Assembly: GCA_964521625.1 (NCBI GenBank)
Contig: CAZFSM010000012.1
Location: forward strand, 1,310-65,309
Direction of reading: 5' to 3'
Length of the DNA stretch: 64,000 bases
Source of the DNA: an uncultured Veillonellaceae bacterium
Lineage (GTDB): Bacteria; Bacillota; Negativicutes; UBA1444
Below, piece by piece: positions 1 to 64,000 of the stretch. Numbering within the stretch: position 1 is the first letter of the stretch; the number at the start of each line of letters is the position of its first letter. Position numbers and translations under genes: made by a program. Below the pieces are notes generated by a model. The model did not search any database, was not told the DNA's origin, and saw only the letters and a list, made by a program, of their open reading frames with translations.

Positions 1-2
1 TT

Positions 3-194
3 GTTGATGGTTCGACCGTCTGGACGGTCAACAACAACCTTGCCTATAAAAAATCAGTAAAAACAGGGCTGCGTGACAGCCGAAGAGTTGAAATTTTTTC
101 TGGGTTAAACCCGGGCGATATTGTTGTAATTTCACCCCAGGGACTGCAAGAGGGCAGTCGGGTCAAGCCAGAAACAGAACCAAAGAAAGAGTGA
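3..194 (+). CDS. C-terminal fragment of an efflux RND periplasmic adaptor (membrane fusion protein); 5' end lies outside the window
   Basis: Frame 3 reads ...VDGSTVWTVNNNLAYKKSVKTGLRDSRRVEIFSGLNPGDIVVISPQGLQEGSRVKPE to a TGA at 192-194, typical of a HlyD-family C-terminal beta-barrel. The stop overlaps the next start (ATGATATG). Confidence 0.5.
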   Translation, partial: VDGSTVWTVNNNLAYKKSVKTGLRDSRRVEIFSGLNPGDIVVISPQGLQEGSRVKPETEPKKE

Positions 195-198
195 TGAT

Positions 199-864
199 AT
201 GATTCCTTTACGTGACAACGTCAGACCAGATATCATTCCATTCGTTACTGTTGCGTTGATCGCACTGAATATCGGTGTCTTCATCAATGAACTGCAGCTT
301 TCTCCTGCCGAGCTGCGGCAATGGGTCGGGCAGCTGGGAATGGTTCCGGCGCGGCTAAGCCAAATGCTTAATTCCGGGTTGCTGGATCCCGGAGCTATCG
401 CAAGCCTGTTCAGCAGTTTGTTTCTGCATGGCGGCTGGCTGCATCTGATCGGCAATGTCTGGTTCCTCTGGTTGTTTGGTCACAGCGTGGAATACTGTCT
501 AGGCCATACTCGATTCCTGTTGTTCTATTTTGCTTGCGGCATCATCGCCAATCTGACCCAGTATGCGTTTGATCCCACCTCCACAGTTCCGGTCATAGGC
601 GCCAGCGGCGCTGTCTCCGGCATCTTGGGCGCGTATGCCGTTTGCTTTCCCCGGGCCAAAATACAGACACTCGTGCCGTTATTTTTCATCTTCACCATTA
701 TTGAAATACCGGCCATGCTGTTTCTTGGTGTATGGTTCTTCTATCAGCTGCAAGGCGGGGCAGTTGCTGCGGGAATGGCTGGCGCAGGCATCGCCTGGTG
801 GGCTCATGTCGGTGGCTTTCTCGCTGGTGTGCTGATGAATCAATTTTTGGTCAAACGAAAATAG
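199..864 (+). CDS. rhomboid family intramembrane serine protease
   Basis: 221 aa with multiple TM helices, a GxSG motif (GASGAVSG) and a downstream catalytic His (WAHVGG). The start is tightly coupled to the upstream adaptor stop. Confidence 0.8.
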   Translation: MIPLRDNVRPDIIPFVTVALIALNIGVFINELQLSPAELRQWVGQLGMVPARLSQMLNSGLLDPGAIASLFSSLFLHGGWLHLIGNVWFLWLFGHSVEYCLGHTRFLLFYFACGIIANLTQYAFDPTSTVPVIGASGAVSGILGAYAVCFPRAKIQTLVPLFFIFTIIEIPAMLFLGVWFFYQLQGGAVAAGMAGAGIAWWAHVGGFLAGVLMNQFLVKRK

Positions 865-929
865 TCTGGAAAAATACAACTGTCGTGTCGTAGGGAAAAA
901 ATCGGCGTTGTTGAAATCCGGTATAAAAA

Positions 930-952
930 GGTGCCCTCAGGGCATCTTTTTT
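930..952 (+). terminator. intrinsic terminator after the rhomboid gene (also readable on the minus strand)
   Basis: 7 bp GC-rich stem (GGTGCCC tca GGGCATC) followed by TTTTTT. Confidence 0.5.
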
Positions 953-992
953 CGCATCCATTTCATGCAAACCCAGCCAATACATCCCTATT

Positions 993-1041
993 AATAAAAA
1001 ACAAGACAATGCCTATATTAGATAAATAAAAGCATTGTCTT
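993..1041 (-). terminator. intrinsic terminator downstream of nuoN (end of the nuo operon)
   Basis: 10 bp inverted repeat AAGACAATGC...GCATTGTCTT followed on the minus strand by GTTTTTTATT. It sits in the AT-rich spacer 864-1170. Confidence 0.5.
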
Positions 1042-1169
1042 AAATATATTATTTTATATTCTACTTGTTTAATTAAATTATATTAATTTATTTTAGTTCA
1101 TTACTCATCGCTTTAACTTCTTAAATTTAAACATTTTCATTCAAATACAGCTTCATTTTTCCAAGCGGC

Positions 1170-2588
1170 TTATTTGAACACCGTTTTGGCAGCCATATCT
1201 GCTAATCTTGACAATGGGCCTGGGTATACGCCCATCGCCAAGGTAGCCGCCATCGCGAATATGGCGGTCAGCCGAACCGGCATGGCGATGTCAAACGGGC
1301 GGGTATCCGCCGGCGTACCCAGATACATCACCTTCACCACATTGAGGTAATAATATACCGACACCATTGACAGGACAAACCCGAGTACGGCAATCCAGAG
1401 ATAGCCGGCATCAATCGCCGACGAGAACAGGAAGAACTTGCCGACGAATCCGGCCAAGGGTGGAATCCCCGCCATCGACAGCAAGGATACCGTCATAACT
1501 ACCGCCAGCACCGGCGCCTGACGCGACAGGCCGGCCAGATCGGCGATGGTTTCACCGTTACGATGTTTGCTGACCGCCGTGACGACGGCAAATGCCCCAA
1601 CATTGGCGAACACATAGATCAGCAGGTAAAACATCATCCCTTTGATACCGGCTGTACTGCCGGCCAATAGTCCGATCAACAGATAACCGGCCTGGGCAAT
1701 CGACGAATAGGCCAGCATCCGTTTCATGTTGGTCTGCGGAATTGCCGCCAGATTGCCGAGCAGCATCGCTGCCCCAGATAGCATCAGCACCAGCAAGGCC
1801 CACGGATAACCTGTCGCCGGGAATATTTCGGTAAACACGCGGATCAGCGCCGCAAAACCGGCAGCCTTGGAGCCCATGGCCAGCATTGCCGTCACCGGAA
1901 CCGGCGCGCCTTCGTACACGTCAGGCGCCCACATATGGAACGGCGGCGCCGCCAGTTTGAAGGCAAAACCGGCCAGAACCATCACGCAGCCAACCAGCAA
2001 CGCCGGTGAAACGATCAGTCCTTTGGCGATTGCCGCATAACTCAGTTGTCCGGCAACCCCGAACAACAGGCTCATGCCATAGAGCATCACGGCCGAAGCA
2101 GCCGAAGCCAGCACCAGATACTTGATCGCCGCCTCGGTAGATTTGGATTCCGTCAGTACATAGCCGACCAGGATGAAAAAACTGAACGTCATCAGTTCAA
2201 TCCCCACATACAGCGTTATCAGGTCATTGGCCGAGGCCAGCACCATCATCCCCACGACCGCAAACAGCAGCAGGACGTAGAATTCTGCCCGGGAGTGAGG
2301 CAACCGGTCGACAATGTCGATTGAAAACAGCATCACCAGAATCGCTCCGACCATAAAGGTCTGTTTGAAAAACACGGCATAATCATCAAGCCGGAACAAC
2401 CCGCTATAAAAAGTCTGATTCATTCCATAACGACTGAATGAAACCAGCAGTACCCCCGCCAGACCGGCAATCGCCAGATAACCTAGTTTGCGGCGGGACT
2501 GGCCGGGTTCCATCAACAGGTCCGCCGCCAGGATCGATAGCGCCAGCAGGGCGACCGCCATTTCCAGCATCAATGCATTGAAATTCAT
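1170..2588 (-). CDS. nuoN: NADH-quinone oxidoreductase subunit N
   Basis: Polytopic antiporter-like subunit that is the last gene of the nuo cluster. The likely true start is MNFNALMLEMAV at 2588, with a GGGGGGG Shine-Dalgarno sequence, TGATCATG spacing to the nuoM stop, and a track ORF that extends to 2606. Confidence 0.9.
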   Translation of the reverse strand: MNFNALMLEMAVALLALSILAADLLMEPGQSRRKLGYLAIAGLAGVLLVSFSRYGMNQTFYSGLFRLDDYAVFFKQTFMVGAILVMLFSIDIVDRLPHSRAEFYVLLLFAVVGMMVLASANDLITLYVGIELMTFSFFILVGYVLTESKSTEAAIKYLVLASAASAVMLYGMSLLFGVAGQLSYAAIAKGLIVSPALLVGCVMVLAGFAFKLAAPPFHMWAPDVYEGAPVPVTAMLAMGSKAAGFAALIRVFTEIFPATGYPWALLVLMLSGAAMLLGNLAAIPQTNMKRMLAYSSIAQAGYLLIGLLAGSTAGIKGMMFYLLIYVFANVGAFAVVTAVSKHRNGETIADLAGLSRQAPVLAVVMTVSLLSMAGIPPLAGFVGKFFLFSSAIDAGYLWIAVLGFVLSMVSVYYYLNVVKVMYLGTPADTRPFDIAMPVRLTAIFAMAATLAMGVYPGPLSRLADMAAKTVFK

Positions 2589-2590
2589 GA

Positions 2591-4117
2591 TCACAGTCCC
2601 CCCCACAGCGTCGCCGCCAGTTTTAGCTTCGCGAGCAGCGGCATCAACGGTTCAATGCCGCTATTCACCACATTCATCAACAACGACGGGAAAAAGCCAA
2701 ACCCGATCAGGAACGAGCCCAAGAGTACAAGCGGTACCCAATCGGCGCCGTGTAAATCGTGCACGCCGTCCCATTCGCTGCGACGCGGCCCGAACAATAC
2801 ATCCGCCAGCACCCTCAGCACATACAGCGCCGTCAGGATGATCCCGGCAATCGCCAGCACGGCAAACAACGGAAAGGCCTTGAAAGAACCGACGAAGATG
2901 GTAAACTCCGGCACGAAGCTAATCAAACCAGGTAGCCCCAGCGACGCCATCCCGGCCAGGAAGAAGCCCACGGTTGCCCGCGGCATCTGATGCGCCAGGC
3001 CACCCAGATCAGGAATGTGCCGCGTGTGCGTGGCATGGTAGATATGGCCGATCATGGCGAAGAACAGCGCCGCCATGACGCCATGCGCGAACATATTGGC
3101 CACAGCGCCGTTGATGCCGATGACATCGGCTGCAGCAATCCCGATCAACACATAACCCATATGGGAAACCGAAGAATAGCCGACCACATATTTCATGTCT
3201 TTCTGCACCAACGCAATGAATGCGGCATAGGCGACGTTGGCCACACCAAATGCTGCAATCAGCGGCGCCCAGAACTTGAAACCGAGCGGCAGCATCAACA
3301 GGCCGATCCGGATCAGGCCATAGCCGCCGATTTTCTTCAATACCCCGGCATGTACCATCGACACCGCCGTGGGAGCGCCGGCATAGCCATCCGGTGACCA
3401 GGAATGAAACGGCCACATCGAAAGCAGAGAGCCAAAACCCAACATCACAAAAAAGAAGGCGAATTTCTGGAACTCCGGCGACAAGGCGCCGCCCGCTGCC
3501 GCCTGAGTCAGCGCTTCCATGGAAAACGTCCGCGTACCGACGGGATAGGCATTCAGATACAGCATCAGGATGCCTGCCAGCAGAAATGCCGAACCGAGCA
3601 ACAGGTAGATCGTCAGTTTCATCGCGGCATATTCCTTGGTGACCCGTTTGCTCGAGCCCCAGAGGATGATCATGATATAAATCGGAATGACCACGACTTC
3701 GTAGCAGAGCAGAAACAGGAACAGATCCCTGGCCACGAAGGTGCCAGCGACTCCAGCCACCAGCAGCAAAAACAGGATGAAAAACTCTTTCGGCCGTTCA
3801 TCCACCCGCCAGGAAGCAAACACGCCAGCAAAGCCGATCAGGGCCGTCAGCAGGATCATTGGCGCTGACAGACCGTCGACACCCAGACTATAGGAAGCAC
3901 CCAATTCGGGCAGCCAGGCCAGTTCTTCCACGAACTGCATGCCGCCGCTATGCCAGTCATAACCAAAGAACACCATCAAGGACAGCAAGAACGAGATCCC
4001 CATCGCCGCCGCGCTGACTTTTTTTATTGAGGAACCAGCCGTCGTTGGCAGGAAGGTAATCGCCGCAGCGCCAACAATCGGCGCGAACAGTATAGTAGAC
4101 AGTACAGGAAACGACAT
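2591..4117 (-). CDS. nuoM: NADH-quinone oxidoreductase subunit M
   Basis: The 588 aa track ORF has an 80 aa read-through extension. The conserved start MSFPVLSTILFAPIVGAA sits at 4117 and overlaps the nuoL stop as ATGA. It is an antiporter-like membrane subunit. Confidence 0.9.
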   Translation of the reverse strand: MSFPVLSTILFAPIVGAAAITFLPTTAGSSIKKVSAAAMGISFLLSLMVFFGYDWHSGGMQFVEELAWLPELGASYSLGVDGLSAPMILLTALIGFAGVFASWRVDERPKEFFILFLLLVAGVAGTFVARDLFLFLLCYEVVVIPIYIMIILWGSSKRVTKEYAAMKLTIYLLLGSAFLLAGILMLYLNAYPVGTRTFSMEALTQAAAGGALSPEFQKFAFFFVMLGFGSLLSMWPFHSWSPDGYAGAPTAVSMVHAGVLKKIGGYGLIRIGLLMLPLGFKFWAPLIAAFGVANVAYAAFIALVQKDMKYVVGYSSVSHMGYVLIGIAAADVIGINGAVANMFAHGVMAALFFAMIGHIYHATHTRHIPDLGGLAHQMPRATVGFFLAGMASLGLPGLISFVPEFTIFVGSFKAFPLFAVLAIAGIILTALYVLRVLADVLFGPRRSEWDGVHDLHGADWVPLVLLGSFLIGFGFFPSLLMNVVNSGIEPLMPLLAKLKLAATLWGGL

Positions 4118-6018
4118 CAGCTTTTCCCTCCCCCGGCGACCGCACCGGCAGAAAACGCCAGTATCAGGGCCAACATTACCGTAGCAATCAGCATCACTGC
4201 AGCATACTGCTGCGTCTGTCCCGTCTGGAACCGCCGCAGAATCGCCCCGACTGCGCCGCTTTTCTGCGCAGCGCCATCGACGATCCCATCCACGACATTC
4301 AGATCGACCCAGTAGAGCAGCCGGGCCAGGCCCGTCAAGATATTCCGGTTGAACCACTGGTAGAGTTCATCAATATAGAACTTATTCAAACTCAGCGAAT
4401 ACAGAAACCCTGCCTGCTTGGCAATCGCATCGGAGCGCCTTGTCCCGCTGCCGTAGATCGACCAGGCCAGACCAAAACCGGCCAGCGCGATTAAAGTGGA
4501 AGCGGAAGCAATTCCCCAGTCAATCCCCGCATGGTGAGCCGGCCCAAAACGGACCCAGTCGCCAAACCCCAGCGCAAACGGGACTGCGCCGGCAAAAACA
4601 CTCAGCACTGCCAGCACGCCCATCGGAAACAACATCGACATGCCTGATTCGTGCGGATGATTGTGCGGGTTTTCCTCGCCAAAGAACGCGACCAGGAATA
4701 GCCGCGCCATGTAAAATGCCGTCAGGAACGCGGTAAATGAAGCGCCGATATATAGTGGAGTGGAAACATGCGCCGCCGCCACCAGAATTTCATCCTTGGA
4801 AAAGAAACCGGCGAATGGTGGAATACCTGAGATCGCCAGCACGGCGATGCCCATCATGGCGCAGGTCGCAGGCATCGATTTGCGCAGCCCGCCCATCTCG
4901 AAGATATCCGCTTTGTCATGTAGCGCATGCAGGACAGAACCAGCGCCGAGGAATAGCAGCGCCTTGAAAAAGGCGTGCGTCATCAGATGGAACATTGAGG
5001 CAGTCAGGCCACCGACGCCAAGCGCCATCATCATAAAACCCAGCTGGCTGATCGTCGAAAACGCCAAAATCCGTTTGATTTCACGTTGCGTCAGCGCAAT
5101 GCAGGCTGCAAACAGCGCCGTGAAGCAACCCATCCAGGCAATGACCGTCATCGCACCAGGCAGCACGCTGAAAATCGCAAAGGCTCTAGCCACCAGATAT
5201 ACCCCGGCCACAACCATTGTCGCTGCATGAATCAGCGCCGACACAGGCGTCGGACCTTCCATCGCATCCGGCAACCATACGTGCAGGGGAAACTGACCGG
5301 ATTTGGCAATCGGTCCGGCAAATATCAGCAACGCCACACAGGTCAAAAGCGCCGCGCCGTTTTGGCTCACATAAGCCGGCACTTTCGTGCCCAACTCAGT
5401 AAAATCGAGCGTGCCAAACATGATCTGCAAAAACAGGATTCCCAGCAGCAAGCCGAAATCACCGATCCGGGTCGTCATAAACGCTTTTTTGGCTGCCTCG
5501 CGCGCCGAAATTTTATGGAAATACCAACCAATCAACAGGTAGGAACACAGGCCGACCAATTCCCAGAACACAAACAGCTGCAGGAAATTCGTCGAGATGA
5601 TCATCGCCATCATCGAGGCGGCAAACAATGATAAGAACGCAAAGAAGCGGCCATAACCGGGGTCGCCGGTCATATAGCCGGTAGAGTAAATCATGACCAA
5701 CAATGATACCAGCGATACGACCAACAGCATCATCGAGGAAGTCGGGTCAATCAGAACGCCCATCTCGGCAGTCAACCCCGGCATCGAAAACCAGACGGCT
5801 TTGATGACGAAAGGTTTTTCCACGCTTATTCCTTGTGACAGCACCGCCCAGGCTACTCCGACCGAGATGATAAACGATGACGCCATCGCTTTGATCGCCA
5901 GCCGCGCTGCCATGTCAGGCAAGTCCCGCAAAAAGAAAGCGATCAGTACAAATGTCACTGCCGGCAATAACGGAATCAGCCAGGCATATTGCAGTGAAAA
6001 TTCAGCCCACATATTCAT
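4117..6018 (-). CDS. nuoL: NADH-quinone oxidoreductase subunit L
   Basis: 633 aa antiporter-like subunit with a long C-terminal extension typical of NuoL. Confidence 0.9.
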   Translation of the reverse strand: MNMWAEFSLQYAWLIPLLPAVTFVLIAFFLRDLPDMAARLAIKAMASSFIISVGVAWAVLSQGISVEKPFVIKAVWFSMPGLTAEMGVLIDPTSSMMLLVVSLVSLLVMIYSTGYMTGDPGYGRFFAFLSLFAASMMAMIISTNFLQLFVFWELVGLCSYLLIGWYFHKISAREAAKKAFMTTRIGDFGLLLGILFLQIMFGTLDFTELGTKVPAYVSQNGAALLTCVALLIFAGPIAKSGQFPLHVWLPDAMEGPTPVSALIHAATMVVAGVYLVARAFAIFSVLPGAMTVIAWMGCFTALFAACIALTQREIKRILAFSTISQLGFMMMALGVGGLTASMFHLMTHAFFKALLFLGAGSVLHALHDKADIFEMGGLRKSMPATCAMMGIAVLAISGIPPFAGFFSKDEILVAAAHVSTPLYIGASFTAFLTAFYMARLFLVAFFGEENPHNHPHESGMSMLFPMGVLAVLSVFAGAVPFALGFGDWVRFGPAHHAGIDWGIASASTLIALAGFGLAWSIYGSGTRRSDAIAKQAGFLYSLSLNKFYIDELYQWFNRNILTGLARLLYWVDLNVVDGIVDGAAQKSGAVGAILRRFQTGQTQQYAAVMLIATVMLALILAFSAGAVAGGGKS

Positions 6019-6027
6019 AGCACCCCC

Positions 6028-6336
6028 TTACCACTTCAGCCAGTTCATCTCATCGACCGACACGGTATCCCGGCCGCGATAGATGGCATAGGCCAAAGCC
6101 AGTCCCACGGCTACTTCAGCCGCGGCGACGGCGATGATGAACAGGGAAAACACCTGGCCGGCTGCCGCATCCGTCGCAGTATAGCGGGAAAAAGCCACCA
6201 GATTGATATTAACCGAGTTCAGCATCAACTCAATAGACATCAGTACGGCAATCAGATTGCGTTTCGTCAGTAATCCGAATAATCCCAGCCCGAACAACAC
6301 AGCGCCAACCAGCAAATAATGCGAAAGTCCGATCAT
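6028..6336 (-). CDS. nuoK: NADH-quinone oxidoreductase subunit K
   Basis: 102 aa with three TM helices ([29 protein letters not shown]...). Confidence 0.9.
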
Positions 6337-6842
6337 GATTGCGCCTTGCCCCCTTTAAACAATACGACTGCGCCAATCAGCGCCGCCAGTAGTAAAAGTG
6401 CAACAGCTTCAAACGGCGGGGCAAAATCCGTCAAAAATCGCCGTCCGATATCGCCAGCCGTCACAACGCTGCCTTTGCCAACTTTCCAGGGTGTTGCCAG
6501 GATCGCCCAGACCATCACGCCGACAACCGACAGAGCTGCCAATGCTCCGGCGAACAGCATTTTGTTGGGCGGATTAGAACGGGACATCTGCTCGCGATGC
6601 GTGAGCATCACGCCAATGACCACCAAAACGGCGACTGCGCCGCTGTAAACCAAAGCCTGGACCGCTGCCATGAACTCGGCCTCCAGTGTCATATAAAGGC
6701 CAGCCACACCCAAAAATGTAACTGACAGCAGAAAAGCACTTTGCACCAGATTACGTTTGAACACCACGCCCATGGCGGACGCCAGAGTAATGCCCGACAG
6801 CAGAAAGAATGCCAATGTATGCATCAGGCCGCCACTTTCCAT
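6333..6842 (-). CDS. nuoJ: NADH-quinone oxidoreductase subunit J
   Basis: 169 aa membrane subunit in the conserved position between nuoI and nuoK, with overlapping stop and start codons. Confidence 0.85.
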
Positions 6843-7237
6843 CAGCGCGCACCTCCCTTCACTGCCATGCAGTCAATAATCTGCTCGCCATAGGTCAGAG
6901 AACTCATTTCATAGTTCTGGGTCCAGTGGATCGCCTGCGTCGGACAGGCTTCAATACAATAATTGCAGAACAGACAGACCGGCAGGTGATGGCGGTAAAC
7001 AGTAAGAGCTTTTTTGCCGCTCTCCATTTTTTCGGTCGCCAGCTCAATTGCGCCATTCGGGCAGGCCAGCGCGCACAGGCCGCAGGCAATACACTTTTCC
7101 AGGTTCAAATCGAGGGTTCCGCCTCGAAACATCGGCCCCACCGGCAAACGCTCTTCCGGATACTCGACCGTATTCGGTTTGGAAAAACAGCGCCGCAAAG
7201 TGACGCTGAGGCCTTTAATCAATCCTACGCCAAACAC
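6842..7237 (-). CDS. nuoI: NADH-quinone oxidoreductase subunit I (2x[4Fe-4S] ferredoxin)
   Basis: Two CxxCxxCxxxCP motifs (CIACGLCALACP, CLFCNYCIEACP). The track start at 7282 is a TTG; the probable start is the GTG at about 7237 after AGGGG, giving a GVGLIKGL N-terminus like Nqo9/NuoI. Confidence 0.85.
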   Translation of the reverse strand: MFGVGLIKGLSVTLRRCFSKPNTVEYPEERLPVGPMFRGGTLDLNLEKCIACGLCALACPNGAIELATEKMESGKKALTVYRHHLPVCLFCNYCIEACPTQAIHWTQNYEMSSLTYGEQIIDCMAVKGGAR

Positions 7238-7250
7238 AACATCACCCCTC

Positions 7251-8297
7251 TCAACCCAACGGGAAGAACAGCCATAATCCAATGCCTGTCACCACTACGT
7301 TAACAATCGACAATGGCAGCAGCACTTTCCAGCCGAACGACATCAGTTGGTCAACCCTGATCCGCGGGAATGTCCAACGGAACCACATGAACAGGAAAAT
7401 CATCGCCGCCACCTTAATGAAAAACCAGATCCATCCCGGCAGAAACGGTCCATTCCAGCCGCCGAGGAACAACGTGGCCGCAATGCAGGACGCCCCGACC
7501 ATAAAAGCATATTCAGCCAGGAAAAAATAGGCCCAACGCATGCCGCTATACTCCGTGAACGGACCGGCCACCAGTTCCGACTCGGCTTCGACCAGGTCAA
7601 ACGGGGTCCGGTTAGTCTCGGCCACTGCCGCGATAAGGTAGACCACAAAGGCAATCGGCTGAGTTACGATAAACCACAACCCTTCCTGCGCCTTGACGAT
7701 ATCGCTCATTTTCATCGAGCCGGTGATCATCACAACGCCAAGCAGTGAAAATACCAGTGGAATCTCATAAGAGATCATCTGGGCCACGGTCCGCATACCG
7801 CCGAGCATTGCGTACTTGTTGTTGGAAGCCCAGCCCGCCATCAGCATCGGCAGCGTCGCCTGCGAGCCGACAGCCACGAAAAAGAAGATGCCGATATTGA
7901 GGTCGGCAAAAATCACGCCAGCATCAAACGGAATTACCGCATAAGTAGTCATCGCCGCCATAAACAGCAAAATCGGCGCCAACCCCCACATTACAGGCGA
8001 TACCATAGTTGGTTGGATATCTTCCTTGGTCATCAGTTTGATGATATCGGCTATCGTCTGGAACATGCCAAACGGACCCAGCCGATTAGGTCCCAGTCGC
8101 ATCTGCATCCATGCGCAGACTTTACGCTCGAGATAAACCAAGACCAGTGCTGATAATAAGATAATCGTTAAAATACTAACGACACCGGCAAGTGTGTGAA
8201 CGAACTCCGCCGCCCACAACGTGCCTGTCGCATCCAGAACGGCCTGTTTGAGCGCCCTTCCCAGTCCTACCCAGAGGCTTGCAGACTCTTGCATCAA
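7251..8297 (-). CDS. nuoH: NADH-quinone oxidoreductase subunit H
   Basis: 348 aa with the NuoH/ND1 signature (YLERKVCAWMQMRLGPNRLGP). Confidence 0.9.
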   Translation of the reverse strand: MMQESASLWVGLGRALKQAVLDATGTLWAAEFVHTLAGVVSILTIILLSALVLVYLERKVCAWMQMRLGPNRLGPFGMFQTIADIIKLMTKEDIQPTMVSPVMWGLAPILLFMAAMTTYAVIPFDAGVIFADLNIGIFFFVAVGSQATLPMLMAGWASNNKYAMLGGMRTVAQMISYEIPLVFSLLGVVMITGSMKMSDIVKAQEGLWFIVTQPIAFVVYLIAAVAETNRTPFDLVEAESELVAGPFTEYSGMRWAYFFLAEYAFMVGASCIAATLFLGGWNGPFLPGWIWFFIKVAAMIFLFMWFRWTFPRIRVDQLMSFGWKVLLPLSIVNVVVTGIGLWLFFPLG

Positions 8298-8309
8298 ATT
8301 TCCACCTTC

Positions 8310-9443
8310 CTATGCATCGGCTTCTCCCATGCAGGGATCAAGGACAGCCAGAACCGCAGCCACGTCGGCAATCTTCACTCCCTGGCAGAGTGCATTAACA
8401 CAGCCCAGGTTGTAGAAGGTCGGCCGGCGAATGTGCAAGCGGTAGGGCTTGGTCGATCCGTCGCTGACAATATGGAATCCCAGTTCACCGCGCGGCGTCT
8501 CGTTAGAGTGATACACTTCACCGACCGGCGGTTTGATAACTTTTGGCAGTTTCGCCATTACCGGACCTTCCGGCAGGTTTTCCAGCGCTTGGGCAATAAT
8601 TTTGGCGCTTTCGCTAATTTCCAGCACCCGCATCAGATAACGTTCCCAATTGTCGCCAACACTGCCGGTGGGAACCGCAAACTGAAACCGGTTATAAATG
8701 CCATATGGTTTTTTTACCCGCAGATCATAATCAATCCCTGAGGCGCGCAAAACCGGTCCGGTCACTCCATGTGAGACCAGCCGGCCGGCAGGCACGATCG
8801 ACACACCCTTCAACCGGGCCTGGAAAATCTCGTTGCCATTGATCAGGTTGTCGTACTCGGTAAGCATCCCCGGCAAATCGGCCAGGAATTTGCGCAACAG
8901 CTCGATGAATTCCGGCGAAACATCGTTCATCACGCCGCCGATTCGCACGTAGGAATAGGTCAGACGCGAACCGGACGCCAGATTGAAAAGATCCAGGATG
9001 TATTCACGATCGCGGAACGTATACATCATGCCGCTCATGCCACCCAAATCAAGCGCCGTGGCGCCGATGAACAGCATATGGCTGGCGATACGGTTAAGTT
9101 CAGCCATGATGACCCGGATGTATTCTGCCCGTTCCGGCACTTCCGCACTAATCAGTTTTTCCACCGTCTGGCAGTAAGCCAGGTTGTTGCACATGGAAGA
9201 AACATAATCAAGACGGTCGGTATAAGGAATAAACTGAGGATAGGTCCTGACTTCGGCAAGTTTTTCCAGACCCCGGTGCAAGTATCCCAACACTGGCGTC
9301 GCTTTCACCACCGTCTCGCCGTCCAGTTCGAGCAAAACCCGCAGAACACCATGCGTACTGGGGTGTTGCGGTCCCATATTCAATAAATACAGCTCCGTAC
9401 CTGCCGGAGTGATGCCATTATGCTCCAGTTGCATCTGTGCCAT
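8310..9443 (-). CDS. nuoD: NADH-quinone oxidoreductase subunit D (49 kDa)
   Basis: 377 aa NiFe-hydrogenase large-subunit-like ([26 protein letters not shown]). Confidence 0.9.
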
Positions 9444-9448
9444 TCGCG

Positions 9449-9865
9449 TTACCTCCCCGCCTGCTGGCCGGATCGTCCGGGCAGCGTATAGCTTTTGCGC
9501 AGCGGAAAGAAACCGAATCCGTCTTCGGGCGCCAGTAAGGCGCGCGGGTCAGGATGGCCGACAAAAACGATACCGAACATATCCTGGACCTCTCGTTCGC
9601 CGAACAGGGCTGTTTCCCAGATTGCCGAAACCGAGGGGATTTCCGGCTGTGCCTGATCAATCGAAACTTTCACGACCAGGTCACGATCCGTCTGAAGCGA
9701 ATTCAGCCGATAAACCAGTTCGAATGTTTCAACGCGGTCGACGGCGGTCAGGTCGATCAGACGGTCAAACCGATAGGCGACATTGTCCCGCAGCTCCTGC
9801 ATGTCATTCAGCAACGTGGCCGGTGTTGATTCCAACATGCCAGCTGCAATCATTTCCTGATTCAT
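9449..9865 (-). CDS. nuoC: NADH-quinone oxidoreductase subunit C (30 kDa)
   Basis: The track ORF is extended upstream. The true start MNQEMIAAG at 9865 follows a GAGGTGG Shine-Dalgarno sequence and overlaps the nuoB stop as ATGA. Confidence 0.85.
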
Positions 9866-10383
9866 TTTTTGCCACCTCGTCTCTTGGCTGCCATCACTTT
9901 TTCCTTCAGGGTGAGCATGCCATGCATCAAGGCTTCTGGGCGCGGCGGACAACCTGGGATGTAGACGTCCACAGGCAAAAATTTGTCGACTCCCGGCACT
10001 ACCGAGTACGAATCGACGAACGGACCACCGCCGCTGGCGCAGCTGCCCATCGCAATCACCCATTTGGATTCCGGCATCTGTTCATACAACCGCACCAGTG
10101 GCGGCGCCATTTTCCAGGTAAGGGTACCAGCCACGATCAGCAGATCTGCATGCCGCGGTGAGGGGCGAAACACTTCGTAGCCGAACCGGGCCAAATCAAA
10201 GCGACCGGCGCCACAGGCCATCATTTCCAAAGCACAACAGGCAAGGCCGGAGGTCAGTGGCCAGAAAGAATTCCCCTGCGCCCAGGCAAAAACCTGCTCT
10301 ACCGTTGTAACAATAACGTTTTCCGGCCCCAGTAGTCCGGACAGCCGGCTCTGGGCGACCGGGTTCTCCGTTGTCACTTCCAT
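9862..10383 (-). CDS. nuoB: NADH-quinone oxidoreductase subunit B (20 kDa, N2 cluster)
   Basis: 173 aa carrying the CCALEMM...GSCA...GCPP cysteine motifs. Confidence 0.9.
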
Positions 10384-10730
10384 TCAAGCGCCCCCTTCTT
10401 CCATGCATACCATAGTCCCAGCAGCAGGATGGCCATGAATACCAACATCGCCATAAATGCCGGAGCATTCATACTCCGAAAAACAACCGCCCACGGATAT
10501 AGAAATGCAGTTTCCACATCAAACAAAACAAATGCCAGGGCATAGAGGAAATAACTGCTTTTGAACTGGACCCAGGAACGCCCGATCGTATCGATGCCGC
10601 ATTCATAGGTCAATAACTTTTCCCGGGTTGGTTTGCGGATATGAATCAGCGAAGATGCAATGAGTGGAATAAAGGGAAAGATAAATGCCACACCGGCCAA
10701 AATTGCGATGGCCCCATACTGTTCCAACAT
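10374..10730 (-). CDS. nuoA: NADH-quinone oxidoreductase subunit A
   Basis: The true start [14 protein letters not shown] at 10730 follows AGGAGG. The protein contains [11 protein letters not shown]...FDVE, typical of NuoA. The track ORF reads further upstream. Confidence 0.85.
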
Positions 10731-10744
10731 GAAAAAACCTCCTG

Positions 10745-11107
10745 TCAAAGATAACTTGCTAACAAGAAACGCCCCGTGATAACTAAAACCGAACCGGACA
10801 CTAACAGACCCACCGTAACCCAACTGATGCTACCCCGCAGCCAACGATCCGGAATATCGAGATAAGCCTCGCCTGGATCAACCGGATTGCAAAAGGCGAC
10901 CGCAAAAGTTTCCAGCTCCCGTTGCACCCGTTCCTGTTCCCCGGCCCGGAGTGTCCAGTGCACTGGTAACATTTTGCGGCTCAGATAAGCCACGCCATTT
11001 CGTTCATATTCAAACTCAATCGCAGCAATACGCAGACCCCGTTGTTTTTTGCCTGGCTGCCAACCACCCGGCTTGAATTCGAGAGAGCCGGGAATTACTC
11101 GCGCCAC
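10745..11107 (-). CDS. DUF3592-like membrane protein; true N-terminus uncertain (in-frame read-through to about 11236)
   Basis: C-terminal ...VAFCNPVDPGEAYLD followed by a TM helix (ISWVTVGLLVSGSVLVITG). The track start is a GTG. The frame stays open upstream and encodes a second TM helix (EVLWACFIISSLTTVFLY) and a strong GGAGGGG Shine-Dalgarno sequence, but no ATG, GTG or TTG. Confidence 0.45.
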   Translation of the reverse strand: MARVIPGSLEFKPGGWQPGKKQRGLRIAAIEFEYERNGVAYLSRKMLPVHWTLRAGEQERVQRELETFAVAFCNPVDPGEAYLDIPDRWLRGSISWVTVGLLVSGSVLVITGRFLLASYL

Positions 11108-11251
11108 ACACTGCGGCCAATGAACAATTGTCTTTTCAACCTGACGCCGACGATATAAAAAGACTGTTGTCAGGCTGGAAATGATGAAACAGGCCCACAG
11201 AACTTCTATGCTGATCGCTTCAGTTCCCCTCCCCTTTCAACTGCCGTCACA

Positions 11252-12205
11252 CTAAACGCGTACCGGATTCAGACTCTGCCAATTGACCGTCCCTACGCCC
11301 AACCCGGCAGCAATACCAATATAACCAACATCCGACGCTTTCATGCCAAACAGCTCAGCCCCGTAGGCATCGGCCGCCACCGGATCAACACTGAAAATCA
11401 GCTGATTATACTCGCGGATCGTGCCTGGCCCCATCGGGCCATGGCTGGTAATTCCCTGGATTGCATCCATAATAACCAGGTTCGGTTGCTTGAATGCCGC
11501 AAGTTCAGCGATTGTCCGATGCAGGTCGGTCCGGTGAAAAAAGCCCCGATCCCAGACCAGCCCCATCATATTTTTAAGCCCCATCGTCAATCCTGTGCCG
11601 TTATGGTGCTTCAAAATCGGAAAACTAATGAATACATCGGCCTCCAACACATCTTTAGAATACTGGAGCGACTGAAGTACCGTACCTCCGGCATTGGAAG
11701 CGGTATAAAACTCCGCCGACAATTTGTTGATCGTAAAAACCCGGCCACCAGCGGCCTCAGCAGCCCGGCGGATGCCGGAGTTTTCCAGACACATCTGAGA
11801 ATTGGTAAACGGATAATCAATCACCTTGACCGATTTCGCTCCGGCACCCAGGCAACGTTTAACCAGCGCCGCTACCAACAGAGGGTTGGTTGTCGCCGCT
11901 TGTTCAGGTGTGCGCGGAACACTGAAATTCGGTTTGATGACGACGCTCTGTCCTGATTTTACAAAACGCCCGATACCGCCCATCGCCTGCAAACCGCGTT
12001 CCATCAGTTCTTCCGGTTCGGTGCCGTTAACAACCACCATAGCCGGTTTACCGGAACTTGCAACAGGTGCAGCCGTGGCTGCTGTTGGCTGAAGTTGCGG
12101 GGGGATGCCGACATCAGCGCTGGATTTGCTGGTACCACATCCCGACAGGGACATGGCCGAAATCGAACCAATTGTCGCCAATTTTATAAATTCTCTGCGT
12201 TTCAT
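11252..12205 (-). CDS. DUF362 domain lipoprotein with a Tat-type signal
   Basis: N-terminus MKRREFIKLATIGSISAMSLSGC contains a twin-arginine motif and a lipobox. The body resembles the DUF362 family. Confidence 0.6.
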   Translation of the reverse strand: MKRREFIKLATIGSISAMSLSGCGTSKSSADVGIPPQLQPTAATAAPVASSGKPAMVVVNGTEPEELMERGLQAMGGIGRFVKSGQSVVIKPNFSVPRTPEQAATTNPLLVAALVKRCLGAGAKSVKVIDYPFTNSQMCLENSGIRRAAEAAGGRVFTINKLSAEFYTASNAGGTVLQSLQYSKDVLEADVFISFPILKHHNGTGLTMGLKNMMGLVWDRGFFHRTDLHRTIAELAAFKQPNLVIMDAIQGITSHGPMGPGTIREYNQLIFSVDPVAADAYGAELFGMKASDVGYIGIAAGLGVGTVNWQSLNPVRV

Positions 12206-12237
12206 CGTTTTCCTCCCCCTTGGCGGTCAAATTTATG

Positions 12238-13983
12238 TTATTTTTCCATTAGTGAATCACTAAAAGGTGGCTGATGTTCATCATCTTCACATTCAAACGG
12301 CCAGGCCGCAACACCGCCTTCGATCACCTTGACGTTCTCAAAGCCTTCGCCTTCCAGGATACATTCCGCGTCATAACCACCCAGGCTGATTTTGCAGAAC
12401 GCGACAATCTCGTCCGCTTTGCCCAATTCAGTCAGCCTGCTGCGCAATTGCTCCAGCGGGATATAAGTCACGTTGCGGCAGGAGGCGATACGAACCGACT
12501 TGCATTCCTCCGGACTGCGAACATCCAAAAATACCGTCTTGGCCGATGCCAGTTTTTCTTTAGCCTCCAACGTCGAAATGCCCTTAAACTTGCCGGATAT
12601 TTTGTTCATCAGAGTATTGGCGGCCACCGCGGCATTGTCAATCGGGTTATTGAATGGCGGTGCGTAAGAAAGATCAACATCAAACAGGTCGTCGATTGTT
12701 CCGCCAAAGGTCAACACCGAAGCCACAACATCAATGCGTTTAGCAACATCACCCTCGCCGAACGCCTGAATTCCAAGCACTTTTCGACTCTTCACATCAG
12801 CAATCAATTTGATGGTAAGCAGTTTTGAATCCGGCATATAATGCGCCCGGTCATTTCCTGTCGTCATTGTCGTAACAATCTCATAGCCGGCTTCCTTGGC
12901 TTCCCGCTCAGTCAGACCGGTTTTACCGACATTCATATCGAGCAGGCGCACAACTACCGTGCCAAGAATCCCGCGAAATTTGACGTTGGCGCCGCAAATA
13001 TTCTCGCCAATCACCCGCCCATGCTTGTTGGCAATCGATCCCAGGGCAACAAACATTTTTTTGCCGGACACCATATGGGTATTTTCCGCACAGTCACCGC
13101 CGGCGTAAATATCCGGATCACTGGTCAGCATATTCTTATTGACCATAATCGCGCCGGAAGCGCCGATTTCCAAGCCAGCTTCATGCGCCAAACCAACTGT
13201 AGGCTTCACCCCGACTGACAAAACAACCACATCGGCAGGGTATGTTCCTTTATCTGTCACAACGGCACTTACCACGCCATCGCCTTCAAATCGCTGAACT
13301 TTTTCCTGCATCCGAATGTCAATACCTTTGCCTTGGGCATATTTTTCAACCGACAAGGCAACTTCCGGGTCGAGAAAGGCAGGAAAAACATGGTCCTGCA
13401 TCTCCACAATCGTAGTATGTACACCCCAGCGATGAAACGCCTCCGCCATTTCGATTCCGACCAGACCAGCGCCAATGATAACGGCATTTTTCACCTGGCG
13501 GCCTTCCAGTAAAACGCGGATCGCCTGTGCATCATAAGGATGCCACATCGGAAAAATATTACCCAGCTCAACACCAGGAAATGGAATCCGCACCGGCGTC
13601 GAACCGGTGGCAATCACCAGTTTGTCATAGGGAATATCGGTTTCTGCGCCACTAGGCAGATCTTTCACCCGGACGGTTTTTTCTGCCCGATTAATACTTA
13701 GCGCTTCTGTTTTCGTCAGGACATCCAGGTCCTTGGTGGCTTTAAAAAACTCCGGATTTCGCATCGATCCATTCGGTGTCATCATCAGATGATCAATCGA
13801 GGCTACATTGCCGGATACGACATAGGGCATGCCACAGGCGCCATAGGAGACGATATCGCCGCGTTCGATCACGGTGATTTTTGCCCGGGAATCGCCGCGA
13901 CGCACTTTTGCTGCTGACTTGAGACCGGCAGCAACCCCGCCGATGATGACGATATTACGAGCCACCGTTTGGTTTGACTCCAC
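12238..13983 (-). CDS. CoA-disulfide reductase / NADH-dependent persulfide reductase with a C-terminal rhodanese domain
   Basis: FAD/NAD Rossmann start IVIIGGVAAGLKSAAK, redox cysteine SYGACGMPY, and a C-terminal rhodanese active site (VAFCKISLGGYDA). Confidence 0.8.
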   Translation of the reverse strand: MESNQTVARNIVIIGGVAAGLKSAAKVRRGDSRAKITVIERGDIVSYGACGMPYVVSGNVASIDHLMMTPNGSMRNPEFFKATKDLDVLTKTEALSINRAEKTVRVKDLPSGAETDIPYDKLVIATGSTPVRIPFPGVELGNIFPMWHPYDAQAIRVLLEGRQVKNAVIIGAGLVGIEMAEAFHRWGVHTTIVEMQDHVFPAFLDPEVALSVEKYAQGKGIDIRMQEKVQRFEGDGVVSAVVTDKGTYPADVVVLSVGVKPTVGLAHEAGLEIGASGAIMVNKNMLTSDPDIYAGGDCAENTHMVSGKKMFVALGSIANKHGRVIGENICGANVKFRGILGTVVVRLLDMNVGKTGLTEREAKEAGYEIVTTMTTGNDRAHYMPDSKLLTIKLIADVKSRKVLGIQAFGEGDVAKRIDVVASVLTFGGTIDDLFDVDLSYAPPFNNPIDNAAVAANTLMNKISGKFKGISTLEAKEKLASAKTVFLDVRSPEECKSVRIASCRNVTYIPLEQLRSRLTELGKADEIVAFCKISLGGYDAECILEGEGFENVKVIEGGVAAWPFECEDDEHQPPFSDSLMEK

Positions 13984-14104
13984 GGATGCACCAACCTTCC
14001 AACCCCCCTCAACCAGGGGGGTGTACTGCTGCTTCCATTTTACTTGATAATGAATGACTCAGTCAATCGGCGAACTCTGAACAATCCGCAAACTCAAAAT
14101 GTTG

Positions 14105-14142
14105 ACAAAAAACCGGAAATTCCGCAGGAGAACTTCCGGTTT
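14105..14142 (-). terminator. intrinsic terminator downstream of the ferritin gene
   Basis: AACCGGAAaTTC...GAAcTTCCGGTT hairpin followed on the minus strand by TTTTGTC. Confidence 0.5.
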
Positions 14143-14162
14143 TTATCATTTTAGCTTAATGA

Positions 14163-14663
14163 TTATTCGGCGCGGCGATACATTTCCTTGTCAATATACA
14201 TCACACCATTAACATTCTTCTCGCCGACCATTTTCAGTTTGTTGACAATTTCTGTAGCATTTGCCTCTTCTTCGACCTGTTCGTTAATGAACCATTGCAG
14301 GAAGATTTGCGCAGCATAGTCTTTTTCTTTCAACGCAGCTTCATACAAATTGGTAATCATCGCGGTGACTTTTTGCTCATGAGCCAACACTTCTTCAAAC
14401 AGTTTCAGCATTGAACCAAACTTAGCCGGCGGAGCAGCAATTGGTTTTAATTCCACTTCGCCGCCGCGTTCCAGAATATAGCCAAGAAATTTCATTCCAT
14501 GAGAGGTTTCTTCTTTGTATTGCAGTTTTAACCAATGGGCAAACCCCTTATAATTTTCCGACTCACTATAAGCCGACATCGCCAAATACAATTGAGCCGA
14601 ATAGAATTCAGCCTGGATTTGCGTGTTCATCATGTCTTGCATTTTTTTACCTAACATTTTCAT
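14163..14663 (-). CDS. non-heme ferritin
   Basis: 166 aa with ferroxidase-centre residues (EFYSAQLY...EETSHGMKF...HEQKVT). Upstream promoter TTGAAT-N16-TGTTATAAT has an extended -10. Confidence 0.85.
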   Translation of the reverse strand: MKMLGKKMQDMMNTQIQAEFYSAQLYLAMSAYSESENYKGFAHWLKLQYKEETSHGMKFLGYILERGGEVELKPIAAPPAKFGSMLKLFEEVLAHEQKVTAMITNLYEAALKEKDYAAQIFLQWFINEQVEEEANATEIVNKLKMVGEKNVNGVMYIDKEMYRRAE

Positions 14664-14885
14664 CGCTCCTTTTAATTTAAATTTATTCTTAATTGGTATG
14701 TATTCCTATTAGTATTATAACACTATTTTACAAATATTCAAGGTCAGTTAGAACAAAATCTCCGATTGTTTAAAGTCATCCTACACTGCGTTCACCAATC
14801 CAATGCAAAGGAAAATCAGTGACTGGGTGCGAATTAGAATAAAAAGAATCAACCAATATTAACAAACAGAAATGGAGTTGTCTCT

Positions 14886-16289
14886 GTGAAAAACTACAAT
14901 CATGTTACTGCCGATATTCTTACCCAATTAAAGACAATTGTCGGCGATAAATTCGCATTCTCAGATATCGAGAAATGCGCCACCTATTCATGCGATGAAA
15001 CGCCGGACAGTAAATATGCCTGTCAGCCGGAAGCCGTTGTGCTGCCCCAAACGACCGATGAAGTATCCCGCATCATCAAACTGGCCAACCGAACCGGGAT
15101 TTCCGTTGTGCCCCGCGGGGCCGGCACAGGTCTCGCCTGCGGCGCCATCCCGATCACCGGCGGGATTGTGCTGTCTCTGGAACGATTCGATCGAATCATC
15201 GAAGTCAACGCTGCTGCAATGTATATGATCGTGCAAGCCGGTGTGCGAACGGATGAGGTGCAAAAAGCCGCCAAAGCGGCAGGACTGTTATATGCCGGCG
15301 ACCCCTGCAGCGGCGACAGTTGTTTCATTGGCGGCAACATCGCCACCAATGCCGGCGGAAACCGGGCAGTGAAGTATGGCACTACCCGACACCAAGTCTA
15401 TGAATTTGAAATAGTGACCCCCTTGGGCGACATTGTTCGGCTTGGCAGCCGCCTGAACAAAAATACCACCGGCTACTGCCTGGAACAATTGATCATCGGC
15501 TCCGAAGGAACCCTTGGCATCATCACCCAGGCTACGTTAAAACTCAAGCCTTTGCCTGCTCACGTCATCGATGTATTAACCGTCTTTGCCGATGTCGAGC
15601 CTGCTATCGCAATCGTCGGCCTTATGCTGAGGGCCGGCCAGACACCGACCTGCGTCGAATTCATGGACAACGCAGCCGTGCAAAGTGTTGAAAGGTTTTT
15701 GCAAGAAAAATTGCCGCATAGTGAAATCGGACACTACGTGATCATCCAGCTGGAAGCAGACAGCGAAGAAGACTTGGAAAATAAAACAGTGACGCTGGAT
15801 GAGCTCTGCAGTAAAAATGGCGCGATTGCCGTGCTGGTGGCCGATTCGCAAAAGATCTGGAAAGCCCGCAAGGCCTTCACGGAAGCAACCCGCCTGGAAA
15901 GTGCGGTTCAATCCTTCGAAGACATTGTGGTTCCGGTAGACCGGATCCCTGAAGCAGTATCGGCCAGCAATCGAATTGCCGGTCAATATGACTTGACGAT
16001 CCGAATGGTCAGTCATGCCGGAGATGGCAATATTCACCTGACTCTGTTCCGCGGTGATCTGCCGGAAGATGAATGGGACCGCCGCCTGAACGGCTTTGAA
16101 AACGAGTTGTACCAAGTCGTTTACCAACTGGGAGGCCGCCTGTCCGGCGAACATGGCATCGGTTACAAACGCAAGGATCTGATGCAACAGTTCACCGATC
16201 CGGTGGAGCTGGACATGATGCGCCGGATCAAGCTGGCGCTCGACCCCAATCTGATTCTCAATCCCGGCAAAATATTTGATGTGGAGTAA
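14886..16289 (+). CDS. FAD-linked oxidase (GlcD / D-lactate dehydrogenase family)
   Basis: 467 aa, GTG start after GGAG. FAD_binding_4 region (VVPRGAGTGLACGAIP) and a C-terminal FAD-oxidase_C domain. Confidence 0.8.
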   Translation: MKNYNHVTADILTQLKTIVGDKFAFSDIEKCATYSCDETPDSKYACQPEAVVLPQTTDEVSRIIKLANRTGISVVPRGAGTGLACGAIPITGGIVLSLERFDRIIEVNAAAMYMIVQAGVRTDEVQKAAKAAGLLYAGDPCSGDSCFIGGNIATNAGGNRAVKYGTTRHQVYEFEIVTPLGDIVRLGSRLNKNTTGYCLEQLIIGSEGTLGIITQATLKLKPLPAHVIDVLTVFADVEPAIAIVGLMLRAGQTPTCVEFMDNAAVQSVERFLQEKLPHSEIGHYVIIQLEADSEEDLENKTVTLDELCSKNGAIAVLVADSQKIWKARKAFTEATRLESAVQSFEDIVVPVDRIPEAVSASNRIAGQYDLTIRMVSHAGDGNIHLTLFRGDLPEDEWDRRLNGFENELYQVVYQLGGRLSGEHGIGYKRKDLMQQFTDPVELDMMRRIKLALDPNLILNPGKIFDVE

Positions 16290-16307
16290 CGCAAAATATC
16301 AACAACA

Positions 16308-16353
16308 AAAAGACTGTCGTCAATCCAGAATACTGGATCAGCGACAGTCTTTT
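16308..16353. terminator. bidirectional terminator between the convergent FAD oxidase and purD genes
   Basis: 12 bp inverted repeat AAAAGACTGTCG...CGACAGTCTTTT with a nested TCCAG/CTGGA hairpin. Confidence 0.55.
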
Positions 16354-16377
16354 CCTTTATTTCAGCGGCTCCTTAAC

Positions 16378-17649
16378 TTAGTCTCTATTTAACGCTCTAT
16401 GGGCAATATCCTTGCGGTACTGCATCCCGGCAAACTTAATCTGTTCCACGGCAGGATAGACTTTTGCCACTGCCGCCGCGATATCCTCCGCCACCGCAGT
16501 CACACCGAGCACACGACCGCCATGAGTTACAATTGTATCGCCGGCCAAAGCCGTGCCGGCGTGAAATACCACGGCGCCCTTCGTTTCTGCTGTCGCCATA
16601 CCGCTGATGGCATCACCTTTGCGGTACTCACCCGGATAACCACCGGCAGCCAGCACGACGCAAACGGTAGCGCCCTTTTGCCAGTGCACTGCTGCTTCAG
16701 CCAGTGTGCCGTCGATACAGGCTTCCAGCACCGGCAGCAAATCTCCTTCTAGTAGCGGCAATACCACCTGGGTCTCGGGATCGCCGAACCGGGCGTTGAA
16801 TTCGATCACTTTCGGTCCTGACTCCGTGATCATTAGCCCAGCATAGAGACACCCCTGATAAAGGATTCCGTCGTTACGCAGACCATCAATCATTGGCTGC
16901 AAAATGGTCTGTTGCACTTCGGCAAGCAATTCCGGCGTCATCACCGGCGCTGGTGCGTAAGCGCCCATGCCGCCGGTATTGGGACCGGTATCGCCATCAC
17001 CGACCCGTTTGTGATCCTGCGCCGCCACCATCGGCACGACAGTGAAACCATCGGTAAAGGCCAATAGTGAAGCCTCCTCGCCAATCAGCCGTTCTTCCAG
17101 AACCACTTGACTGCCGGCATCGCCGTGCACCTTTTTCAACATGATTTCGTCAATCGCCTGTAACGCTTCCGCCGCCGTCTCCGCCACTACGACGCCTTTG
17201 CCGGCAGCCAGCCCATCGGCCTTGACCACAATACCGGCACCTTTTGCTTCGATATAGTTGCGGGCATCTGCGGCTGAGTCAAACACAGCGAAGTCAGCCG
17301 TCGGCACTCCATACTTTCTCATCCGGTCCTTGGCGAAACTCTTGGACCCCTCCAACTGCGCCGCTTCCTGCGAAGGGCCAAACACTTTCAGCCCCCTTGC
17401 TGAAAAATAATCTGCAATTCCATCCGTCAGCGGCTTTTCTGGCCCGACAACCGTCAGGTCGATGTTATGCTCCTGAGCAAAACCACACAGGGCTTTGATA
17501 TTATCCGCCGATATGTTCACGCATTCAGCCAAGGCTCCGATCCCCGGGTTGCCTGGCGCACAGTAGATCTTCGTCACACGGGGACTTTGGGCCAGCTTCC
17601 ACGCCAGGGCATGTTCGCGCCCGCCGCCGCCCACCACCAGGATTCGCAT
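16378..17649 (-). CDS. purD: phosphoribosylamine--glycine ligase
   Basis: MRILVVGGGGREHALAWKL, an ATP-grasp enzyme. Confidence 0.95.
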   Translation of the reverse strand: MRILVVGGGGREHALAWKLAQSPRVTKIYCAPGNPGIGALAECVNISADNIKALCGFAQEHNIDLTVVGPEKPLTDGIADYFSARGLKVFGPSQEAAQLEGSKSFAKDRMRKYGVPTADFAVFDSAADARNYIEAKGAGIVVKADGLAAGKGVVVAETAAEALQAIDEIMLKKVHGDAGSQVVLEERLIGEEASLLAFTDGFTVVPMVAAQDHKRVGDGDTGPNTGGMGAYAPAPVMTPELLAEVQQTILQPMIDGLRNDGILYQGCLYAGLMITESGPKVIEFNARFGDPETQVVLPLLEGDLLPVLEACIDGTLAEAAVHWQKGATVCVVLAAGGYPGEYRKGDAISGMATAETKGAVVFHAGTALAGDTIVTHGGRVLGVTAVAEDIAAAVAKVYPAVEQIKFAGMQYRKDIAHRALNRD

Positions 17650-17668
17650 AGTACAACCTCCAGTTAGT

Positions 17669-19210
17669 TCAATGTTTGAAATGGCGCATCCCGGTGAAAA
17701 TCATCGCGATGCCGTGTTCATCCGCCGCGGCAATCGACTCTTCATCGCGCATCGAACCGCCTGGTTGGATGATCGCGGTAATTCCAGCCTTAGCTGCCGC
17801 ATCCAGCGTATCGCGAAACGGAAAAAAGGCATCCGACGACAGCACCGCGCCGCGAGCCGCTTCTCCGGCTTGTTTCAGGGCGATTTCCGCCGCGCCGACC
17901 CGGTTCATCTGCCCAGCCCCCACGCCGATCGTGCGGCCTTCGCGGGCAATCACGATGGCGTTTGATTTTACATGCTTGACAACTTTCCAGGCCAATTCCA
18001 GCTCTTTCAGTTCGGCTTCCGTCGGCATTCTTTGGGAAACGGTCTTCCATTCGCCAGGCTGTGCGTCAGCTGTGTCGGTCGCTTGAACTAGCATTCCGCC
18101 TGACACCGTCTTGATGTCATAGCGTTGTTTGGCGTCAGGCTGCGGCAAATCCGCCGTCAACAGCCGAACATTTTTTTTGGCGCCTAGTATCTCCAGCGCT
18201 GCCGGCTCAAAGACCGGCGCAATCACCGCTTCAAGAAAAATCGCCTTGAGCTGTTCGGCGGTCGCCGCATCCACCGGCCGGTTCAGCGCCACGATACCGC
18301 CAAATGCCGATACCGGATCTGCCTCATAAGCCAGTTTGTAAGCAGTTGCTATATCATCGGCTGTTGCCGTACCACAAGGATTGGTATGCTTGATAATCGT
18401 CGCGGCCGGTTTGCTGAACTCCGCCGCAATTGCATAGGCCGATTCAAGATCGACGATGTTGTTGAAGGAAAGTTCCTTACCAGCCAGTTGTCGGGCATAG
18501 GCCACTCCACTCCTGGCATCATTGTCACGGTAGAACGCCGCCGTCTGATGCGGGTTTTCGCCATAGCGCAGATTCTGCAGTTTTTCCCAGGGCAGAATCA
18601 GAGTCGAGGGATATTCACCCTCGCCAGTCTGCTCGGAGAAATAACGCGAAATCGCCGCATCGTACTCTGCAGTATGGGTAAACGCTTCGCGTACCAAAGT
18701 CAGGCGAGTCGGCGCAGTCACTTCGCCATGCGCTGAGAGCTCAGCCACCACCTCGGAATAACGCTCCGGATTGACGACCACGGTCACATAACGGTAGTTC
18801 TTTGCTGCGCTGCGCACCATCGCCGGACCACCGATGTCGATGTTCTCCACTGCATCTTCCTGGGTCACGCCCTGTTTGGCAATCGTCTGGCGAAACGGGT
18901 ATAAATTTACAACGACCAGATCGATCGGACAAATCCCGTGTTCCTGCATTGCCGCCGCGTGTTCCGGGTTGTCGCGTACCGCCAGAATCCCGCCATGAAT
19001 ATAGGGATTCAGGGTTTTCACACGACCATCCATCATTTCAGGAAATCCAGTGACATCACTGATATAAATGACGGGAATCCCCGCCTCCTGCAACGCCTTC
19101 ATTGTGCCGCCGGTCGAAACGATCTCGATTCCCAGTTCCGTTAGTTTTTTGGCGAAATCCACCACGCCCGTCTTGTCCGATACACTGATCAACGCCCGTT
19201 TCGCCTTCAA
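17669..19210 (-). CDS. purH: bifunctional AICAR formyltransferase / IMP cyclohydrolase
   Basis: 513 aa beginning [23 protein letters not shown] (MGS-like domain). Confidence 0.95.
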
Positions 19211-19857
19211 TGCAGCTCGCCTTCTTCCTTTGGTTTTTGCCGGGGCGGCAATATTTTTACGGCCCGCCCTGCGATGTGAATTCTATCTTCACAATATAGT
19301 CTTACCGCCCGCACATACAAGCGATGTTCCAGATGCAAAATTCGTTCTGCCAGAGTCGTAACCGTGTCGTCTTCTTCCACCGGCACTGCTTCCTGCAGAA
19401 CAATCGGACCCGAGTCCATCCCCTCATCGACAAAATGCACAGTTGCGCCTGACACCTTTACTCCATAGTCAAGCGCCTGCTGCTGTGCATCCAATCCGGG
19501 AAAAGCAGGCAACAATGCGGGATGAATATTCATGATCCGCGTCGGAAACCGGTTGATAAACTGAGGGCTGAGAATCCGCATGAACCCGGCCAGCAAAACC
19601 AGTTCGACGTGATGCAGGTCCAGTTGCTCGATAATAGCAGCTTCAAAAGCTTGTTTGGTGGCGTATTTTTTGCGCTCAACAACGGCAGTCGGGATATTCA
19701 GCCCGGCCACCCGCCGCAATGCATTTGCTTCGGGATTATCGGCAATCACTACGCCGATCTTGGCGACAAGACGGTCCGAATTGATTGCGTCCACGAACGC
19801 CTGCAAATTACTGCCGCGTCCCGACACCAGAATCCCCAGCACTTTTTTACGCACCAA
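19207..19857 (-). CDS. purN: phosphoribosylglycinamide formyltransferase
   Basis: 216 aa ([16 protein letters not shown]...[12 protein letters not shown]). Confidence 0.9.
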
Positions 19858-20914
19858 ACACGCCTCCCTTCAGTTCTACGGTTTGATCACCGGTTACTAC
19901 GCGACCGATCCGGTAACAGATTTCGCCCTGGTCGGCCAGCGCCCGTTGCACCTGCGGCGCCATCTGCTCAGACACTACCAGGATCATGCCGATGCCCATA
20001 TTAAAGGTCCGGTACATCTCAGGCCAAGCTACTTTACCCCACTGTTGCAGCAAGGCGAAAATTTCCGGTCGGGGCCAGTTTTCGACATTGACTACCGCGC
20101 CGCAACCCGCCGGCAACACCCGGGGAATATTATCGTAAAAACCGCCGCCAGTGATGTGAACCATCCCTTTGATCTCATAGTTCTCGATCAGCGGCAGACA
20201 TATTCTGGGGTACAAGCGGGTTGGCGTAAGCAACTCCTCGCCCAGCGTCTTGCCCAGTTCCGGGACTTGCGTATCGACCGTAAATCCCTGATGTTCAAAG
20301 CAAATCTTCCGCACCAGTGAAAATCCATTGGAGTGCACACCAGTGGAGGGCAGTCCGAGCAACACATCACCAGCGACAATTTTTTCACCGGTAATCAGCC
20401 GCGACTTCTCCGCCACCCCGACCGCAAAACCGGCAACATCATATTCGCCATCCGGATAAAAGCCCGACATTTCAGCTGTTTCACCGCCAATCAGCGAACA
20501 GCCGGACTCTTTGCAGGCTTTGGCCACGCCACTGACGACAGTGGCGACTTTTTCCGGCTCCAATTTTCCGACGGCCAGATAGTCAAGGAAAAACAACGGC
20601 TCGGCGCCTTGCACCAGGATGTCGTTGACGCACATGGCCACCGCATCCTGGCCGATCGTATCGTGCCGATCCATCATGAACGCCAGTTTTAATTTGGTTC
20701 CGACGCCGTCAGTTCCCGATACTAGAACCGGCTCGGCGTATTTTTTCATATCCAGGGCAAACAGCCCGCCAAAACCGCCGATGTCCGACAACACTTCCTT
20801 GCGGAAGGTGGCCCGGACATGCGCTTTCATCAAATCGACCGAACGGTTGCCAGCGTCAATATCAACCCCGGCATCGCGATAACTGAGCCCCTTGTCCGCT
20901 TGCTTCCCGTTCAT
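19847..20914 (-). CDS. purM: phosphoribosylformylglycinamidine cyclo-ligase (AIR synthetase)
   Basis: 355 aa AIRS N-terminal and C-terminal domains ([14 protein letters not shown]). Confidence 0.9.
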
Positions 20915-22371
20915 GAGCGCTTCCTCCCTTTCGGCTTCTGCCCCATGGCACAGGCAGTCTCTTCAAAAACAAACTTCGATCCCTGCAATTCCTTGGCGCA
21001 GGCGACTTCCGTCGGATACTCGCCATGGAAGCAGGCAGAGCAAAGTCCGCCCAAATTGACCTGAGTCACCGCTTGCTTGAGTCCTTCCAGCGACAGGTAG
21101 TACAAAGAATCCGCACCGATGTAGCGCCGGATCTGTTCGACCGTCTTGAAACTGGCAATCAGCTCTTTGCGGGCCGTGGTATCGATGCCGTAATAACAGG
21201 GATAAACAATCGGCGGCGAGCTGACGCACATGTGGATTTTTTTCGCACCGGCTTCGCGCAACATTTTGACGATCCGGCCGCTGGTCGTACCGCGAACGAT
21301 CGAGTCGTCAACCATGATGACTGATTTTCCGGCCACTGCCGGCGCAACCGCATTCAGTTTGATCCGTACTCCCGCGTCGCGTTTCTTTTGTTCCGGCTGA
21401 ATAAAGGTCCGCCCGATATAGCGGTTTTTGATTAATCCTTCAGCAAACGGAATCCCCGATTGGGAACTGAATCCATGCGCCGCAGTCGTGCCGGAGTCCG
21501 GCACCGAAATCACGATATCGGCGGTCAGGCCGCTTTCGATCGCCAACTGACGCCCCATGGCCAGACGGGCCAGATGAACGCTCTGTCCGTCAATTATGCT
21601 ATCGGGACGGGCAAAATAGATATACTCAAAAACGCAGAGCGCCGGTGGTTTTTTTTCGTCGACCAGGCGTCGGGACCGCAACTCTTTGCCATCGACTACC
21701 AACATCTCGCCAGGTTCAATATCACGAATCATCTTGGCGCCGACTGCATCAAGCGCACAGGACTCCGAGGCAAAAACCCAACCGCCGTCCGGCATCTGCC
21801 CAAGGCACAACGGACGGAAACCGTTGGGGTCACGCACGCCAATCAGTCGGTCTTCTGTCATGATCACCAGGCAATAGGCGCCCTCGACCTGATTCATGCT
21901 TTCAACGATCCGGTCTTCGACATTTTTCTTTTTCGAGCGGGCAATCAGATTCACGATCACTTCGCTGTCAACCGTGGTCTGGAATACACTGCCGCCCTGC
22001 TCCAGTTTTTTGCGCAACAACGGCGCATTAGTCAGGTTGCCGTTGTGAGCCATAGCGATGCGACCGCCGGCATACGACACAAGTAACGGCTGAATATTTG
22101 CCGCCAGGCTGGAACCGGTGGTGGAATACCGGACATGACCGATTGCAATATGTCCCGGCATCTCCGGCAGGTAATCACGGAACACTTCGTTGACCAGACC
22201 CATCCCGCGCCGGATATCCATCGCATAACCATTGGCCACGCAGATGCCGGCGCTTTCCTGGCCCCGGTGCTGCAATGCATACAAACCCCAGTAGGTGTTC
22301 AGCGCCACATCGACGCCTGGTGCATAGATGCCGAAAATCCCGCATTCTTCATGCAGTTTATCGTCGTTCAT
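20911..22371 (-). CDS. purF: amidophosphoribosyltransferase
   Basis: N-terminal nucleophile Cys ([17 protein letters not shown]) plus a PRTase domain and C-terminal Cys ligands. Confidence 0.95.
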
Positions 22372-22375
22372 CAGG

Positions 22376-23086
22376 CTACATAACCTCGCCGGTCAAACGC
22401 TTTAACACTTCGCGGTAAGCGTCCTCGACATTGCCGAGGTCGCGTCGAAAACGATCCTTGTCCAGTTTTTGTTTAGTTTCGCTATCCCATAACCGACAGG
22501 TATCCGGCGAAATCTCATCGCCAAGAATGACCTGACCTTTGTGCACGCCAAACTCCAGTTTGAAGTCGATCAGTTCGACATTTTTGGTTTTCAGATAAGC
22601 CGACAGAATTTCATTTATTTTCAAAGCATAGACCTTAATCTCGGCAATTTGCTCCGGCGTCGCCAGACCCATCGCCTGGATGTGATATTCGTTGATCAGC
22701 GGGTCATGCAGATCGTCGTTTTTATAGTAAAGTTCGAGCACCGGCATCGGCATCTTTGTTCCCTCTTCCCAGCCAATCCGTTTGGCCAGGCTACCCGCCG
22801 CCACGTTGCGCACCACAACTTCGACCTGGAGAATTTTCAGCGTTTTGACGATCATCTCGCGGTCACTAAGCAGCTTGATGAAATGATGAGGAATGCCATG
22901 CTCGGCGAGCAGATTGAAGAAAAAGGCCGAAACCTTGTTGTTGATGATGCCTTTGTTGATGATGGTGCCACGTTTGGTCCCGTCGAACGCGGTGGCGTCA
23001 TCCTTGAAATATACACGGTATTCATCCGGGTTCGCCGTCGCAAATACCTTTTTCGCTTTGCCTTCGTACAGTTGATTCTCTTCCAT
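22376..23086 (-). CDS. purC: SAICAR synthetase
   Basis: The probable start [15 protein letters not shown] at 23086 follows GGAGGG. The track ORF begins 13 codons upstream. Confidence 0.9.
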
Positions 23087-23223
23087 GTTGTCACCCTCCA
23101 AATTTTGTTTTTCAAAATTATTCACATCATTATTTGCAGCACTGTTTTATTGGATCGCTCCGACGCTGGCGCTTAACCTCCGCTATTCCAATAAAACAAG
23201 CTGCTTGACTAATCTCTCTTTTC

Positions 23224-23715
23224 CTAGCTTTCTAATTTCGCCGCCAGTTTTTGCGCTTTTTTCTCGACCTGTTCGGCCATCGTCTTGCGGTAAGCACGGA
23301 ATTTGCGCTGCAAGCTTGGCGATGAGGTCGCCAGGATCTGCGCCGCGAACAATCCGGCATTTTTAGCGCCATTGATTGCCATGCAGGCCACCGGGATTCC
23401 TGCCGGCATCTGCACGATACTGAGCAACGCATCCATGCCGCCTAGCGATGTGCTGTTCACCGGCACACCGATGATTGGCACTGTCGTATAGGCCGCCACC
23501 ACGCCTGGCAGATGCGCCGCCGCCCCAGCCGCCGCAATGATCACGCCAACGCCGCGGCCGGAAGCACCTTCGGCAAATTCATGCACTTTATCCGGCGTTC
23601 GGTGGGCCGACGCCACGACAACTTCGGTCTCGATCCCAAATTCCTTCAACACCTCGACTGCCGGCGCCATGACATCCCAATCGGAATCACTTCCCATGAT
23701 TATAGCGACTTTCAC
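23224..23715 (-). CDS. purE: N5-carboxyaminoimidazole ribonucleotide mutase
   Basis: 163 aa ([16 protein letters not shown]...), GTG start after GAAGGAGGG. First gene of the pur operon. Confidence 0.9.
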
Positions 23716-23774
23716 AACCGACCCTCCTTCAATACTTTTTTAAAGTCGTTCTACTTAAGACATATATTTTAGGG

Positions 23775-23829
23775 TAAAAAAACAGGCGGGGAGCTTCGCA
23801 TCATTGAATCAGCGAAACCTCCCCGCCCG
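23775..23829 (-). terminator. intrinsic terminator / attenuator inside the purE 5' leader
   Basis: On the minus strand the leader forms GGCGGGGAGGUUUCGC-loop-GCGAAGCUCCCCGCC (about 16 bp) followed by UGUUUUUUU. It lies about 60 nt upstream of the purE Shine-Dalgarno sequence. Confidence 0.6.
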
Positions 23830-24012
23830 GGCTTTTGTCCCCTCGGTGTAGCGCATAAGCGCCTGCGCCACTTGGTCGCAGCCACACCAACATCACCCGT
23901 TCAAATCTGAACGGCACGGGCAACGTCGGCCGTGCGGAACCCTAGGCACACTTTCGCACGTAAGACTTTTGAGACAGCTCAAAAATATACGGCGGATATA
24001 TACTTCACCACC

Positions 24013-24042
24013 ATTGTATCAGTGAGCCGAAAACCATGTCAA
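24013..24042 (-). promoter_or_regulatory. sigma-70/SigA-type promoter of the pur operon
   Basis: On the minus strand TTGACA-N18-TACAAT, about 290 nt upstream of the purE start. Confidence 0.55.
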
Positions 24043-24207
24043 CCCGAAATATGAACTTTAATTAAATTTTAACAGAAATCGTTCGGATTCCTCTTCGCAC
24101 AGTCTGTATTATTTCACCCTTAGGCCAGAGATAAACAGTCTGTAGCTCGAAATAAATTCGACTAAACTTCAGTTGTAATTGAAATTACACCTGAAGTAAG
24201 TCTGCAT

Positions 24208-25749
24208 TTATTCCCACTCTATCGTCGAAGGAGGTTTGGATGTCACATCATATACGATCCGATTGACTCCTTTGACCTCATTGACGATTCGGCGTGACAT
24301 TTTATCCAGCACTTCGTAAGGCATACGCGACCAGTCGGCCGTCATGCCATCTTCGCTTTCAACCGCGCGGATACCGATCGTGTAGGCATAGGTTCGTTCA
24401 TCGCCCATGACCCCGACACTCTTGATCGCCGGCAGTACGGCAAACGATTGCCAGATCTTGCGGTGCAGGCCAGCATTGCGAATCTCTTCCCGCACGATTG
24501 CATCAGCTTCCCGCAAGATGTTCAACCGATCTTCGGTGATTTCGCCAATGATCCGGATCGCCAGACCCGGACCGGGAAATGGCTGCCGTTGGACGATTTC
24601 TTCCGACAGACCCAGCTCGGCGCCCAATACGCGGACTTCGTCCTTGAACAACTCCCTGAGCGGTTCGACCAGGGCAAATTTCATGTCCTTCGGCAAGCCG
24701 CCGACGTTGTGGTGACTCTTGATCACCGCTGCCGTCGAGGTGCCGCTTTCGATCACATCCGGATATAATGTTCCCTGAACCAGGAAATCGGAAGCGCCGA
24801 TTTTTTCCGCTTCGCTTTCGAACACCCGGATGAATTCTTCGCCGATGATCTTGCGTTTGCTTTCCGGTTCAGTCACGCCGGCAACCCGGTTCATAAACCG
24901 TTCTGTGGCATCGACGTGAACCAGGTTGATATGAAACTCATCACGAAAAGTATGCACCACTTGTTTGGCTTCATCCTTGCGCATAAATCCGTGATCGACA
25001 AATACGCAGGTCAATTGATCACCGACCGCCCGGTGTACCAACACTGCAGCCACCGAAGAATCGACGCCGCCGGACAGGCCGCACAGAACCTTCTTGCCAC
25101 CGACCTGTGCGCGAATTTTCGCCACGGCCATATCGATAAAGGAACCCATATTCCAGTCGCCGCGACAGCAACAGATGTTGAACAGGAAGTTTTTCAAAAG
25201 CGGTGTTCCTTCACGGGTATGTACTACTTCCGGATGAAACTGAACGCCATATAGCTTGAGCGCAGCGTTGGACATCGCCGCCGTCGGCGTGTTGGAGGTG
25301 TTGGCCGATACGACAAATCCGGCCGGTGGACGGACAATCGAATCGCCATGACTCATCCAGACTGGCGTGGGCGCAGCAATCCCTTTGAACAAAGCTGCCT
25401 CCACATCGTGGTTCAAGTCCGCATGCCCGTATTCGCGCGCTTCAGACCGGGCAACTTCGCCGCCCAGTTGTAGTGCCATCAACTGCATTCCGTAACAGAT
25501 CCCCAAAACAGGAACACCCAGTGAATAGATCCCCGGATCACTGTGCGGCGCTTTTTCACCGTAGACGCTGTTCGGTCCGCCGGAGAAAATGATCCCTTTG
25601 GGGTTTTTCGCTTTAATCTCCGCCAGCGATGCGTGATAAGGTATGATTTCGCTGTACACGCCGCATTCCCGGACCCTGCGGGCGATCAGCTGGCTGTACT
25701 GCGCACCGAAATCGATGACCAGAACCAGTTCGTCATGTTTGACTGTCAT
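24208..25749 (-). CDS. guaA: GMP synthase (glutamine-hydrolysing)
   Basis: 513 aa with an N-terminal GATase domain (LGICYGMQL), an ATP-PPase SGGVDSS motif and a C-terminal dimerisation domain. Confidence 0.95.
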
Positions 25750-25830
25750 GCTTGATTCATTGCCTCCTGCGCGATAATGTTTTGGTCAATTATAGCATAT
25801 TTTTCAATCTGACAGCCATTGCAGAAATTT

Positions 25831-26979
25831 CTACTTCACTAGCGGGATAAATTCAGCGTAACCCTCTTCCGCCATTTTTGCCAATGGTACGAATCGCAGC
25901 GACGCACTATTCATACAGTAGCGCAAACCGCCCTTGTCCGCCGGTCCGTCATTGAATAAATGTCCGAGATGGCTGTCACCTGCCCGGCTTCTCACTTCCA
26001 CCCGTTCCATAAACAGCTTTTTATCTTTGCGAACGGTTACCGCCTCTGTCGCTATCGGTCGGGTGTAGCTGGGCCAGCCGGTGCCGGAATCAAATTTGTC
26101 CTTGGAACTGAACAACGGTTCTCCCGTGACCACATCAACATAGATTCCCGCCTCGTGATTGTTCCAATATTCATTGTTAAAGGGGGATTCAGTCCCATCT
26201 TTCTGCGTCACCTGATACTGGAGGTCGGTCAATTTCTTTTTGATCTCTTCAGTCGAAGGTTTTGGGTAGGTCTTGGCAACAGCCGTTTCCGACTGCTTGT
26301 CTGTCTTCGCTTTCACATTTTCCTTATTCATCGGATCCTTATCCAAGCTTTTCAAATCGATATGGCAATAGCCGTTTGGATTCTTCACCAGGTATTTCTG
26401 ATGGTAGGCCTCTGCGACATAGTAATTGCGCAGTGGAACGACTTCAGTGACAATCTTGGCCGAGTATTTTTTTTGTTCGCCGGCTACTACCTGCTCTATC
26501 GTCGCTTTATCGGCAGGATCCCGGTAATAGATGCCGCTGCGGTACTGTACTCCCCGGTCATTACCCTGCCGGTTCAGACTTGTCGGATCGACCACTTTAA
26601 AGAAATAGGCCAGCAGTGTGGCAAGTTCGATGCGTTGTGGATCATATTGCACATACACTGCCTCAGCGTGCCCGGTGTTACTGTAACAAACCTGCTCATA
26701 GGTAGGATTTTCGGTGTTGCCGTTGGCATATCCCACATCGGCGTAAACAACGCCGTCCAGCTTGTCCAGATAAGCCTCCAACCCCCAAAAACAACCTCCG
26801 GCAAGCCATATCTCCCTGTGGCCTGGTTTAAGTTCCGGTTGCACCGGCTTATCGAAAGTTTTCCCTTTGTTTTCAACATTGTTCGTATTCATGATTAACC
26901 CCTTTCCGCAGCCACTGACTGCTGCCATTACTGTTATGATAATCAGTCCCATCAAAACAACAACCAGAGTTTTTTTCAC
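25831..26979 (-). CDS. msrAB: bifunctional peptide methionine sulfoxide reductase MsrA/MsrB, lipoprotein
   Basis: Signal peptide with lipobox VSGC, MsrA motif GGCFWG, and a C-terminal MsrB domain (CMNSASLRF). Confidence 0.9.
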
Positions 26980-27006
26980 CGGCCATCCCCCTATTCAACA
27001 ATACCG

Positions 27007-27582
27007 TTATTTCATGGCCGCAATCTTCGCATTGATACTAGTGTTGGGATACTGCCCAGGGACCGCTGCGACAAGAGCTCCGTCAGAACCGATATAAAGC
27101 GAGGTCGGAAACGCTCTCACGCCAAACTGTCTGGCCATCACTCCTCCTTCGTCGAGTAACACCGGGAACTTATAGCCGCGTTCGGCAAACCATCTGGTAA
27201 AATCAGCCGAAGATTTTTCACCGAAAGCTCCGGGAGCGACCATCGACAAAACGACAACGTCACTTGTTTTTTCATAGGAGCCGGCCAAAGTTTCAAACTC
27301 GCCGATTCCGCTGATGCAGACCGGACACCAACTGGCCCAGTATTCGATATATACTTTCTTGCCACGATAGTCCGACAACGAATGCGATTTCCCGTTCAGA
27401 TCGTTCAGTTGGAAATTGATAACCTTGCGCTCTTCATTCGCCGGTTTTACAACCTGGTTCTGTTCCACATTTCCGGCTCCGCTCTTACCGGTCCCGACTT
27501 TCTCTTCCCCTCCGGTCGCTGAACAACCGGCAAGCAAAAGCGTCAGTACTAAAACCAGCGACATTTTTGTAATCATTCTCAT
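27007..27582 (-). CDS. TlpA/ResA-like thiol:disulfide oxidoreductase lipoprotein (thioredoxin fold)
   Basis: Lipobox LAGC and a WASWCPVC redox motif. Confidence 0.85.
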   Translation of the reverse strand: MRMITKMSLVLVLTLLLAGCSATGGEEKVGTGKSGAGNVEQNQVVKPANEERKVINFQLNDLNGKSHSLSDYRGKKVYIEYWASWCPVCISGIGEFETLAGSYEKTSDVVVLSMVAPGAFGEKSSADFTRWFAERGYKFPVLLDEGGVMARQFGVRAFPTSLYIGSDGALVAAVPGQYPNTSINAKIAAMK

Positions 27583-27600
27583 ATTTCCAATTCCTTTCCC

Positions 27601-28293
27601 CTATAAAAAATTGATCGCCAATACATTCAGATTGTCAGTCATTAAAAGCACGCCCATGATGATGATCAAAATTCCACTGGCAACCTGAATCTTTGGCAAA
27701 TGGCGATGCACTTTCTTCAGCTTCACCAGAACCCTGGCGCCCAGGAACGCCAGCAAGACAAAGGGTAGTGAAAGTCCCGCCGAATACACCAACATCAGAA
27801 CAGCCGCACCAAAAGACTCTCCCTGATTGGACGCCAGCGCCAGCACCGTAGCCAGTACAGGTCCCACACAGGGAGTCCAGCCAAAACTGAAAGTAAAGCC
27901 AAGTAAAAACGCGCCGATGATTCCCGGGCGGGGATTCCCGTTTGACTCCCACTTTTTCTGCCTTTCGAGAAAGCGAAATCGGATCAGTCCAGTCTGGTGA
28001 ATCCCCAGAACAATCACCAAAATTCCGCAACCCACCAAAAACAGCCGACTATCAAGCAACTTCCCCGCCAGTCCTGCGCCAAAGCCCATAATAACAAAAC
28101 TGGTAGACAGACCGGAGACAAATAGCAAAGTTCGCAGGATCAGTCGTAAATCGAGACTGTTCTTACTGCCGGAGACCACGGCAGAGCTGTCTGCTGCGGC
28201 GGCAAGTTCGGCAAAATAGACCGGCAGCAACGGCAAAGTGCAGGGAGAAAAGAATGATAGGATTCCGGCAAGAAAAACAATATCGGCTGTCAT
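27601..28293 (-). CDS. ccdA: cytochrome c-type biogenesis / thiol-disulfide transmembrane electron transporter CcdA (DsbD family)
   Basis: Polytopic membrane protein with the two conserved cysteines (FFSPCTLPLLP and GWTPCVGP). Confidence 0.85.
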   Translation of the reverse strand: MTADIVFLAGILSFFSPCTLPLLPVYFAELAAAADSSAVVSGSKNSLDLRLILRTLLFVSGLSTSFVIMGFGAGLAGKLLDSRLFLVGCGILVIVLGIHQTGLIRFRFLERQKKWESNGNPRPGIIGAFLLGFTFSFGWTPCVGPVLATVLALASNQGESFGAAVLMLVYSAGLSLPFVLLAFLGARVLVKLKKVHRHLPKIQVASGILIIIMGVLLMTDNLNVLAINFL

Positions 28294-28455
28294 CTTTTCA
28301 ACTCCACAACAACGGTTTTATACACCATTCATTTATTAACGTCCTAAGTTTAATTATACGCTATATTTAACTATTTAATAATTGATATTGATTAATTATT
28401 TTAGAACCGATTTTAGCGCTGGCATGGTTTATTCGGATGATTATTGAACACAAAA

Positions 28456-28491
28456 GAACGGATCGGGTGGAGGATTCCACCCGATCCGTTC
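28456..28491 (-). terminator. intrinsic terminator downstream of the DUF1499 gene
   Basis: Perfect 15 bp inverted repeat GAACGGATCGGGTGG-aggatt-CCACCCGATCCGTTC, followed on the minus strand by TTTTGTGTT. Confidence 0.7.
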
Positions 28492-28592
28492 TTCTATTCG
28501 CTAGTCATGGACTCGCTGGTATCCATGCCACCTGGCATGCCATCCAGATTTGACCGGGCACGGCACAAAAAAAACCGTCGATGATTATAGCC

Positions 28593-29054
28593 TTACTTTT
28601 CAGCCTGTTCGTAAAGGTTCCGCAGTCGCTCATACCGTTTCCGGTTAACTCCCAGATCCGAATAGCCGACCCGCGAGGCAGAACGGTAGTGAACCACCCG
28701 GTCTTTCTCGCTGAAGAAAAATTCCACATCGTCTTTGAACGGAATTAACGACACGGTAAAAACCAGATGCAGATAGTCCGGCTTCTCCACGAGAATCTGC
28801 GCCCCGCCGAATTCTGCCGTCGCCTTTTTTACAAGAGACTTCGTCTGCGCGAGATCGCCGGAATATGGAAACGGCTCAACGCGCTTATCCACTTGATCCG
28901 TCTGCGACGATACCGCGTTGGGAGAGTCTGGCAGCGGAGCCAGCATCCCGTCTTTCACGCCGAGGTTGGGAGGCACTGCACTGTTTTTGTTCGCCGCCAG
29001 GAACAACACCAGCAGGAGTATCCCGGCGACAATCAAACCAACAACACTTTTCAA
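28593..29054 (-). CDS. DUF1499 family protein with an N-terminal TM anchor
   Basis: 153 aa (TTG start). N-terminal TM segment and a conserved ...HLVFTVSLIPFKDDVEFFF... region typical of DUF1499. Confidence 0.55.
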   Translation of the reverse strand: MKSVVGLIVAGILLLVLFLAANKNSAVPPNLGVKDGMLAPLPDSPNAVSSQTDQVDKRVEPFPYSGDLAQTKSLVKKATAEFGGAQILVEKPDYLHLVFTVSLIPFKDDVEFFFSEKDRVVHYRSASRVGYSDLGVNRKRYERLRNLYEQAEK

Positions 29055-29126
29055 ACCAGCACTTCCCTTCTTAGTCCATCTTTGCCGCTGTGTCCTTCCC
29101 GCTATTTGGTTAATGGAAAATCTGCT

Positions 29127-30614
29127 TCAAGTTCCGCAAAAAGTCCGGTACGGACGGTTTGAGGACGGAGGAGGATCAGCGTACTCGGCATATTCAGGCA
29201 AGTAGGCAAAAGGCCTTGCCAATGCGTCCAGCAGCCGATTCATCACGCTGTAGTCAGCCTGTTGCACGGCGGCTTCCAAGGCTTCTTCCACCCGATGGTT
29301 GCGGGGGATGCGCTCCGGATTGCGTTGCTGCATCAACTGCCGCGAAGCCTCTATTGTTTGCTGCTGCCTGCCAAGCCTCGCCTGCCAAAGCTCGCTCCAG
29401 CGGGAATACTCTTCGCTGCCGGACAACGCATCGCCACCCGGTCTGTCAAAGGCCAGAGAACGGAAGGTATTGGTATAGTCAGCGCGAACCTTTTTCATCA
29501 TACCGAGGAGACCTTGAATCAGTGCTTCGTCCTGGGCTTCTTCGTTAAAAATTCCCAGTTTGGCTCTCATGCCAGCCAGCCACTGATACTGAAACTGCGC
29601 CGGAAAACTCGCAACCGCCTCCTGAGCCAGGCGAATCGCCTGCGACCGGTCAACATGCAATAGCGGCAAAAGCGCCTCGGCAAACCGGGCGAGGTTCCAG
29701 CCTGCAATATCCGGCTGATTTCCATAGGCGTAGCGACCCTGCGTGTCAATCGAGCTGAATACCGTTTCCGGATCGTAGGCATCCATGAAGGCGCAAGGAC
29801 CATAGTCGATCGTTTCGCCGGCAAGTGCCATGTTGTCGGTATTCATCACCCCGTGAATAAAGCCAACCAATTGCCATTGGGCAAGCAGTGCCGCCTGACG
29901 CCTGGTCACTTCCTGAAGCAGCGCAAGATATTGATTTTCCTCCGCTTCAATAGGAGAGAAATGACGATGAATAGTATAATCAGCCAGGGCCCTAAGTTCT
30001 TCGGGCGTGCCCCGGGTCGCAACATACTGAAAGGTCCCGACGCGCAGGTGACTGGCAGCCACGCGGGTCAGAACCGCGCCCGGTTGTTCCGTGTCTCGCA
30101 GGACGTCCTCACCGGTAGTCACCACCGCCAGACTGCGGGTCGTGGCTATGCCCAGCGCGTGCATCGCTTCGCTGATGATGTATTCGCGCAGCATCGGACC
30201 CAAAGCCGCACGACCGTCGCCCCGGCGGGAATAGGGTGTTTCCCCCGACCCTTTGAGTTGTATATCAAATCTTTCACGGCTGGGAGTGATCTGCTCGCCC
30301 AGCAACAGGGCCCTTCCGTCCCCTAGCATCGTAAAATGTCCAAATTGATGCCCCGCATAGGCTTGGGCCAGCGGTAAAGACCCTGGAGGAATGCGGTTGC
30401 CTGCCAGCGTCGCCACTCCCGCTTTGCTTCGTAGCGCCTGAACATCCAGCCCCAGAGATGCTGCCAAGGGCTCATTCAGAAGAATCAACTTCGGCAAACG
30501 TACCGGGGTTGGATTGATCAAGCTAAAAAAAGCTTTGGGCAGGCGGGCATAACTGTTATCAAAGTTCCAGCCTGCTTCGACGATGGCGATTTCCGCTCTT
30601 TTTCCATCCATCAC
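29127..30614 (-). CDS. selO: protein adenylyltransferase/UMPylase SelO (YdiU, UPF0061)
   Basis: 495 aa with kinase-like fold motifs (AGHQFGHF...LGDGRA...KGSG) and an inverted-ATP catalytic region. Confidence 0.85.
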
Positions 30615-31084
30615 AACCGCTCCTTACCGCTGTTATTCAGCAGGGCCCTCAATAATTTTCGCAACAGCCGCTGTAAAAAAAATGCCGTTGGCACCGATAT
30701 CAGGGCCCAGACCACCATTCCGCGAAAACTGGTCCAGCCCAGCCTGACAACAGCCGCTCCCCAATCCTGGCTTACCAGCGCCTGCAGGCCTTCTATCGAC
30801 AGCTCAACCGGCGGGTAACCGAACAACCGGTCTCCCCATTGCCAGAAAGGGATTATCAGCAATAACTGCAGAGGGTAGACCAGCCAATTTACCAGCTGAA
30901 TCGCAACGGGATTGAGGCGAAACAGGGCCGAAGCGGCTGCACAAAAAGCAGTCGTCGTTCCCAGCGCAGGAAAGACGCCAACGACGATTCCCGCAGCCAG
31001 GCTCCAGGCAAGCTTGTCCGGGGTGACCCCCTGAAGCAGCAGCGTTTTTATCGGTCCTTTAATTCTATTATTCCAGAACTCCAT
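30611..31084 (-). CDS. DUF2062 family membrane protein
   Basis: 157 aa. Its stop overlaps the selO start by 4 nt (ATGA-type coupling). TM-rich sequence with ...[18 protein letters not shown].... Confidence 0.55.
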
Positions 31085-31109
31085 TACATTATCCTCCAGG
31101 CAAACCCGC

Positions 31110-31466
31110 CTAAATCAGCCGCTCAATAGCCAGGTAGCCCATCGTGGCCGTTAATGCACTGAGAACGCAACCCCAGGCAATATCGACGAGACTAACTATC
31201 AGCGGCCAGTCGCGAATGGTTGCGTGATTGGTCAAGTCATAAGTGGCATAAGTCACCAGTCCAAAGAATACACCGGTAGTCAGCGCCTTTTGCCAACTGC
31301 CTGCTGCGAGTGCCGGCTGAACAACAAAAAACAGCATCCCCGCGATAAAGATCAGATAGAAGACAAAAGCGGCGATCAAGTTTGGCTTCTCAGCCAGCAG
31401 ATAACCCAGATGTTTTGCGTAGAACGATTTCGCTATCACAAGCAGCCAAGCCATATCGATTGCCAA
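31110..31466 (-). CDS. small integral membrane protein (DUF2177-like, 3-4 TM)
   Basis: 118 aa, strongly hydrophobic, same strand as and closely packed with its neighbours. Confidence 0.4.
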   Translation of the reverse strand: MAIDMAWLLVIAKSFYAKHLGYLLAEKPNLIAAFVFYLIFIAGMLFFVVQPALAAGSWQKALTTGVFFGLVTYATYDLTNHATIRDWPLIVSLVDIAWGCVLSALTATMGYLAIERLI

Positions 31467-31542
31467 AAAAAATCACTAGTAGGAAAAAAAATTGTTTCAG
31501 GGTTTTCACAGTAAACAGAGTGTCCATCTTGAATCTCCTCTC

Positions 31543-31848
31543 TCAGTCCTTGACCACCCTGACGTTCTTCCAAAAAGCGATATGTCCCTGGATCATACCG
31601 GCCTCGGTTGACGGTTCCGGATAATACCAGGCGGCATTTTTATCGGACTCGCCGCCCACCTGCACATGGTAATAAGCAGCTTTTCCCTTCCATGGGCATA
31701 CAGTATGATGGTCGCTCGGTTTCAGATATTCCATTTTTACATCCTGTTGCGGAAAGTACTGGTTCCCTTCCAGTTCAACCGGCTGATACGTCTCGGCAAT
31801 CAGGGTGTCTTTGAAATAAGCCTTTACCACAGCAATTCCTTCTTTCAC
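31543..31848 (-). CDS. DUF427 domain protein
   Basis: 101 aa with the pattern ...NQYFPQQDV...TVCPWKGKAAYYHV...AAWYYPEPS...HIAFW.... Confidence 0.55.
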   Translation of the reverse strand: MKEGIAVVKAYFKDTLIAETYQPVELEGNQYFPQQDVKMEYLKPSDHHTVCPWKGKAAYYHVQVGGESDKNAAWYYPEPSTEAGMIQGHIAFWKNVRVVKD

Positions 31849-31892
31849 TCAACATTGTGCTTGATTGCACCTGAAAAGCAGTCGCAAATTCC

Positions 31893-32195
31893 CTATTTCC
31901 CGTCTGTCACAGTGCAGTAATACTTTTTGTCAAGACCGTGCTCCGTTGTCAGCACACACTTGCCGCAGACACAGCCTTTTTCTTCGTCGATGCAGCGGCT
32001 TTTTTCGTACGCGCAATACATTCCTTCAAGCTGGTCGGTCTTGTCAATCCCTTTGATTAGATCCATCACATTCGCTGGCATCGATTTGATTTTGCAGGCA
32101 AAGGTATAACTAGGACAGCTCTTGCAGATACACTTGCGCATATTCTTGATTGTTTTTGGCACTTTTCCCATGATACCCTCCTTGTTTTCAGACAT
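31893..32195 (-). CDS. cysteine-rich small protein (DUF2769-like)
   Basis: 100 aa with CICKSCPS...C...C...CVCGKC motifs. Confidence 0.5.
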   Translation of the reverse strand: MSENKEGIMGKVPKTIKNMRKCICKSCPSYTFACKIKSMPANVMDLIKGIDKTDQLEGMYCAYEKSRCIDEEKGCVCGKCVLTTEHGLDKKYYCTVTDGK

Positions 32196-32314
32196 TTTCG
32201 ATGGGATTATTTGTAGAGAATCCTACAATTCATTATCCTCTGCTATTAAGTATCGGTCAAGTTTGTTGGACGGACTTTGGTTTATGACAGCCGACATATT
32301 CGTTTTTGCGCAAT

Positions 32315-32348
32315 AAAAAACCGGGTGGAATATTCCACCCGGTTTTTT
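32315..32348 (-). terminator. intrinsic terminator downstream of groEL (bidirectional)
   Basis: AAAAAACCGGGTGG-aatatt-CCACCCGGTTTTTT: a perfect hairpin flanked by A and T tracts. Confidence 0.75.
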
Positions 32349-32364
32349 GTCCGGTTGCCCGAAC

Positions 32365-34023
<1,659 letters not shown>

Positions 34024-34037
34024 TCAATTGGTTTGTT

Positions 34038-34331
34038 TTATTCAACGATAGCGAGAATGTCGCGCTCGTTAAGGATCATCAGTTCTTCCCCATCCAGCTT
34101 GACTTCGGTGCCGGCGTATTTCGAGAAGATAACTTTTTGACCAGCTTGGACTTCCAGAGCCACTTTGGTTCCGTTGTCCAGCATTTTACCGGATCCTACA
34201 GCGATGACTCTGCCCTCTTGCGGCTTCTCTTTGGCTGTATCCGGCAATACGATGCCGCTCTTGGTTTTTTCTTCCCGTTCGAGTGCTTTAATTAGGACGC
34301 GATCTCCCAACGGTTTGATTTTGTCAGACAT
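34038..34331 (-). CDS. groS: co-chaperonin GroES
   Basis: 97 aa ([11 protein letters not shown]...). Confidence 0.95.
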
Positions 34332-34368
34332 TGCGTTTTCCTCCCTTAGTGTGATGTTTTTTTATTTG

Positions 34369-34395
34369 TTAGCACTCACATCATTCGAGTGCTAA
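34369..34395 (-). promoter_or_regulatory. CIRCE operator (HrcA binding site) upstream of groES
   Basis: TTAGCACTC-N9-GAGTGCTAA is a perfect match to the CIRCE inverted repeat, located between the promoter and the groES Shine-Dalgarno sequence. Confidence 0.85.
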
Positions 34396-34405
34396 CTCCT
34401 TTCCT

Positions 34406-34434
34406 ATCATACTCAATCTACATAAAAAAATCAA
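34406..34434 (-). promoter_or_regulatory. SigA-type promoter of groESL
   Basis: On the minus strand TTGATT-N17-TATGAT, immediately upstream of CIRCE. Confidence 0.5.
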
Positions 34435-34467
34435 GAGCCCCTGAACAAACTTTTTCAGGAGCTCTTG
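34422..34467 (-). terminator. intrinsic terminator after the acyltransferase gene
   Basis: CAAGAGC...GCTCTTG hairpin followed on the minus strand by ATTTTTTTAT. Confidence 0.5.
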
Positions 34468-34477
34468 CCTAAATGTA

Positions 34478-34975
34478 TCATTCATTCTCCGGCGCCGGAC
34501 GAATTTCGCGCACCGGTACGCCACCCCAAAATGAGTGAGCCGGAATATCACGGTTGACCAAGCTCATCGCCGAGACAACAGCGCCTTCGCCAATAATCAC
34601 ACCCGGTAGAATTGTGCAATTCGCGCCGATTGTGACATCTTTTTCAATTACAACTTTTCCGATCCGCCATTCGCGCACCAAAAATTCATGGGCGAGAACC
34701 GTAGTATTGAAGCCAATCACAACGTTATCGCCAATTTCAATCTGTTCGGGAAAAAGCATATCCAGCATCACCCCTGGCGCCACCGACGCATTATGACCTA
34801 CTGTAACGCCAATCATCCGGTACAAACAATTTTTCAAGCGAAACGAAGGGCTAAAACGCGCGGTATAAAGAACACAAAAATAAAAAAACACTTTAATTGG
34901 ATGGACAATTTCCGGCCAGAAACGCAGAGAGTTCTTTCCGACCACGAAATGGCGCTGGGTTCGGCGCTCCGCCAT
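34478..34975 (-). CDS. hexapeptide-repeat acetyltransferase (left-handed beta-helix, maltose/galactoside O-acetyltransferase-like)
   Basis: Repeating [LIV]G..N..[LIV] hexapeptides (IEIGDNVVIGFNTTVLAHE...VTIGANCTILPGVIIGEGAVV). Confidence 0.7.
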   Translation of the reverse strand: MAERRTQRHFVVGKNSLRFWPEIVHPIKVFFYFCVLYTARFSPSFRLKNCLYRMIGVTVGHNASVAPGVMLDMLFPEQIEIGDNVVIGFNTTVLAHEFLVREWRIGKVVIEKDVTIGANCTILPGVIIGEGAVVSAMSLVNRDIPAHSFWGGVPVREIRPAPENE

Positions 34976-34994
34976 TTAGTCGCTCCTTATCCGC

Positions 34995-35579
34995 CTAGCG
35001 TGTTTTCTTTTTTGATGCGTCGATAATGGCTTCCGCCACCTCGCGGATTGATTTGCGTTTAGCCATGCTATATTGCTGGATGCGGCGGAATGCTTCCTGT
35101 TCGCTCAGGTTGTACGCATCCATCAGCAGGCCTTTGGCCCGGTCAAGAATTTTACGGGTTTCCAATGAATTACGCAAGTCGAGCAGCTCCTGCTCAATTT
35201 CCATGTATTCTTTAAATCGTGACAGAGCAATCTCCATCGCCGGGAACAAGTTGCTTTCCTTCACCGGTTTGACCAGATAAGCCAAAACACCAGAATCCTT
35301 GGCTTTCTCCACAATTTCTTTCTGACTATATGCGGTAAGCAGCAGCACCGGCGCCAACTTTTCATTGGAAATCATTTTGGCTGCCGCTATCCCGTCCATC
35401 TCCGGCATCTTGATATCCATGATCACCAGATCCGGTTTCAATTTCCGCGTCAATTCGACAGCTTTGAGTCCGTCCGCCGCTTCGCCGATGACTTCATGGC
35501 CGGCTTCTTCCAACAGTTCTTTCAAATCCATCCGAATAATCGATTCATTGTCGGCAATCAGTATTCGCAAGCTGTCCAT
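34995..35579 (-). CDS. response regulator with a REC domain and an ANTAR RNA-binding output domain (PdtaR/AmiR/EutV-like)
   Basis: Receiver domain with the phospho-acceptor Asp in DLVIMDIKMPEMDG, and a C-terminal ANTAR helix (RKILDRAKGLLMDAYNLSEQEAFRRIQQYSMAKRKSIREVAEAII). Confidence 0.85.
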   Translation of the reverse strand: MDSLRILIADNESIIRMDLKELLEEAGHEVIGEAADGLKAVELTRKLKPDLVIMDIKMPEMDGIAAAKMISNEKLAPVLLLTAYSQKEIVEKAKDSGVLAYLVKPVKESNLFPAMEIALSRFKEYMEIEQELLDLRNSLETRKILDRAKGLLMDAYNLSEQEAFRRIQQYSMAKRKSIREVAEAIIDASKKKTR

Positions 35580-35593
35580 TGTCTTTCTCCCTC

Positions 35594-37021
35594 CTAAGTG
35601 CGGGGTATAGTAATCATCGCATGAGTTCCGCCGCTGCTAAACAGTTCAAAGGTTCCGCCCAGATCGGTCTCCACCAGGGTCCGCACAATCTGGATCCCCA
35701 AACTCTTGGTTTTGGCCCGGTCAAACCCAACCGGCAAACCAATGCCGTTGTCATATATCTCCAGACGATACGCCGTCTCGGATTCAACTGACAATCGCAA
35801 TCCTATAATACCACTGCTGCGGCCAATAAAGCCATGCTCAATCGCATTTTGCACCAGTTCATTCACCACCAGCGCTAGGCTGCTGGCCCGTTCCGACGGC
35901 AAAATCACCGGTTCCGACTCAAAAATCTTTTCAATGGCAAAACCTGGTTCGATCATGCTCTGAATCACCAGATCGAAAATGTTGCGAGCAACTTCCGCCA
36001 CATCAATCACTTCTTCATCCTGCTGCGATAAAAACTCATGCACCAACGAAATGCTCAGAATCCGGTTGACGCTTTCCCGCAAGGCCGCCTTAACTTCCGG
36101 CGACTCACTGCGGCGGGCCTGCAGGCGAAGTAAGCTGGCGATGGTCTGAAGATTATTCTTGACCCGGTGATGAATCTCTTGAATTACAGCCGATTTAACC
36201 AGCAATTCTTTTTCTTTTTTGCGCAGCTGTGTGACATCAGCCACAAACAGCAGCATCCGCAAAGTTTTTCCTGCCTGCACGACAGGTACGGCTTTTTCCG
36301 ACAGGACCAGACCAGCGACTTCCACTTCCATTTCCTGTGGCTGGCCGGTAATCGCCGCTTTTTGCGCCAAGCGGAACGACAGGGCTCGTTCATGCACCCG
36401 GCGCCCAAGCAGGCGTCCCACGCCAAGTACCCGATAAATCCCTGCCGCTGCCGCGTTGGCATAAATGATTTGGCCCCGTTCATTGACGACCAGAATGCCG
36501 TCCTGCGAAAACAACGGGCGATACACTGATTTTTTCTGTGGATCAAAGTCAGAGATCAGTAGCATATAAACCGTTTCCAGTAAAATCTGATGATCGGCGC
36601 CGGTATCTTCTCCGCTTAGTTCAAAGCTCAGCACGGCCATTATTTTACCTTTTGGCGTCTTCACCGGGAATGTTTCCATAAACAACGGTTCCATCCCCAG
36701 AGCCCATTCCCTTTGCCCGGTAATTCTGTCGCCGGTTTCCAGCGTCTTCCACACCAACGGTTCTTCCGCAGCAGCAAAAGTCGCGCCATCCAGACCGGAA
36801 CGTTGCAAGGAAAGACTGTTTCGCGAATGAGCCTGACCAATCAGGGCAACTTTCTTCGACCGACCCACCCGAACATATAAGCTGACCTGGGCATGAGAAA
36901 TATCACCGGCCAATTCGAGCCGATCATGTATTTTTTCCAGCAAATCAACTTCTGTGGCCGAGAATTTGGCTAACAATTGCAGATGTACATCCAGCATGGT
37001 CATAGTATCGGCAGTTCGCAC
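35594..37021 (-). CDS. cytoplasmic sensor histidine kinase, GAF-PAS-HisKA_2-HATPase (PdtaS-like)
   Basis: 475 aa with no TM helices. H-box HHRVKNNLQTIASLLRLQ (HisKA_2 / HWE type) and ATPase G-boxes (YDNGIGLP, GIQIV). It lies immediately upstream of the ANTAR regulator. Confidence 0.8.
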   Translation of the reverse strand: MRTADTMTMLDVHLQLLAKFSATEVDLLEKIHDRLELAGDISHAQVSLYVRVGRSKKVALIGQAHSRNSLSLQRSGLDGATFAAAEEPLVWKTLETGDRITGQREWALGMEPLFMETFPVKTPKGKIMAVLSFELSGEDTGADHQILLETVYMLLISDFDPQKKSVYRPLFSQDGILVVNERGQIIYANAAAAGIYRVLGVGRLLGRRVHERALSFRLAQKAAITGQPQEMEVEVAGLVLSEKAVPVVQAGKTLRMLLFVADVTQLRKKEKELLVKSAVIQEIHHRVKNNLQTIASLLRLQARRSESPEVKAALRESVNRILSISLVHEFLSQQDEEVIDVAEVARNIFDLVIQSMIEPGFAIEKIFESEPVILPSERASSLALVVNELVQNAIEHGFIGRSSGIIGLRLSVESETAYRLEIYDNGIGLPVGFDRAKTKSLGIQIVRTLVETDLGGTFELFSSGGTHAMITIPRT

Positions 37022-37047
37022 TCCTCAAATAAATTTCTTTCCACGGT

Positions 37048-37151
37048 TTATCCCTGAGTTATCCACAGTATCAACAAGTTTATCCACAGGGGAAGTCGCC
37101 TGTTTTGTTGGCTTTAAAACGTCCCTGCATAGAGTATCCACATTATCCTAT
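37048..37151 (+). promoter_or_regulatory. cluster of five DnaA boxes
   Basis: Two perfect TTATCCACA 9-mers at 37059-37067 and 37080-37088, 21 bp apart, flanked by TTATCCCTG (37048), GTATCCACA (37134) and TTATCCTAT (37143), all in one orientation. They lie in the intergenic region upstream of the PdtaS-like kinase and downstream of tsaD. Confidence 0.6.
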
Positions 37152-38170
37152 TAAGGTTTTCCACCGAGCGGCAGACTGGGAATTGCATTCAAGCTCAGGT
37201 CGGCAATGTCTCCGGCTTGCAATTGGTAATACGCCCGGCAGCCTATCATGGCGGCGTTGTCCGTACATAAAATCGTGTCTGGGCAATACAGGCGAACCCC
37301 CGCTAACTGGCAGCGCCGGTCAAGCTCTGTACGCAGGGATCCATTGGCCGCGACGCCGCCAGATAACACCAGCGATGAAACTTCACAATGGCGTACCGCC
37401 TGTAACGCCTTTTCCGCCAGGATATCCACAACAGCAGCTTGAAAAGACGCCGCCACATCTGCCGCAACCACAGTTTCATTTCGCTGCGAAGCCGTGTGCA
37501 TCGTATTGATCACCGCCGACTTCAGACCACTGAAACTGAATTCAAAGGTTCCATCACCGGAAAAAGAACGGGGAAACCGAATAGCCGCCGGATTTCCCGT
37601 TTTCGCCAAGGCTTCCACCTGTGGACCACCCGGATACGGCAATCCCAGCACCCGCGCGACTTTGTCGAAGGCTTCACCGGCCGCATCATCTCTGGTTTGG
37701 CCCAATAGCTGAAACGACGAATAGTCCCGCACATGAACCAGCGATGTATGACCGCCGGAAACAATCAACGCGACAAACGGCGGGACAAGTTCCGGATGAG
37801 TGAGTAGCGGCGCGAACATGTGGCCTTCCAGATGATGCACGCCAATTAAGGGAATTGCGGCTGAAAACGCCAGTGCCTTGGCAGCTGCGACACCGACCAG
37901 CAGTGCGCCGACCAGTCCCGGTCCGAAGGTTACGCCGATTGCGTCAAGATCGGCTAATCCGACCCCTGCCAGCGACAACGCCTGATCAATCACCGGAATG
38001 ACATCTTCAACATGACGCCTGGAAGCCAATTCCGGCACAACTCCGCCGTATTTCTGATGAACCGGAATCTGCGAAGCAATCACATTGGACAATATTTTAC
38101 GGCCATCTGCAATCACAGCGGCCGAGGTTTCATCACAACTGGTCTCAAGTCCGAGCAGCAAAACGCTCAT
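37151..38170 (-). CDS. tsaD: tRNA N6-adenosine threonylcarbamoyltransferase
   Basis: 339 aa Kae1/TsaD family (LGLETSCDETSAAV..., His-His metal site). Confidence 0.95.
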   Translation of the reverse strand: MSVLLLGLETSCDETSAAVIADGRKILSNVIASQIPVHQKYGGVVPELASRRHVEDVIPVIDQALSLAGVGLADLDAIGVTFGPGLVGALLVGVAAAKALAFSAAIPLIGVHHLEGHMFAPLLTHPELVPPFVALIVSGGHTSLVHVRDYSSFQLLGQTRDDAAGEAFDKVARVLGLPYPGGPQVEALAKTGNPAAIRFPRSFSGDGTFEFSFSGLKSAVINTMHTASQRNETVVAADVAASFQAAVVDILAEKALQAVRHCEVSSLVLSGGVAANGSLRTELDRRCQLAGVRLYCPDTILCTDNAAMIGCRAYYQLQAGDIADLSLNAIPSLPLGGKP

Positions 38171-38619
38171 AACTGTTCACGCCACAAAATCAGCGCGTCC
38201 TCCTTGGTTTCAGAATAGTAATTCTTGCGGATGCCGGCCGAAACAAACCCCAGCTGATGGTACAGCGCCCGAGCCGCCTCGTTGGAAACGCGGACTTCCA
38301 GCGTCATCGATTCCATGCCTTCGTCGCGGGCCATGTCCATCAAGGCTTCCATGAGAAGCCTACCGATTCCTTCCTGTCGCCGATTGCCGCGAACTGCTAC
38401 ATTGGTCACGTGCGCCTCATTGATCACCAACCAGGTCCCGGCATAGCCAACAACAGCATCTCCGTCCAGCGCAACCAAATAGCGAGCCAATCGGTTCTGG
38501 GCCAATTCGTCCTCAAAAGCCGAACGTGACCAGGGGGTGGGAAATGAATCTTGTTCGACAATCATCACCGCATCCAGATCCTCTACCGTCATCGTTCGCA
38601 CGATGAACCGGCTGCTCAT
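38167..38619 (-). CDS. rimI: ribosomal-protein-alanine N-acetyltransferase
   Basis: GNAT fold. The start MSSRFIVRTM at 38619 overlaps the tsaB stop as ATGA; the track ORF begins 9 codons upstream. Confidence 0.85.
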   Translation of the reverse strand: MSSRFIVRTMTVEDLDAVMIVEQDSFPTPWSRSAFEDELAQNRLARYLVALDGDAVVGYAGTWLVINEAHVTNVAVRGNRRQEGIGRLLMEALMDMARDEGMESMTLEVRVSNEAARALYHQLGFVSAGIRKNYYSETKEDALILWREQL

Positions 38620-39341
38620 GCCTGCTCCCGGCAGCGGCGTTCCCACAGCTCTTCCGCTTCGGCCCGTCTGACATACAAGGGATTCAATTCCACCGGCGGC
38701 ATCGCCAATCCCTGTTGCCAGCGGGCAAAACCCAACATGCCGACCGCGGCTGCCCGAGGAGTCAGCGATTGCTCAGGCGCCGCAATGATCCGGCTGTTCG
38801 CAGCAGCTATAAGTTCTGCATATTCACGTACCGATTCACCGACCACCATTACCGGTCCCGCCAGGTCCGTCAATTCGGCAAACGCCTGTTCTGCCGCAAC
38901 AATCCGCACCGGCCAAACTTCTTGCAGCGCTCCGTCCTGCCAGCGGTAGGTCGCCTGGTACACGCGCCCTTTCTGTGCGTCCAGCATAGCCGAAACCCAG
39001 CCGTCAGCGCACGGACAACCATAAGCCAGTGCCTCCAGCGTGGGCACGCCGACGATCTTTTTTCTCCAGGCATAGGCCAGTGTTTTAGCCGTAGTCAGAC
39101 CGATCCGCAGGCCGGTGAACGAGCCGGGACCAATACTAACAGCCAGTCCCTCAACTTCTGACGGCAGTACGCCGGCAAGCAAAAACAGCCGCTCAATTTG
39201 CGGCATCAAGCGTTCTGAATGCGTGTTGCCTGTTTGTACATTAATTTCTGCCAACACCCTGCCGGCCTTGACCAAGGCAGCGCCACAAACCGGCGTTGCG
39301 GTTTCTATCGCTAAAATCAGCTTGGTTCGCTCCCTTCCCAC
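38616..39341 (-). CDS. tsaB: tRNA threonylcarbamoyladenosine biosynthesis protein TsaB (YeaZ)
   Basis: ILAIETATPVCGAALV... inactive Kae1 paralogue. The track start is a GTG at 39341. An alternative CTG start at 39320 overlaps the tsaE stop as CTGA and is preceded by GGGAAGGGAG. Confidence 0.85.
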   Translation of the reverse strand: MGRERTKLILAIETATPVCGAALVKAGRVLAEINVQTGNTHSERLMPQIERLFLLAGVLPSEVEGLAVSIGPGSFTGLRIGLTTAKTLAYAWRKKIVGVPTLEALAYGCPCADGWVSAMLDAQKGRVYQATYRWQDGALQEVWPVRIVAAEQAFAELTDLAGPVMVVGESVREYAELIAAANSRIIAAPEQSLTPRAAAVGMLGFARWQQGLAMPPVELNPLYVRRAEAEELWERRCREQA

Positions 39342-39787
39342 CGCTTGGAAAAACGGCGACCATGAGGCTCAACCTGGATGGTCCGCTCTGTCAGGCCAGC
39401 GCCAGGTCCGATGACAACTTTCAGGTATTCATCCGGCATCTCCGTCGCAAACAGATCAGGCCATTCCACCAGCGCCAGCCCGCCGCCGCCGACAAACTCG
39501 TCGAAACCGATTTCATACAGTTCCTCCGCACGGGTCAAGCGATACAGGTCAAAATGATATACAGGGATTCGGCCCTGATAAAGATTCAGCAATGCAAAGG
39601 TGGGGCTGGTTACCGGTTCAGTTACGCCGAATCCTTCAGCCATGCCTTTGACAAACTCCGTTTTGCCTGCGCCGAGATTTCCCTGCAACAGGACGACATC
39701 GCCGGCTTGTAACCGCTCACTCAATTTTCGGGCAAACGTCCGCGTAGCCTCTGGCGACGCACTGGAATAGATCTGCAAAACAGGCAC
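39317..39787 (-). CDS. tsaE: tRNA threonylcarbamoyladenosine biosynthesis ATPase TsaE (YjeE)
   Basis: Walker A motif GNLGAGKT. Confidence 0.9.
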   Translation of the reverse strand: MPVLQIYSSASPEATRTFARKLSERLQAGDVVLLQGNLGAGKTEFVKGMAEGFGVTEPVTSPTFALLNLYQGRIPVYHFDLYRLTRAEELYEIGFDEFVGGGGLALVEWPDLFATEMPDEYLKVVIGPGAGLTERTIQVEPHGRRFSKRWEGSEPS

Positions 39788-39885
39788 CCGCCTTCGCCGG
39801 ATTTTCTAAAAAGTAGTATACCACAAAATAAAAATTGATGCGCATCACAAGGAAAAACCAGCTGCCACGGCTAATATTTTAAAGA

Positions 39886-41019
39886 ATGAAAGTGAGGCGA
39901 TTTTTGTTGCGACCTACCAGAGCGATCATCAACCTGTCGGCATTGCGGCGCAATGTCCGCCAAATCAGGAAACACTTACCCGCATCCACCCGGCTCATCG
40001 CAGTGGTGAAAGCCAATGCTTACGGACACGGCGCAATCCCGGTCAGCCGGACCGCGCTGGGCGCCGGCGCCGATTGGCTGGCCGTCGCCATTCCGGAAGA
40101 AGGAATTGAACTGCGCGCCGCCGGGCTTCAGGCGCCTATTCTGGTACTCGGCATGTCCTTGCCGGAACAGGCTGGCTTGTTTGTCGACCACAACCTGATT
40201 GCTGCAGTCTGCTCTTTGGACAGCCTGCGTGCTTTCCAACGCGCCGCGTCGGCAAAAAAATCCCGGGCCCGTGTCATGATCAAATTGGATACCGGCATGG
40301 GACGGGTCGGCATTCAGCCGGGCGAAGCCGTCGCTTTTGTCCAACAGGCGCTTGCACTGTCCGACATCGAAGTCGTCGGCCTATTTACTCATTTTGCTGC
40401 AGCAGATGAAGCTGACAACACCTTTACTTTGAAACAACTCGATTGCCTTGCCCAAGTTATCCAGACCCTACGGGACCAGGGCATTGAATTGCCACTGCTG
40501 TCCGCAGCCAACAGCGCTGCAACCGATGCCTATCCTGAGGCGCATTTGGGCGCAGCCCGGCCCGGCATTATCCTCTATGGCCTGCCACCGGCGCCGGATA
40601 TGCCGTTGCAACTCGACCTGCAGCCGGTGATGTCTTTGGTGAGCCGAATCGTTCATATTAAACAGGTTCCCGCCGATACCCCCGTAAGTTATGGCTGCAC
40701 CCATCGCACGCAGCAACAGACCTGGCTCGCCACTCTGCCGCTTGGTTATGCGGATGGTTATAGTCGGGCTCTTTCCAACAAAGCCGAAGTGTTGGTGCAT
40801 GGAATCCGGCGCAAAGTCGTTGGTCGGGTTTGTATGGACCAAATTATCATCGATCTCGGTCCTGTCTGTGATGCAGTCGTTGGCGACGAGGTCGTGCTGT
40901 TCGGGCGACAGGGACAGGCAGAAATCACGCTCACCGAACTTGCCGTTCTGGCCGGAACCATCAACTATGAGCTGGCCTGTGCCATCAGCGCCCGCGTGCC
41001 AAGAGTGTATGTGGAATAA
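39886..41019 (+). CDS. alr: alanine racemase
   Basis: The PLP lysine sits in VVKANAYGHG, and the C-terminal domain is conserved. In-frame TTG codons at 39904-39909 after AGTGAGG are alternative starts. Confidence 0.9.
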   Translation: MKVRRFLLRPTRAIINLSALRRNVRQIRKHLPASTRLIAVVKANAYGHGAIPVSRTALGAGADWLAVAIPEEGIELRAAGLQAPILVLGMSLPEQAGLFVDHNLIAAVCSLDSLRAFQRAASAKKSRARVMIKLDTGMGRVGIQPGEAVAFVQQALALSDIEVVGLFTHFAAADEADNTFTLKQLDCLAQVIQTLRDQGIELPLLSAANSAATDAYPEAHLGAARPGIILYGLPPAPDMPLQLDLQPVMSLVSRIVHIKQVPADTPVSYGCTHRTQQQTWLATLPLGYADGYSRALSNKAEVLVHGIRRKVVGRVCMDQIIIDLGPVCDAVVGDEVVLFGRQGQAEITLTELAVLAGTINYELACAISARVPRVYVE

Positions 41020-41047
41020 CAAACAATAGACCCGAAAAAGCATAATA

Positions 41048-41093
41048 AAAGCGGGCTGAGGAAAACTTTTAAAGTTCTCACACAGCCCGCTTT
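41048..41093. terminator. bidirectional terminator between alr and the convergent GerMN gene
   Basis: 11 bp inverted repeat AAAGCGGGCTG...CAGCCCGCTTT. On the minus strand it is followed by TTTTATTATGCTTTTT. Confidence 0.6.
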
Positions 41094-41108
41094 GCATTTC
41101 TATGTGTT

Positions 41109-41681
41109 CTATTTGTTTTTGATAATCGCTGGCGAGCGGCTGAGCGGATCATATACATCGATATGGCCAAACAAAGTACTTACTTTTTTCCCTTCGACCA
41201 AAATCTGCACCCGCTCGATGTCGGGAAACTCTGTCAATGTGTTTACAATAGCCGCGACTGCCAGAATTTCGGTCGCCGATCCGCCAAAGCCACGTTTCAC
41301 CAGCTCCTCGGAAAAATCGACCACAGCCATCCGATCTCGGACAACTACGCTTTTCACCTTTGTCGCCTTGGGAACGACCGACACCAGGTCGGCGCTGCGC
41401 GGTCCTGCCGCCAGTTTTTCCATCGCCTGTTGCATCAGCTGGGGGCCAGCCTTGACCTGATGTACTTCCGCCACCAGGTATCGGGCATCATGTGTACCAA
41501 AATACACTTTTACCGGCACTGTTTCAGTTACCGGAACTTTGGGTGGTTCCACCGGTTTTTGTCCCGATGCGGCGCCATTATTGACTGGCGGCGTCTTGCC
41601 GCCGAGATCGGGGGAACAGCCCGTCACCACGAATAAAACCAAAGCGCACAAGAGAATTGTATACATCCGGCGCGTCATCAT
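41109..41681 (-). CDS. GerMN domain lipoprotein (sporulation/germination-associated)
   Basis: Lipobox VTGC with a proline-rich linker and a GerMN-like body (VKVYFGTHDARYLVAEVHQVKAG...). Confidence 0.6.
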   Translation of the reverse strand: MMTRRMYTILLCALVLFVVTGCSPDLGGKTPPVNNGAASGQKPVEPPKVPVTETVPVKVYFGTHDARYLVAEVHQVKAGPQLMQQAMEKLAAGPRSADLVSVVPKATKVKSVVVRDRMAVVDFSEELVKRGFGGSATEILAVAAIVNTLTEFPDIERVQILVEGKKVSTLFGHIDVYDPLSRSPAIIKNK

Positions 41682-42754
41682 TTTCCACCTCGTATTTTCG
41701 CGGCCTGGGCAAAGAATTGGTCAATCCCGGCTACGATTGCTACAGCCATCTTTTGCTGAAAAGCAGGAGAAGTCAACATTTGTTCTTCCTGCGGGTTGGA
41801 AATGAAGCCGATTTCCAAAAGTGCCGCCGGCATCCAGGTGTTTTTGACGACAAAGAAGTTGGCAGTCCGTACGCCAATATTATCCAAGCCGCCGCCGCGA
41901 ACCATTGCAGACTGGATACATTGGGCCAGCAGTGCATCAAAGGACGTCTTGGGATAATAATAGGTCGTGGTTCCTGTCAGTCCAGAATTCACCGATGAAT
42001 TGTGATGAATACTGACAAAGATATCCGCTTTCCGGTTATTGGCCACCATCGTTCTGACACCCAGTTCTTCGCGGTCCGAGGCCGAAGCAGGCGTCAGGTC
42101 AACGTCGCCCGGTCGGGTCAGAACCACCGTAGAACCGGCTTTTTCCAACAGCGCCTTCACTTGCACCGTCAAATCCCAGTTGACTTTCTTTTCGTAAGTT
42201 CTGCGTGGTCCGATCGCGCCGGGGTCGGTTCCGCCATGTCCCGGGTCAAGCACGATCAGTTTTCCCCGCAGGCCGGTCGAAAAATTCACATCTGTTACCG
42301 GCACTGTTTTTTCAATATCAACAACAATTCTGAACGGTCTTTTTGCTTTGGGATCTGCTTTCAACGTAAAGACCTTATACTGGTTTTCCGTCAGTTCAGC
42401 CGGCAATTCCAGCATCACATGCACAGTATCCTGGGTCGATTTTACAACGCTCATCGCCTTGACCACTGTCGTATCCGGCGAAGGAGCAATCGTCAATTTA
42501 TCAGCATTGGCGCCGCGCATAGTTAGAACGATGCGCCAGTTTGGTTTTGCTGTAATAAACTGATCCACCGTCACTGGCGCGCTGGTTTCCAGCACCAACC
42601 TGATCATCTGTGAACCAGTCACTGCATCAGCCGTTCGTCCCCAACGCATGCCGGTTATTGATACAATTGGATCGGCAGGAGCCGCTGAGGCAAGCCCCAC
42701 CGTCAAACTAAACCAGAGAAATAACAGCCAGCTCAGACAATAGCGCAAACGCAA
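41678..42754 (-). CDS. N-acetylmuramoyl-L-alanine amidase (Amidase_3) with an N-terminal AMIN-like domain
   Basis: Signal peptide and Amidase_3 catalytic region (IVLDPGHGGTDPGA...SIHHNS...EIGFISN). Confidence 0.85.
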   Translation of the reverse strand: MRLRYCLSWLLFLWFSLTVGLASAAPADPIVSITGMRWGRTADAVTGSQMIRLVLETSAPVTVDQFITAKPNWRIVLTMRGANADKLTIAPSPDTTVVKAMSVVKSTQDTVHVMLELPAELTENQYKVFTLKADPKAKRPFRIVVDIEKTVPVTDVNFSTGLRGKLIVLDPGHGGTDPGAIGPRRTYEKKVNWDLTVQVKALLEKAGSTVVLTRPGDVDLTPASASDREELGVRTMVANNRKADIFVSIHHNSSVNSGLTGTTTYYYPKTSFDALLAQCIQSAMVRGGGLDNIGVRTANFFVVKNTWMPAALLEIGFISNPQEEQMLTSPAFQQKMAVAIVAGIDQFFAQAAKIRGGK

Positions 42755-42795
42755 ACGGCTTCACCTCCTTTTTTCGGGAGACTTATTGAGATTTA

Positions 42796-44343
42796 TTATA
42801 TCACAAGCGTATGAATAGCAGCAGGAACCTGTTCTACCAGGTCCATCGCTGTCATGCCTACCGCCCGGCCTGCCGCAGCAAGATCGCCGGCCCGGCCATG
42901 CAGGTAGACGCCCAGTACGGCAGCGTCATGACTTGACAGGCCCTGTGCAATCAAAGCTGCAATCATCCCTGCCAGTACATCGCCAGTACCGCCTGTTGCC
43001 ATGCCAGGATTACCGCTGGGATTGACGTACAGTTCCCCATCGGGGAACGCCACCACGGTGCGGGACCCCTTCAATACGACAATGCTGTTCCACTCAGCAG
43101 CCGCCCGCCGTGCCGAGCCAAGCCGATCAGTCTGAATTTGCTTCACCGACAGTCCGGTCAACCTGGCCATTTCACCCGGATGCGGCGTCAGTATAGCCAA
43201 GCCGCCTGCGGCAGCCAAAATTTCGTTATGCCCGGCCAAAGCGTATAACGCATCGGCATCCAGCACCAACGGTCGGTCAATCGTCCGCACCAATTCCCGC
43301 ACCGTAGCCAAAGTTTCTTCATGCCGACCCAACCCGGGTCCAATCAGGACAACCGACGAACGAGCGGAAAAATCCTGAATCAGCTTCACTGCATCTGCAC
43401 CGAGACCGCCAGCCAAGGTTTCCGGCAATTCCAGCGTCATCGCCTCGGTCGTCTTCGTCTCCATCACCGTACGGATACTTTCCGGTACAGCAGTCGTGAC
43501 TAGTCCAGCGCCAGCCCGCAATGCGCCCTGCGCTGCCAGAAAGGCTGCTCCGCTAAGGCCCCGCGACCCAGCCACCGCCAGCACATGACCCATGTTTCCT
43601 TTGTGTGCATCCGCCTCCCGCCGCGGCATACGGCTCGCAACATACTCAGGCGTAATCAGCGTCTGACGGATCGTAGTTGCGGTCAATAATTCCCGGGGGA
43701 TGCCGATGGCTGCGACAACCACCTCGCCGGCGCAGGCTGCGCCGGGTTGCAGCAACAATCCCGGTTTGGGCAGACCAAAAGTGACAGTAGCGTTTGCCTG
43801 CACTGCCTTTTCACGGACCGCAGCCGTATCCACATCCACGCCGGAGGGAATGTCCACTGCCAGTATTTTTTTGCCGGAGCTATTCATCAATTCGATACTT
43901 TCCAGATAAATGGCGCTTAGTTCGCCATGCAAACCGGTTCCGGCCAGCGCATCAATCACAAGATCGGCAAAAGCAACGGCAATACGGGCTTTTTCCAGGC
44001 CACGCGGTTCCGTATGATCAAAACATTCAATTCCCATCCGCAACGCAGTTTCCAGATGAATTAGCGAATCGCCTTTGACGACTGTCCGATCCATCGCCAA
44101 AAACAGTTTAACCCGTGCCCCGTAGTTGTGCAACCAGCGGGCAGCGACAAAACCATCCCCGCCATTATTGCCGCGACCGCAGACTATGAAAACGATCTTG
44201 CCCCGCGGTTCGCCAAGCATGGCAACCGCCTTTTCGGCGACAGCCCGCCCGGCATTCTCCATCAGCACGATGCCCGGCAACCCAAACCATTCCATAGTAG
44301 ACTTGTCAATTTCCCGCATTTCTCGTCCAGTTGCGATTTTCAT
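42796..44343 (-). CDS. nnr: bifunctional NAD(P)H-hydrate epimerase / ADP-dependent dehydratase
   Basis: YjeF N-terminal domain (VCGRGNNGGDGFVAA) plus the C-terminal carbohydrate-kinase-like domain. Confidence 0.9.
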   Translation of the reverse strand: MKIATGREMREIDKSTMEWFGLPGIVLMENAGRAVAEKAVAMLGEPRGKIVFIVCGRGNNGGDGFVAARWLHNYGARVKLFLAMDRTVVKGDSLIHLETALRMGIECFDHTEPRGLEKARIAVAFADLVIDALAGTGLHGELSAIYLESIELMNSSGKKILAVDIPSGVDVDTAAVREKAVQANATVTFGLPKPGLLLQPGAACAGEVVVAAIGIPRELLTATTIRQTLITPEYVASRMPRREADAHKGNMGHVLAVAGSRGLSGAAFLAAQGALRAGAGLVTTAVPESIRTVMETKTTEAMTLELPETLAGGLGADAVKLIQDFSARSSVVLIGPGLGRHEETLATVRELVRTIDRPLVLDADALYALAGHNEILAAAGGLAILTPHPGEMARLTGLSVKQIQTDRLGSARRAAAEWNSIVVLKGSRTVVAFPDGELYVNPSGNPGMATGGTGDVLAGMIAALIAQGLSSHDAAVLGVYLHGRAGDLAAAGRAVGMTAMDLVEQVPAAIHTLVI

Positions 44344-44726
44344 GCCGGCTCACCTCTCCAAAGCAATACTTGGGCCGTTGCGAACTCCTGCGCATGCGAC
44401 AGCGAAACAAAGACCTGAGAAACGGCCAGTTTTTCGGCCAGCTGGCCAAATACCCCGGTCAAGGTCATGACCGGTTTGCCCTGCGCATCAGGCAACACTT
44501 CGATGTCCTGCCAGGTCCCGCCGCCGGCCAACCCTGTTCCCAGCGCTTTCATCACCGCTTCCTTGGCCGCGAACCGCGCTGCATAGGAGGCCGAATTTTG
44601 ACGTCCGCGACTGTCGCAGTATTCACGCTCCGCCGCGGTGAATATACGTTGCAAAAACAATGGGTTCTCAATCGCTTTTTTGATGCGATGAATTTCGATC
44701 AGATCAATGCCAATACCAACAACCAC
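44340..44726 (-). CDS. acpS: holo-[acyl-carrier-protein] synthase
   Basis: The true start is a GTG at 44726 (VVVGIGIDLIEIHRI) after GGGGGTGGG. The track ORF reads through upstream. Confidence 0.85.
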   Translation of the reverse strand: MVVGIGIDLIEIHRIKKAIENPLFLQRIFTAAEREYCDSRGRQNSASYAARFAAKEAVMKALGTGLAGGGTWQDIEVLPDAQGKPVMTLTGVFGQLAEKLAVSQVFVSLSHAQEFATAQVLLWRGEPA

Positions 44727-44742
44727 AGACCCACCCCCGGCT

Positions 44743-45540
44743 TCAAGCCAGAACGTATTTTTCGACCGCTGCCGCCACGCCATCCTCGGCATTGCCGAGT
44801 GTGACAAAATCCGCCGCCGCACGAACCTTGGCGTTTGCATTGCCCATAGCCACACCGACGCCGGCATATTCAATCATATCGAGATCATTCATCGAGTCGC
44901 CTATCGCCATAACTTCCTGTTGTCCAATCCCCAGCATTCCGGCCAGAAACGCCAGTGCCTGGCCTTTATTTACCCGGGCATCCACCATCTCCAGATAGCG
45001 CTTCTTGGACGACGCCAGATAAAGTCGGCCATTAAAACGAGTTGTCAATTCCGCAGCAATCCGGGCCAGCTCTTCCGGTTCACCCATGCTGAGCATTTTC
45101 GTCGGCGCCTCGTTCATGCAGTAAAACGCAGAGCCAAGCGGAATGGCCTCCACTTTGGCATAGTCGGCGTAAAACCGGGCGTTTTCATCCAACTCCGCAA
45201 CGTACAGTTGGTCATCGACATATTTTTGCAGATACCAGTTGCGTTCACAAAACAAATCCGCCAATCCCTGGGCCAATTCCGTGTCGATCGGACGATGGAA
45301 AACAGTTTCGCCAGACTGCAGCTGACGAATCAGTGCCCCGTTATATGTTATCATCGGCAGGTCCAGCTTTAGTTGCCGGGCAAATGGCAGCGCCGACTGA
45401 AACATCCGTCCGGTAGCAATAGTGACTGCCACGCCCGCCTGCATCGCCTTGCCGAGTGCATCGCAAGTACGAGGGCTTAACTGTTGCTGGTTATTCAGCA
45501 GCGTATCATCCAGATCGATTGCTATTAATTTAATCGCCAT
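44743..45540 (-). CDS. Cof-type HAD-IIB family hydrolase (sugar phosphatase)
   Basis: Probable start MAIKLIAIDLDDTLL (45540, after AGGAG); motif IV GDSMNDLDM. Confidence 0.8.
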   Translation of the reverse strand: MAIKLIAIDLDDTLLNNQQQLSPRTCDALGKAMQAGVAVTIATGRMFQSALPFARQLKLDLPMITYNGALIRQLQSGETVFHRPIDTELAQGLADLFCERNWYLQKYVDDQLYVAELDENARFYADYAKVEAIPLGSAFYCMNEAPTKMLSMGEPEELARIAAELTTRFNGRLYLASSKKRYLEMVDARVNKGQALAFLAGMLGIGQQEVMAIGDSMNDLDMIEYAGVGVAMGNANAKVRAAADFVTLGNAEDGVAAAVEKYVLA

Positions 45541-45575
45541 ATCTACTCCTATTATATCGGTGATTGCCACCAGTT

Positions 45576-46100
45576 TTATTTAGTTTCTTTCTGCTCCAGG
45601 CCCAACAGTTCCTGCTTGAGCGTCAGGCCGCCGCCAAATCCGGTCAGGCTGCCGTCCGATCCAATCACCCGATGGCAGGGAACCACAATCGGCGTCCGGT
45701 TCGCATGCATGGCGCCACCGACGGCCCGCGCCGCGCCCGATCGACCGACTGCCATTGCCACGCCGCCATAGGTCGCTACTTGTCCAGCAGGAATCGCCGC
45801 CGTAAACTGCAGCGCTTTCAAACGAAACTCGCTATAGCCGGACCAGTCGATTGGCACAGAAAACACGACCTGTTTGCCGCTGAAATAGTCCGCCAGTTCA
45901 GTGGTCAATGACTGTAACCAAGATTTTTGCAACGAATTCAGCGGCTCTTCCACCACTCCTGTCGTTGTCAGGTGCGTCAGTGCTTCCTGTTGCGTTGGAT
46001 AGGGAAAGGTCAATTCATATAATCCCTGCGCCGACCAAACCGAGGCCAGTATTCCACGCTTGATCTGAATCCAGACCAGTTTTTTCATCATTCGATTCAC
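45576..46100 (-). CDS. ogt: methylated-DNA--protein-cysteine methyltransferase
   Basis: Active site PCHRV and a C-terminal DNA-binding domain. Confidence 0.9.
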   Translation of the reverse strand: MNRMMKKLVWIQIKRGILASVWSAQGLYELTFPYPTQQEALTHLTTTGVVEEPLNSLQKSWLQSLTTELADYFSGKQVVFSVPIDWSGYSEFRLKALQFTAAIPAGQVATYGGVAMAVGRSGAARAVGGAMHANRTPIVVPCHRVIGSDGSLTGFGGGLTLKQELLGLEQKETK

Positions 46101-46891
46101 TCCTCCGGCAGATTGGCATTGGCCGCCTTCCAGGCTTCTTCACGGATCAGTTCCAGCACATCCCGCTTAATCGTCAAAAACTGTTCCGACAATTTCAGGT
46201 CGTAGGTGCGTTTCGTCGGCAAGTCAACTGCGATCCGGGCTTTGATCCGGCCGGGCCGGGCCGTCATGACATAAATAGTATCGCCGATGAACACGGCTTC
46301 CTCCACATCATGGGTGACAAACAAAATCGTCTTGTGAGACTCATCCCAGACCGACAGCAACAATTCCTGCATCACCGAACGGGTCTGCGCATCCAGGGCA
46401 CCAAACGGCTCATCCATCAGCAGCACTTCCGGATCGTTGGCCAACGCCCGGGCGATTGCCACCCGTTGCTTCATGCCGCCGGACAGCTTGCGGGGATAGG
46501 CTTTTTCAAACCCCTTCAGGCCGATCCGTTCAATGTAAAATTTCACTGCATCCTGTTGCTCCGTACGTGAACGCCCCGCAACATTCAGACCGAAGGCGAT
46601 ATTCTCTTCCACCGTCAGCCAGGGAAACAGCGTATACGCCTGAAACACCATGCCCCGGTCTTTGCCCGGTTCCCGGATTTCTTTACCGTCAAGCAGCACA
46701 CGCCCGCTCGAGGCTTCTTCCAGTCCGGCGATAATGCGCAGGATTGTCGATTTTCCGCAGCCAGACGGTCCCAAAATGGTGACAAATTCACTTTCGGCCA
46801 CACAAAAACTCGTGTTTTGCAAGGCGGTGACTGTGCCATTTTTTTCCGGAAATACTTTCGATACATCTTCAATACAAAGCTTGTTTTCCAT
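46097..46891 (-). CDS. ABC transporter ATP-binding protein (NitT/TauT: nitrate/sulfonate/bicarbonate family)
   Basis: The true start MENKLCIEDV at 46891 overlaps the permease stop as ATGA. Walker A GPSGCGKST, signature LSGGMKQR and Walker B LLMDEP. Confidence 0.9.
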   Translation of the reverse strand: MENKLCIEDVSKVFPEKNGTVTALQNTSFCVAESEFVTILGPSGCGKSTILRIIAGLEEASSGRVLLDGKEIREPGKDRGMVFQAYTLFPWLTVEENIAFGLNVAGRSRTEQQDAVKFYIERIGLKGFEKAYPRKLSGGMKQRVAIARALANDPEVLLMDEPFGALDAQTRSVMQELLLSVWDESHKTILFVTHDVEEAVFIGDTIYVMTARPGRIKARIAVDLPTKRTYDLKLSEQFLTIKRDVLELIREEAWKAANANLPEE

Positions 46892-47706
46892 CACGCGGCC
46901 CCTCCCTTGCCCATCCAGGGAAACAGCCGTCCATACAGCCATTTGAATACCAAATCGATAATGATGCCGATCACGCCAATCACCAGAATTCCCACGATGA
47001 TGTGGGCTGTTTTCAGGAATCGTTGCGACTGCATGATCATGTAACCCAGACCGGAACTGGCCGCCACAATCTCCGCCACCACCAGATAAGTCCAGGCCCA
47101 GCCGAACGTGATCCGCATTGTGTCCATGATTCCCGGCAGACTGGCCGGCAAAATGATCCGCCAAAATACACTTCGCTTAGAAACGCCCAGTGTATAAGAC
47201 GTGTCGATCAATTCCTGCGACACGTTTTTCGTCACATCCATCACCATCAGTGTCATCTGGAAAAAAGTGCCGAAGAAAATCACGGCAATCTTTTCCGTCT
47301 CGCCGATACCCAGCCAGAGAATGAACAGCGGAATAAAGGCCGAAGCGGGCATATAGCGGATAAAGCCGAGAAACGGTTCAAAAAAAGCTTCAAAAACTTT
47401 CAGACCGCCCATCATGATCCCCAGCGGCACCCCAATGACCGCCGCCATCATAAACCCTGCCGTGACCCGCACCACACTGGCAATAATATCCTGGGTCAAA
47501 TCAAACTCAGCAAACAATAATATCGCCGCTTTGACGATAGCATCCGGCGCCGGCAAAAATAGTGGCGGCACATATCCGCCATACGTCAAAAACGACCAGA
47601 TCACAAATAGAAGCAAAAATGCAGCCGCCGCCAATGTCCAGTACAAAGGCTTGGCAATATCCGCTTTTGCAGTAGCCCATTTCCTCATCGCCAATAAAAT
47701 CACCAT
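46891..47706 (-). CDS. ABC transporter permease (NitT/TauT family)
   Basis: Six TM helices and the EAA-like loop of BPD_transp_1. Confidence 0.85.
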   Translation of the reverse strand: MVILLAMRKWATAKADIAKPLYWTLAAAAFLLLFVIWSFLTYGGYVPPLFLPAPDAIVKAAILLFAEFDLTQDIIASVVRVTAGFMMAAVIGVPLGIMMGGLKVFEAFFEPFLGFIRYMPASAFIPLFILWLGIGETEKIAVIFFGTFFQMTLMVMDVTKNVSQELIDTSYTLGVSKRSVFWRIILPASLPGIMDTMRITFGWAWTYLVVAEIVAASSGLGYMIMQSQRFLKTAHIIVGILVIGVIGIIIDLVFKWLYGRLFPWMGKGGAA

Positions 47707-47719
47707 CCATCCAGAATCA

Positions 47720-49741
47720 TCACAGTTTCCAAGCCAATAGCAGTTCGGTTCCTTCGCTGTTGTAAATCATCCGGTGTGACAGCGACAACATCATCGGCAG
47801 TCCCCGCCCCATCGAAGCGTCTTCTCCGAATGAGAACATATCCTCTGGTTGAGAACGCAACCGCCGCAGAATTGCATTTCCTGCAAAACCAATTCTTGAC
47901 GTCTTTATTCTGACTACAAACAACTGACCCCGTTTGTTGAACCGCACTTGCGCCTTGTGCTGACGTGGATACCCGTCCCTGCATTCCAGCGCATTGACAA
48001 GAGCTTCATTCACGGCCACCTCTTGCATGGAGTGCTGCTGCCCGGTCACTTCTGCGATAATGTCTGCGACTTCCCTCTTTAAGCGTTGGTAATCGCCGTA
48101 GCTGATGAAATGGATAATGTAAGGCCAGCTTTTTCGACAGGGGGAAGCGCTTAGCAATGCTTTGACGTTGATACACAGTGCCGTCGCATCATCACGGCAT
48201 TCACCGGATTGAGCAAGAGATTTCAGCATTTGCACCATGTGCGTGAAACTTTCCAACGGAGCAATTTCTTTTTTCCCAACGATGTCGGAAAGGCCATCGG
48301 TCATGAAATAAAAGGAGTCCCCCGCTGAAAATTGCAAGGTATGCATTTCAAAAAATTCATTCTCACGGATGCTCAAAAACAAACCCTGTTTAGCTATACG
48401 CCCTTTATACGCAGCCGTCGATACCCAGAACTCCGGTATTCCGGCGCAAGACCAACGCAACTCTCCTGTTTGAATATCAAGCTCGAAAACCAATGCCCCC
48501 GCAAAGGAGCTGTCTTCAAAATATTCACATGTACGCCGGTTCAACCACCGCATCGTTTCTGCCAGCGGCAGATCGAGCTCGTTCACTTCCCTTAGTAGCA
48601 CATGAAGCGCCGCGGTATGGAGGGATGTACCCAGACCATGACCGCAGGCATCAACCAAAAACCCCCGCAGCACCTGTCCGCGATAACGCCAGTCTAAATA
48701 ATACAAGTCTCCACCGACGTAGGTCAAGGGATGATACATGATGGAAATATCAATCTGTTCCGAGGCCTGTGGATTGGCCAATAACGCCATCTGTACCCGC
48801 GTTGCCATCTGCGCATCCTGCTCCATTTGCTCTTCACGCCGCACTTCCTCGGACACATCACGCAAGACCATCATGAACAGTTGCCGATTGCGATAAAGGA
48901 CACGTTGTACGGATCTTTCGACGCTTACGGCGAAACCGTTTTTATGCATAAGCAACCTGCGTTGCAAAGGAACACTTTGAAGCGATTCCTCATCATCAGG
49001 ATTGGCTTCGTTCAGTTCTGTTTCATTGAGGAGCAAATTGTGCAAGATCAGTTCGGTATCCCGGAGCAAATCATAGCCAAAGCGCTCGGTAAAGCGCGCA
49101 TTAGCCTCGACGATCTTGCCGCTTAACGGTTCCACGAGCACGATGGCTTCGGGTGATTGCTCCATCACCGCCCGATATCTTGCTTCGCTTTCCTCCAAGG
49201 TTCTCATCGTCTGCAAAACTTCCTGTTCGGCCTTTCGCACGATGAAAGTCGGGAAAAAGAAGAGGCTGCCCGAAATCAACAGGCCCATCAAGAAAAAACC
49301 GGTCAGAAGCAAAGCCGTCGTATAAGTAATACTACCCAGTCCATATTCGAACACCACATAACCATAGAGTCGATTGTTGTAACGGATCGGTGTCTTCTCT
49401 TCAAACTGCAGTCCGAATGGTGAAGAAAATCGTTTTTCATAAATTAGCCTGGACTGCTCGTCGTAGATGCGGAACGCATCGACGCCTTCCTTATGACTGA
49501 TGCCGCCGGCAATTTCGACGAATTTTGGTACATCGTAATACCACAATTCCAAGTTTGACTTCACGGTCGGTTCCAGCGATTTTGCCAGAACTTCGCCGCG
49601 AATGGCAGCCTGATTCTTCTTATCCGCCAAACTCATATAAAAGTAAGTCGCAGGCAAAACAAAGCAGACGATACACCCTACTGAAATTGCAAGCAGGGCC
49701 ATTCGTCTGGCGAAACTGCGGGAAAAATTGATTGACTGCAT
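47720..49741 (-). CDS. transmembrane signalling protein: 2 TM + extracytoplasmic domain / PAS / PP2C (SpoIIE-type) phosphatase / RsbW-like HATPase serine kinase
   Basis: 673 aa. TM1 at residues about 14-34, an extracytoplasmic domain of roughly 110 aa, then TM2. PAS region (AVMEQSPEAIVLVEP), SpoIIE region (GGDLYYLDWRY...VDACGHG) and a C-terminal GHKL region (VNEALVNALECRDG...). Confidence 0.75.
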   Translation of the reverse strand: MQSINFSRSFARRMALLAISVGCIVCFVLPATYFYMSLADKKNQAAIRGEVLAKSLEPTVKSNLELWYYDVPKFVEIAGGISHKEGVDAFRIYDEQSRLIYEKRFSSPFGLQFEEKTPIRYNNRLYGYVVFEYGLGSITYTTALLLTGFFLMGLLISGSLFFFPTFIVRKAEQEVLQTMRTLEESEARYRAVMEQSPEAIVLVEPLSGKIVEANARFTERFGYDLLRDTELILHNLLLNETELNEANPDDEESLQSVPLQRRLLMHKNGFAVSVERSVQRVLYRNRQLFMMVLRDVSEEVRREEQMEQDAQMATRVQMALLANPQASEQIDISIMYHPLTYVGGDLYYLDWRYRGQVLRGFLVDACGHGLGTSLHTAALHVLLREVNELDLPLAETMRWLNRRTCEYFEDSSFAGALVFELDIQTGELRWSCAGIPEFWVSTAAYKGRIAKQGLFLSIRENEFFEMHTLQFSAGDSFYFMTDGLSDIVGKKEIAPLESFTHMVQMLKSLAQSGECRDDATALCINVKALLSASPCRKSWPYIIHFISYGDYQRLKREVADIIAEVTGQQHSMQEVAVNEALVNALECRDGYPRQHKAQVRFNKRGQLFVVRIKTSRIGFAGNAILRRLRSQPEDMFSFGEDASMGRGLPMMLSLSHRMIYNSEGTELLLAWKL

Positions 49742-49753
49742 CAGATCGACCGC

Positions 49754-50614
49754 CTATTCGGCGACAGGGACCGCACCCATCGCTGCAATAATTGCTTTTC
49801 CGTCTTTGGATTTCACGTACTCAACGAAATGTTTTGCTCGATCAGTAAGGATTCCTTTATAGGCAAACGACAGTTCTTTTGAAAAAGGATAGGTACCGTT
49901 GGCGATGTTTGCCGGGTCAGGTGAAACGCTATTGATCCGTAGCGGTTTCAATGTATTTTTGTGCTGCAGTGTTTCAGTCGTGTCAGTAAGACCGACTGAC
50001 CAGGCAGTATTTAATATCGCCCGGGGCACTTCCGCATCTTTGTAAGCGATTTGCCAGCGCTTTTCATCGATGGAACGGAAAATCGCGTCCTTCCAGCCAG
50101 GAATCAGCTGATATAGAACCTGATTCGAACTGTCATGTTTTTCCCGGATGATTACAAAGATAGGTTTTCCGTTGCTCCAGGTGTTCTTTATTCCCTGATG
50201 TATTTTCAGTAGCTCTTCCGCTGTCATATTAGAATCCGAGACGGCGACAGGAGTAGCAAATACGATGCCAACTTTCGCGTAAGGAATGGTCTTAAGCCCT
50301 TTTTCAATCTCACTGGGCGTAAGGGGGCGCGAAATCAATCCCAGTTCGAGAGCTCCGGAGTCGAGTGCAATCGTAGCTCCGTCCGTTCCGATGCTGGGCG
50401 GGATTTCGACGGCGAGACCAAATTTTGTTTGATACGCTTCAGCAAGTTTCATTGTGACAGGCAAATTGGTTCCCGAACCGGCAACCACGAAACGGTCGGT
50501 TGAAAAGGTTCTTGCGGCGGATGGCTGCGCAGGTTTCGACTGGTTGGTTGTGCAGCCGGCGAGGCTAATCAGCAAAAAGGCCAAGCTGCAAATCGTTATC
50601 CTTCGCCCGAACAT
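49754..50614 (-). CDS. PstS-like (PBP_like_2) periplasmic binding lipoprotein
   Basis: Lipobox LAGC. The AGSGTNL and ISRPLTPSE motifs are characteristic of the phosphate-binding-protein fold. Confidence 0.65.
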   Translation of the reverse strand: MFGRRITICSLAFLLISLAGCTTNQSKPAQPSAARTFSTDRFVVAGSGTNLPVTMKLAEAYQTKFGLAVEIPPSIGTDGATIALDSGALELGLISRPLTPSEIEKGLKTIPYAKVGIVFATPVAVSDSNMTAEELLKIHQGIKNTWSNGKPIFVIIREKHDSSNQVLYQLIPGWKDAIFRSIDEKRWQIAYKDAEVPRAILNTAWSVGLTDTTETLQHKNTLKPLRINSVSPDPANIANGTYPFSKELSFAYKGILTDRAKHFVEYVKSKDGKAIIAAMGAVPVAE

Positions 50615-50728
50615 AATTTCCCCTTCTTCCTTTACATAATCCGGTTAGGAAGTATCTGGATGTTTACAGCAACATTCTACCATTATGCGCACTGCGTATC
50701 CAGCAAGTTTAAAATATGACAGACAAAA

Positions 50729-50779
50729 TAAAAAAGGACTGTGAAAACGGCATCAGACGCCTCTTCCACAGCCCCTCCG
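50729..50779 (-). terminator. intrinsic terminator or attenuator between the substrate-binding gene and the PstS-like gene
   Basis: On the minus strand GGGCTGTG...CACAGTCC hairpin followed by TTTTTTATTTTG. Confidence 0.45.
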
Positions 50780-50791
50780 CTGTTTATCGTC

Positions 50792-51811
50792 TTATTTTAT
50801 CTTGTTGATAAAAGTGCTGTCAAATACTTTGGAAGTATCTGGAACTTTGTCGAGGATTTTTTGTCCGACATAGAACTCGCCGGCAATCTTGGCCACATCC
50901 TGCAAGGCGCCTGGTTTTTCCGCAGTACCAAAAAGAGCGACATTGTCCTTTAGATTATAAAACTGGATGGTTTTATTCCCTTCAAGTGTTTCTTCCGGTT
51001 TTTCCTTCAGTACGGTCGCCATAATTTTGGCGGCTTCTGCCGGATTTTTCTGGATAAACTCAGTTGCTTCGGCCATAGCGGCAACCAGCGCCTGCACTTT
51101 GTCCGGGCTGTTCTTGACGAAATCTTCATGCAGGGCCAGGACGTCGGCGATCAAAGCCGGAGTATCTTTAGTGGTGGACAGAATAATGTTGCCTGCTGCG
51201 GCAGCTTTGGTCAGATGTGGTTCCCAGGTCACGGCGGCAGGAACTTTTCCGGCCATCAATGCGCTGGCAGCTTCACTGGCTTTCATTTCAACCGCTTTGA
51301 CATCCGCATCTTTCATGCCGGCGTTCTTCAAGAGTGTAGTCAGGTACAGGTGGGAAGCAGAGCCTTTGTGATAGGCTATTTCTTTTCCTTTGAGATCTGC
51401 AATCGATTTGATGCCGCTGGCTTTGGTGACAAGCAATCCATCAGCGCCGGCTGAAGCGTCAAACGCCCAGACGAACTTGAGTGGCACACCCTGTCCGAGA
51501 GCCGCGATCGAAACGTCTACCGAGGCGGCCATCCCTTGAATTTTTTTGGCGACAATCGCCTGTTTGCGAGCGCCGACATCTTCGATCGACTGGATTTGCA
51601 CGTCGAGCCCTTTAGCCTTGAACATACCTTTTTCAGCGGCAATGAACAATGCGCCATAGCCATTCCATGGAGTATAGGCAATAATAATCGGTTCTGCCTT
51701 GGCGGCCGGCTGAGCCGGTTGTGCAGGTTTGGCCGGTTCGGTTTTGCCGCAGCCTGCCACAACTACGACCAGCATCAGGATTGCCAATACAAGAGCTATT
51801 TTTTTGTTCAC
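50792..51811 (-). CDS. ABC transporter substrate-binding lipoprotein (NMT1/SsuA/TauA family)
   Basis: Lipobox VAGC and an NMT1-like periplasmic binding fold (IAYTPWNGYGALFIA...). Confidence 0.85.
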   Translation of the reverse strand: MNKKIALVLAILMLVVVVAGCGKTEPAKPAQPAQPAAKAEPIIIAYTPWNGYGALFIAAEKGMFKAKGLDVQIQSIEDVGARKQAIVAKKIQGMAASVDVSIAALGQGVPLKFVWAFDASAGADGLLVTKASGIKSIADLKGKEIAYHKGSASHLYLTTLLKNAGMKDADVKAVEMKASEAASALMAGKVPAAVTWEPHLTKAAAAGNIILSTTKDTPALIADVLALHEDFVKNSPDKVQALVAAMAEATEFIQKNPAEAAKIMATVLKEKPEETLEGNKTIQFYNLKDNVALFGTAEKPGALQDVAKIAGEFYVGQKILDKVPDTSKVFDSTFINKIK

Positions 51812-51872
51812 GTTCTCACCTTTTCTTTCTTTATTGTACTAAAGCACAGAATTATTAATTCGCGTTTATTTT

Positions 51873-52997
51873 TTATTCTCCTGCTGTTGCTGAAACTTTT
51901 TCCAGAACATCGATCAGTGCGGAATTCTGTTCATGGGTGCCGAGAGAAATCCGCAGGAACGTCGGATAGCCCCAACCGGCGCCGGCCCGAATAATGATGC
52001 CTGCGTCCCGGGCGGCATCCGCCAGTGGCGCTGCCTGCCTGCCTGTGTCGACAAACACGAAATTGGTCTGTGACGGAAACACCCGCCAGCCAAGGTTGGT
52101 TAGGTGCTGGCTGAGCCCTGCCCGCTCCGCCGCATTCCGCTCCGCCGAAACCCGGACAAATTCCTGGTCGTCCAGCGCCGCCATCGCACCAAACTGGGCC
52201 AGCGTATTCACGTTGAACAAGGGGCGGACCCGTTGCACCAAAGCAACAATATCCGGACTGGCGATCGCATAGCCGACGCGCATGCCGGCCAATCCGTAGA
52301 TTTTGGAAAAAGTCCGGATGACAGCCACATTGGGGTACTCCGCCAGCAAAGCTAGGCCGGAGATGAAATCGGGCGTCTCGACATAATCAAAATAGGCCTC
52401 ATCCAATCCGACAATGATATGGGGAGGAACGGCCGCCAGAAATTCTCTCAGTTCATTGCCCGCCACCACGACACCGGTGGGATTGTTGGGATTGCAGAGG
52501 AAAATGATCTTGGTCCGTGCCGTGACTGCGGCCAGCATCGCCGGCAAATCAGCCCGTAAATCATCGCTACGAACCGGCACTTTTACCGGAACGCCGTCCA
52601 TGATGGTCGTGGCATTGGCGTACTGGCCGAAAGTCGGCCATGGCATAATCACTTCATCGCCAGGTGATACAAACGCATTGACCAACAGAGCGATCGCCTC
52701 GTCGCCACCGTTGCCGATATATACATGGTCCAGAGATACGCTATGCTTGTCGGCAATTTTCTGCCGCAGTTCCTTCGCCTCCATGTCGTGGTAGAGATGA
52801 ACCTGACATGCGGCTTGCTGCATTGCCCGCACCGCCAGCGGCGACGGTCCATAGGGGCTTTCGTTGAAAGACAGTTTTGCGACTTCATCGCGGGCAAGCA
52901 ATTTGCAAAGTTCAACCGGCGTTCGATCCGGCCAACCTGGCATATAGGGCTTGATTGTCTGCACCACCGGGCGCGGCGTTGTCTGTTTCTTATTCAC
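51873..52997 (-). CDS. histidinol-phosphate aminotransferase family (class II PLP-dependent aminotransferase, HisC/CobD-like)
   Basis: 374 aa. LSFNESPYGPSP and the PLP lysine region TFSKIYGLAGMRVGY. Confidence 0.8.
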   Translation of the reverse strand: MNKKQTTPRPVVQTIKPYMPGWPDRTPVELCKLLARDEVAKLSFNESPYGPSPLAVRAMQQAACQVHLYHDMEAKELRQKIADKHSVSLDHVYIGNGGDEAIALLVNAFVSPGDEVIMPWPTFGQYANATTIMDGVPVKVPVRSDDLRADLPAMLAAVTARTKIIFLCNPNNPTGVVVAGNELREFLAAVPPHIIVGLDEAYFDYVETPDFISGLALLAEYPNVAVIRTFSKIYGLAGMRVGYAIASPDIVALVQRVRPLFNVNTLAQFGAMAALDDQEFVRVSAERNAAERAGLSQHLTNLGWRVFPSQTNFVFVDTGRQAAPLADAARDAGIIIRAGAGWGYPTFLRISLGTHEQNSALIDVLEKVSATAGE

Positions 52998-53049
52998 GGC
53001 ACTATTCCTCCATCAGAAAAAATTACGTTAAAATTGTACCATATTAAAG

Positions 53050-53096
53050 AGGCTGCGGGAAAACTTGTCGCCAAGTTTCCCGCAGCCTCTTTGCTG
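53050..53096 (-). terminator. hairpin terminator downstream of the rubredoxin gene
   Basis: Perfect 17 bp inverted repeat AAAGAGGCTGCGGGAAA...TTTCCCGCAGCCTCTTT. Confidence 0.55.
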
Positions 53097-53109
53097 TTCT
53101 GATGATCAT

Positions 53110-53268
53110 TTATTCAGCTTCGAATTGATCCTTGTTCACGCCGCAAACCGGGCAAACCCAGTCTTCCGAAACATTTTCCCAGCCAGTGCCGGGCGCGACC
53201 CCATGATCAGGATCTCCTTCGGCTGGATCATACACATAGCCACATACTGTACAGACATACTTTTGCAT
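53110..53268 (-). CDS. rubredoxin
   Basis: [15 protein letters not shown]...WVCPVCGV: two CxxCG knuckles. The probable start at 53268 follows AAAGGAG. Confidence 0.9.
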
Positions 53269-53334
53269 TTTCATCGCTCCTTTTCTTTTCATCGCTTTGC
53301 CATGAGTCATGCGACCCATTATGGTTAAGGCCGC

Positions 53335-54093
53335 CTAGCGACTGGAACCTCCGCCGCCGCCGGAACCGCCGCCAAACCCTCCCCCGCCGGAACTGCCGCC
53401 GCCGCGGCCAGAAAAGGCTAACATAAAGATCAGTTGGGTGAAAAAACCGCCCAGGACAAACCAATCAATCAAGAGGAACAGCGCGATTCCCGCCCCAATG
53501 GCAATCTTCAGCCACCAGGGCAACGAGTCCCAGCCGGAACTTACGTCGCGTTGCCGCGGACTGGACCGGGGATCAGCCTTTATCTGCAGTTTGTATTCGT
53601 TGGTCACTTCCTGAAACACGCTTAGGTAGCCATTCATCAATGCCGCATTGAAATCGCCGGCATCAATCGCCGGTCGCATGGATTCGTCCTGGATCCGCCC
53701 GGTTTTGGCATCCGGCAACGCGCCTTCTAGCCCATAGCCGACTTCAATTCGCGTTTTTTTCTCCGCCACTGCCAGTAAGATGAGGATACCGTTGTTTTTC
53801 TTGCGGTCGCCAATCCCCCATTTGCGAAACAGGGCCAAACTGTAGTCTTCGATTGCTTCGCCTTCCAGCGAAGGAATCGTCACCACCGCAATCTGCGCTC
53901 CGGTGCGGGACTGCAGTTCAGTACTGAGCCGGTTGATCCGGCTCTCGGTCTCCTTGGACAGCACATTGGCATAGTCCTGGGCATAAATATCACGGGTCGG
54001 TACCGGCGGAATCTTGGGCTCGGCTCCGGCCGTCGCGGCAAACAACAATACGCAGCCGGCAATGGCAACCCATGCGGTTATGCGTTTCAACAT
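53335..54093 (-). CDS. TPM-domain (TLP18.3/Psb32/MOLO-1 phosphatase-like) protein with a C-terminal TM helix and Gly-rich tail
   Basis: WGIGDRKKNNGILILLAVAEKKTRIEVGYGLEG followed by a TM helix and a GGGSSGGGGFGGGSGGGGGS tail. Its start overlaps the lemA stop. Confidence 0.8.
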   Translation of the reverse strand: MLKRITAWVAIAGCVLLFAATAGAEPKIPPVPTRDIYAQDYANVLSKETESRINRLSTELQSRTGAQIAVVTIPSLEGEAIEDYSLALFRKWGIGDRKKNNGILILLAVAEKKTRIEVGYGLEGALPDAKTGRIQDESMRPAIDAGDFNAALMNGYLSVFQEVTNEYKLQIKADPRSSPRQRDVSSGWDSLPWWLKIAIGAGIALFLLIDWFVLGGFFTQLIFMLAFSGRGGGSSGGGGFGGGSGGGGGSSR

Positions 54094-54656
54094 CAGAATT
54101 TAACGGCAGGAACCTGTTTCGCGCCCTCTTCCGCCCGGAAGTATTCTTTCGCCGAGAAACCGAACATGCCGGCGATGATGCTGGTTGGGAAAGTTTTGAT
54201 CCGGGTGTTGAAGGACTGGACTGCTTGGTTGTAGTCACGGCGGGCGACCGAAATCCGGTTTTCCGTGCCGGACAACTCATCCATCAGGCCGATAAAAGTT
54301 TTGTCCGATTTCAGCTGCGGGTAATTCTCCACTACCACCAGCAATCGGGATAATGCGCCACTAAGTTCACCATTGGCTTCGCCTCTGGCAGCCGGACCCT
54401 GAGCTCCGGCCAGTTTGGCCCGGGCATTGGTCACGGAGTCGATTACGCTTTTTTCCTGAGCAGCAAACCCTTTGACCGTATTCACCAGATTCGGAATCAG
54501 GTCGGCCCGGCGTTGCAGCATATTGTCAATCTGGCTCCATTTGGCATTTACCTGTTCCTGGTCGGCGACCAATCCATTATACGAAGACATCAGCGTCATA
54601 CCGAACAGCCCTACGACAGCTACGATGGCAATCAGAACAATTGTTGATTTACTCAT
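54093..54656 (-). CDS. LemA family protein
   Basis: N-terminal TM helix and LemA core (YNGLVADQEQVNAKWSQIDNMLQRRADLIPNLV). Confidence 0.85.
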   Translation of the reverse strand: MSKSTIVLIAIVAVVGLFGMTLMSSYNGLVADQEQVNAKWSQIDNMLQRRADLIPNLVNTVKGFAAQEKSVIDSVTNARAKLAGAQGPAARGEANGELSGALSRLLVVVENYPQLKSDKTFIGLMDELSGTENRISVARRDYNQAVQSFNTRIKTFPTSIIAGMFGFSAKEYFRAEEGAKQVPAVKF

Positions 54657-54701
54657 TGCATTCTTCCTTTCATTTTACCAATTTATCTTTTTCTCAATCC
54701 A

Positions 54702-55304
54702 CTAATCAGCCACAAACCGGTGAATTACAAAGGACAGCACAAACAGAATCCCCACCAGACGGTGTACATATCGCAGTTTGGTCAACTTGGGCATCCAGCG
54801 GACAAACAGCCCCGAAACGGCAACCATCACCAGAATGGCTGCTGCCATCAGTCCGGTGTCCACTGCGTAGTTAAAATTACCTGCTGCCCAGATCTGCCAG
54901 ATGACATAGCCATGCAGCAACACGACGGAAAACACCAACACTCCCAACAGTGGATGCATTAGACGCAAAACCGTGATCCAGTATTTTACTATGGAATCTA
55001 GCCAAACCGGCATGGGCGCATGCATTTTCCGCAGCGTCACAAAAACATCACGCACCCCGTAGTACAGTGTTGCAACAAAGCCTAGAAAAAACGCGGCTTT
55101 GCCAATGCTTTCGCCCAATTTGCCAATACGTTCGAACGGCAACATACTCTCAATCCAGTGAATGCGTTGATCACTCAGCACAATAACAACTACCAGCAAG
55201 ATCAGAGTCGGAGCAAAGAAATAAAATCTTTGGTGGGTTGCCTTTGCCAGATTCTCCAGCCAAGTCGCCAAGCTTTCACCCCCGTACTCTCTTATTGTAC
55301 TCAA
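54702..55304 (-). CDS. polytopic membrane protein with conserved histidines (DUF4405-like, possible heme b binding)
   Basis: 200 aa with 4-5 TM helices and His residues within the helices (HWIE, HPLLG, LLHGYV, VHRLVG, IHRF). Confidence 0.35.
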   Translation of the reverse strand: MSTIREYGGESLATWLENLAKATHQRFYFFAPTLILLVVVIVLSDQRIHWIESMLPFERIGKLGESIGKAAFFLGFVATLYYGVRDVFVTLRKMHAPMPVWLDSIVKYWITVLRLMHPLLGVLVFSVVLLHGYVIWQIWAAGNFNYAVDTGLMAAAILVMVAVSGLFVRWMPKLTKLRYVHRLVGILFVLSFVIHRFVAD

Positions 55305-55334
55305 TTCACAGCGGTTTGACCAGCAGCTGCTGCG

Positions 55335-57170
55335 TCACTCGTTCACCGGATGAAAAAACTGCCTGACCGCCAGCGCTGCCCTGCTGTTCATGCCCGGCGC
55401 AGCAGCCAGTTCCTCCACCGATGCCGCACGCATCTTTTCCAGCGCGCCGAAATGCTTCCACAACGCTTGCCGACGCTTGGCGCCAATTCCTTTGATGTGA
55501 TCCAGCACCGAAACCAGATTTCGTTTGGCCCGCAATTTCCGATGATACGTCACGGCGAAGCGGTGGGCTTCGTCTCGAATTTGCTGCATCAATCGCAACG
55601 CTTCGGAGTGGCGGGGCAAAATCAAGGGTTCGCTGATATTTTCGCGGAAAATGTGTTCAAACTCCTTGGCCAGGCCGATTACTGGAATGTCATTCAAGCC
55701 CACTCCCCGGATTACTTCCAGCGCTGAAGACAGCTGCCCTTTGCCGCCGTCGATTACGATCAGGTCCGGCAAAGGTTCGGCCGCCTCCCGATAACGCCGC
55801 AACGTCACTTCCTGCATCGAGGCGAAATCATCAGGGCTGCCTTCAACGGTCATGAGTTTAAAACGGCGATATTCGGCTTTATCAGGCTCGCCGTCGGTGA
55901 ACACAACCATCGAGGCCACCGTTTCAGCTCCTTGAATGTGGGAAATATCGAAACACTCGATACGCAGCGGCAGCCGGTCCAGCGCCAACCGTTCCAGCAA
56001 TTCCTGCAAAGCCACCGTGCGCTTGCCCAGTTTGGCCGCATCCCGTTCACAGCGCTGCCTGAGAACTTCGGCTGCATTGTCGGCTGCCAGTTCAATCAAA
56101 TCCCGTTTGCTGCCCCGCTGCGGCGTCAGCAAATTCACAACCGCGCCTTTTCGCTCCGTCAGCCAGGCGGTGAGCAGTTCAGTTTCCGGCAACATAACTG
56201 GCGTCAATATTTCCCGGGCAATAAAAGTTGCCTCATTATAATATTGCTTAACAAAGGCAGCTAAAACTTCACTATCCGTATCGCTTTCGCCGCCAGACAG
56301 CATAAACCGGTCCCGGCCCACCATCTTGCCGCTACGGATAAAGAACACCTGCACGCAGGCCTGGGCGCCCAGTCGGGCCAACCCCAATACATCCTGATCG
56401 CCGGCGCCTGTAACGATGTTTTGTTTTTCCATCACTAGCCGCACCGCCGCCAGTTGATCCCGCAGCCTGCCAGCAAGTTCGAACTTCAGCGTATCGGAAG
56501 CCACCAGCATCCGGCGTTTCAAATCCTTTTCCACATCGCCCGATCGCCCTTCCAGAAACAGGCAGACCGTTTTTACCATCGCCATATAGGTCTCCTGGTC
56601 TATCAAACCGGCGCAAGGGGCCATACACCGGTTGATGTGGTATTCCAGACAGGGCCGCGTGGCATCCATGCTGCGGCAGCTGCGCAAGGGAAATAATTTT
56701 TTCAACAACGCAATCGTTTCATGCATCGCACCGGCGCTGGCATAGGGTCCATAATACTTCGCACCGTCTTTTTCCAACCGTCGCGTCGCATACACGCGCG
56801 GGTACGCTTCATTCAGGGTCACCTTGATGAACGGATAGGTCTTGTCATCACGTAGGCTGATATTGTAACGTGGGCGATGTTTTTTGATCAGATTGCATTC
56901 CAGAATCAGCGCTTCCATCTCGGTTGCCGTCACAATGGTTTCAAAGCTGACGATCCTCGCCACTAAAGCCTCTGTCTTTGGACTGAGGCCGCGTTGCTGG
57001 AAATAAGAACGAACCCGGTTTTTCAGATTAACGGCCTTGCCGACATAAATAATCTTGCCAGCCTGGTCCCGCATCAAATAAACTCCGGGTTTATCCGGCA
57101 GCAGGGCGACCTGCGCCGTTAATTCAGCTTTAGCAGCCAGGGAATCGCGATGATCTTCGCAGCTAGTCAT
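55335..57170 (-). CDS. uvrC: excinuclease ABC subunit C
   Basis: GIY-YIG domain ([20 protein letters not shown]), UvrBC interaction domain, and a C-terminal RNaseH-like plus HhH2 region. Confidence 0.95.
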
Positions 57171-60046
57171 GACACCGAACTTTTCTTGCCGGTTTTTCGC
57201 GGTTTCTTCGCAGGAGTTGTCACCGGTTGAGCCGGGAGTACCAGTTTCAGATATTGCCCGGTATAGGACTCCGCCACTGCCGCCAGTTTTTCCGGTGTGC
57301 CGGCGGCAATGACTCGGCCGCCGCCGAGACCACCCTCCGGTCCCAGATCAATCACATGGTCGGCCCGCTTGATCACATCCAGATTGTGTTCGATGACAAT
57401 TACCGTATCGCCGGCGTCGACCAGACGGTCGAGAACTTCCAGCAGTCGATGCACGTCTGCCATGTGCAGACCGGTGGTCGGCTCGTCGAGGATATACAGA
57501 GTTTTGCCTGTGCTACGCCGAGCCAGCTCGGTCGAAAGTTTGACCCGCTGCGCTTCGCCGCCGGACAGCGTCGTGGCTGGTTGTCCCAGTTTTATATAAT
57601 CTAATCCCACGTCATGTAATACTTGCAATTTACGTTGGATTTTTGGCAAGTTGGCAAAAAAGTCGAGGGCTTCTTCGACGACCATGTCCAACACCTGGGC
57701 GATATTCTTTCCCTTGTAATGCACATCGAGCGTCTCCCTGTTGTAGCGGGCGCTCTTGCAAACTTCACAGGGAACATAAACATCCGGCAGGAAGTGCATT
57801 TCAATCTTGATAATGCCGTCGCCGCGGCAGGCCTCGCAGCGGCCGCCCTTGACATTGAAACTGAACCGGCCAGGTTTGTAGCCGCGCAGCTTGGCTTCCG
57901 GCGTCAGGCTGAACAGTTCGCGCACCGAATCAAACAAGCCGGTATAGGTTGCCGGATTGGACCGCGGCGTGCGGCCGATCGGTGACTGGTCAATGTCGAT
58001 GATTTTGTCGATATATTGCGCGCCGCGAATTTCCCGATGCGCCCCGGGCCGGGTCCGCCCGCCGTAAATCTTTTGCGCCAACGCTTTATATAGAATTTCA
58101 TTGACCAACGTGCTCTTGCCGGAACCGGAAACTCCGGTGACCGCCGTAAACACACCAAGCGGAAACCGCACATCAATATTGGCCAGATTGTTTTCCGCCG
58201 CCCCGAGGACTTCCACCCATTTTCCATTAGGCGAGCGCCGCTTTTCCGGTACCGGGATCACTAATTTCCCGGACAGATACTGCCCTGTAATCGACTCCTC
58301 GCAGGCCTGGATTTCATCCACTGTGCCCTGCGCCACAACATGGCCGCCATGCACGCCGGCCCCCGGACCGATGTCGATGATGTGGTCGGCGCTGAACATG
58401 GTTTCTTCATCGTGCTCCACCACCAATAGGGTGTTGCCAAGGTCGCGCAGTTTTTTCAGCGCTTCCAGCAGTTTTTTGTTATCGCGCTGGTGCAGGCCGA
58501 TGCTCGGCTCATCCAGGATATACAACACGCCAACCAGTCCCGACCCGATTTGAGTCGCCAGGCGAATCCGCTGGGCTTCGCCGCCGGACAGCGTGCCAGC
58601 CGCCCGATCAAGCGACAGATAATCCAGACCGACATTGATCAAAAAGCCCAACCGGGCGTCAATTTCCTTGCGGATCTGTACGGCAATCGTTTTTTCCCGC
58701 GCCGTTAGTTCCAGTTGCTGAAAAAAGCGCTGACTTTCGCCTACAGTCAAATGCGTGACTTCCTGGATATTTTTGCCGCCGACCTTCACCGCCAGCGACT
58801 CTTTTTTAAGCCGGGCCCCCTTACAAACGGGACAGGGTTTGGACGTCATATAACGTTCGATTTCTTCCCGCATCGAATCTGAAGTCGACTCGCGATGCCG
58901 CCGGGCCAGCATCGGCAAAACTCCTTCATAGGAGGTAAAGTGTGTTTTTATTTCACCAAACAGGTTTTCATATTCAAACGAAAGCCGTTCTCCCTCTGAG
59001 CCATGCAGAATCAATTCGCGCAGTTCGTCCGGCAACTCGTTCCACACAGTATCAAAAGAATAACCGCGTCGCTCCAACAGGACTTTTAGCTGGCACATGA
59101 AGAACGAACCCGGGTTGCTGGATACAGCGACAATCGCGCCATCCTTGATCGTCTTGCTGCCATCCGGCACGATCATATCGGGATCAATCTCCAGATTAAC
59201 CCCCAGTCCGGTACAAGCCGGACACGCCCCGTACGGCGTGTTGAACGAGAACATCCGCGGCGCGATTTCCGGCAGACTGATCCCGCAATCGATGCAGGCA
59301 AAATTCTCGCTGAAGGTCAGTTCCTGTTCGCCGTTCACATCGACAACGACCAGGCCTTCGCCGAGTTTCAGCGCTGTTTCGAGCGATTCAGCCAAGCGGC
59401 GATCCACACGCTCTTTTACCACGATCCTGTCGATTACAACTTCCAACGTGTGTTTTTTATTCTTGTCGAGTTTTATTTCCTCACTAAGTTCACGCAACTC
59501 ACCATCGACACGCACCCGGACATAGCCATCCTTGCGGATCTCTTCCAGCAGTTTGTGATGTTCACCCTTTTTGCCGCGAATCACCGGCGCCAACAGCGTA
59601 AGCCGCGCGCCTTCGCCCTGGCTCATCAGCGCATCCACCATCTGCTGCACCGTTTGCTGCGCAATCGGCTCGCCGCACTCCGGACAATGCGGTCGGCCCG
59701 CCCGGGCGTAAAGCAAGCGCAAATAATCGTAAATCTCGGTCACCGTTCCCACTGTGGAGCGGGGATTACGGCTGGTTGTCTTCTGGTCGATCGAGATCGC
59801 AGGCGACAGCCCTTCGATATAATCGACATCCGGTTTGTCCATCTGGCCGAGAAATTGGCGGGCATAGGCAGACAACGATTCCACGTAGCGACGTTGCCCT
59901 TCGGCATAAATTGTATCAAAAGCCAGCGACGACTTGCCGGAACCGGACAGACCGGTCAGTACTACCAGTTTATCGCGGGGAATCTCTACATCAATGTTCT
60001 TCAGATTGTGCTGACGGGCGCCTTTAATAATCAGTTTATCTTTCAT
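57167..60046 (-). CDS. uvrA: excinuclease ABC subunit A
   Basis: Two ABC ATPase modules ([18 protein letters not shown]) with zinc-finger insertions. The start [18 protein letters not shown] at 60046 follows AAAGGA; the track ORF reads 14 codons upstream. Confidence 0.95.
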
Positions 60047-60160
60047 TTCAGGTCCTTTCTTGTGTTGTTTCGACTTCGCACTGCGCAAAGCAACATTTAT
60101 ATTCTACTAAATAATAGTTTTTATCGCAAAGGTCTTTTCACAATCTTTTTCACAGTTTTT

Positions 60161-60174
60161 CGAACGTATGTTTC
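60161..60174. promoter_or_regulatory. LexA (Cheo/DinR-type) SOS box upstream of uvrA
   Basis: CGAACGTATGTTTC matches the Gram-positive consensus CGAACRNRYGTTYC, about 115 nt upstream of the uvrA start. Confidence 0.55.
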
Positions 60175-60243
60175 TTTTCAAGTATAGCGGATTCTATTCT
60201 CGCTGTAAATATTATCCCACAAATCACTGGCAGCATTGCGAAA

Positions 60244-60281
60244 CCCGACCAAAAAAGATCCTGTCCAGTCCCGCAGGAGTT
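60244..60281 (-). terminator. intrinsic terminator after the cysteine-rich protein gene
   Basis: GATCCTGG...CCAGGATC hairpin followed on the minus strand by TTTTTTGG. Confidence 0.5.
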
Positions 60282-60321
60282 GGCCAGGATCTTCATTATT
60301 TCTTTTTGATATGTTTTTATT

Positions 60322-60789
60322 TCACCGCACGGGCTGTCCGCAGACAAATACCTCCTGCATCGAACATCCGGCTTCAATGGCATCATTCAGCGTCACAAAA
60401 CACTTCCCCTTGCTTGGACAGGCATGCGGTTTCCCTGCGCCACAGCATTTACCATTGCCGCAACAAAGCGGCGTTTCAACCGGGCAACAGCCACCGCTCC
60501 CGCAACAAACCGTACCGCTCGGACAACATCGACCGTTACCGCAATCGATGGGAAATCCGGCCGGACACCCGGCAGCCAGAGTCACTATTTGACTGCCACC
60601 CGAGCAGCGGCCATCACTCCAGCTTCGCCCCTGAATCCCATAATCAAACGTGGCGGCGGTAATGGCCCGACTATTCGCAAGAGCCCTGTCCCAGGCAGAC
60701 GTTTCCGCCCCTGCCTGACTCACTGCGGTAATACAGCTAAACCCCAGTACCAATACCAATACCAGCAATAATAAACGAATTCTCATCAT
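60322..60789 (-). CDS. secreted cysteine-rich repeat protein (about 20 Cys, CC-dyad repeats)
   Basis: Probable start ATG at 60789 after GGAGG. Signal peptide MMRIRLLLLVLVLVLGFSCITAVSQAGA. Mature region rich in CCP/CCG dyads (GNGRCCPSGTVCCGSGGCCPVETPLCCGNGKCCGAGKPHACPSKGKC). The DNA shows the corresponding short tandem repeats. Confidence 0.55.
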   Translation of the reverse strand: MMRIRLLLLVLVLVLGFSCITAVSQAGAETSAWDRALANSRAITAATFDYGIQGRSWSDGRCSGGSQIVTLAAGCPAGFPIDCGNGRCCPSGTVCCGSGGCCPVETPLCCGNGKCCGAGKPHACPSKGKCFVTLNDAIEAGCSMQEVFVCGQPVR

Positions 60790-60879
60790 GAACACCTCCA
60801 GTCAGCTATTGTCGAATCAGCCAGACCCGGATGCAGTTTTTCGCCAGAGAATTTGTTATTTTCTGATATTATTTTACCA

Positions 60880-61113
60880 CTATTTTGCGAGCAGTTCCAC
60901 AATCTCATTCGTCGCGATGGAAATTCCGTTCGGCCATAAAATAGCCCGACCATCCGTAGTCGCCTGACAAAATATTTCGAGGTCGCTCAAATTGGAAAAG
61001 CGCGCCGTTTTTATCTTTTCCTGCATATCCAGAATGATCGAGTGGTGATTAGCGAATCGGATGGTGATCAAATAATGATCGTGCGCTGTGACTTCCGTTA
61101 TTTTCAACTTCAT
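60880..61113 (-). CDS. DUF2442 domain protein (orphan; no DUF4160 partner adjacent)
   Basis: 77 aa with the pattern ...AHDHYLITIRFANHHSIILDM...FSNLSDLEIFCQATTDGRAILWPNGISI...E. Confidence 0.55.
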   Translation of the reverse strand: MKLKITEVTAHDHYLITIRFANHHSIILDMQEKIKTARFSNLSDLEIFCQATTDGRAILWPNGISIATNEIVELLAK

Positions 61114-61295
61114 CCACTTCTTTCAAACCGATTGGTCACAAACCCGCCAGTTTATTCTTACGCTCTATCATAATGCAGTTCAGCTGCAACAGATAGTATC
61201 CGAAAGTATAGTATCGCGGCAGGAGGAACCGGTTCAGCACCGAATTAATTATTAATATTATTATTAGTTTTGAAACGAAAGACAGGGAGTTTCTT

Positions 61296-63788
61296 ATGCC
61301 CAAACATAAACCTACTGCTCTATTTCTTCGGAAGACCGTGACTTCCGCCCTGGAAAAGATTTGGCAATCGCCGTTGACAGTAATCGAAGCCCCGATGGGC
61401 TATGGAAAAACCACCGCCGTACGAACATTCCTGGAAAAATCGCCTGCCTGCGTTCTCTGGAAAACGTTAGAGACCGATTCTGTCAGCAGTTTTTGGCAAG
61501 GGTTTGTCAGGCTCTGGGAAAAAATCGACATGGATTGCGCCAAGCGACTATCTCAGCTGGGTTTCCCCGAAAGCCCCCGTTTTGTCGAGGAAGCCGTCCG
61601 CTTGATGGAAATGCCGACACTCGTTACCCCTACGGTAATTGTGATCGACGATTATCATCTTTTGTGCGCCGCCGAAGTGGATTGGTTTCTGGAAAGTCTG
61701 ATCAAAACAGAAATCACCAACCTGCATATTGTGATCATGTCGCGGGTCATTTTCGGTGAAAACACCAGTGAACTGGCGCTCAAAGGATACTGTAACCTAA
61801 TCGGCAAACAACATTTCGAACTGACCAAAGCCGAAATCATCGAGTACTATAAAAACTGCGGCGTGCAGCTGAAACAAAGCGAAGCCGAAGAACTGCTCGC
61901 ATATACTGAAGGTTGGATCAGCGCCCTCTACCTATGTCTGCTAAACTATCTGCAGCAAGGCAGAGTCGAAAAGCCGGTCAGTTTGCAGCAACTATTGGAC
62001 AAAGTTGTCTATCAGCAGTGTTCGGACAACGCTAAAGAACTGTTGCTTGCACTCTGCGTATTTGATAGTTTTAGCCTGGCCCAGGCCGATTTTCTCTGTG
62101 CCAATGGAAACGCCGAAAAACTGTTAAGGGAACTACTCCGGAAGAATGCTTTTATCAGCTATGACCCACTGAATCAAACCTATCAGTTGCATAATATTTT
62201 GACCAGCTATCTGCGCAGCTTATTCGATAAAAAAAGCCTGTCGCAAAAGCAGGCAACCTGGCAGGCGGCGGGACATTGGTACGCGTCAGTCGCCGACTAC
62301 CTCCGGGCCATGGATTTCTTTCACAAAGCCGGCGCTTACGACGATTACCTCATCATGCTCGAACTTGACAAAGGCTTCAGCATCGATTCCGGGCATAAAC
62401 AGCGCCTGATCAGCTCTTTCAGCGACTGCCCGCCGAATATTGTCGCTGCTCATCCACGGGCCGCCTTGTCTTATGCAATCAATTTGTTTTCCTTTAACGA
62501 ATATGAATTGTTTGCCGAACAATGCGAAAAAATCCATGAAAACATCAGCAACAACCTGGACTTGACCACAGCAGAAAGAAATCAACTAGCCGGAGAACTG
62601 GAAGTGTTGCGCAGTTTCGCCTGCTTCAACCGGATTCCCGAAATGGCGGCCCACCATCATCAAGCCTGCATGTTATTGCAAAAACCGTTAGCTTTCTATG
62701 ACCGTAACGGCTCCTGGTCGTTCGAATCGCCCTCCGTGCTCTATCTGTTCTATCGTGAAAGCGGTCACCTGGCTCAGGCGGTGCAGGAGCTCCAGTCAGC
62801 GATGCCCTTTTACCAGCAAGTTTGTAGCGGTCATGGCGCCGGCGGCGAACATGTGATGCTGGCAGAGTGGCACTACTATTGCGGCAATTTTCAGCAGGCG
62901 GAAATCAGTGCCCATACCGCTTTATACGTCGCGCAAGCCGATGAGCAACTGGCATCCCAGCTAGCTGCGCTGTTTATTCAATTACGCCTCGCATTGCAAA
63001 ATGGTCAAACCGCAAGTGTCAGTGAAATCATCGACAGCATGCACACGGCGTTGCGTCAAACTGGACTGCATTCTTATATCCGGACAATTGACTTATGTGA
63101 AGCTTATGTTTACGCTGCACTGGGCAATGTAAAAAAAGTCCCCGCCTGGATTGCCGGCGGCAATCTGCAACAAAACCTGCTGCCCTTCCCCGCCCATGGT
63201 TTTTACAATATCGTTTATGGCAAAACATTGCTTATGCAGTCTGAGTATGCCAAATTGTTGGGACTGTCCGGTCAGTTTCATCAGATCGCCGCGATATTCC
63301 CCAATCTATTGGCCCATATTTATACCTATATTTACGAAGCTGCAGCGCAGGATCGCCTGAATCATCAACGCGAAGCGGAGCTGGCGCTACACCAGGCGCT
63401 GGATCTGGCCGCACCGGATAATTTGCTGATGCCATTTGTCGAAAACGGCAGCTTTATTATGAATTTGCTTATTAAATTGCGGGCGAAAAACGCCCCGCAA
63501 CAATCGTTGGTTAGCAGTATTTTAAAACATTATCCGGCCTATGCCGAAAGTTTGGCTCTGATTCAAGCCTCCCTGACTGCCGCCGATCACTACGCCGTGC
63601 TGCTGACAGCCCGAGAGAAAGAAATTGCCGGACTGGTCGCGGACGGACTTTCCAACCAAAGGATCGCCGCCAACTTGTTTGTTACGGAAATTACGATAAA
63701 AAAGGCCCTGCAAAGCATCTATGCAAAATTAGGCATCAATAGCCGGACTACGCTGACCAAGATCATCATCGAACACCAGGTCGGTTAA
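61296..63788 (+). CDS. MalT-like (LAL family) ATP-dependent LuxR-type transcriptional regulator
   Basis: 830 aa. N-terminal Walker A EAPMGYGKTT, a central helical/TPR-like region, and a C-terminal LuxR HTH (LLTAREKEIAGLVADGLSNQRIAANLFVTEITIKKALQSIYAKLGI). Confidence 0.85.
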   Translation: MPKHKPTALFLRKTVTSALEKIWQSPLTVIEAPMGYGKTTAVRTFLEKSPACVLWKTLETDSVSSFWQGFVRLWEKIDMDCAKRLSQLGFPESPRFVEEAVRLMEMPTLVTPTVIVIDDYHLLCAAEVDWFLESLIKTEITNLHIVIMSRVIFGENTSELALKGYCNLIGKQHFELTKAEIIEYYKNCGVQLKQSEAEELLAYTEGWISALYLCLLNYLQQGRVEKPVSLQQLLDKVVYQQCSDNAKELLLALCVFDSFSLAQADFLCANGNAEKLLRELLRKNAFISYDPLNQTYQLHNILTSYLRSLFDKKSLSQKQATWQAAGHWYASVADYLRAMDFFHKAGAYDDYLIMLELDKGFSIDSGHKQRLISSFSDCPPNIVAAHPRAALSYAINLFSFNEYELFAEQCEKIHENISNNLDLTTAERNQLAGELEVLRSFACFNRIPEMAAHHHQACMLLQKPLAFYDRNGSWSFESPSVLYLFYRESGHLAQAVQELQSAMPFYQQVCSGHGAGGEHVMLAEWHYYCGNFQQAEISAHTALYVAQADEQLASQLAALFIQLRLALQNGQTASVSEIIDSMHTALRQTGLHSYIRTIDLCEAYVYAALGNVKKVPAWIAGGNLQQNLLPFPAHGFYNIVYGKTLLMQSEYAKLLGLSGQFHQIAAIFPNLLAHIYTYIYEAAAQDRLNHQREAELALHQALDLAAPDNLLMPFVENGSFIMNLLIKLRAKNAPQQSLVSSILKHYPAYAESLALIQASLTAADHYAVLLTAREKEIAGLVADGLSNQRIAANLFVTEITIKKALQSIYAKLGINSRTTLTKIIIEHQVG

Positions 63789-63820
63789 GCAAAAAGTATA
63801 CTTTCGGATAGTAGTCTTTC

Positions 63821-63866
63821 CAGCTTATGCCCTTTAAACTTAAAGGGCATAAGCTGTTTGTTTTGA
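63821..63866 (+). terminator. intrinsic terminator after the LAL regulator
   Basis: Perfect 17 bp inverted repeat CAGCTTATGCCCTTTAA-ac-TTAAAGGGCATAAGCTG followed by TTTGTTTTG. Confidence 0.8.
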
Positions 63867-63955
63867 TACTGAAAGGAGGCAATCGCAATAATCCCCGACT
63901 AAATCTGATAGTCTAGCGTCAATTGGTGTTAAAAAAGATGGAGGTAATAATCAAA

Positions 63956-64000
63956 TGAAAAAACTTACTCTGCTGCTTACCGTTATGTTCGTGCTGGTAT
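63956..64000 (+). CDS. 5' end of a gene encoding a signal-peptide protein (truncated by the window edge)
   Basis: ATG after GGAGG-N10; MKKLTLLLTVMFVLV is a typical Sec signal peptide. Confidence 0.4.

Follow-up and report, generated by a model that had tools for sequence, protein, structure and literature searches.

We found that the leader of the purine operon purECFMNHD in the window (the whole 64-kb stretch of DNA analysed here) is very probably a singlet PRPP riboswitch (ykkC subtype 2b), which would act as a transcriptional ON switch for these genes. It is not a new riboswitch class and, apart from a relic of a guanine aptamer lying upstream, it is an ordinary member of its family. The fold, the diagnostic residues, the overlap between aptamer and terminator, the gene context and the family membership in both sequence and structure were observed directly in the leader. 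Homology and the diagnostic residues point to PRPP as the ligand, and PRPP binding and the ON logic are presumed by analogy with the experiments on H. modesticaldum purB, B. megaterium codA and T. mathranii. The original prediction of an attenuation riboswitch that precedes the pur genes and is distinct from the canonical purine riboswitch was borne out, and two of the options that it listed (PRPP-type and guanidine-class) come together in a PRPP variant of the guanidine-I/ykkC fold.

Operon, promoter and leader

All genes of the operon scored above the curated NCBIfam equivalog cut-offs. They and the elements driving them are as follows:

16378..23715, minus strand: purine operon purECFMNHD, every ORF above its cut-off
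23715-23224, minus strand: purE (NCBIfam equivalog)
23125-22376, minus strand: purC (NCBIfam equivalog)
22371-20911, minus strand: purF (NCBIfam equivalog)
20914-19847, minus strand: purM (NCBIfam equivalog)
19857-19207, minus strand: purN (NCBIfam equivalog)
19210-17669, minus strand: purH (NCBIfam equivalog)
17649-16378, minus strand: purD (NCBIfam equivalog)
24013..24042, minus strand: promoter of the sigma-70 type, TTGACA at 24042-24037 and TACAAT at 24018-24013, spacer of 18 nt
23730-23722, minus strand: Shine-Dalgarno sequence GAAGGAGGG, from the sequence
23715-23713, minus strand: purE start codon GTG, from the sequence and the ORF list

The seven genes (purE-purC-purF-purM-purN-purH-purD) are probably co-transcribed, judging from their common direction and their short or overlapping junctions. 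The promoter matched the consensus at 11 of 12 positions and carried an extended -10 TG in its spacer (24021-24020, minus strand). Its position would place the transcription start near 24006 and make the leader approximately 291 nt long up to the purE GTG at 23715. The leader folded with an energy of -115.3 kcal/mol (z = -4.75), a value that none of 200 shuffled sequences equalled. Both the near-consensus promoter some 290 nt before purE and the structured nature of the leader had been predicted, and both were confirmed. An 11-codon ORF was considered as a leader peptide and was ruled out, as its ATG overlaps the -10 box and lies upstream of the inferred transcription start.

The gene context was also examined in related leaders. 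The first downstream ORF was purine-related in 48 of 49 cases, comprising 23 biosynthesis enzymes and 25 transporters of the Xan_ur_permease family. The relatives of the window are Negativicutes, and the association of the element with downstream purine genes in Firmicutes hosts was observed here as well. A PurE-based genome scan returned, among the matches listed, mostly distant phyla; the useful loci were L001-L003.

Covariance models and Rfam searches

To identify the family, we used a covariance model (R1) whose only input was 37 published PRPP aptamers (PMC5912903 Supplementary file 2). Covariation was evident in the R1 structure: 92.4% of the cells were paired, double changes occurred in 20 of 29 pairs, and none of 500 shuffles was as good. 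On the 64-kb window, R1 produced a single match, at 23956..23807 on the minus strand, which covered the model in full length (positions 1-117) with 85.2 bits (E ~3e-25, a rough value since the calibration was shortened). The 55 other members scored 84-110 bits, a range that includes the window. The full-length match, together with the presence of every diagnostic residue in its PRPP state (see below), argues against the option of a novel purine-pathway leader.

Rfam 15 at gathering thresholds gave no match in the whole window. The only Rfam family that detected the element was Guanidine-I (RF00442), whose end-to-end match to the leader (42.8 bits, E 2.4e-6) did not reach the gathering score of 63; a subtype-2 variant of the ykkC fold would be expected to score in this way. 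The PRPP aptamer of S. ovata DSM 2662 (L003), the sequence of which equals the published S. ovata row over the compared parts, likewise lacked a gathering-level Rfam 15 match. Thus, the reclassification by a clean cmscan hit that the original prediction had envisaged was out of reach with Rfam alone. ZTP (RF01750) was matched neither at gathering level in the window nor at E <= 10 with permissive filters in a 601-nt region, and Purine (RF00167; gathering score 37) had no match at E <= 10 in 23650-24250. The latter agrees with the predicted absence of purine riboswitch hallmarks, whereas the suggested ZTP/pfl relationship is not supported. The fragments that had appeared ZTP-like (ACCGAGGGGA, CCGGGCG, and UGGCG with a GCGC hairpin) belong to the ykkC fold, in which they are elements of J/P3, the tail and P1/P2. 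The permissive Rfam search also listed miRNA precursors, snoR64, twister-sister and a lncRNA (E 0.065-8.6), which we regard as chance matches that track the terminator hairpin and GC-rich stems.

Since PRPP riboswitches escape the gathering thresholds of Rfam 15, leaders of pur operons may stay unannotated or be mistaken for novel elements. A practical rule for recognizing them would be a sub-threshold Guanidine-I match combined with U or C at position 49, G at position 96 and the GAAAG...GGUUUC tails.

Fold of the aptamer and ligand-contact residues

Base-by-base inspection of the helices and mapping of the ligand contacts via the T. mathranii row gave the following features:

23812..23957, minus strand: PRPP aptamer (ykkC subtype 2b), from the PRPP covariance model R1, residue mapping and base-by-base helix check
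23957-23953 with 23816-23812, minus strand: P0, GCGAAA with UUUCGC (pairs G-C, C-G, G-C, A-U, A-U)
23950-23945 with 23869-23864, minus strand: P1, checked base by base
C23937-G23877 and C23936-G23879, minus strand: P1a, with C23878 bulged
23935-23880, minus strand: P1b, including an extension of ~44 nt
23863-23850, minus strand: P2
23846-23844 with 23825-23823, and 23841-23839 with 23831-23829, minus strand: P3
A5 23952, G6 23951, G48 23871, U49 23870, minus strand: ligand contacts
C77 23846, C78 23845, G96 23827, minus strand: ligand contacts
G101 23822, A103 23820, G104 23819, G105 23818, minus strand: ligand contacts in the 3' tail

The leader displays the ykkC architecture (P1-P1a-P1b, P2 and P3) with the core CUAGGGUUCC / GACCRAG / ACACC / GGGA-AAAAGCCC, and each of the 11 ligand-contact positions known from the T. 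mathranii crystal structure carries the residue that marks the PRPP state. When the window was compared with L001, every substitution within the switch fell in loops or just beyond the stem. The PRPP class was set apart from the ppGpp (2a) and NDP (2c) classes by G96, the tails and the gene context, rather than by competing models.

First, position 49 separates subtypes 1 and 2, being A in guanidine-I and a pyrimidine in subtype 2 (PMC6031431). It is U in the window (23870), and among the relatives it was U in 42, C in 15 and A in none of 57. We therefore consider the chance that the leader is a guanidine-I riboswitch (ykkC subtype 1) to be practically negligible. Although Guanidine-I is the sole matching Rfam family and its match spans the full length of the leader, the score fell short of the gathering score and was half that of the PRPP-derived model; moreover, the leader has the conserved tails and P0 that guanidine aptamers lack, and only pur genes lie downstream, with no guanidine carboxylase or efflux genes there.

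Second, published PRPP aptamers have a 5' tail GAAAG and a 3' tail RGG..AGGUUUC, which form P0 and contact the pyrophosphate through A5, G6, R101, A103, G104 and G105 (PMC6031431). Both tails are found in the window (CGAAAG at 23956-23951 and GGGGAGGUUUCGC at 23824-23812), together with P0.

Third, position 96 is G in the window (23827) and in 55 of 55 relatives. This position is G in >97% of PRPP aptamers, whereas ppGpp aptamers have A, C or U there or lack the position; a G there confers a 46-fold preference for PRPP, and the G96A change shifts the specificity by ~40,000-fold (PMC6031431). A ppGpp riboswitch (ykkC subtype 2a), which would couple purine synthesis to the stringent response, appears very unlikely on these grounds. 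Weak binding of ppGpp by the wild-type T. mathranii PRPP aptamer (Kd 91 uM; PMC6031431) speaks for some affinity of this fold, but the leader carries G96 and is followed by pur genes, not by genes for branched-chain amino acids, glutamate synthase or natA.

Finally, the scaffold might serve another or a new ligand (2c NDP, 2d orphan or an unrecognised variant), or the fold might be mimicked by a protein-dependent attenuator. The specificity of the ykkC scaffold shifts with very few mutations (PMC7266159), and neither the long P1b extension nor the 5' relic is typical. On the other hand, 11 of 11 PRPP-contact residues are retained, P1b differs greatly in length across the published alignment and can carry insertions of up to ~190 nt, and a bulged C and the GAGGUUUCG tail also occur in published rows (PMC5912903). 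In addition, the genes that accompany 2c encode NUDIX and HAD hydrolases, and those that accompany 2d encode EamA and TauE transporters, not pur functions (PMC7266159), whereas purE lies downstream here; these two subtypes were judged by gene association. Such a ligand or attenuator is thus highly improbable, and a PRPP riboswitch is the reading that we retain.

Expression platform and proposed mechanism

The leader contains an intrinsic terminator:

23776..23827, minus strand: intrinsic terminator, 5' arm 23827-23812, loop 23811-23800, 3' arm 23799-23785, U tract 23784-23776

It consists of a 5' arm GGCGGGGAGGUUUCGC, a 12-nt loop, a 3' arm GCGAAGCUCCCCGCC and a U tract UGUUUUUUU, and its stem of 15 bp with one bulge has an energy of -27.3 kcal/mol. 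A strong terminator at the end of the leader had been predicted correctly, and its distance of about 60 nt from the Shine-Dalgarno sequence was roughly right (45 nt past the U tract and 54 nt past the stem). A terminator scan listed no site because it allowed only loops of 3-8 nt, which the 12-nt loop exceeds; this is not evidence of absence, and the hairpin was checked directly. Across the five leaders that carry the relic described below, the terminator arms were conserved and the terminator loop was variable.

The 5' arm of the terminator begins with G96 itself and spans the 3' strand of outer P3, the ligand-contacting tail and the 3' strand of P0, so that nine paired nucleotides are common to the terminator and to P3 plus P0. 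This is the layout of an ON-switch platform; in published PRPP switches, P3 and P0 constitute the antiterminator (PMC5912903; PMC6031431). Constrained folding gave -88.6 kcal/mol for the terminator state and -65.8 kcal/mol for the aptamer state, which makes the former more stable by ~23 kcal/mol in nearest-neighbour energies that leave out tertiary contacts, Mg2+, ligand and co-transcriptional kinetics. Unconstrained folds failed to reproduce the native interior of the aptamer.

We propose that, after transcription starts at ~24006, the aptamer (23957-23812) would adopt the ykkC fold with its 5' and 3' tails paired as P0. PRPP with Mg2+ would occupy a pocket formed by A5, G6, G48, U49, C77, C78, G96, G101 and A103-G105, locking P3 and P0; the locked helices would sequester 23827-23812, the 5' arm of the terminator, and RNA polymerase would read through into purE. 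Without PRPP, the far more stable terminator hairpin (23827-23785 plus U7) would form and transcription would end. PRPP is the substrate of PurF. The operon would thus be switched on when its substrate accumulates.

A probable guanine-aptamer relic at the 5' end of the leader

Alignment with intact guanine aptamers revealed a relic in the first ~40 nt of the leader, which the original prediction had missed:

23955..23994, minus strand: guanine-aptamer relic ('ghost'), from alignment with intact guanine aptamers
23994-23988 with 23962-23955, minus strand: P1-like helix of the relic, with U23958 bulged
23986-23978 with 23973-23965, minus strand: P2-like hairpin of the relic, with a CUGU loop

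The relic shows homology with the guanine aptamer found in the tandem guanine-PRPP switch of Sporomusa. It could be aligned with the intact versions in S. silvacetica, S. ovata and L103 except for deletions of 3 nt (L2) and 27 nt (P3, L3 and most of J2/3). With these parts deleted, the leader does not qualify as a Purine riboswitch and no guanine input is expected. Rfam Purine scored L002 and L003 at 86 bits, whereas the same model remained unmatched in the window at E <= 10; guanine aptamers in the loci were sorted by a simple regex, with Rfam confirmation for L002 and L003 only. With lower confidence than for the PRPP aptamer, we suggest that the relic (23994-23955) goes back to an ancestral tandem guanine-PRPP switch whose guanine aptamer lost P3.

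Conservation of the relic was high. In the five leaders carrying it, it was 98.9% identical with one of 37 columns varying, compared with 29-67% in adjacent non-core segments; the -35 box was invariant and the -10 box nearly so. Between the window and L113, 36 of 37 relic positions were identical, and the sole change lay in the hairpin loop, whereas the ~18 nt immediately upstream matched at 8 of 19 positions and the post-terminator spacer at 8 of 45. The relic hairpin has an energy of -15.9 kcal/mol, and its three basal pairs use G23957, C23956 and G23955, which also belong to the 5' strand of P0. In ensemble calculations, the relic paired with a probability of 0.55-0.82 at the decision point, and the pair probability of P0 fell from 0.97-0.99 without the relic to 0.02 with it.

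Based on these observations, we propose that competition between its basal pairs and P0 may have preserved the relic. It would then act as a ligand-independent anti-antiterminator, holding basal read-through low and raising the PRPP threshold. Tentatively, and with somewhat less than an even chance of being right, we consider it a functional ghost guanine aptamer: a tandem IMPLY gate would have lost guanine sensing, while the P1/P2 remnant was kept and strengthened as a hard-wired anti-antiterminator that determines the PRPP threshold and how tightly the switch is held OFF. It could equally well be true or false that the relic is nothing but neutral debris, or owes its conservation to something other than the switch, and that the element works as a plain singlet. 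Guanine sensing is not to be expected with P3, L3 and most of J2/3 gone and Rfam Purine unmatched, published singlets function without a guanine aptamer, and the relic is nearly invariant among the five leaders, so that they offer conservation only and no covariation. This reading is harder to reconcile with the strong conservation relative to the upstream and spacer segments and with basal pairs that overlap P0 and suppress it in the calculations. A DNA-level operator, a hairpin for RNA stability or a protein site could also account for the conservation, and the clade may be so young that the neutral baseline is not firm, though the spacer and loops have clearly diverged. The plain-singlet alternative touches this secondary claim only and is compatible with the PRPP singlet explanation.

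If the functional ghost reading were true, this would be the first ghost aptamer that comes from another riboswitch class than its functional partner. It would also provide a natural experiment on how the tandem gate passes on the OFF signal, pointing to the responsible part of the guanine aptamer, a mechanism left open by the discoverers of the gate, and the relic would represent a natural dissection of the cross-talk from the P1 helix of the upstream aptamer to P0 of the PRPP aptamer.

Comparison with known systems

The leader has much in common with the singlet PRPP switches of Heliobacterium modesticaldum purB, Facklamia ignava purC and Thermoanaerobacter mathranii (Sherlock et al. 2018, PMC5912903; Knappenberger et al. 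2018, PMC6031431, the latter with the crystallised aptamer), including the fold (P0, P1, P1a, P1b, P2 and P3), the core, the tails, the 11 contacts with G96 and pyrimidine 49, the overlap of the terminator with P3/P0, de novo purine genes and a Firmicute host. It differs from them in the ~44-nt P1b extension and in the conserved guanine-aptamer relic before the aptamer; the bulged C of P1a is found in a few published PRPP rows too. The exact sequence of the window is absent from the published 257-member PRPP alignment. With guanidine-I (RF00442) it shares the scaffold and most tertiary-contact nucleotides, but that class has A49, no conserved tails or P0, another ligand and other genes, and the window scores below its gathering score.

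Tandem guanine-PRPP IMPLY gates have been described in Bacillus megaterium codA and Sporomusa ovata NZ_ASXP01000001.1/474839-475031 (PMC5912903; review PMC9481103), and the S. ovata tandem is itself a row in the published PRPP alignment. The window leader is orthologous to the tandem leaders: promoter, 5' strand of guanine P1, J1/2, P2, PRPP aptamer and terminator keep the same register as in S. silvacetica, S. ovata and L103. In the window leader, a stretch of 27 nt (P3, L3 and most of J2/3) and 3 nt of L2 are missing, and its residual P1 is stronger, more GC-rich and predicted to be ligand-independent. The relic helix abuts or overlaps the 5' tail of the PRPP aptamer, the region that is destabilised by guanine binding in the tandem. 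A clade of Negativicutes probably keeps its de novo purine operon under PRPP alone, in contrast with the guanine/PRPP logic gate of Sporomusa relatives.

The closest parallel to the relic is found in singlet glycine riboswitches, in which a degenerate remnant of a second aptamer likewise lies beside the functional aptamer and is conserved for supporting it. This glycine ghost aptamer was reportedly first described by Ruff and co-workers in 2016. The term ghost aptamer is named in PMC9481103. The glycine ghost belongs to the same class as its partner and makes tertiary contacts that aid ligand binding, whereas the relic in the window belongs to the guanine class and is predicted to be an antagonist of P0.

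Assignment of the purE leader to the PRPP riboswitch class

A search of the whole window with Rfam 15 at gathering thresholds gave no match. At permissive thresholds, the sole credible match was Guanidine-I (RF00442, ykkC fold), which aligned end to end (model positions 1-107, E 2.4e-6) with a score of 42.8 bits (gathering 63). Neither the ZTP nor the Purine model was listed at E <= 10 in the permissive search of the leader region; thus, the ZTP relationship raised in the original prediction was not supported, and its view that this was not a canonical purine riboswitch agreed with our results. Finding a ykkC match below threshold ahead of purine genes suggests one of the 'subtype 2' variants of this fold, of which subtype 2b is the PRPP riboswitch, located upstream of de novo purine genes in Firmicutes (Sherlock et al., 2018, PMC5912903) and occurring as singlets or immediately 3' of a guanine aptamer (PMC5912903).

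We realigned 37 rows out of the published 257-member Stockholm alignment, which does not include the window's own sequence (PMC5912903), and used the T. mathranii row to transfer onto them the secondary structure, as published and as seen in the crystal, with P0 included. Covariation support for this structure was strong: paired cells made up 92.4%, double changes occurred in 20 of 29 pairs, none of 500 shuffles was as high as observed, and slid controls were at most 47% paired. A covariance model built from these rows, with no window sequence inside, found a single match in the 64-kb window (23956..23807, minus strand), which was full length and scored 85.2 bits (E about 3e-25). This is double what Guanidine-I gave and falls among the scores of 55 other members (84-110 bits). 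The leader is assigned to an established class, as a new and unannotated PRPP riboswitch. The original prediction was right about the attenuation-riboswitch architecture and had the correct class (PRPP-type) among its options; its suggestion of a novel purine-pathway leader had to be abandoned, since the element belongs to a known class.

The T. mathranii row reproduced the crystal numbering, which allowed the diagnostic residues to be read in the window.

Diagnostic residues in the window (crystal numbering and roles from PMC6031431)
23952 and 23951, minus strand: A5 and G6 (window A, G), beta-phosphate contacts
23871, minus strand: G48 (window G), 5-phosphate contact
23870, minus strand: position 49 (window U), pyrimidine in PRPP and ppGpp, A in guanidine-I
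23846 and 23845, minus strand: C77 and C78 (window C, C), pocket contacts
23827, minus strand: G96 (window G), >97% G in PRPP, non-G in ppGpp
23822, minus strand: position 101 (window G), purine
23820, 23819 and 23818, minus strand: A103, G104 and G105 (window A, G, G), pyrophosphate pocket

Of the 57 matches that were aligned, 55 were full length. The residues A5, G6 and G48 were invariant in all 57, and position 49 was U in 42, C in 15 and A in none. C77, C78, G96, A103 and G105 were invariant in all 55 full-length matches, in which position 101 was always a purine and position 104 was G (50) or A (5). A G96A change swaps specificity ~40,000-fold (PMC6031431). From sequence, we infer that the window RNA binds PRPP. 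The bulged C of P1a (CUG-C-GACC) was common to the window and published PRPP rows such as JGI996J12353.

Leader architecture and switching

Elements of the leader and first gene
24042..24013, minus strand: promoter, TTGACA, 18-nt spacer with extended -10 TG, TACAAT; 11 of 12 consensus positions
23880-23935, minus strand: P1b, with a ~44-nt extension forming a long helix
23827-23785, minus strand: terminator hairpin, GGCGGGGAGGUUUCGC / GCGAAGCUCCCCGCC, 15 bp, -27.3 kcal/mol
23784-23776, minus strand: terminator U tract, UGUUUUUUU, directly after the hairpin
23715..23224, minus strand: purE, 163-aa ORF with GTG start; TIGR01162, 207.9 bits

The promoter lay about 298 nt upstream of the purE start and the leader fold reached -115.3 kcal/mol (z = -4.75 against shuffled controls), confirming the promoter, structured 5' UTR and strong intrinsic terminator proposed ahead of purE. 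The terminator scan was limited to loops of 3-8 nt and for this reason alone did not pick up the hairpin, which has a 12-nt loop.

P0 pairs the tails of the aptamer, GCGAAA (from 23957) with UUUCGC (to 23812). The terminator 5' arm (23827-23812), whose first base is G96, takes in the 3' strands of outer P3 and of P0 as well as the tail that contacts the ligand, and 9 paired nucleotides are common to both folds. Nearest-neighbour energies favored the terminator state (-88.6 kcal/mol) over the aptamer state (-65.8 kcal/mol) by about 23 kcal/mol; thus, the default should be OFF, and read-through should need a ligand-locked P3/P0. PRPP would lock P3/P0 and sequester the terminator 5' arm, permitting read-through into purE. 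This overlap follows the same logic as published PRPP riboswitches, in which P3 is the antiterminator and P0 part of the expression platform. In other members, PRPP raises full-length transcripts in vitro and switches a reporter on in delta-purF cells (PMC5912903).

Gene context

Genes around the leader
23715..16378, minus strand: purE, purC, purF, purM, purN, purH and purD, co-directional and tightly packed
14886-16289, plus strand: GlcD-like FAD oxidase, opposite strand, just past purD
25749..24208, minus strand: guaA, upstream of the pur promoter
25831-26979, minus strand: 382-aa ORF upstream of guaA, flanking and unrelated to the leader

All seven pur ORFs exceeded the curated cut-offs of their respective NCBIfam equivalog models, and the oxidase gene marks the operon end. 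A nested hairpin right after the guaA stop (24150-24205, minus strand; -23.2 kcal/mol, z = -3.5), with a U-rich stretch carrying an A interruption (UUUAUUU) on its 3' side, is probably the guaA terminator, parting guaA from the pur promoter. Since guaA closes in its own stable hairpin, the pur promoter starts an independent unit. Judged by eye, the 382-aa ORF looks like a lipoprotein-type MsrA/MsrB fusion.

Origin and conservation of a guanine aptamer relic

A PurE-based genome scan gave, among the matches listed, a MAG labelled 'uncultured Veillonellaceae' (L001; 98% identical), Sporomusa silvacetica (L002) and S. ovata (L003) (both 74-75%), and our model found the PRPP aptamer in all three. 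These relatives place the source of the window among the Negativicutes. Substitutions between the window and L001 inside the switch were all in loops or just beyond the terminator stem. In the terminator-to-SD spacer (window 23731-23775, L001 1165-1228), 29 nt were missing in L001, the closest of the three at 98% PurE identity, so this spacer is dispensable and fast-evolving. Searching metagenomes for the 5' core common to these leaders yielded 56 loci, 55 of which had full-length aptamers; the first downstream ORFs (n=49) included 25 xanthine/uracil-family permeases, 19 PurE, 2 PurB, 1 PurC and 1 PurS.

The S. ovata element in the published alignment is a tandem guanine-PRPP switch, and the regions showing intact tandems and the genes they precede were L002 1075-1282 and 1524-2894, L003 1176-1383, L103 8821-9085 and, among the related loci, L127. 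In both Sporomusa species, a Purine aptamer (86 bits, Rfam) lay immediately 5' of the PRPP aptamer. Promoter boxes of the window and Sporomusa leaders were in register, with clear homology across P2, J1/2 and the 5' strand of the guanine P1. Missing from the window were 27 nt, comprising P3 and L3 in full, J2/3 for the most part and some of J3/1, and its L2 was 3 nt shorter. The L103 tandem was alignable with the window over the entire leader. Thus, the first ~40 transcribed nt of the window represent a guanine aptamer relic.

23955-23994, minus strand: guanine aptamer relic; P1 and P2 kept, P3 deleted, L2 shortened

The relic also occurred in four other leaders (L001, L105, L111, L113), all immediately before purE. 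The intact tandem precedes a Xan_ur_permease-family gene and then purE in both Sporomusa species, and purE immediately in L103; these arrangements therefore form three states of one leader family: tandem plus permease, tandem plus purE, and relic plus purE.

Across the five leaders, relic identity was 98.9%, with one of 37 columns variable (in the hairpin loop), and the PRPP core was as conserved (96-100%). Identity elsewhere was 67% in the 18 nt just upstream, 50% in the terminator loop and 29% in the post-terminator spacer; between the window and L113, the corresponding matches were 36/37 (relic), 8/19 (upstream segment) and 8/45 (spacer). The relic is not drifting, and it is the sole part beyond the textbook picture of a PRPP switch.

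Published P1b insertions reach ~190 nt (PMC5912903 alignment), and the window's 44-nt extension is thus within family variation. All five relic-type leaders carried it, and the Sporomusa tandems did not. In the five closest leaders the helix was kept and the sequence varied (3 pairs changed on both sides, many G-U/G-C switches), that is, fast evolution with partly compensatory changes. Gain of this extension coincided with loss of the guanine aptamer P3.

Possible role of the relic

The relic hairpin (-15.9 kcal/mol) appeared to compete with P0, as its basal pairs (C23994-G23955, G23993-C23956, C23992-G23957) occupy the P0 5' strand. For the transcript ending at 23812, the decision point, the MFE fold (-76.6 kcal/mol) had the full relic hairpin and no P0; enforcing aptamer plus P0 gave -72.1 kcal/mol. 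Including the relic lowered P0 pair probability from 0.97-0.99 to about 0.02, and relic helix probability was 0.55-0.82. Guanine bound to the tandem gate reportedly destabilises the PRPP aptamer 5' tail, the same tail overlapped by the relic. Conservation, P0 competition and this parallel suggest, with moderate confidence, that the relic may be a retained, ligand-independent anti-antiterminator. Its near-invariance without covariation is also compatible with a hairpin that stabilises the RNA, with a site bound by a protein or serving as operator, or with a relic clade too young for drift to show.

Many other PRPP singlets had a hairpin closing 0-2 nt 5' of aptamer position 1.

Singlets with a 5'-adjacent hairpin (related loci)
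L117, L118, L094, L112, L091, L124, L083: CGUUAAAA..UUUUAACGAG type
L085, L093, L135, L131, L119: CCGUAGAG..GGCCGG..CCGGC..ACGGA type
L128, L115, L129: further singlets

These hairpins often ended in ACGAG or ACGGA, resembling the P1 3' strand of the tandem guanine aptamer (..CUACGGG or ..CUACGAG), and the z-scores of their folds reached moderate values only. Singlet PRPP switches may in general include a helix directly 5' of the aptamer, a feature so far undescribed, and more ghost aptamers may be present among the hairpins listed here. A tandem-riboswitch review (PMC9481103) never uses the terms relic, remnant, vestigial and degenerate, and the passages of it that were covered describe no remnant beside a PRPP aptamer. 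For the window's anti-antiterminator candidate, the closest analogue is found in singlet glycine riboswitches, namely their 'ghost aptamer' (PMC9481103).

Follow-up and report, generated by a model that had tools for sequence, protein, structure and literature searches.

The window (the whole 64,000-nucleotide stretch of DNA that was analysed) contains a co-oriented string of genes, tsaE-tsaB-rimI-tsaD, followed on the same strand by genes for a PdtaS-like histidine kinase and a PdtaR-like response regulator (Table 1). The pdtaS start codon is most likely the ATG at 37003 (469 aa) rather than the GTG at 37021; PdtaS homologues are mostly 469 aa long, and their start codons align in the clade comparison. 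A spacer of 147 bp separates tsaD from pdtaS and holds a cluster of DnaA boxes. With the window genes assigned by Pfam, we take the gene order to be syntenic with the gcp-groESL-guaA-pur region of B. subtilis.

Table 1. Genes, DnaA boxes and intervening sequence around the 3' end of tsaD (positions in the window).
Feature	Position	Strand	Description
PdtaR-like response regulator with ANTAR	34995..35579	-	Pfam Response_reg, ANTAR
PdtaS-like GAF-PAS histidine kinase	35594..37003	-	Pfam GAF_PdtaS, PAS_4, HisKA_2, HATPase_c
Box D	37048..37056	+	TTATCCCTG, 6/9 only; gene-direction CAGGGATAA; weak against the consensus
Box C	37059..37067	+	Perfect TTATCCACA; 9 bp past box B in gene direction
Box B	37068..37076	+	GTATCAACA, 7/9; gene-direction TGTTGATAC; 12 bp past box A, abuts box C
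Box A	37080..37088	+	Perfect TTATCCACA; gene-direction TGTGGATAA; leading box of the core array; unchanged in all six clade sequences
Spacer between core array and tsaD-proximal boxes	37089..37133	.	45 bp, non-conserved, no conserved alignment columns
Box E	37134..37142	+	GTATCCACA, 8/9; 9 bp past the tsaD stop codon in gene direction
Box F	37143..37151	+	TTATCCTAT, 6/9; overlaps the final base of the tsaD stop codon; doubtful
Box G	37157..37165	+	TTTTCCACC, 7/9; within the last tsaD codons
tsaD (gcp), t6A tRNA-modification enzyme	37151..38170	-	Pfam TsaD, E = 3e-96; stop codon 37153-37151
tsaE, tsaB, rimI	38167..39787	-	Pfam TsaE, TsaD-fold (TsaB), GNAT; upstream of tsaD, co-oriented

As an earlier note on this DNA had claimed, two perfect 9-mers lie exactly 21 bp apart, start to start, at 37059 and 37080 on the + strand, and the array has a single orientation, with every box on one strand (the perfect box reads TGTGGATAA along the genes). 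No third perfect copy of TTATCCACA exists anywhere in the 64 kb window. The three flanking boxes, which the note had scored as 7-8/9 matches, hold up only in part: GTATCCACA at 37134 does match at 8/9 positions, while TTATCCCTG at 37048 and TTATCCTAT at 37143 reach only 6/9. Two 7/9 boxes were absent from that list, GTATCAACA at 37068 and TTTTCCACC at 37157, and the boxes matching at 7/9 or better are the two perfect ones, one at 8/9 and these two. Starting at the tsaD stop codon (37151-37153), the boxes extend as far as 37048.

Alignment of six sequences from the clade of the window (PdtaS 77–100% identical) reveals a four-box core, 37048-37089, as the only invariant block of the spacer. Within it, the TGTTGAT core of box B, the middle member of a triple of head-to-tail boxes spaced by 12 and 9 bp (12+9), is invariant across the clade. 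Box D is invariant in the relatives despite its 6/9 match; the GGATAA part does not vary within the clade, and a GGGGATAA element occupies the same position in other Negativicutes. At the position of box E, a box-like TGTGGA(A/C) element is also found in loci L082, L084 and L086-L090. No conservation of box F was found in the clade alignment. L082 and L084 have a counterpart of box G, GGTGGAAAA or GGTGGATAA, where tsaD ends, though this is coding sequence.

The earlier note placed the boxes in the promoter region of pdtaS and pdtaR, a description that the sequence did not support: no sigma-70-like promoter was found in a scan of 36500-37700, which includes the spacer. The same scan detected no terminator for these genes in the spacer, its sole terminator-like hairpin being on the wrong strand. 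A possible sigma-A promoter inside the array, TTGATA-N18-TAACTT, fits four clade members and is unconvincing, as the window and L081 are without the final -10 T. The predicted RNA fold of the spacer displays no structure beyond shuffled controls (z = +0.95), leaving a riboswitch, leader or ANTAR target unsupported. A search of the whole window against Rfam at gathering thresholds gave no match, and a tRNA scan gave none.

To score clustering, we summed boxes within 120 bp, counting a perfect box as 3, one mismatch as 2 and two mismatches as 1. Across related loci these scores are bimodal, with 22–23 loci at 7–16 and the remainder at 6 or below; a cluster follows tsaD in 22–23 of 90 loci, which come from Bacilli, Clostridia and Negativicutes. 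Over 89 loci, the 320 bp past the tsaD stop have 3.59 boxes per kb, compared to 0.34 per kb elsewhere, and 89 of the 99 boxes in those 320 bp follow the direction of tsaD. Three or more boxes occur there in 18 of the 89 loci, compared to 1 of 2401 background windows, and that single positive window is itself a tsaD-linked cluster, at +373 in Alkaliphilus. The genes downstream of a cluster-bearing tsaD are of eight or more kinds (subtilase, MetRS, SLT, VanZ, an unknown protein, radical-SAM, pdtaS and ABC-F); in Brevibacillus fulvus the downstream gene is a convergent, ydiF-like ABC-F gene of 642 aa, as in B. subtilis. Assignment of the cluster to the PdtaS/PdtaR operon, as first proposed, is therefore not supported: it follows the tsaD 3' end whichever gene is next. 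The cluster is also dispensable, being absent from ∼75% of the tsaD loci examined, including that of Pelosinus, the closest named relative by TsaD. Pelosinus is a spore-former, and because it is without the cluster, sporulation was rejected as a correlate of cluster presence. Close relatives with and without the cluster, together with genomes that differ in the downstream gene, provide natural controls.

The boxes could in principle be a functionless, chance or compositional cluster of DnaA-box-like 9-mers. One-mismatch boxes are indeed not enriched across the window (14 observed versus 11.5 expected), and two perfect copies appear in 8 of 100 shuffles. The clustering itself behaves differently: the array scores 10, the next best place in the 64 kb window scores 4, with no second cluster, and the best scores of 300 first-order Markov simulations averaged 3.9 and peaked at 7, none of them reaching 10. 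Together with the four-box core as the sole invariant island of a diverged spacer, and with clusters at the same position in 22–23 independent loci, these simulations effectively refute the chance reading, to which we assign a negligible probability. The boxes exist, are non-random, are under purifying selection and track tsaD. It is very improbable, too, that the repeats are kept for another reason, whether because a different regulator binds them or because they form a secondary origin of replication or the relic of one. Conservation alone cannot name the binding protein, and the tandem-box arrangement resembles oriC sub-regions; against this, the unit repeated here is the universal DnaA box in full consensus, another known DnaA site (jag-mnmE) is arranged in the same way, and no Rfam family matches. 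Nor does the surrounding sequence resemble an origin, in agreement with the earlier statement that neither dnaA nor oriC lies nearby: the window contains no dnaA or dnaN, no DnaA motif, no Bac_DnaA match among the large ORFs scanned with Pfam and no GC-skew switch (the skew is negative in all 32 window bins), and no AT-rich tract that could serve as an unwinding element flanks the array.

The closest known counterpart is DBC[gcp-ydiF] of B. subtilis, a DnaA-bound cluster just after gcp and one of six DBCs in that organism (PMC2533591), gcp being tsaD (PMC10221552). It was described in a 2007 report as highly conserved in Bacillaceae. Both clusters lie directly downstream of tsaD at the end of a tsaE-tsaB-rimI-tsaD string, outside oriC, with several tightly packed boxes and with groESL a few kb on. 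The clusters at this position in the Bacilli Brevibacillus and Kroppenstedtia share the box orientation of the window, and one of them (L067) also has the 12+9 spacing; homology to DBC[gcp-ydiF] is judged from position and from these representatives. The two differ in that the window has 3 boxes with at most one mismatch versus 8 in B. subtilis, in that its downstream gene is the co-directional pdtaS rather than the convergent ydiF, and in that no terminator separates tsaD from the array; the host of the window is, moreover, a diderm Firmicute (Negativicutes). Stable DnaA binding is known for the B. subtilis cluster, that of the window being a putative binding site. In vitro, the gcp-ydiF region has 10 sites and binds ATP-DnaA with a Kd of 0.15 µM; at 55 nM this form is preferred 16-fold (PMC4447404). 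Deletion of DBC[gcp-ydiF] alone produces no phenotype, and its re-insertion does not rescue a strain without all six DBCs (PMC3245932). Even in the model organism, then, its part in titration is weak.

A published, empirical predictor of stable binding, calibrated on B. subtilis, considers four successive boxes with at most one mismatch to TTATNCACA and sets a threshold of A > 0.3. With this B. subtilis-calibrated threshold the window falls short (A = 0.09, versus 0.94 for DBC[gcp-ydiF]), because only three of its boxes meet the one-mismatch rule. The nearest relatives, L082-L085, have A = 0.03–0.07, and 16 other tsaD-linked clusters have A = 0.38–1.67. Counting the weak boxes B and D, which do not vary in the clade, at affinity 1 brings A for the window to 3.75. 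The array of the window is an eroded version, whose stable occupancy would depend on cooperative filling of boxes with two to three mismatches.

The array has neither sequence nor positional homology to E. coli datA, which acts through IHF-dependent hydrolysis of DnaA-bound ATP, and nothing in it suggests a hydrolysis function. Like the array, datA lies outside oriC and has several DnaA boxes; it reduces initiation potential, and B. subtilis is without IHF, datA and Hda (PMC13220808). The other B. subtilis DBCs (dnaA, sda, ywlC, yydA and jag-thdF) likewise consist of same-type boxes clustered outside or beside oriC, which DnaA binds stably, and ywlC is, as tsaD, a t6A gene. At ywlC, yydA, sda and dnaA the cluster overlaps a known promoter, and effects on transcription have been measured there, whereas the scan of the window detected no promoter and the comparison of loci opposes a conserved link to the downstream operon.

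We conclude that the array is, with high probability, a secondary DnaA-box cluster that lies outside oriC, at the 3' end of tsaD, and corresponds by position, and probably by descent, to DBC[gcp-ydiF]. Its recognition as a DBC-type, non-oriC cluster by the earlier note stands. The cluster is not new; it is of a known kind, the DBC[gcp-ydiF] counterpart in Negativicutes. Most likely it is a cooperative ATP-DnaA binding site. DnaA would first occupy the two perfect boxes, A and C, after which ATP-DnaA would cooperatively fill the interleaved weak boxes B and D, producing a short head-to-tail oligomer over 37048-37088, with the 8/9 box by the tsaD stop codon as an outlying site. By analogy with B. 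subtilis, where no single non-oriC DnaA site has a visible effect, the cluster may be one of several non-oriC sites that jointly buffer free DnaA and restrain initiation. The adjacency of pdtaS-pdtaR would reflect gene order in Negativicutes, with no dedicated regulatory link. The core array of the window and of its close relatives L081-L085 ends 44–70 bp ahead of the pdtaS start codon (44 bp in the window). In this clade the spacer has shrunk to little beyond the array, and therefore bound DnaA could also dampen read-through from tsaD into pdtaSR; we regard this as a possible, clade-specific side effect. The same-position, same-orientation cluster is present in Clostridia and Negativicutes besides Bacilli, often with the 12+9 spacing, and this wide occurrence, combined with purifying selection within the clade, strengthens the case for a real function.

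Two readings would give the array a more local role. In one, the boxes are the operator of pdtaS-pdtaR, and DnaA represses or activates the ANTAR two-component system, thereby coupling replication status to RNA anti-termination. The short distance to the pdtaS start codon in the window and L081-L085 suits this idea, as does the missing terminator between tsaD and pdtaS. Seven other Negativicutes have a sigma-H-like promoter motif upstream of pdtaS. This clade lacks it, and pdtaSR must here be expressed either by read-through across the array or from an overlapping promoter; a weak -35-like element, TTGATA, lies within box B and agrees with the -35 consensus at 5/6 positions, and DnaA regulates such cluster-bearing promoters in B. 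subtilis (dnaA, sda, ywlC and yydA; PMC2533591). The comparison of loci argues in the other direction. The cluster occurs without pdtaS in at least eleven loci, and five Negativicutes loci, among them those of Pelosinus, Veillonella, Anaerovibrio and Selenomonas, keep the tsaD-pdtaS order without boxes. Where a radical-SAM gene intervenes, in Acetonema (L088) and the related MAG L086, the boxes remain at tsaD and pdtaS has none ahead of it. The cluster of Sporomusa, Anaeroselena, Sporolituus and L005 lies 130–250 bp upstream of pdtaS, ahead of a separate promoter motif, and in the first two it hugs the tsaD stop, >200 bp from pdtaS. With the spacer also devoid of a detectable sigma-70 promoter, we consider the operator reading unlikely. 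The link between DnaA and ANTAR proposed earlier is unsupported as a conserved association and is removed as a conserved feature for the window.

The other local reading holds that bound DnaA acts on the tsaEBD operon, as a roadblock or terminator substitute or as a link between t6A tRNA modification and replication status, and that the array has been retained at the operon's end for this reason. It would account for the strict tie to the tsaD stop codon and the fixed orientation in three Bacillota classes, and tsaD of the window is not followed by an intrinsic terminator. Three of the six B. subtilis non-oriC DBCs, moreover, flank tRNA-modification genes, namely ywlC (tsaC, DnaA-repressed), gcp (tsaD) and thdF (mnmE) (PMC2533591, PMC10221552). 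A roadblock is not generally needed, however, as L055, L066, L067 and L086 have a normal terminator (hairpin and T-run, by eye) between tsaD and a tight array; there is no measurable expression effect around gcp-ydiF in B. subtilis (PMC2533591), and the cluster has been lost from many lineages. An action at tsaEBD is in our judgment improbable as well. A broader proposal, which we find quite doubtful, is that of an ancient pan-Bacillota element, with fixed orientation and 12+9 spacing, retained as DnaA acts on t6A genes and forming, with tsaC/ywlC control and the mnmE boxes, a replication-to-translation circuit; in the clade of the window, the separate pdtaS promoter would have been lost and the array would also gate read-through into the PdtaS/PdtaR ANTAR system.

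Three head-to-tail boxes with 12+9 bp spacing are found in 16 loci (the window and 15 others, including Brevibacillus reuszeri L067) from Bacilli, Clostridia and Negativicutes, compared to at most 4 loci for any other pair of spacings from 9 to 15 bp and zero on the opposite strand. The triple was rejected as a tsaD-specific signature, as only 11 of 120 metagenome matches follow tsaD. It is instead a general design of strong DnaA clusters: 10 of the 120 matches follow jag, most of them with mnmG (gidA) further downstream, and the remainder adjoin genes for a Cys/Met PLP enzyme, a MATE transporter, a cytidylate-kinase-like protein and others. The position downstream of jag is that of another known B. 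subtilis DBC, jag-thdF (mnmE).

The + strand of window positions 37045–37165 carries seven DnaA-box-like 9-mers in a single orientation; viewed along the direction of the genes, they are of the TGTGGATAA type. The two perfect boxes are 21 bp apart, as the earlier note had stated along with the shared orientation, and no other perfect copy exists in the entire window. Its grading of two flanking boxes (D and F) as 7–8/9 did not hold, both being 6/9 matches, and it had overlooked two 7/9 boxes (B and G). With box quality corrected, the cluster remains real and significant: its score (weighted box score per 120 bp) is 10, compared to 4 at the second-highest-scoring position of the window and to a mean of 3.9 and a top value of 7 among the best scores of 300 first-order Markov simulations. 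The clustering is thus exceptional, although the window-wide count is ordinary, with no enrichment of one-mismatch boxes (14 found versus 11.5 expected). A further 8/9 box (ATATCCACA, 37422–37430) lies in the same orientation within the tsaD coding sequence, ∼270 bp from the stop codon.

Coordinates of the DnaA boxes and of associated features in the window and the compared loci
Feature	Locus	Position	Strand	Sequence	Match
Box D	window	37048	+	TTATCCCTG	6/9
Box C	window	37059	+	TTATCCACA	9/9
Box B	window	37068	+	GTATCAACA	7/9
Box A	window	37080	+	TTATCCACA	9/9
Box E	window	37134	+	GTATCCACA	8/9
Box F	window	37143	+	TTATCCTAT	6/9
Box G	window	37157	+	TTTTCCACC	7/9
tsaD	window	37151–38170	-		
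Radical-SAM/PDZ gene	L086	1717–2940			
Radical-SAM/PDZ gene	L088	1610–2938			
Sigma-H-like motif	L001	~7066			
Sigma-H-like motif	L005	~7223			
Sigma-H-like motif	L086	~2956			
Sigma-H-like motif	L087	~2929			
Sigma-H-like motif	L088	~2940			
Sigma-H-like motif	L089	~2830			
Sigma-H-like motif	L090	~2942			

The array lies in a series of - strand genes, in the order tsaE, tsaB, rimI, tsaD, array, PdtaS-like kinase, PdtaR-like ANTAR regulator, hexapeptide transferase, groES, and groEL. Alignment of homologues puts the start codon of pdtaS at ATG 37003 (469 aa product), leaving a tsaD-pdtaS spacer of 147 bp, in which promoter and terminator scans found no sigma-70-like promoter and no gene-strand terminator; the spacer has no Rfam match, and its RNA fold shows structure not above shuffled controls. 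The absence of dnaA, also noted earlier, extends to the window: a DnaA motif search and a Pfam scan of large ORFs for Bac_DnaA were both blank, and GC skew stays negative along its whole length without switching sign. In its genes (alr, acpS, RsbU-like phosphatase, tsaEBD, groESL, guaA, and the pur operon) the window matches the B. subtilis gcp region. PdtaS homologues comprise metagenomic relatives at 96–77% identity and then drop to ∼58% (Sporolituus, Acetonema, Lucifera, Sporomusa); judged by these homologues, the source organism is a member of an uncultured Negativicutes clade. Upstream of groES is a perfect CIRCE/HrcA operator (TTAGCACTC-N9-GAGTGCTAA, 34369–34395), giving groESL a promoter region of its own under heat-shock control. 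A DUF1405 gene immediately follows the hexapeptide-transferase gene in loci L082–L086 and L090, with groES next in L082–L086; the window has a 146-bp spacer there (34332–34477), and L081 lacks both genes.

We compared 80 loci around TsaD relatives, one genome per species, and 10 loci obtained via PdtaS homologues (together L001–L090). Box density is 3.59 per kb in the 320 bp past the tsaD stop versus 0.34 per kb elsewhere, with 89 of 99 boxes in this zone oriented in the tsaD direction. At least three boxes occur there in 18/89 loci versus 1/2401 background windows, the sole exception being a tsaD-linked cluster too (+373 bp, Alkaliphilus peptidifermentans). Cluster scores are bimodal (7–16 in 22–23 loci, at most 6 in the remainder; background maximum 6). 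Clusters are found in Bacilli (two Brevibacillus species, Kroppenstedtia), Clostridia (Alkaliphilus, one Carboxydocellales MAG, several other MAGs), and Negativicutes (Sporolituus, Acetonema, Sporomusa, Anaeroselena, and the window's clade). Outside the tsaD-downstream zone, boxes with at most one mismatch are biased 3:1 (208 versus 70) to TGTGGATAA in the tsaD direction, which may stem from strand composition or codon usage of co-oriented genes. In L086, L089, and L090, rimI and tsaD are separated by a gene for a small acid-soluble spore protein. Many Lachnospiraceae contigs (L011–L014, L017, L019–L021, L023–L026, L030, and others) stop 1–2.5 kb downstream of tsaD, suggesting a repeat, e.g., an rRNA operon, that breaks assemblies; the same genomes have a rimI-tsaD gap of ∼1.3–2 kb.

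The gene after the cluster varies by lineage (subtilase, MetRS, SLT, VanZ, a protein of unknown function, or pdtaS), and Brevibacillus fulvus has a convergent 642-aa ABC-F gene there, the B. subtilis ydiF arrangement. Where a radical-SAM/PDZ gene separates tsaD from pdtaS (Acetonema longum, L088, and a related MAG, L086), the boxes are still immediately 3′ of tsaD, with none ahead of pdtaS; the cluster of Sporomusa acidovorans and Anaeroselena agilis abuts the tsaD stop, with more than 200 bp between it and the downstream pdtaS. By contrast, the tsaD-pdtaS-pdtaR order is preserved in Pelosinus, Veillonella, Anaerovibrio, and Selenomonas, where no cluster is present. The cluster therefore tracks tsaD rather than the ANTAR operon, and the link between DnaA and ANTAR anti-termination proposed in the earlier note finds no support as a conserved association.

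When the spacer was aligned between the window and five clade relatives (PdtaS 77–88% identical), mean column identity was 56%, and the sole invariant block was CTGTGGATAA..TGTTGAT..TGTGGA.AA..C..GGATAA, i.e., window 37048–37089. This block consists of four head-to-tail boxes, strong-weak-strong-weak, whose successive starts along the direction of the genes are spaced by 12, 9, and 11 bp, so weak boxes B and D are constrained despite their poor consensus match. By this alignment, the cluster is under purifying selection within the clade. The 12 + 9 bp triple occurs on the tsaD strand at 16 loci across Bacilli, Clostridia, and Negativicutes and on the opposite strand at none; no rival spacing pair of 9–15 bp occurs in more than four loci. 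A metagenome scan with TGTGGATAA-N3-TGTKGAT-N2-TGTGGATAA gave 120 matches, of which 11 follow tsaD, ruling out a tsaD-specific signature, and 10 lie downstream of jag, in most with mnmG further downstream, the position of another B. subtilis cluster. Not being confined to tsaD, the triple is a layout common to strong DnaA clusters in general, which supports DnaA as the binding protein. The majority of matches are in uncharacterised contexts that are not known DnaA sites; these look like further DnaA-box clusters, many of them from gut Firmicutes. With sample redundancy retained, the neighbour is a convergent Cys/Met PLP-enzyme gene for 27 matches and a cytidylate-kinase-like gene for 12, and another 15 come after a MATE transporter gene.

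The published predictor of stable binding (four successive boxes with at most one mismatch to TTATNCACA; threshold A > 0.3) gives A = 0.09 for the window and 0.03–0.07 for its relatives L082–L085, but 0.59 for L081 and 0.38–1.67 for 15 more distant tsaD-linked clusters. With invariant weak boxes B and D counted, A would be 3.75. The window thus holds an eroded version. Stable occupancy would depend on weak sites being filled cooperatively, starting at the pair of perfect anchor boxes, a behaviour established for low-affinity sites in E. coli oriC.

This class of cluster is not new, having been described in 2007, when ChAP-chip identified eight stable DnaA-binding regions in B. subtilis (Ishikawa et al. 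2007, PMC2533591). In this species tsaD was formerly called gcp, and ywlC corresponds to tsaC (PMC10221552). The DBC[gcp-ydiF] region, which follows gcp, contains 10 sites and binds ATP-DnaA with a Kd of 0.15 µM; at 55 nM, ATP-DnaA is preferred 16-fold (Smith and Grossman 2015, PMC4447404). When the six non-oriC clusters are all deleted, initiation comes early, whereas deleting DBC[gcp-ydiF] singly has no effect and putting it back does not rescue the six-fold deletion (Okumura et al. 2012, PMC3245932); a 2026 review still presents the six clusters in these terms only (PMC13220808). Modestly new here are the reach of the tsaD position and orientation past Bacillaceae to Clostridia and Negativicutes, the frequent 12 + 9 arrangement, and the purifying selection within one clade.

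The earlier reading of a non-oriC DnaA-box cluster is correct, and the array is very probably a site that ATP-DnaA binds cooperatively and that corresponds in position to DBC[gcp-ydiF]. Together with other clusters it would buffer free DnaA, a role we propose with less confidence than this identity. A rival reading is that the array acts in a conserved way on the tsaEBD operon, for example as a roadblock or by coupling t6A synthesis to replication. Another rival, a clade-specific effect on pdtaSR, has some local support. Seven other Negativicutes loci have a sigma-H-like motif (consensus AGGAwww-N10-13-RnnGAATw) 57–171 nt upstream of pdtaS. Its background frequency is 0.015 per kb, and its placement suggests transition-state or sporulation sigma control of PdtaS/PdtaR in Sporomusa-like bacteria. 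No such motif was found upstream of pdtaS in the window, L081–L085, Veillonella, Selenomonas, or Anaerovibrio. With the motif lost in the window's clade and the spacer shrunk to the array, pdtaSR transcription must cross or begin inside the DnaA array, a derived state and not the reason for the cluster's existence.

Follow-up and report, generated by a model that had tools for sequence, protein, structure and literature searches.

A candidate lipoprotein–phosphatase sensory cassette within a NitT/TauT ABC transporter operon of a Veillonellaceae bacterium

In a 64,000-nucleotide stretch of DNA from an uncultured Veillonellaceae bacterium (the window), the genes for a binding lipoprotein and a membrane-bound signalling protein lie between the genes of an ABC transporter, raising the question of whether signalling and transport are coupled at this locus. 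The first-pass annotation had read the arrangement as a transport-coupled or trigger-transporter unit. Its gene order and coordinates were borne out. All six genes are on the minus strand, in the order NMT1/SsuA-like substrate-binding lipoprotein of the NitT/TauT family (50792..51811), PBP_like_2 lipoprotein (49754..50614), 673-aa sensor (47720..49741), permease (46891..47706), ATPase (46097..46894) and ogt (45576..46100). The 13-nt gap between the sensor stop codon and the permease ATG and the ATGA overlap of the permease and ATPase genes were likewise found as described; the ATPase starts at the ATG of this overlap, and a 355-aa ORF is a spurious 5′ extension of it.

The resident transporter genes were compared with Pfam and NCBIfam profiles. 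The product of the first gene carries the lipobox VAGC and matches NMT1/NMT1_2 (NMT1 E 1.9e-33), scoring 154.9 bits against SsuA_fam TIGR01728 (cut-off 163.5). The permease is TauC/SsuC/SaoP-like (BPD_transp_1 PF00528 E 1.5e-28; NF007545 E 1.7e-46) and the ATPase SaoA/TauB-like (ABC_tran PF00005 E 1.5e-36; NF040729 261.7 bits). NCBIfam equivalog scores for the ABC genes were all under cut-off. All components of a NitT/TauT importer are present (NMT1/SsuA binding protein, TauC/SsuC permease and TauB/SsuB ATPase), and the operon is of the ordinary NitT/TauT type. Its neighbourhood is conserved, running from uvrC to LemA, TPM, aminotransferase, ABC genes, ogt, HAD and acpS.

To place the signalling pair within this operon we compared the window with eight distinct syntenic relatives, represented by nine contigs (L008–L016, of which L014 and L016 have identical gene coordinates). 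In all of them the binding-protein, permease and ATPase genes are contiguous in the same synteny, with the permease gene about 110 nt after the binding-protein gene, and the NMT1-type binding protein of the window is 84–93% identical to its counterparts in these uninterrupted operons. The relatives align to the window until 50724 and resume at 47718, with about 30 nt between. The DNA that they lack (47720..50723, minus strand) is a cassette of about 3.0 kb in which a promoter-like region precedes the genes for the PBP_like_2 lipoprotein and the sensor. Its homology to L004 and L006 is confined to 50710 to 47720. The cassette occurs in at least three unrelated contexts, that of the window and two others, and is about 90% identical (88–92%) between contexts, while flanking genes are 75–85% identical. 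We read the position of the pair as the result of a recent insertion of about 3 kb into the spacer of about 110 nt that separates the permease gene from the terminator of the binding-protein gene.

The embedding of the pair between the binding protein and the permease and ATPase, as originally described, was also seen in two further assemblies. L017, an independent Logan assembly of the same strain, is 100% identical over 8.9 kb with the same gene order. L018 is colinear over 12.4 kb at about 81% DNA identity, and has the insertion at the same site and the same gene order. At both ends of its cassette L018 retains about 35–50 nt of DNA of the donor type, and its right junction falls within GGATGGATGG, a microhomology that the empty site shares with L006-type downstream DNA. 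The spacing from sensor stop to permease start is 45 nt in L018 against 13 nt in the window; the window lineage has lost about 33 nt, and the sensor/permease junction is therefore tighter. The insertion is patchy among lineages of similar divergence, and flank identity is mosaic (in L010, 79% on the left side of the site and 86.5% on the right). The 3-kb cassette contains no ORF for a transposase or an integrase, and no terminal inverted repeats or target-site duplication were seen at its junctions. Insertion would have occurred by short-homology (illegitimate) recombination into the spacer.

The terminator or attenuator hairpin noted after the binding-protein gene proved real. It spans 50778..50732, followed by a U-run (whole element 50725..50778, minus strand), with a folding energy of −28.5 kcal/mol and z = −5.2 relative to shuffled sequences. 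The same hairpin is kept in L008, L010 and L012, relatives with an empty site. It is therefore the intrinsic terminator or attenuator of the binding-protein gene itself, and is resident DNA outside the insertion. Within the cassette, a consensus scan found a promoter-like site, TGGATA and TG-n-TAGAAT separated by 17 nt (50674..50702, minus strand), in a stretch conserved between the window and L018, L004 and L006 despite unrelated upstream DNA; we infer that it acts as a promoter. No terminator-like site was seen between the sensor and permease genes. With a putative promoter of its own and no terminator, the cassette is most likely now co-transcribed with the permease and ATPase genes, as judged at the level of consensus sequences.

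Profile searches against Pfam and NCBIfam confirmed the PBP_like_2 assignment of the lipoprotein and the SpoIIE and HATPase_c_2 assignments of the sensor. The 286-aa lipoprotein, the proposed ligand-binding co-sensor, has the PstS fold (PF12849 E 6.5e-21) and the lipobox LAGC. The nearest solved structures are PstS 4gd5 (E 2.8e-13) and 1twy, and the protein retains the N-terminal GSGT loop and SR arginine, which we take, from PstS structures, to be phosphate-loop residues. At the remaining two loops the sequence is SIG(S/T)DGA and HDSSN, where 4gd5 has GSSAG and GSGT, and the motifs AGSGTNLP, SIG(S/T)DGA, SRPLT, HDSSN and KRW are invariant in the subfamily. Against the PstS model TIGR02136 it scored 75 bits (cut-off 206.6), and no pstC/pstA/pstB-type genes were found beside the lipoprotein gene at any locus examined.

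The N-terminal region of the sensor (residues 1–175; 49217..49741, minus strand) was without a match to any Pfam or NCBIfam model. Hydrophobic stretches are present at residues 13–36 and 140–166, and the AF2 model (pLDDT 91.8) has a helix at 6–62, a helix plus four strands at 67–134 and a helix at 136–183, consistent with a mini-PDC/PAS-like extracytoplasmic domain of about 100 aa between two transmembrane helices. Its best fold matches were the WalK ectodomain, the periplasmic domain of the LapD-type protein CdgS9 and the sensor domain of a C. perfringens histidine kinase. The WalK (with YycH) and LapD-type domains are small, PAS/PDC-like and periplasmic, and both signal through the binding of a partner protein. 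WalK/YycH-YycI and LapD/LapG are thus the best structural analogues of the sensor ectodomain, although by analogy only: TM-scores are just 0.4–0.6, identity is 9–14%, and their partners are unrelated to substrate-binding proteins. The input domain is N-terminal in 146 representative clusters, and the outputs among the 81 of these that were scanned comprise 49 histidine kinases, 24 GGDEF, 9 EAL and 7 HD-GYP domains and a single SpoIIE domain.

When loci were collected with the lipoprotein profile alone, the gene after the homologous PBP_like_2 lipoprotein began with the same TM/mini-PDC/TM domain at all 17 metagenome loci that could be tested. Outputs at loci found in this way were HisKA and HisKA_3 kinases, GGDEF+HD-GYP, PAS-GGDEF and, rarely, PP2C. 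The lipoprotein gene lies immediately before the sensor gene in L001, L002/3, L004, L006, L007, L018 and L022, and the adjacency held in every ortholog context. The suggestion that the PstS-like protein is the extracytoplasmic co-sensor of the membrane protein is therefore strongly supported by gene pairing, and the lipoprotein probably reports to the membrane phosphatase.

The cytoplasmic part of the sensor comprises a PAS domain (residues 183–305; 48827..49195; TIGR00229 sensory_box E 1.5e-13, PAS_8 E 4.1e-09), a PP2C domain of the SpoIIE/RsbU type (residues ~335–528; 48158..48739; SpoIIE PF07228 at 361–526, E 2.6e-22) and an RsbW/SpoIIAB-fold GHKL domain (residues 535–673; 47723..48139; HATPase_c_2 PF13581 at 564–671, 30.0 bits, narrowly over the cut-off of 27.4), all on the minus strand. 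This module of about 490 aa belongs to a Negativicutes family that is large, with at least 120 protein clusters. Of the 120 listed, 114 are 52–60% identical to it and the remaining six are closer orthologs. The PP2C metal-binding Asp motifs are intact in the window sensor: GGD345, D364-x-x-GHG and D517-D518 are invariant in 120/120 listed members, and TD482G is found in 118. For the GHKL domain (AF2 model, pLDDT 86.5), the top 14 Foldseek matches in the PDB were all SpoIIAB, RsbW or UsfX (target-normalised TM 0.58–0.77, probability 1.00). Its N-box E579/N583 and G2 motif MGRGxPMM are invariant among the 120 listed clusters, while the G1 motif DxGxG is replaced in every one of them by (T/S)614-S-R-x-G-F, in a register set by eye against SpoIIAB from sequence and secondary structure, with moderate confidence. 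As the G1-box Asp is absent, kinase activity of this domain is doubtful, and a partner-binding or regulatory pseudokinase appears more likely than a canonical kinase. The first-pass annotation had held that the sensor fuses both opposing activities of a partner-switching module; PP2C and RsbW-like domains are indeed joined in one polypeptide, but the kinase half of the claim is in doubt. A tblastn search of the 64-kb window with approximate SpoIIAA/RsbV sequences, a weak test, found no STAS-like ORF, and no STAS or sigma gene was found near the stand-alone paralog P0116, so the output target proposed below is a guess. The 64 kb contain no second copy of the sensor.

Opposing-activity fusions are also less unusual than had been suggested, the module itself being present in at least 120 clusters and comparable designs being known. 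The nearest solved sequence relative of the sensor is M. tuberculosis Rv1364c (MursiF; PDB 3ke6), at a marginal E of 0.006. Both proteins have the order PAS, PP2C and GHKL anti-sigma-type domain in one polypeptide. Rv1364c, however, is a cytoplasmic protein with a STAS substrate domain of its own, whereas the window sensor is membrane-anchored, has an extracytoplasmic input and a partner lipoprotein, and lacks a STAS domain. The kinase activity of Rv1364c is reported to be lost, according to Sachdeva 2008 as cited in PMC12344097, which parallels the degenerate G1 box of the window sensor. Vibrio fischeri SypE joins an RsbW-like kinase, a REC domain and a PP2C domain and acts on the STAS protein SypA (PMC3610818, PMC10120452); the fusion of RsbW-type and PP2C domains is therefore an already known design. 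Compared by domain description, SypE differs from the window sensor in its reversed domain order, its REC input and a STAS partner in the same locus. In B. subtilis RsbU and RsbP, as in the window sensor, a sensory domain and then a helical linker lead into a PP2C domain of the SpoIIE/RsbU type, and a coiled-coil linker mechanism has been described for PAS/GAF/REC-PPM phosphatases (PMC12143880). The window sensor differs from RsbU and RsbP in its extracytoplasmic input and in its proposed dependence on a lipoprotein partner. The exchange of outputs behind the window-type N-terminal domain resembles that described in PMC12143880, with HD-GYP in addition.

Membrane sensors that depend on substrate-binding proteins include LuxP/LuxQ, TorT/TorS, XylFII/LytS and PstS/CtpL (PMC8050422). 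In these systems a periplasmic binding protein is encoded beside, or acts on, a receptor that has two TM helices and an extracytoplasmic domain, and is devoted to signalling rather than transport; the same would hold for the lipoprotein and sensor of the cassette. The window pair differs in that the binding protein is of the PBP_like_2 type, a lipoprotein with the PstS fold, which that review represents by PstS-CtpL alone. The ectodomain of the receptor is a mini-PDC of very small size matched by no Pfam model, and the predicted output is a PP2C phosphatase rather than a kinase, chemoreceptor or cyclase.

To investigate the link to the transporter, 26 loci bearing the pair, representing about 20 distinct contexts, were checked for NitT/TauT genes. 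Such genes lie beside the pair only in the window, L017 and L018, and are absent from about 18 other distinct contexts. Coupling to transport would mean that the pair senses the substrate or activity of the transporter, or that the PstS-like protein serves both permease and sensor. The tight embedding, the short gap to the permease with no terminator after the sensor gene, the ORFs still intact in L018, whose DNA is about 81% identical, and the deletion that tightened the junction in the window lineage are all in keeping with this reading. We nevertheless consider it improbable. Pair and ABC genes are not conserved together, an outcome that the first-pass annotation had itself named as refuting: the operons of the eight syntenic relatives lack the pair, and the pair occurs in its many other contexts without the transporter. 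The cassette is found about 90% identical at two other unrelated loci, the operon already encodes a cognate NMT1-type binding protein, and members of the lipoprotein subfamily pair with sensors that have many different outputs, never with permeases. It is less probable still that the lipoprotein is a genuine PstS-type phosphate transport protein lying beside the sensor gene incidentally. The PBP_like_2 match, the PstS structures nearest to it and the retained GSGT loop and SR arginine would fit such a protein; the low TIGR02136 score, the lack of pst-type neighbours, the subfamily's own SIG(S/T)DGA and HDSSN in place of PstS loops and the 17/17 pairing with the sensor domain argue against it.

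The varying context of the cassette among close relatives might in principle reflect an assembly chimera or a transposon-borne element. The identical junction site in L017 and L018 makes either highly implausible, as does the lack of transposase, integrase, terminal repeats or target-site duplication, in place of which there is junction microhomology. A functional cassette might instead be a passenger whose position is a neutral or mildly disruptive accident, with permease and ATPase transcription rewired to the cassette promoter and to read-through of the binding-protein terminator. This shares all the evidence for insertion, and draws on the cassette's own conserved promoter-like region, the terminator-free passage from sensor to permease, the patchy distribution among similarly diverged lineages and the mosaic flank identity in L010. 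We regard it, polar effect included, as unlikely; it is largely compatible with our preferred reading, from which it differs only in denying a selected benefit.

The preferred reading, which we consider likely as a whole, is that the cassette is self-contained and works independently of the transporter, its link to the ABC genes being a local accident. The lipoprotein would bind a small periplasmic ligand, probably oxyanion-like, and would dock on the small extracytoplasmic PDC/PAS-like domain of the sensor, as suggested by the strict gene pairing that persists across swapped outputs. From TM2 the signal would run along the helical linker and then via PAS to the phosphatase domain, by a linker-controlled dimer mechanism if the analogy with RsbU and RsbP holds. 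The phosphatase would dephosphorylate a phosphoprotein encoded elsewhere, most likely a partner-switching protein of the STAS type, with the C-terminal RsbW-fold domain acting as a partner-binding or regulatory pseudokinase. Since intact ORFs are kept in two lineages about 19% diverged at the DNA level, and a secondary deletion followed in the window, a selected regulatory link between cassette and transporter may nonetheless exist.

Six genes lie on the minus strand between 51811 and 45576, in exactly the order given by the first-pass annotation, and each of its domain calls was borne out by Pfam and NCBIfam. The gene for an NMT1/SsuA-type binding lipoprotein (51811..50792) is followed by a terminator-type hairpin (50778..50732; −28.5 kcal/mol, z = −5.2) that runs into a U-tract. 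Then come the genes for a PBP_like_2 lipoprotein with the lipobox LAGC (50614..49754), a 673-residue membrane sensor (49741..47720), a TauC/SsuC-like permease (47706..46891) and a TauB/SaoA-like ATPase (46894..46097), and finally ogt (46100..45576). The sensor contains PAS (residues 183–305), SpoIIE (361–526, E 2.6e-22) and HATPase_c_2 (564–671) domains, the last scoring merely 30.0 bits against a Pfam cut-off of 27.4. The real start of the ATPase gene is the ATG at 46894, within an ATGA overlap, giving 265 amino acids; a 355-residue reading frame opening at the TTG at 47164 (46097–47164) was rejected, its extra 5′ part being spurious and running into the permease gene. An Rfam scan of the whole window matched no RNA family, and the hairpin therefore corresponds to no known riboswitch or attenuator.

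Binding proteins 84–93% identical to that of the window were found in perfectly syntenic loci, with the shared order uvrC, LemA, TPM, rubredoxin, aminotransferase, binding protein, permease, ATPase, ogt, HAD, acpS, YjeF and amidase. In nine contigs from eight distinct relatives (L008–L016), only about 110 nt lie between the binding-protein gene and the permease gene. DNA alignment with these empty sites placed the breakpoints at 50724 and 47718, where approximately 30 nt of empty-site sequence has been swapped for approximately 3.0 kb. The hairpin is kept in the empty sites, and is thus resident DNA. These comparisons show that a two-gene cassette, carrying its own promoter-like region, entered the operon spacer. 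An assembly artefact was ruled out, as both genes occupy the identical site in an independent assembly (L017, 100% identical to the window over 8.9 kb) and in a relative (L018, about 81% identical along a colinear 12.4 kb). A transposon was ruled out by the absence of a transposase, terminal repeats and a target duplication. Elsewhere in the neighbourhood, at 54657–55335, the window is without a gene for an LRR protein of about 400 amino acids, placed between uvrC and LemA in L008, L009 and L012. A 200-residue membrane-protein reading frame (54702..55304) stands alone at that position, and L014 has neither.

Orthologous cassettes with 90–92% DNA identity were found in two further contexts. One is L004 (the same as L021), where genes for MFS and PAS-GGDEF proteins lie upstream, and the other is L006, a contig of a Negativicutes MAG; a profile search of genome contigs returned two MAG contigs only, L006 and L007. 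Homology among L004, L006 and the window is limited to the cassette (50710..47720). L018 keeps approximately 35–50 nt of L004/L006-type DNA past both ends of the stretch retained in the window, indicating that the ABC-site copy derived from an L004/L006-type locus and that small pieces were later lost at both junctions in the window lineage. These losses reduced the gap between the sensor stop codon and the permease ATG to 13 nt, compared with 45 nt in L018. The right junction of L018 falls within GGATGGATGG, which occurs in the empty ABC site as well as in L006, there downstream of the cassette, and we infer insertion by short-homology recombination. When the window and L018 are compared, cassette identity is 88–89%, as against 75–85% for the flanking genes; from this contrast the cassette seems younger than its surroundings, or laterally spread.

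The flanks are themselves mosaic. Across 41000–58600, identity of the window to L010 is 79% on the left of the insertion and 86.5% on the right, and identity to L012 is 90.6% over uvrA/uvrC against about 79% in the remainder, a pattern that suggests homologous recombination among the lineages compared. In L006, a convergent gene (5028–5498, minus strand) immediately downstream of the cassette ends in a PAS-PP2C-GHKL module like that of the sensor (HMM E 5.7e-44). Two members of this family thus stand tail to tail there, an arrangement that could have favoured recombination between paralogous output modules.

The lipoprotein gene lies directly 5′ of the sensor gene in every ortholog context (L001/L022/L007, at about 65% amino-acid identity; L002/L003; L004; L006; and L018). 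A search of 1.84 billion representatives with the first 175 residues of the sensor returned 146 clusters carrying this domain at the N-terminus. Pfam analysis of 81 members identified 49 histidine kinases, 24 GGDEF, 9 EAL and 7 HD-GYP proteins, with SpoIIE in the window sensor only; no Pfam model covered the N-terminal domain itself in these 81. By an independent route, a profile of the lipoprotein subfamily yielded 25 metagenome loci, 17 of them with enough downstream DNA, and at all 17 the next same-strand gene opens with the sensor N-terminal domain. The outputs encoded there are HisKA or HisKA_3 kinases, GGDEF+HD-GYP, PAS-GGDEF and the PP2C module. One example is L019/L020, where the lipoprotein shares 52% identity with that of the window and the downstream GGDEF+HD-GYP protein has 33% identity across the full N-terminal 175 residues (E 5e-34). 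Lipoprotein and receptor domain are therefore strictly paired, and this pairing strongly supports the earlier proposal that the lipoprotein acts as co-sensor. The first-pass annotation had also proposed that the pair is coupled to transport. NitT/TauT genes adjoin the pair in the window, L017 and L018 only, that is, at 3 of 26 pair-bearing loci (about 20 distinct contexts); the pair is not conserved together with the ABC genes, the outcome that the annotation itself had set as refuting its proposal, and the coupling is not supported. The embedding in the operon is most likely an evolutionary accident.

The window itself contained no paralog of either protein by tblastn with the sensor and the lipoprotein. 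One ortholog lineage, represented by two independent assemblies (L002:1125–3156 and L003:1107–3138), has the sensor input domain broken up across three reading frames next to an intact PAS-PP2C-GHKL part; the domain appears to be frameshifted or pseudogenised.

The nearest solved relatives of the lipoprotein are the PstS proteins 4gd5 and 1twy. Its score is far below the PstS family cut-off, and pst genes never adjoin its gene at the loci examined. The subfamily has the invariant motifs AGSGTNLP, SIG(S/T)DGA, SRPLT, HDSSN and KRW; going by the fold, our guess is a ligand of oxyanion type. The N-terminal 184 residues of the sensor were modelled (pLDDT 91.8) as two long transmembrane helices enclosing a short helix followed by four strands. 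The best structural matches were the WalK ectodomain (including a WalK–YycH model), the LapD-type periplasmic domain of CdgS9 and the sensor domain of a C. perfringens kinase. All are small PAS/PDC-like domains, two of which act through a binding partner protein, so that by analogy, which is not proof, the sensor ectodomain may also bind a partner.

Residues ~170–673 of the sensor, which comprise PAS, PP2C and the C-terminal domain, share 52–60% identity with the C-terminal parts of 114 of the 120 clusters listed, the remaining six being closer orthologs. Those members of this family of at least 120 clusters that are named belong to Negativicutes and Sporomusaceae. The N-termini in the family are diverse, with dCache_1, 4HB_MCP, GAF, multiple PAS, PocR, ABC_sub_bind (PF04392), SBP_bac_3 and REC represented (clusters P0007–P0120), and the present input domain occurs in just a handful. 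Several members are often encoded on one contig (P0023 with P0035, P0075 with P0082, P0103 with P0104). From this identity, these varied N-termini and this clustering, the module is an ordinary, much-expanded, lineage-specific family output. The PP2C motifs GGD345, D364xxGHG and D517D518 are invariant (120/120) and TD482G is present in 118 of 120, showing at the sequence level that the PP2C site is intact.

A profile of the C-terminal domain gave nothing significant against PDB sequences, and its fold was therefore tested with AF2 (pLDDT 86.5) and Foldseek. The 14 best PDB matches are all anti-sigma GHKL proteins (SpoIIAB, RsbW, UsfX). Both N-box residues (Glu and Asn) and the G2 loop are conserved without exception, and the G1 motif DxGxG is replaced by (T/S)-S-R-x-G-F in every one of the 120 clusters listed. 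The domain thus has the RsbW fold without the G1 Asp, which makes canonical ATP binding doubtful. The first-pass annotation had noted the union of phosphatase and kinase in one protein. Such fusions are not unusual, and with the G1 Asp absent the kinase is not established: Rv1364c, the nearest solved relative, is likewise a PAS-PP2C-RsbW-type fusion, for which a work referenced in PMC12344097 reportedly describes loss of kinase activity, and SypE is a known kinase/phosphatase fusion acting on a STAS protein (PMC3610818).

The window yielded neither a sigma gene nor, by tblastn with SpoIIAA and RsbV sequences, a STAS gene, and neither kind lies next to one stand-alone paralog, P0116. This paralog directly follows a PAS-only and a SpoIIE-only reading frame on the same strand (L046:7611–11458), and seems to be a family member that was fragmented or duplicated in tandem, not a true minimal protein.

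In the mechanism that we propose, the ligand-loaded lipoprotein would dock on the mini-PDC ectodomain of the sensor, and the signal would pass through TM2, a helical linker and PAS to a PP2C dimer, as has been proposed for RsbU/RsbP-type phosphatases (PMC12143880). The phosphatase would then act on a phosphorylated partner-switching protein encoded elsewhere, with the RsbW-fold domain probably serving in partner binding or PP2C regulation rather than phosphorylation. As there is no terminator-like site in between, the permease and ATPase genes are probably now co-transcribed with the cassette.

Among substrate-binding-protein-dependent sensors, the pair is distinguished by its PstS-fold lipoprotein, its unannotated receptor domain and its PP2C output, the last being absent from the list in a review of such signalling (PMC8050422). 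We found no description of the pair or of the Negativicutes PP2C family in the open-access literature. The reading that joins these results is a tentative one, its chances a little short of even. The PBP_like_2 lipoprotein and the TM/mini-PDC/TM domain would form a widespread, undescribed, obligately paired and transporter-independent input module (146 representative clusters), which evolution would have coupled to histidine kinases, GGDEF cyclases, HD-GYP phosphodiesterases and, within this clade alone, a PP2C phosphatase. The PP2C would belong to a massively expanded Negativicutes PAS-PP2C-pseudo-RsbW family, presumably converging on one partner-switching target, and short-homology recombination would move the cassette from locus to locus among close relatives.

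The step from gene embedding to functional coupling is tempting but wrong here, and is removed. What replaces it is a clean, datable case of a signalling cassette in an operon spacer, for which the empty sites, a donor-like locus and the microhomology junctions are all known. The dedicated PstS-fold lipoprotein and the small unannotated receptor domain define a testable two-protein input module, whose pairing outlasts exchange of output across four signalling chemistries and which extends binding-protein-dependent sensing to a PP2C phosphatase. Finding its ligand once would annotate more than 100 sensor families. In addition, the locus indicates that Negativicutes have a large paralogous family of PAS-PP2C-RsbW-fold proteins with a putative common target; the modular input pair and this expanded output family are worthwhile experimental leads.
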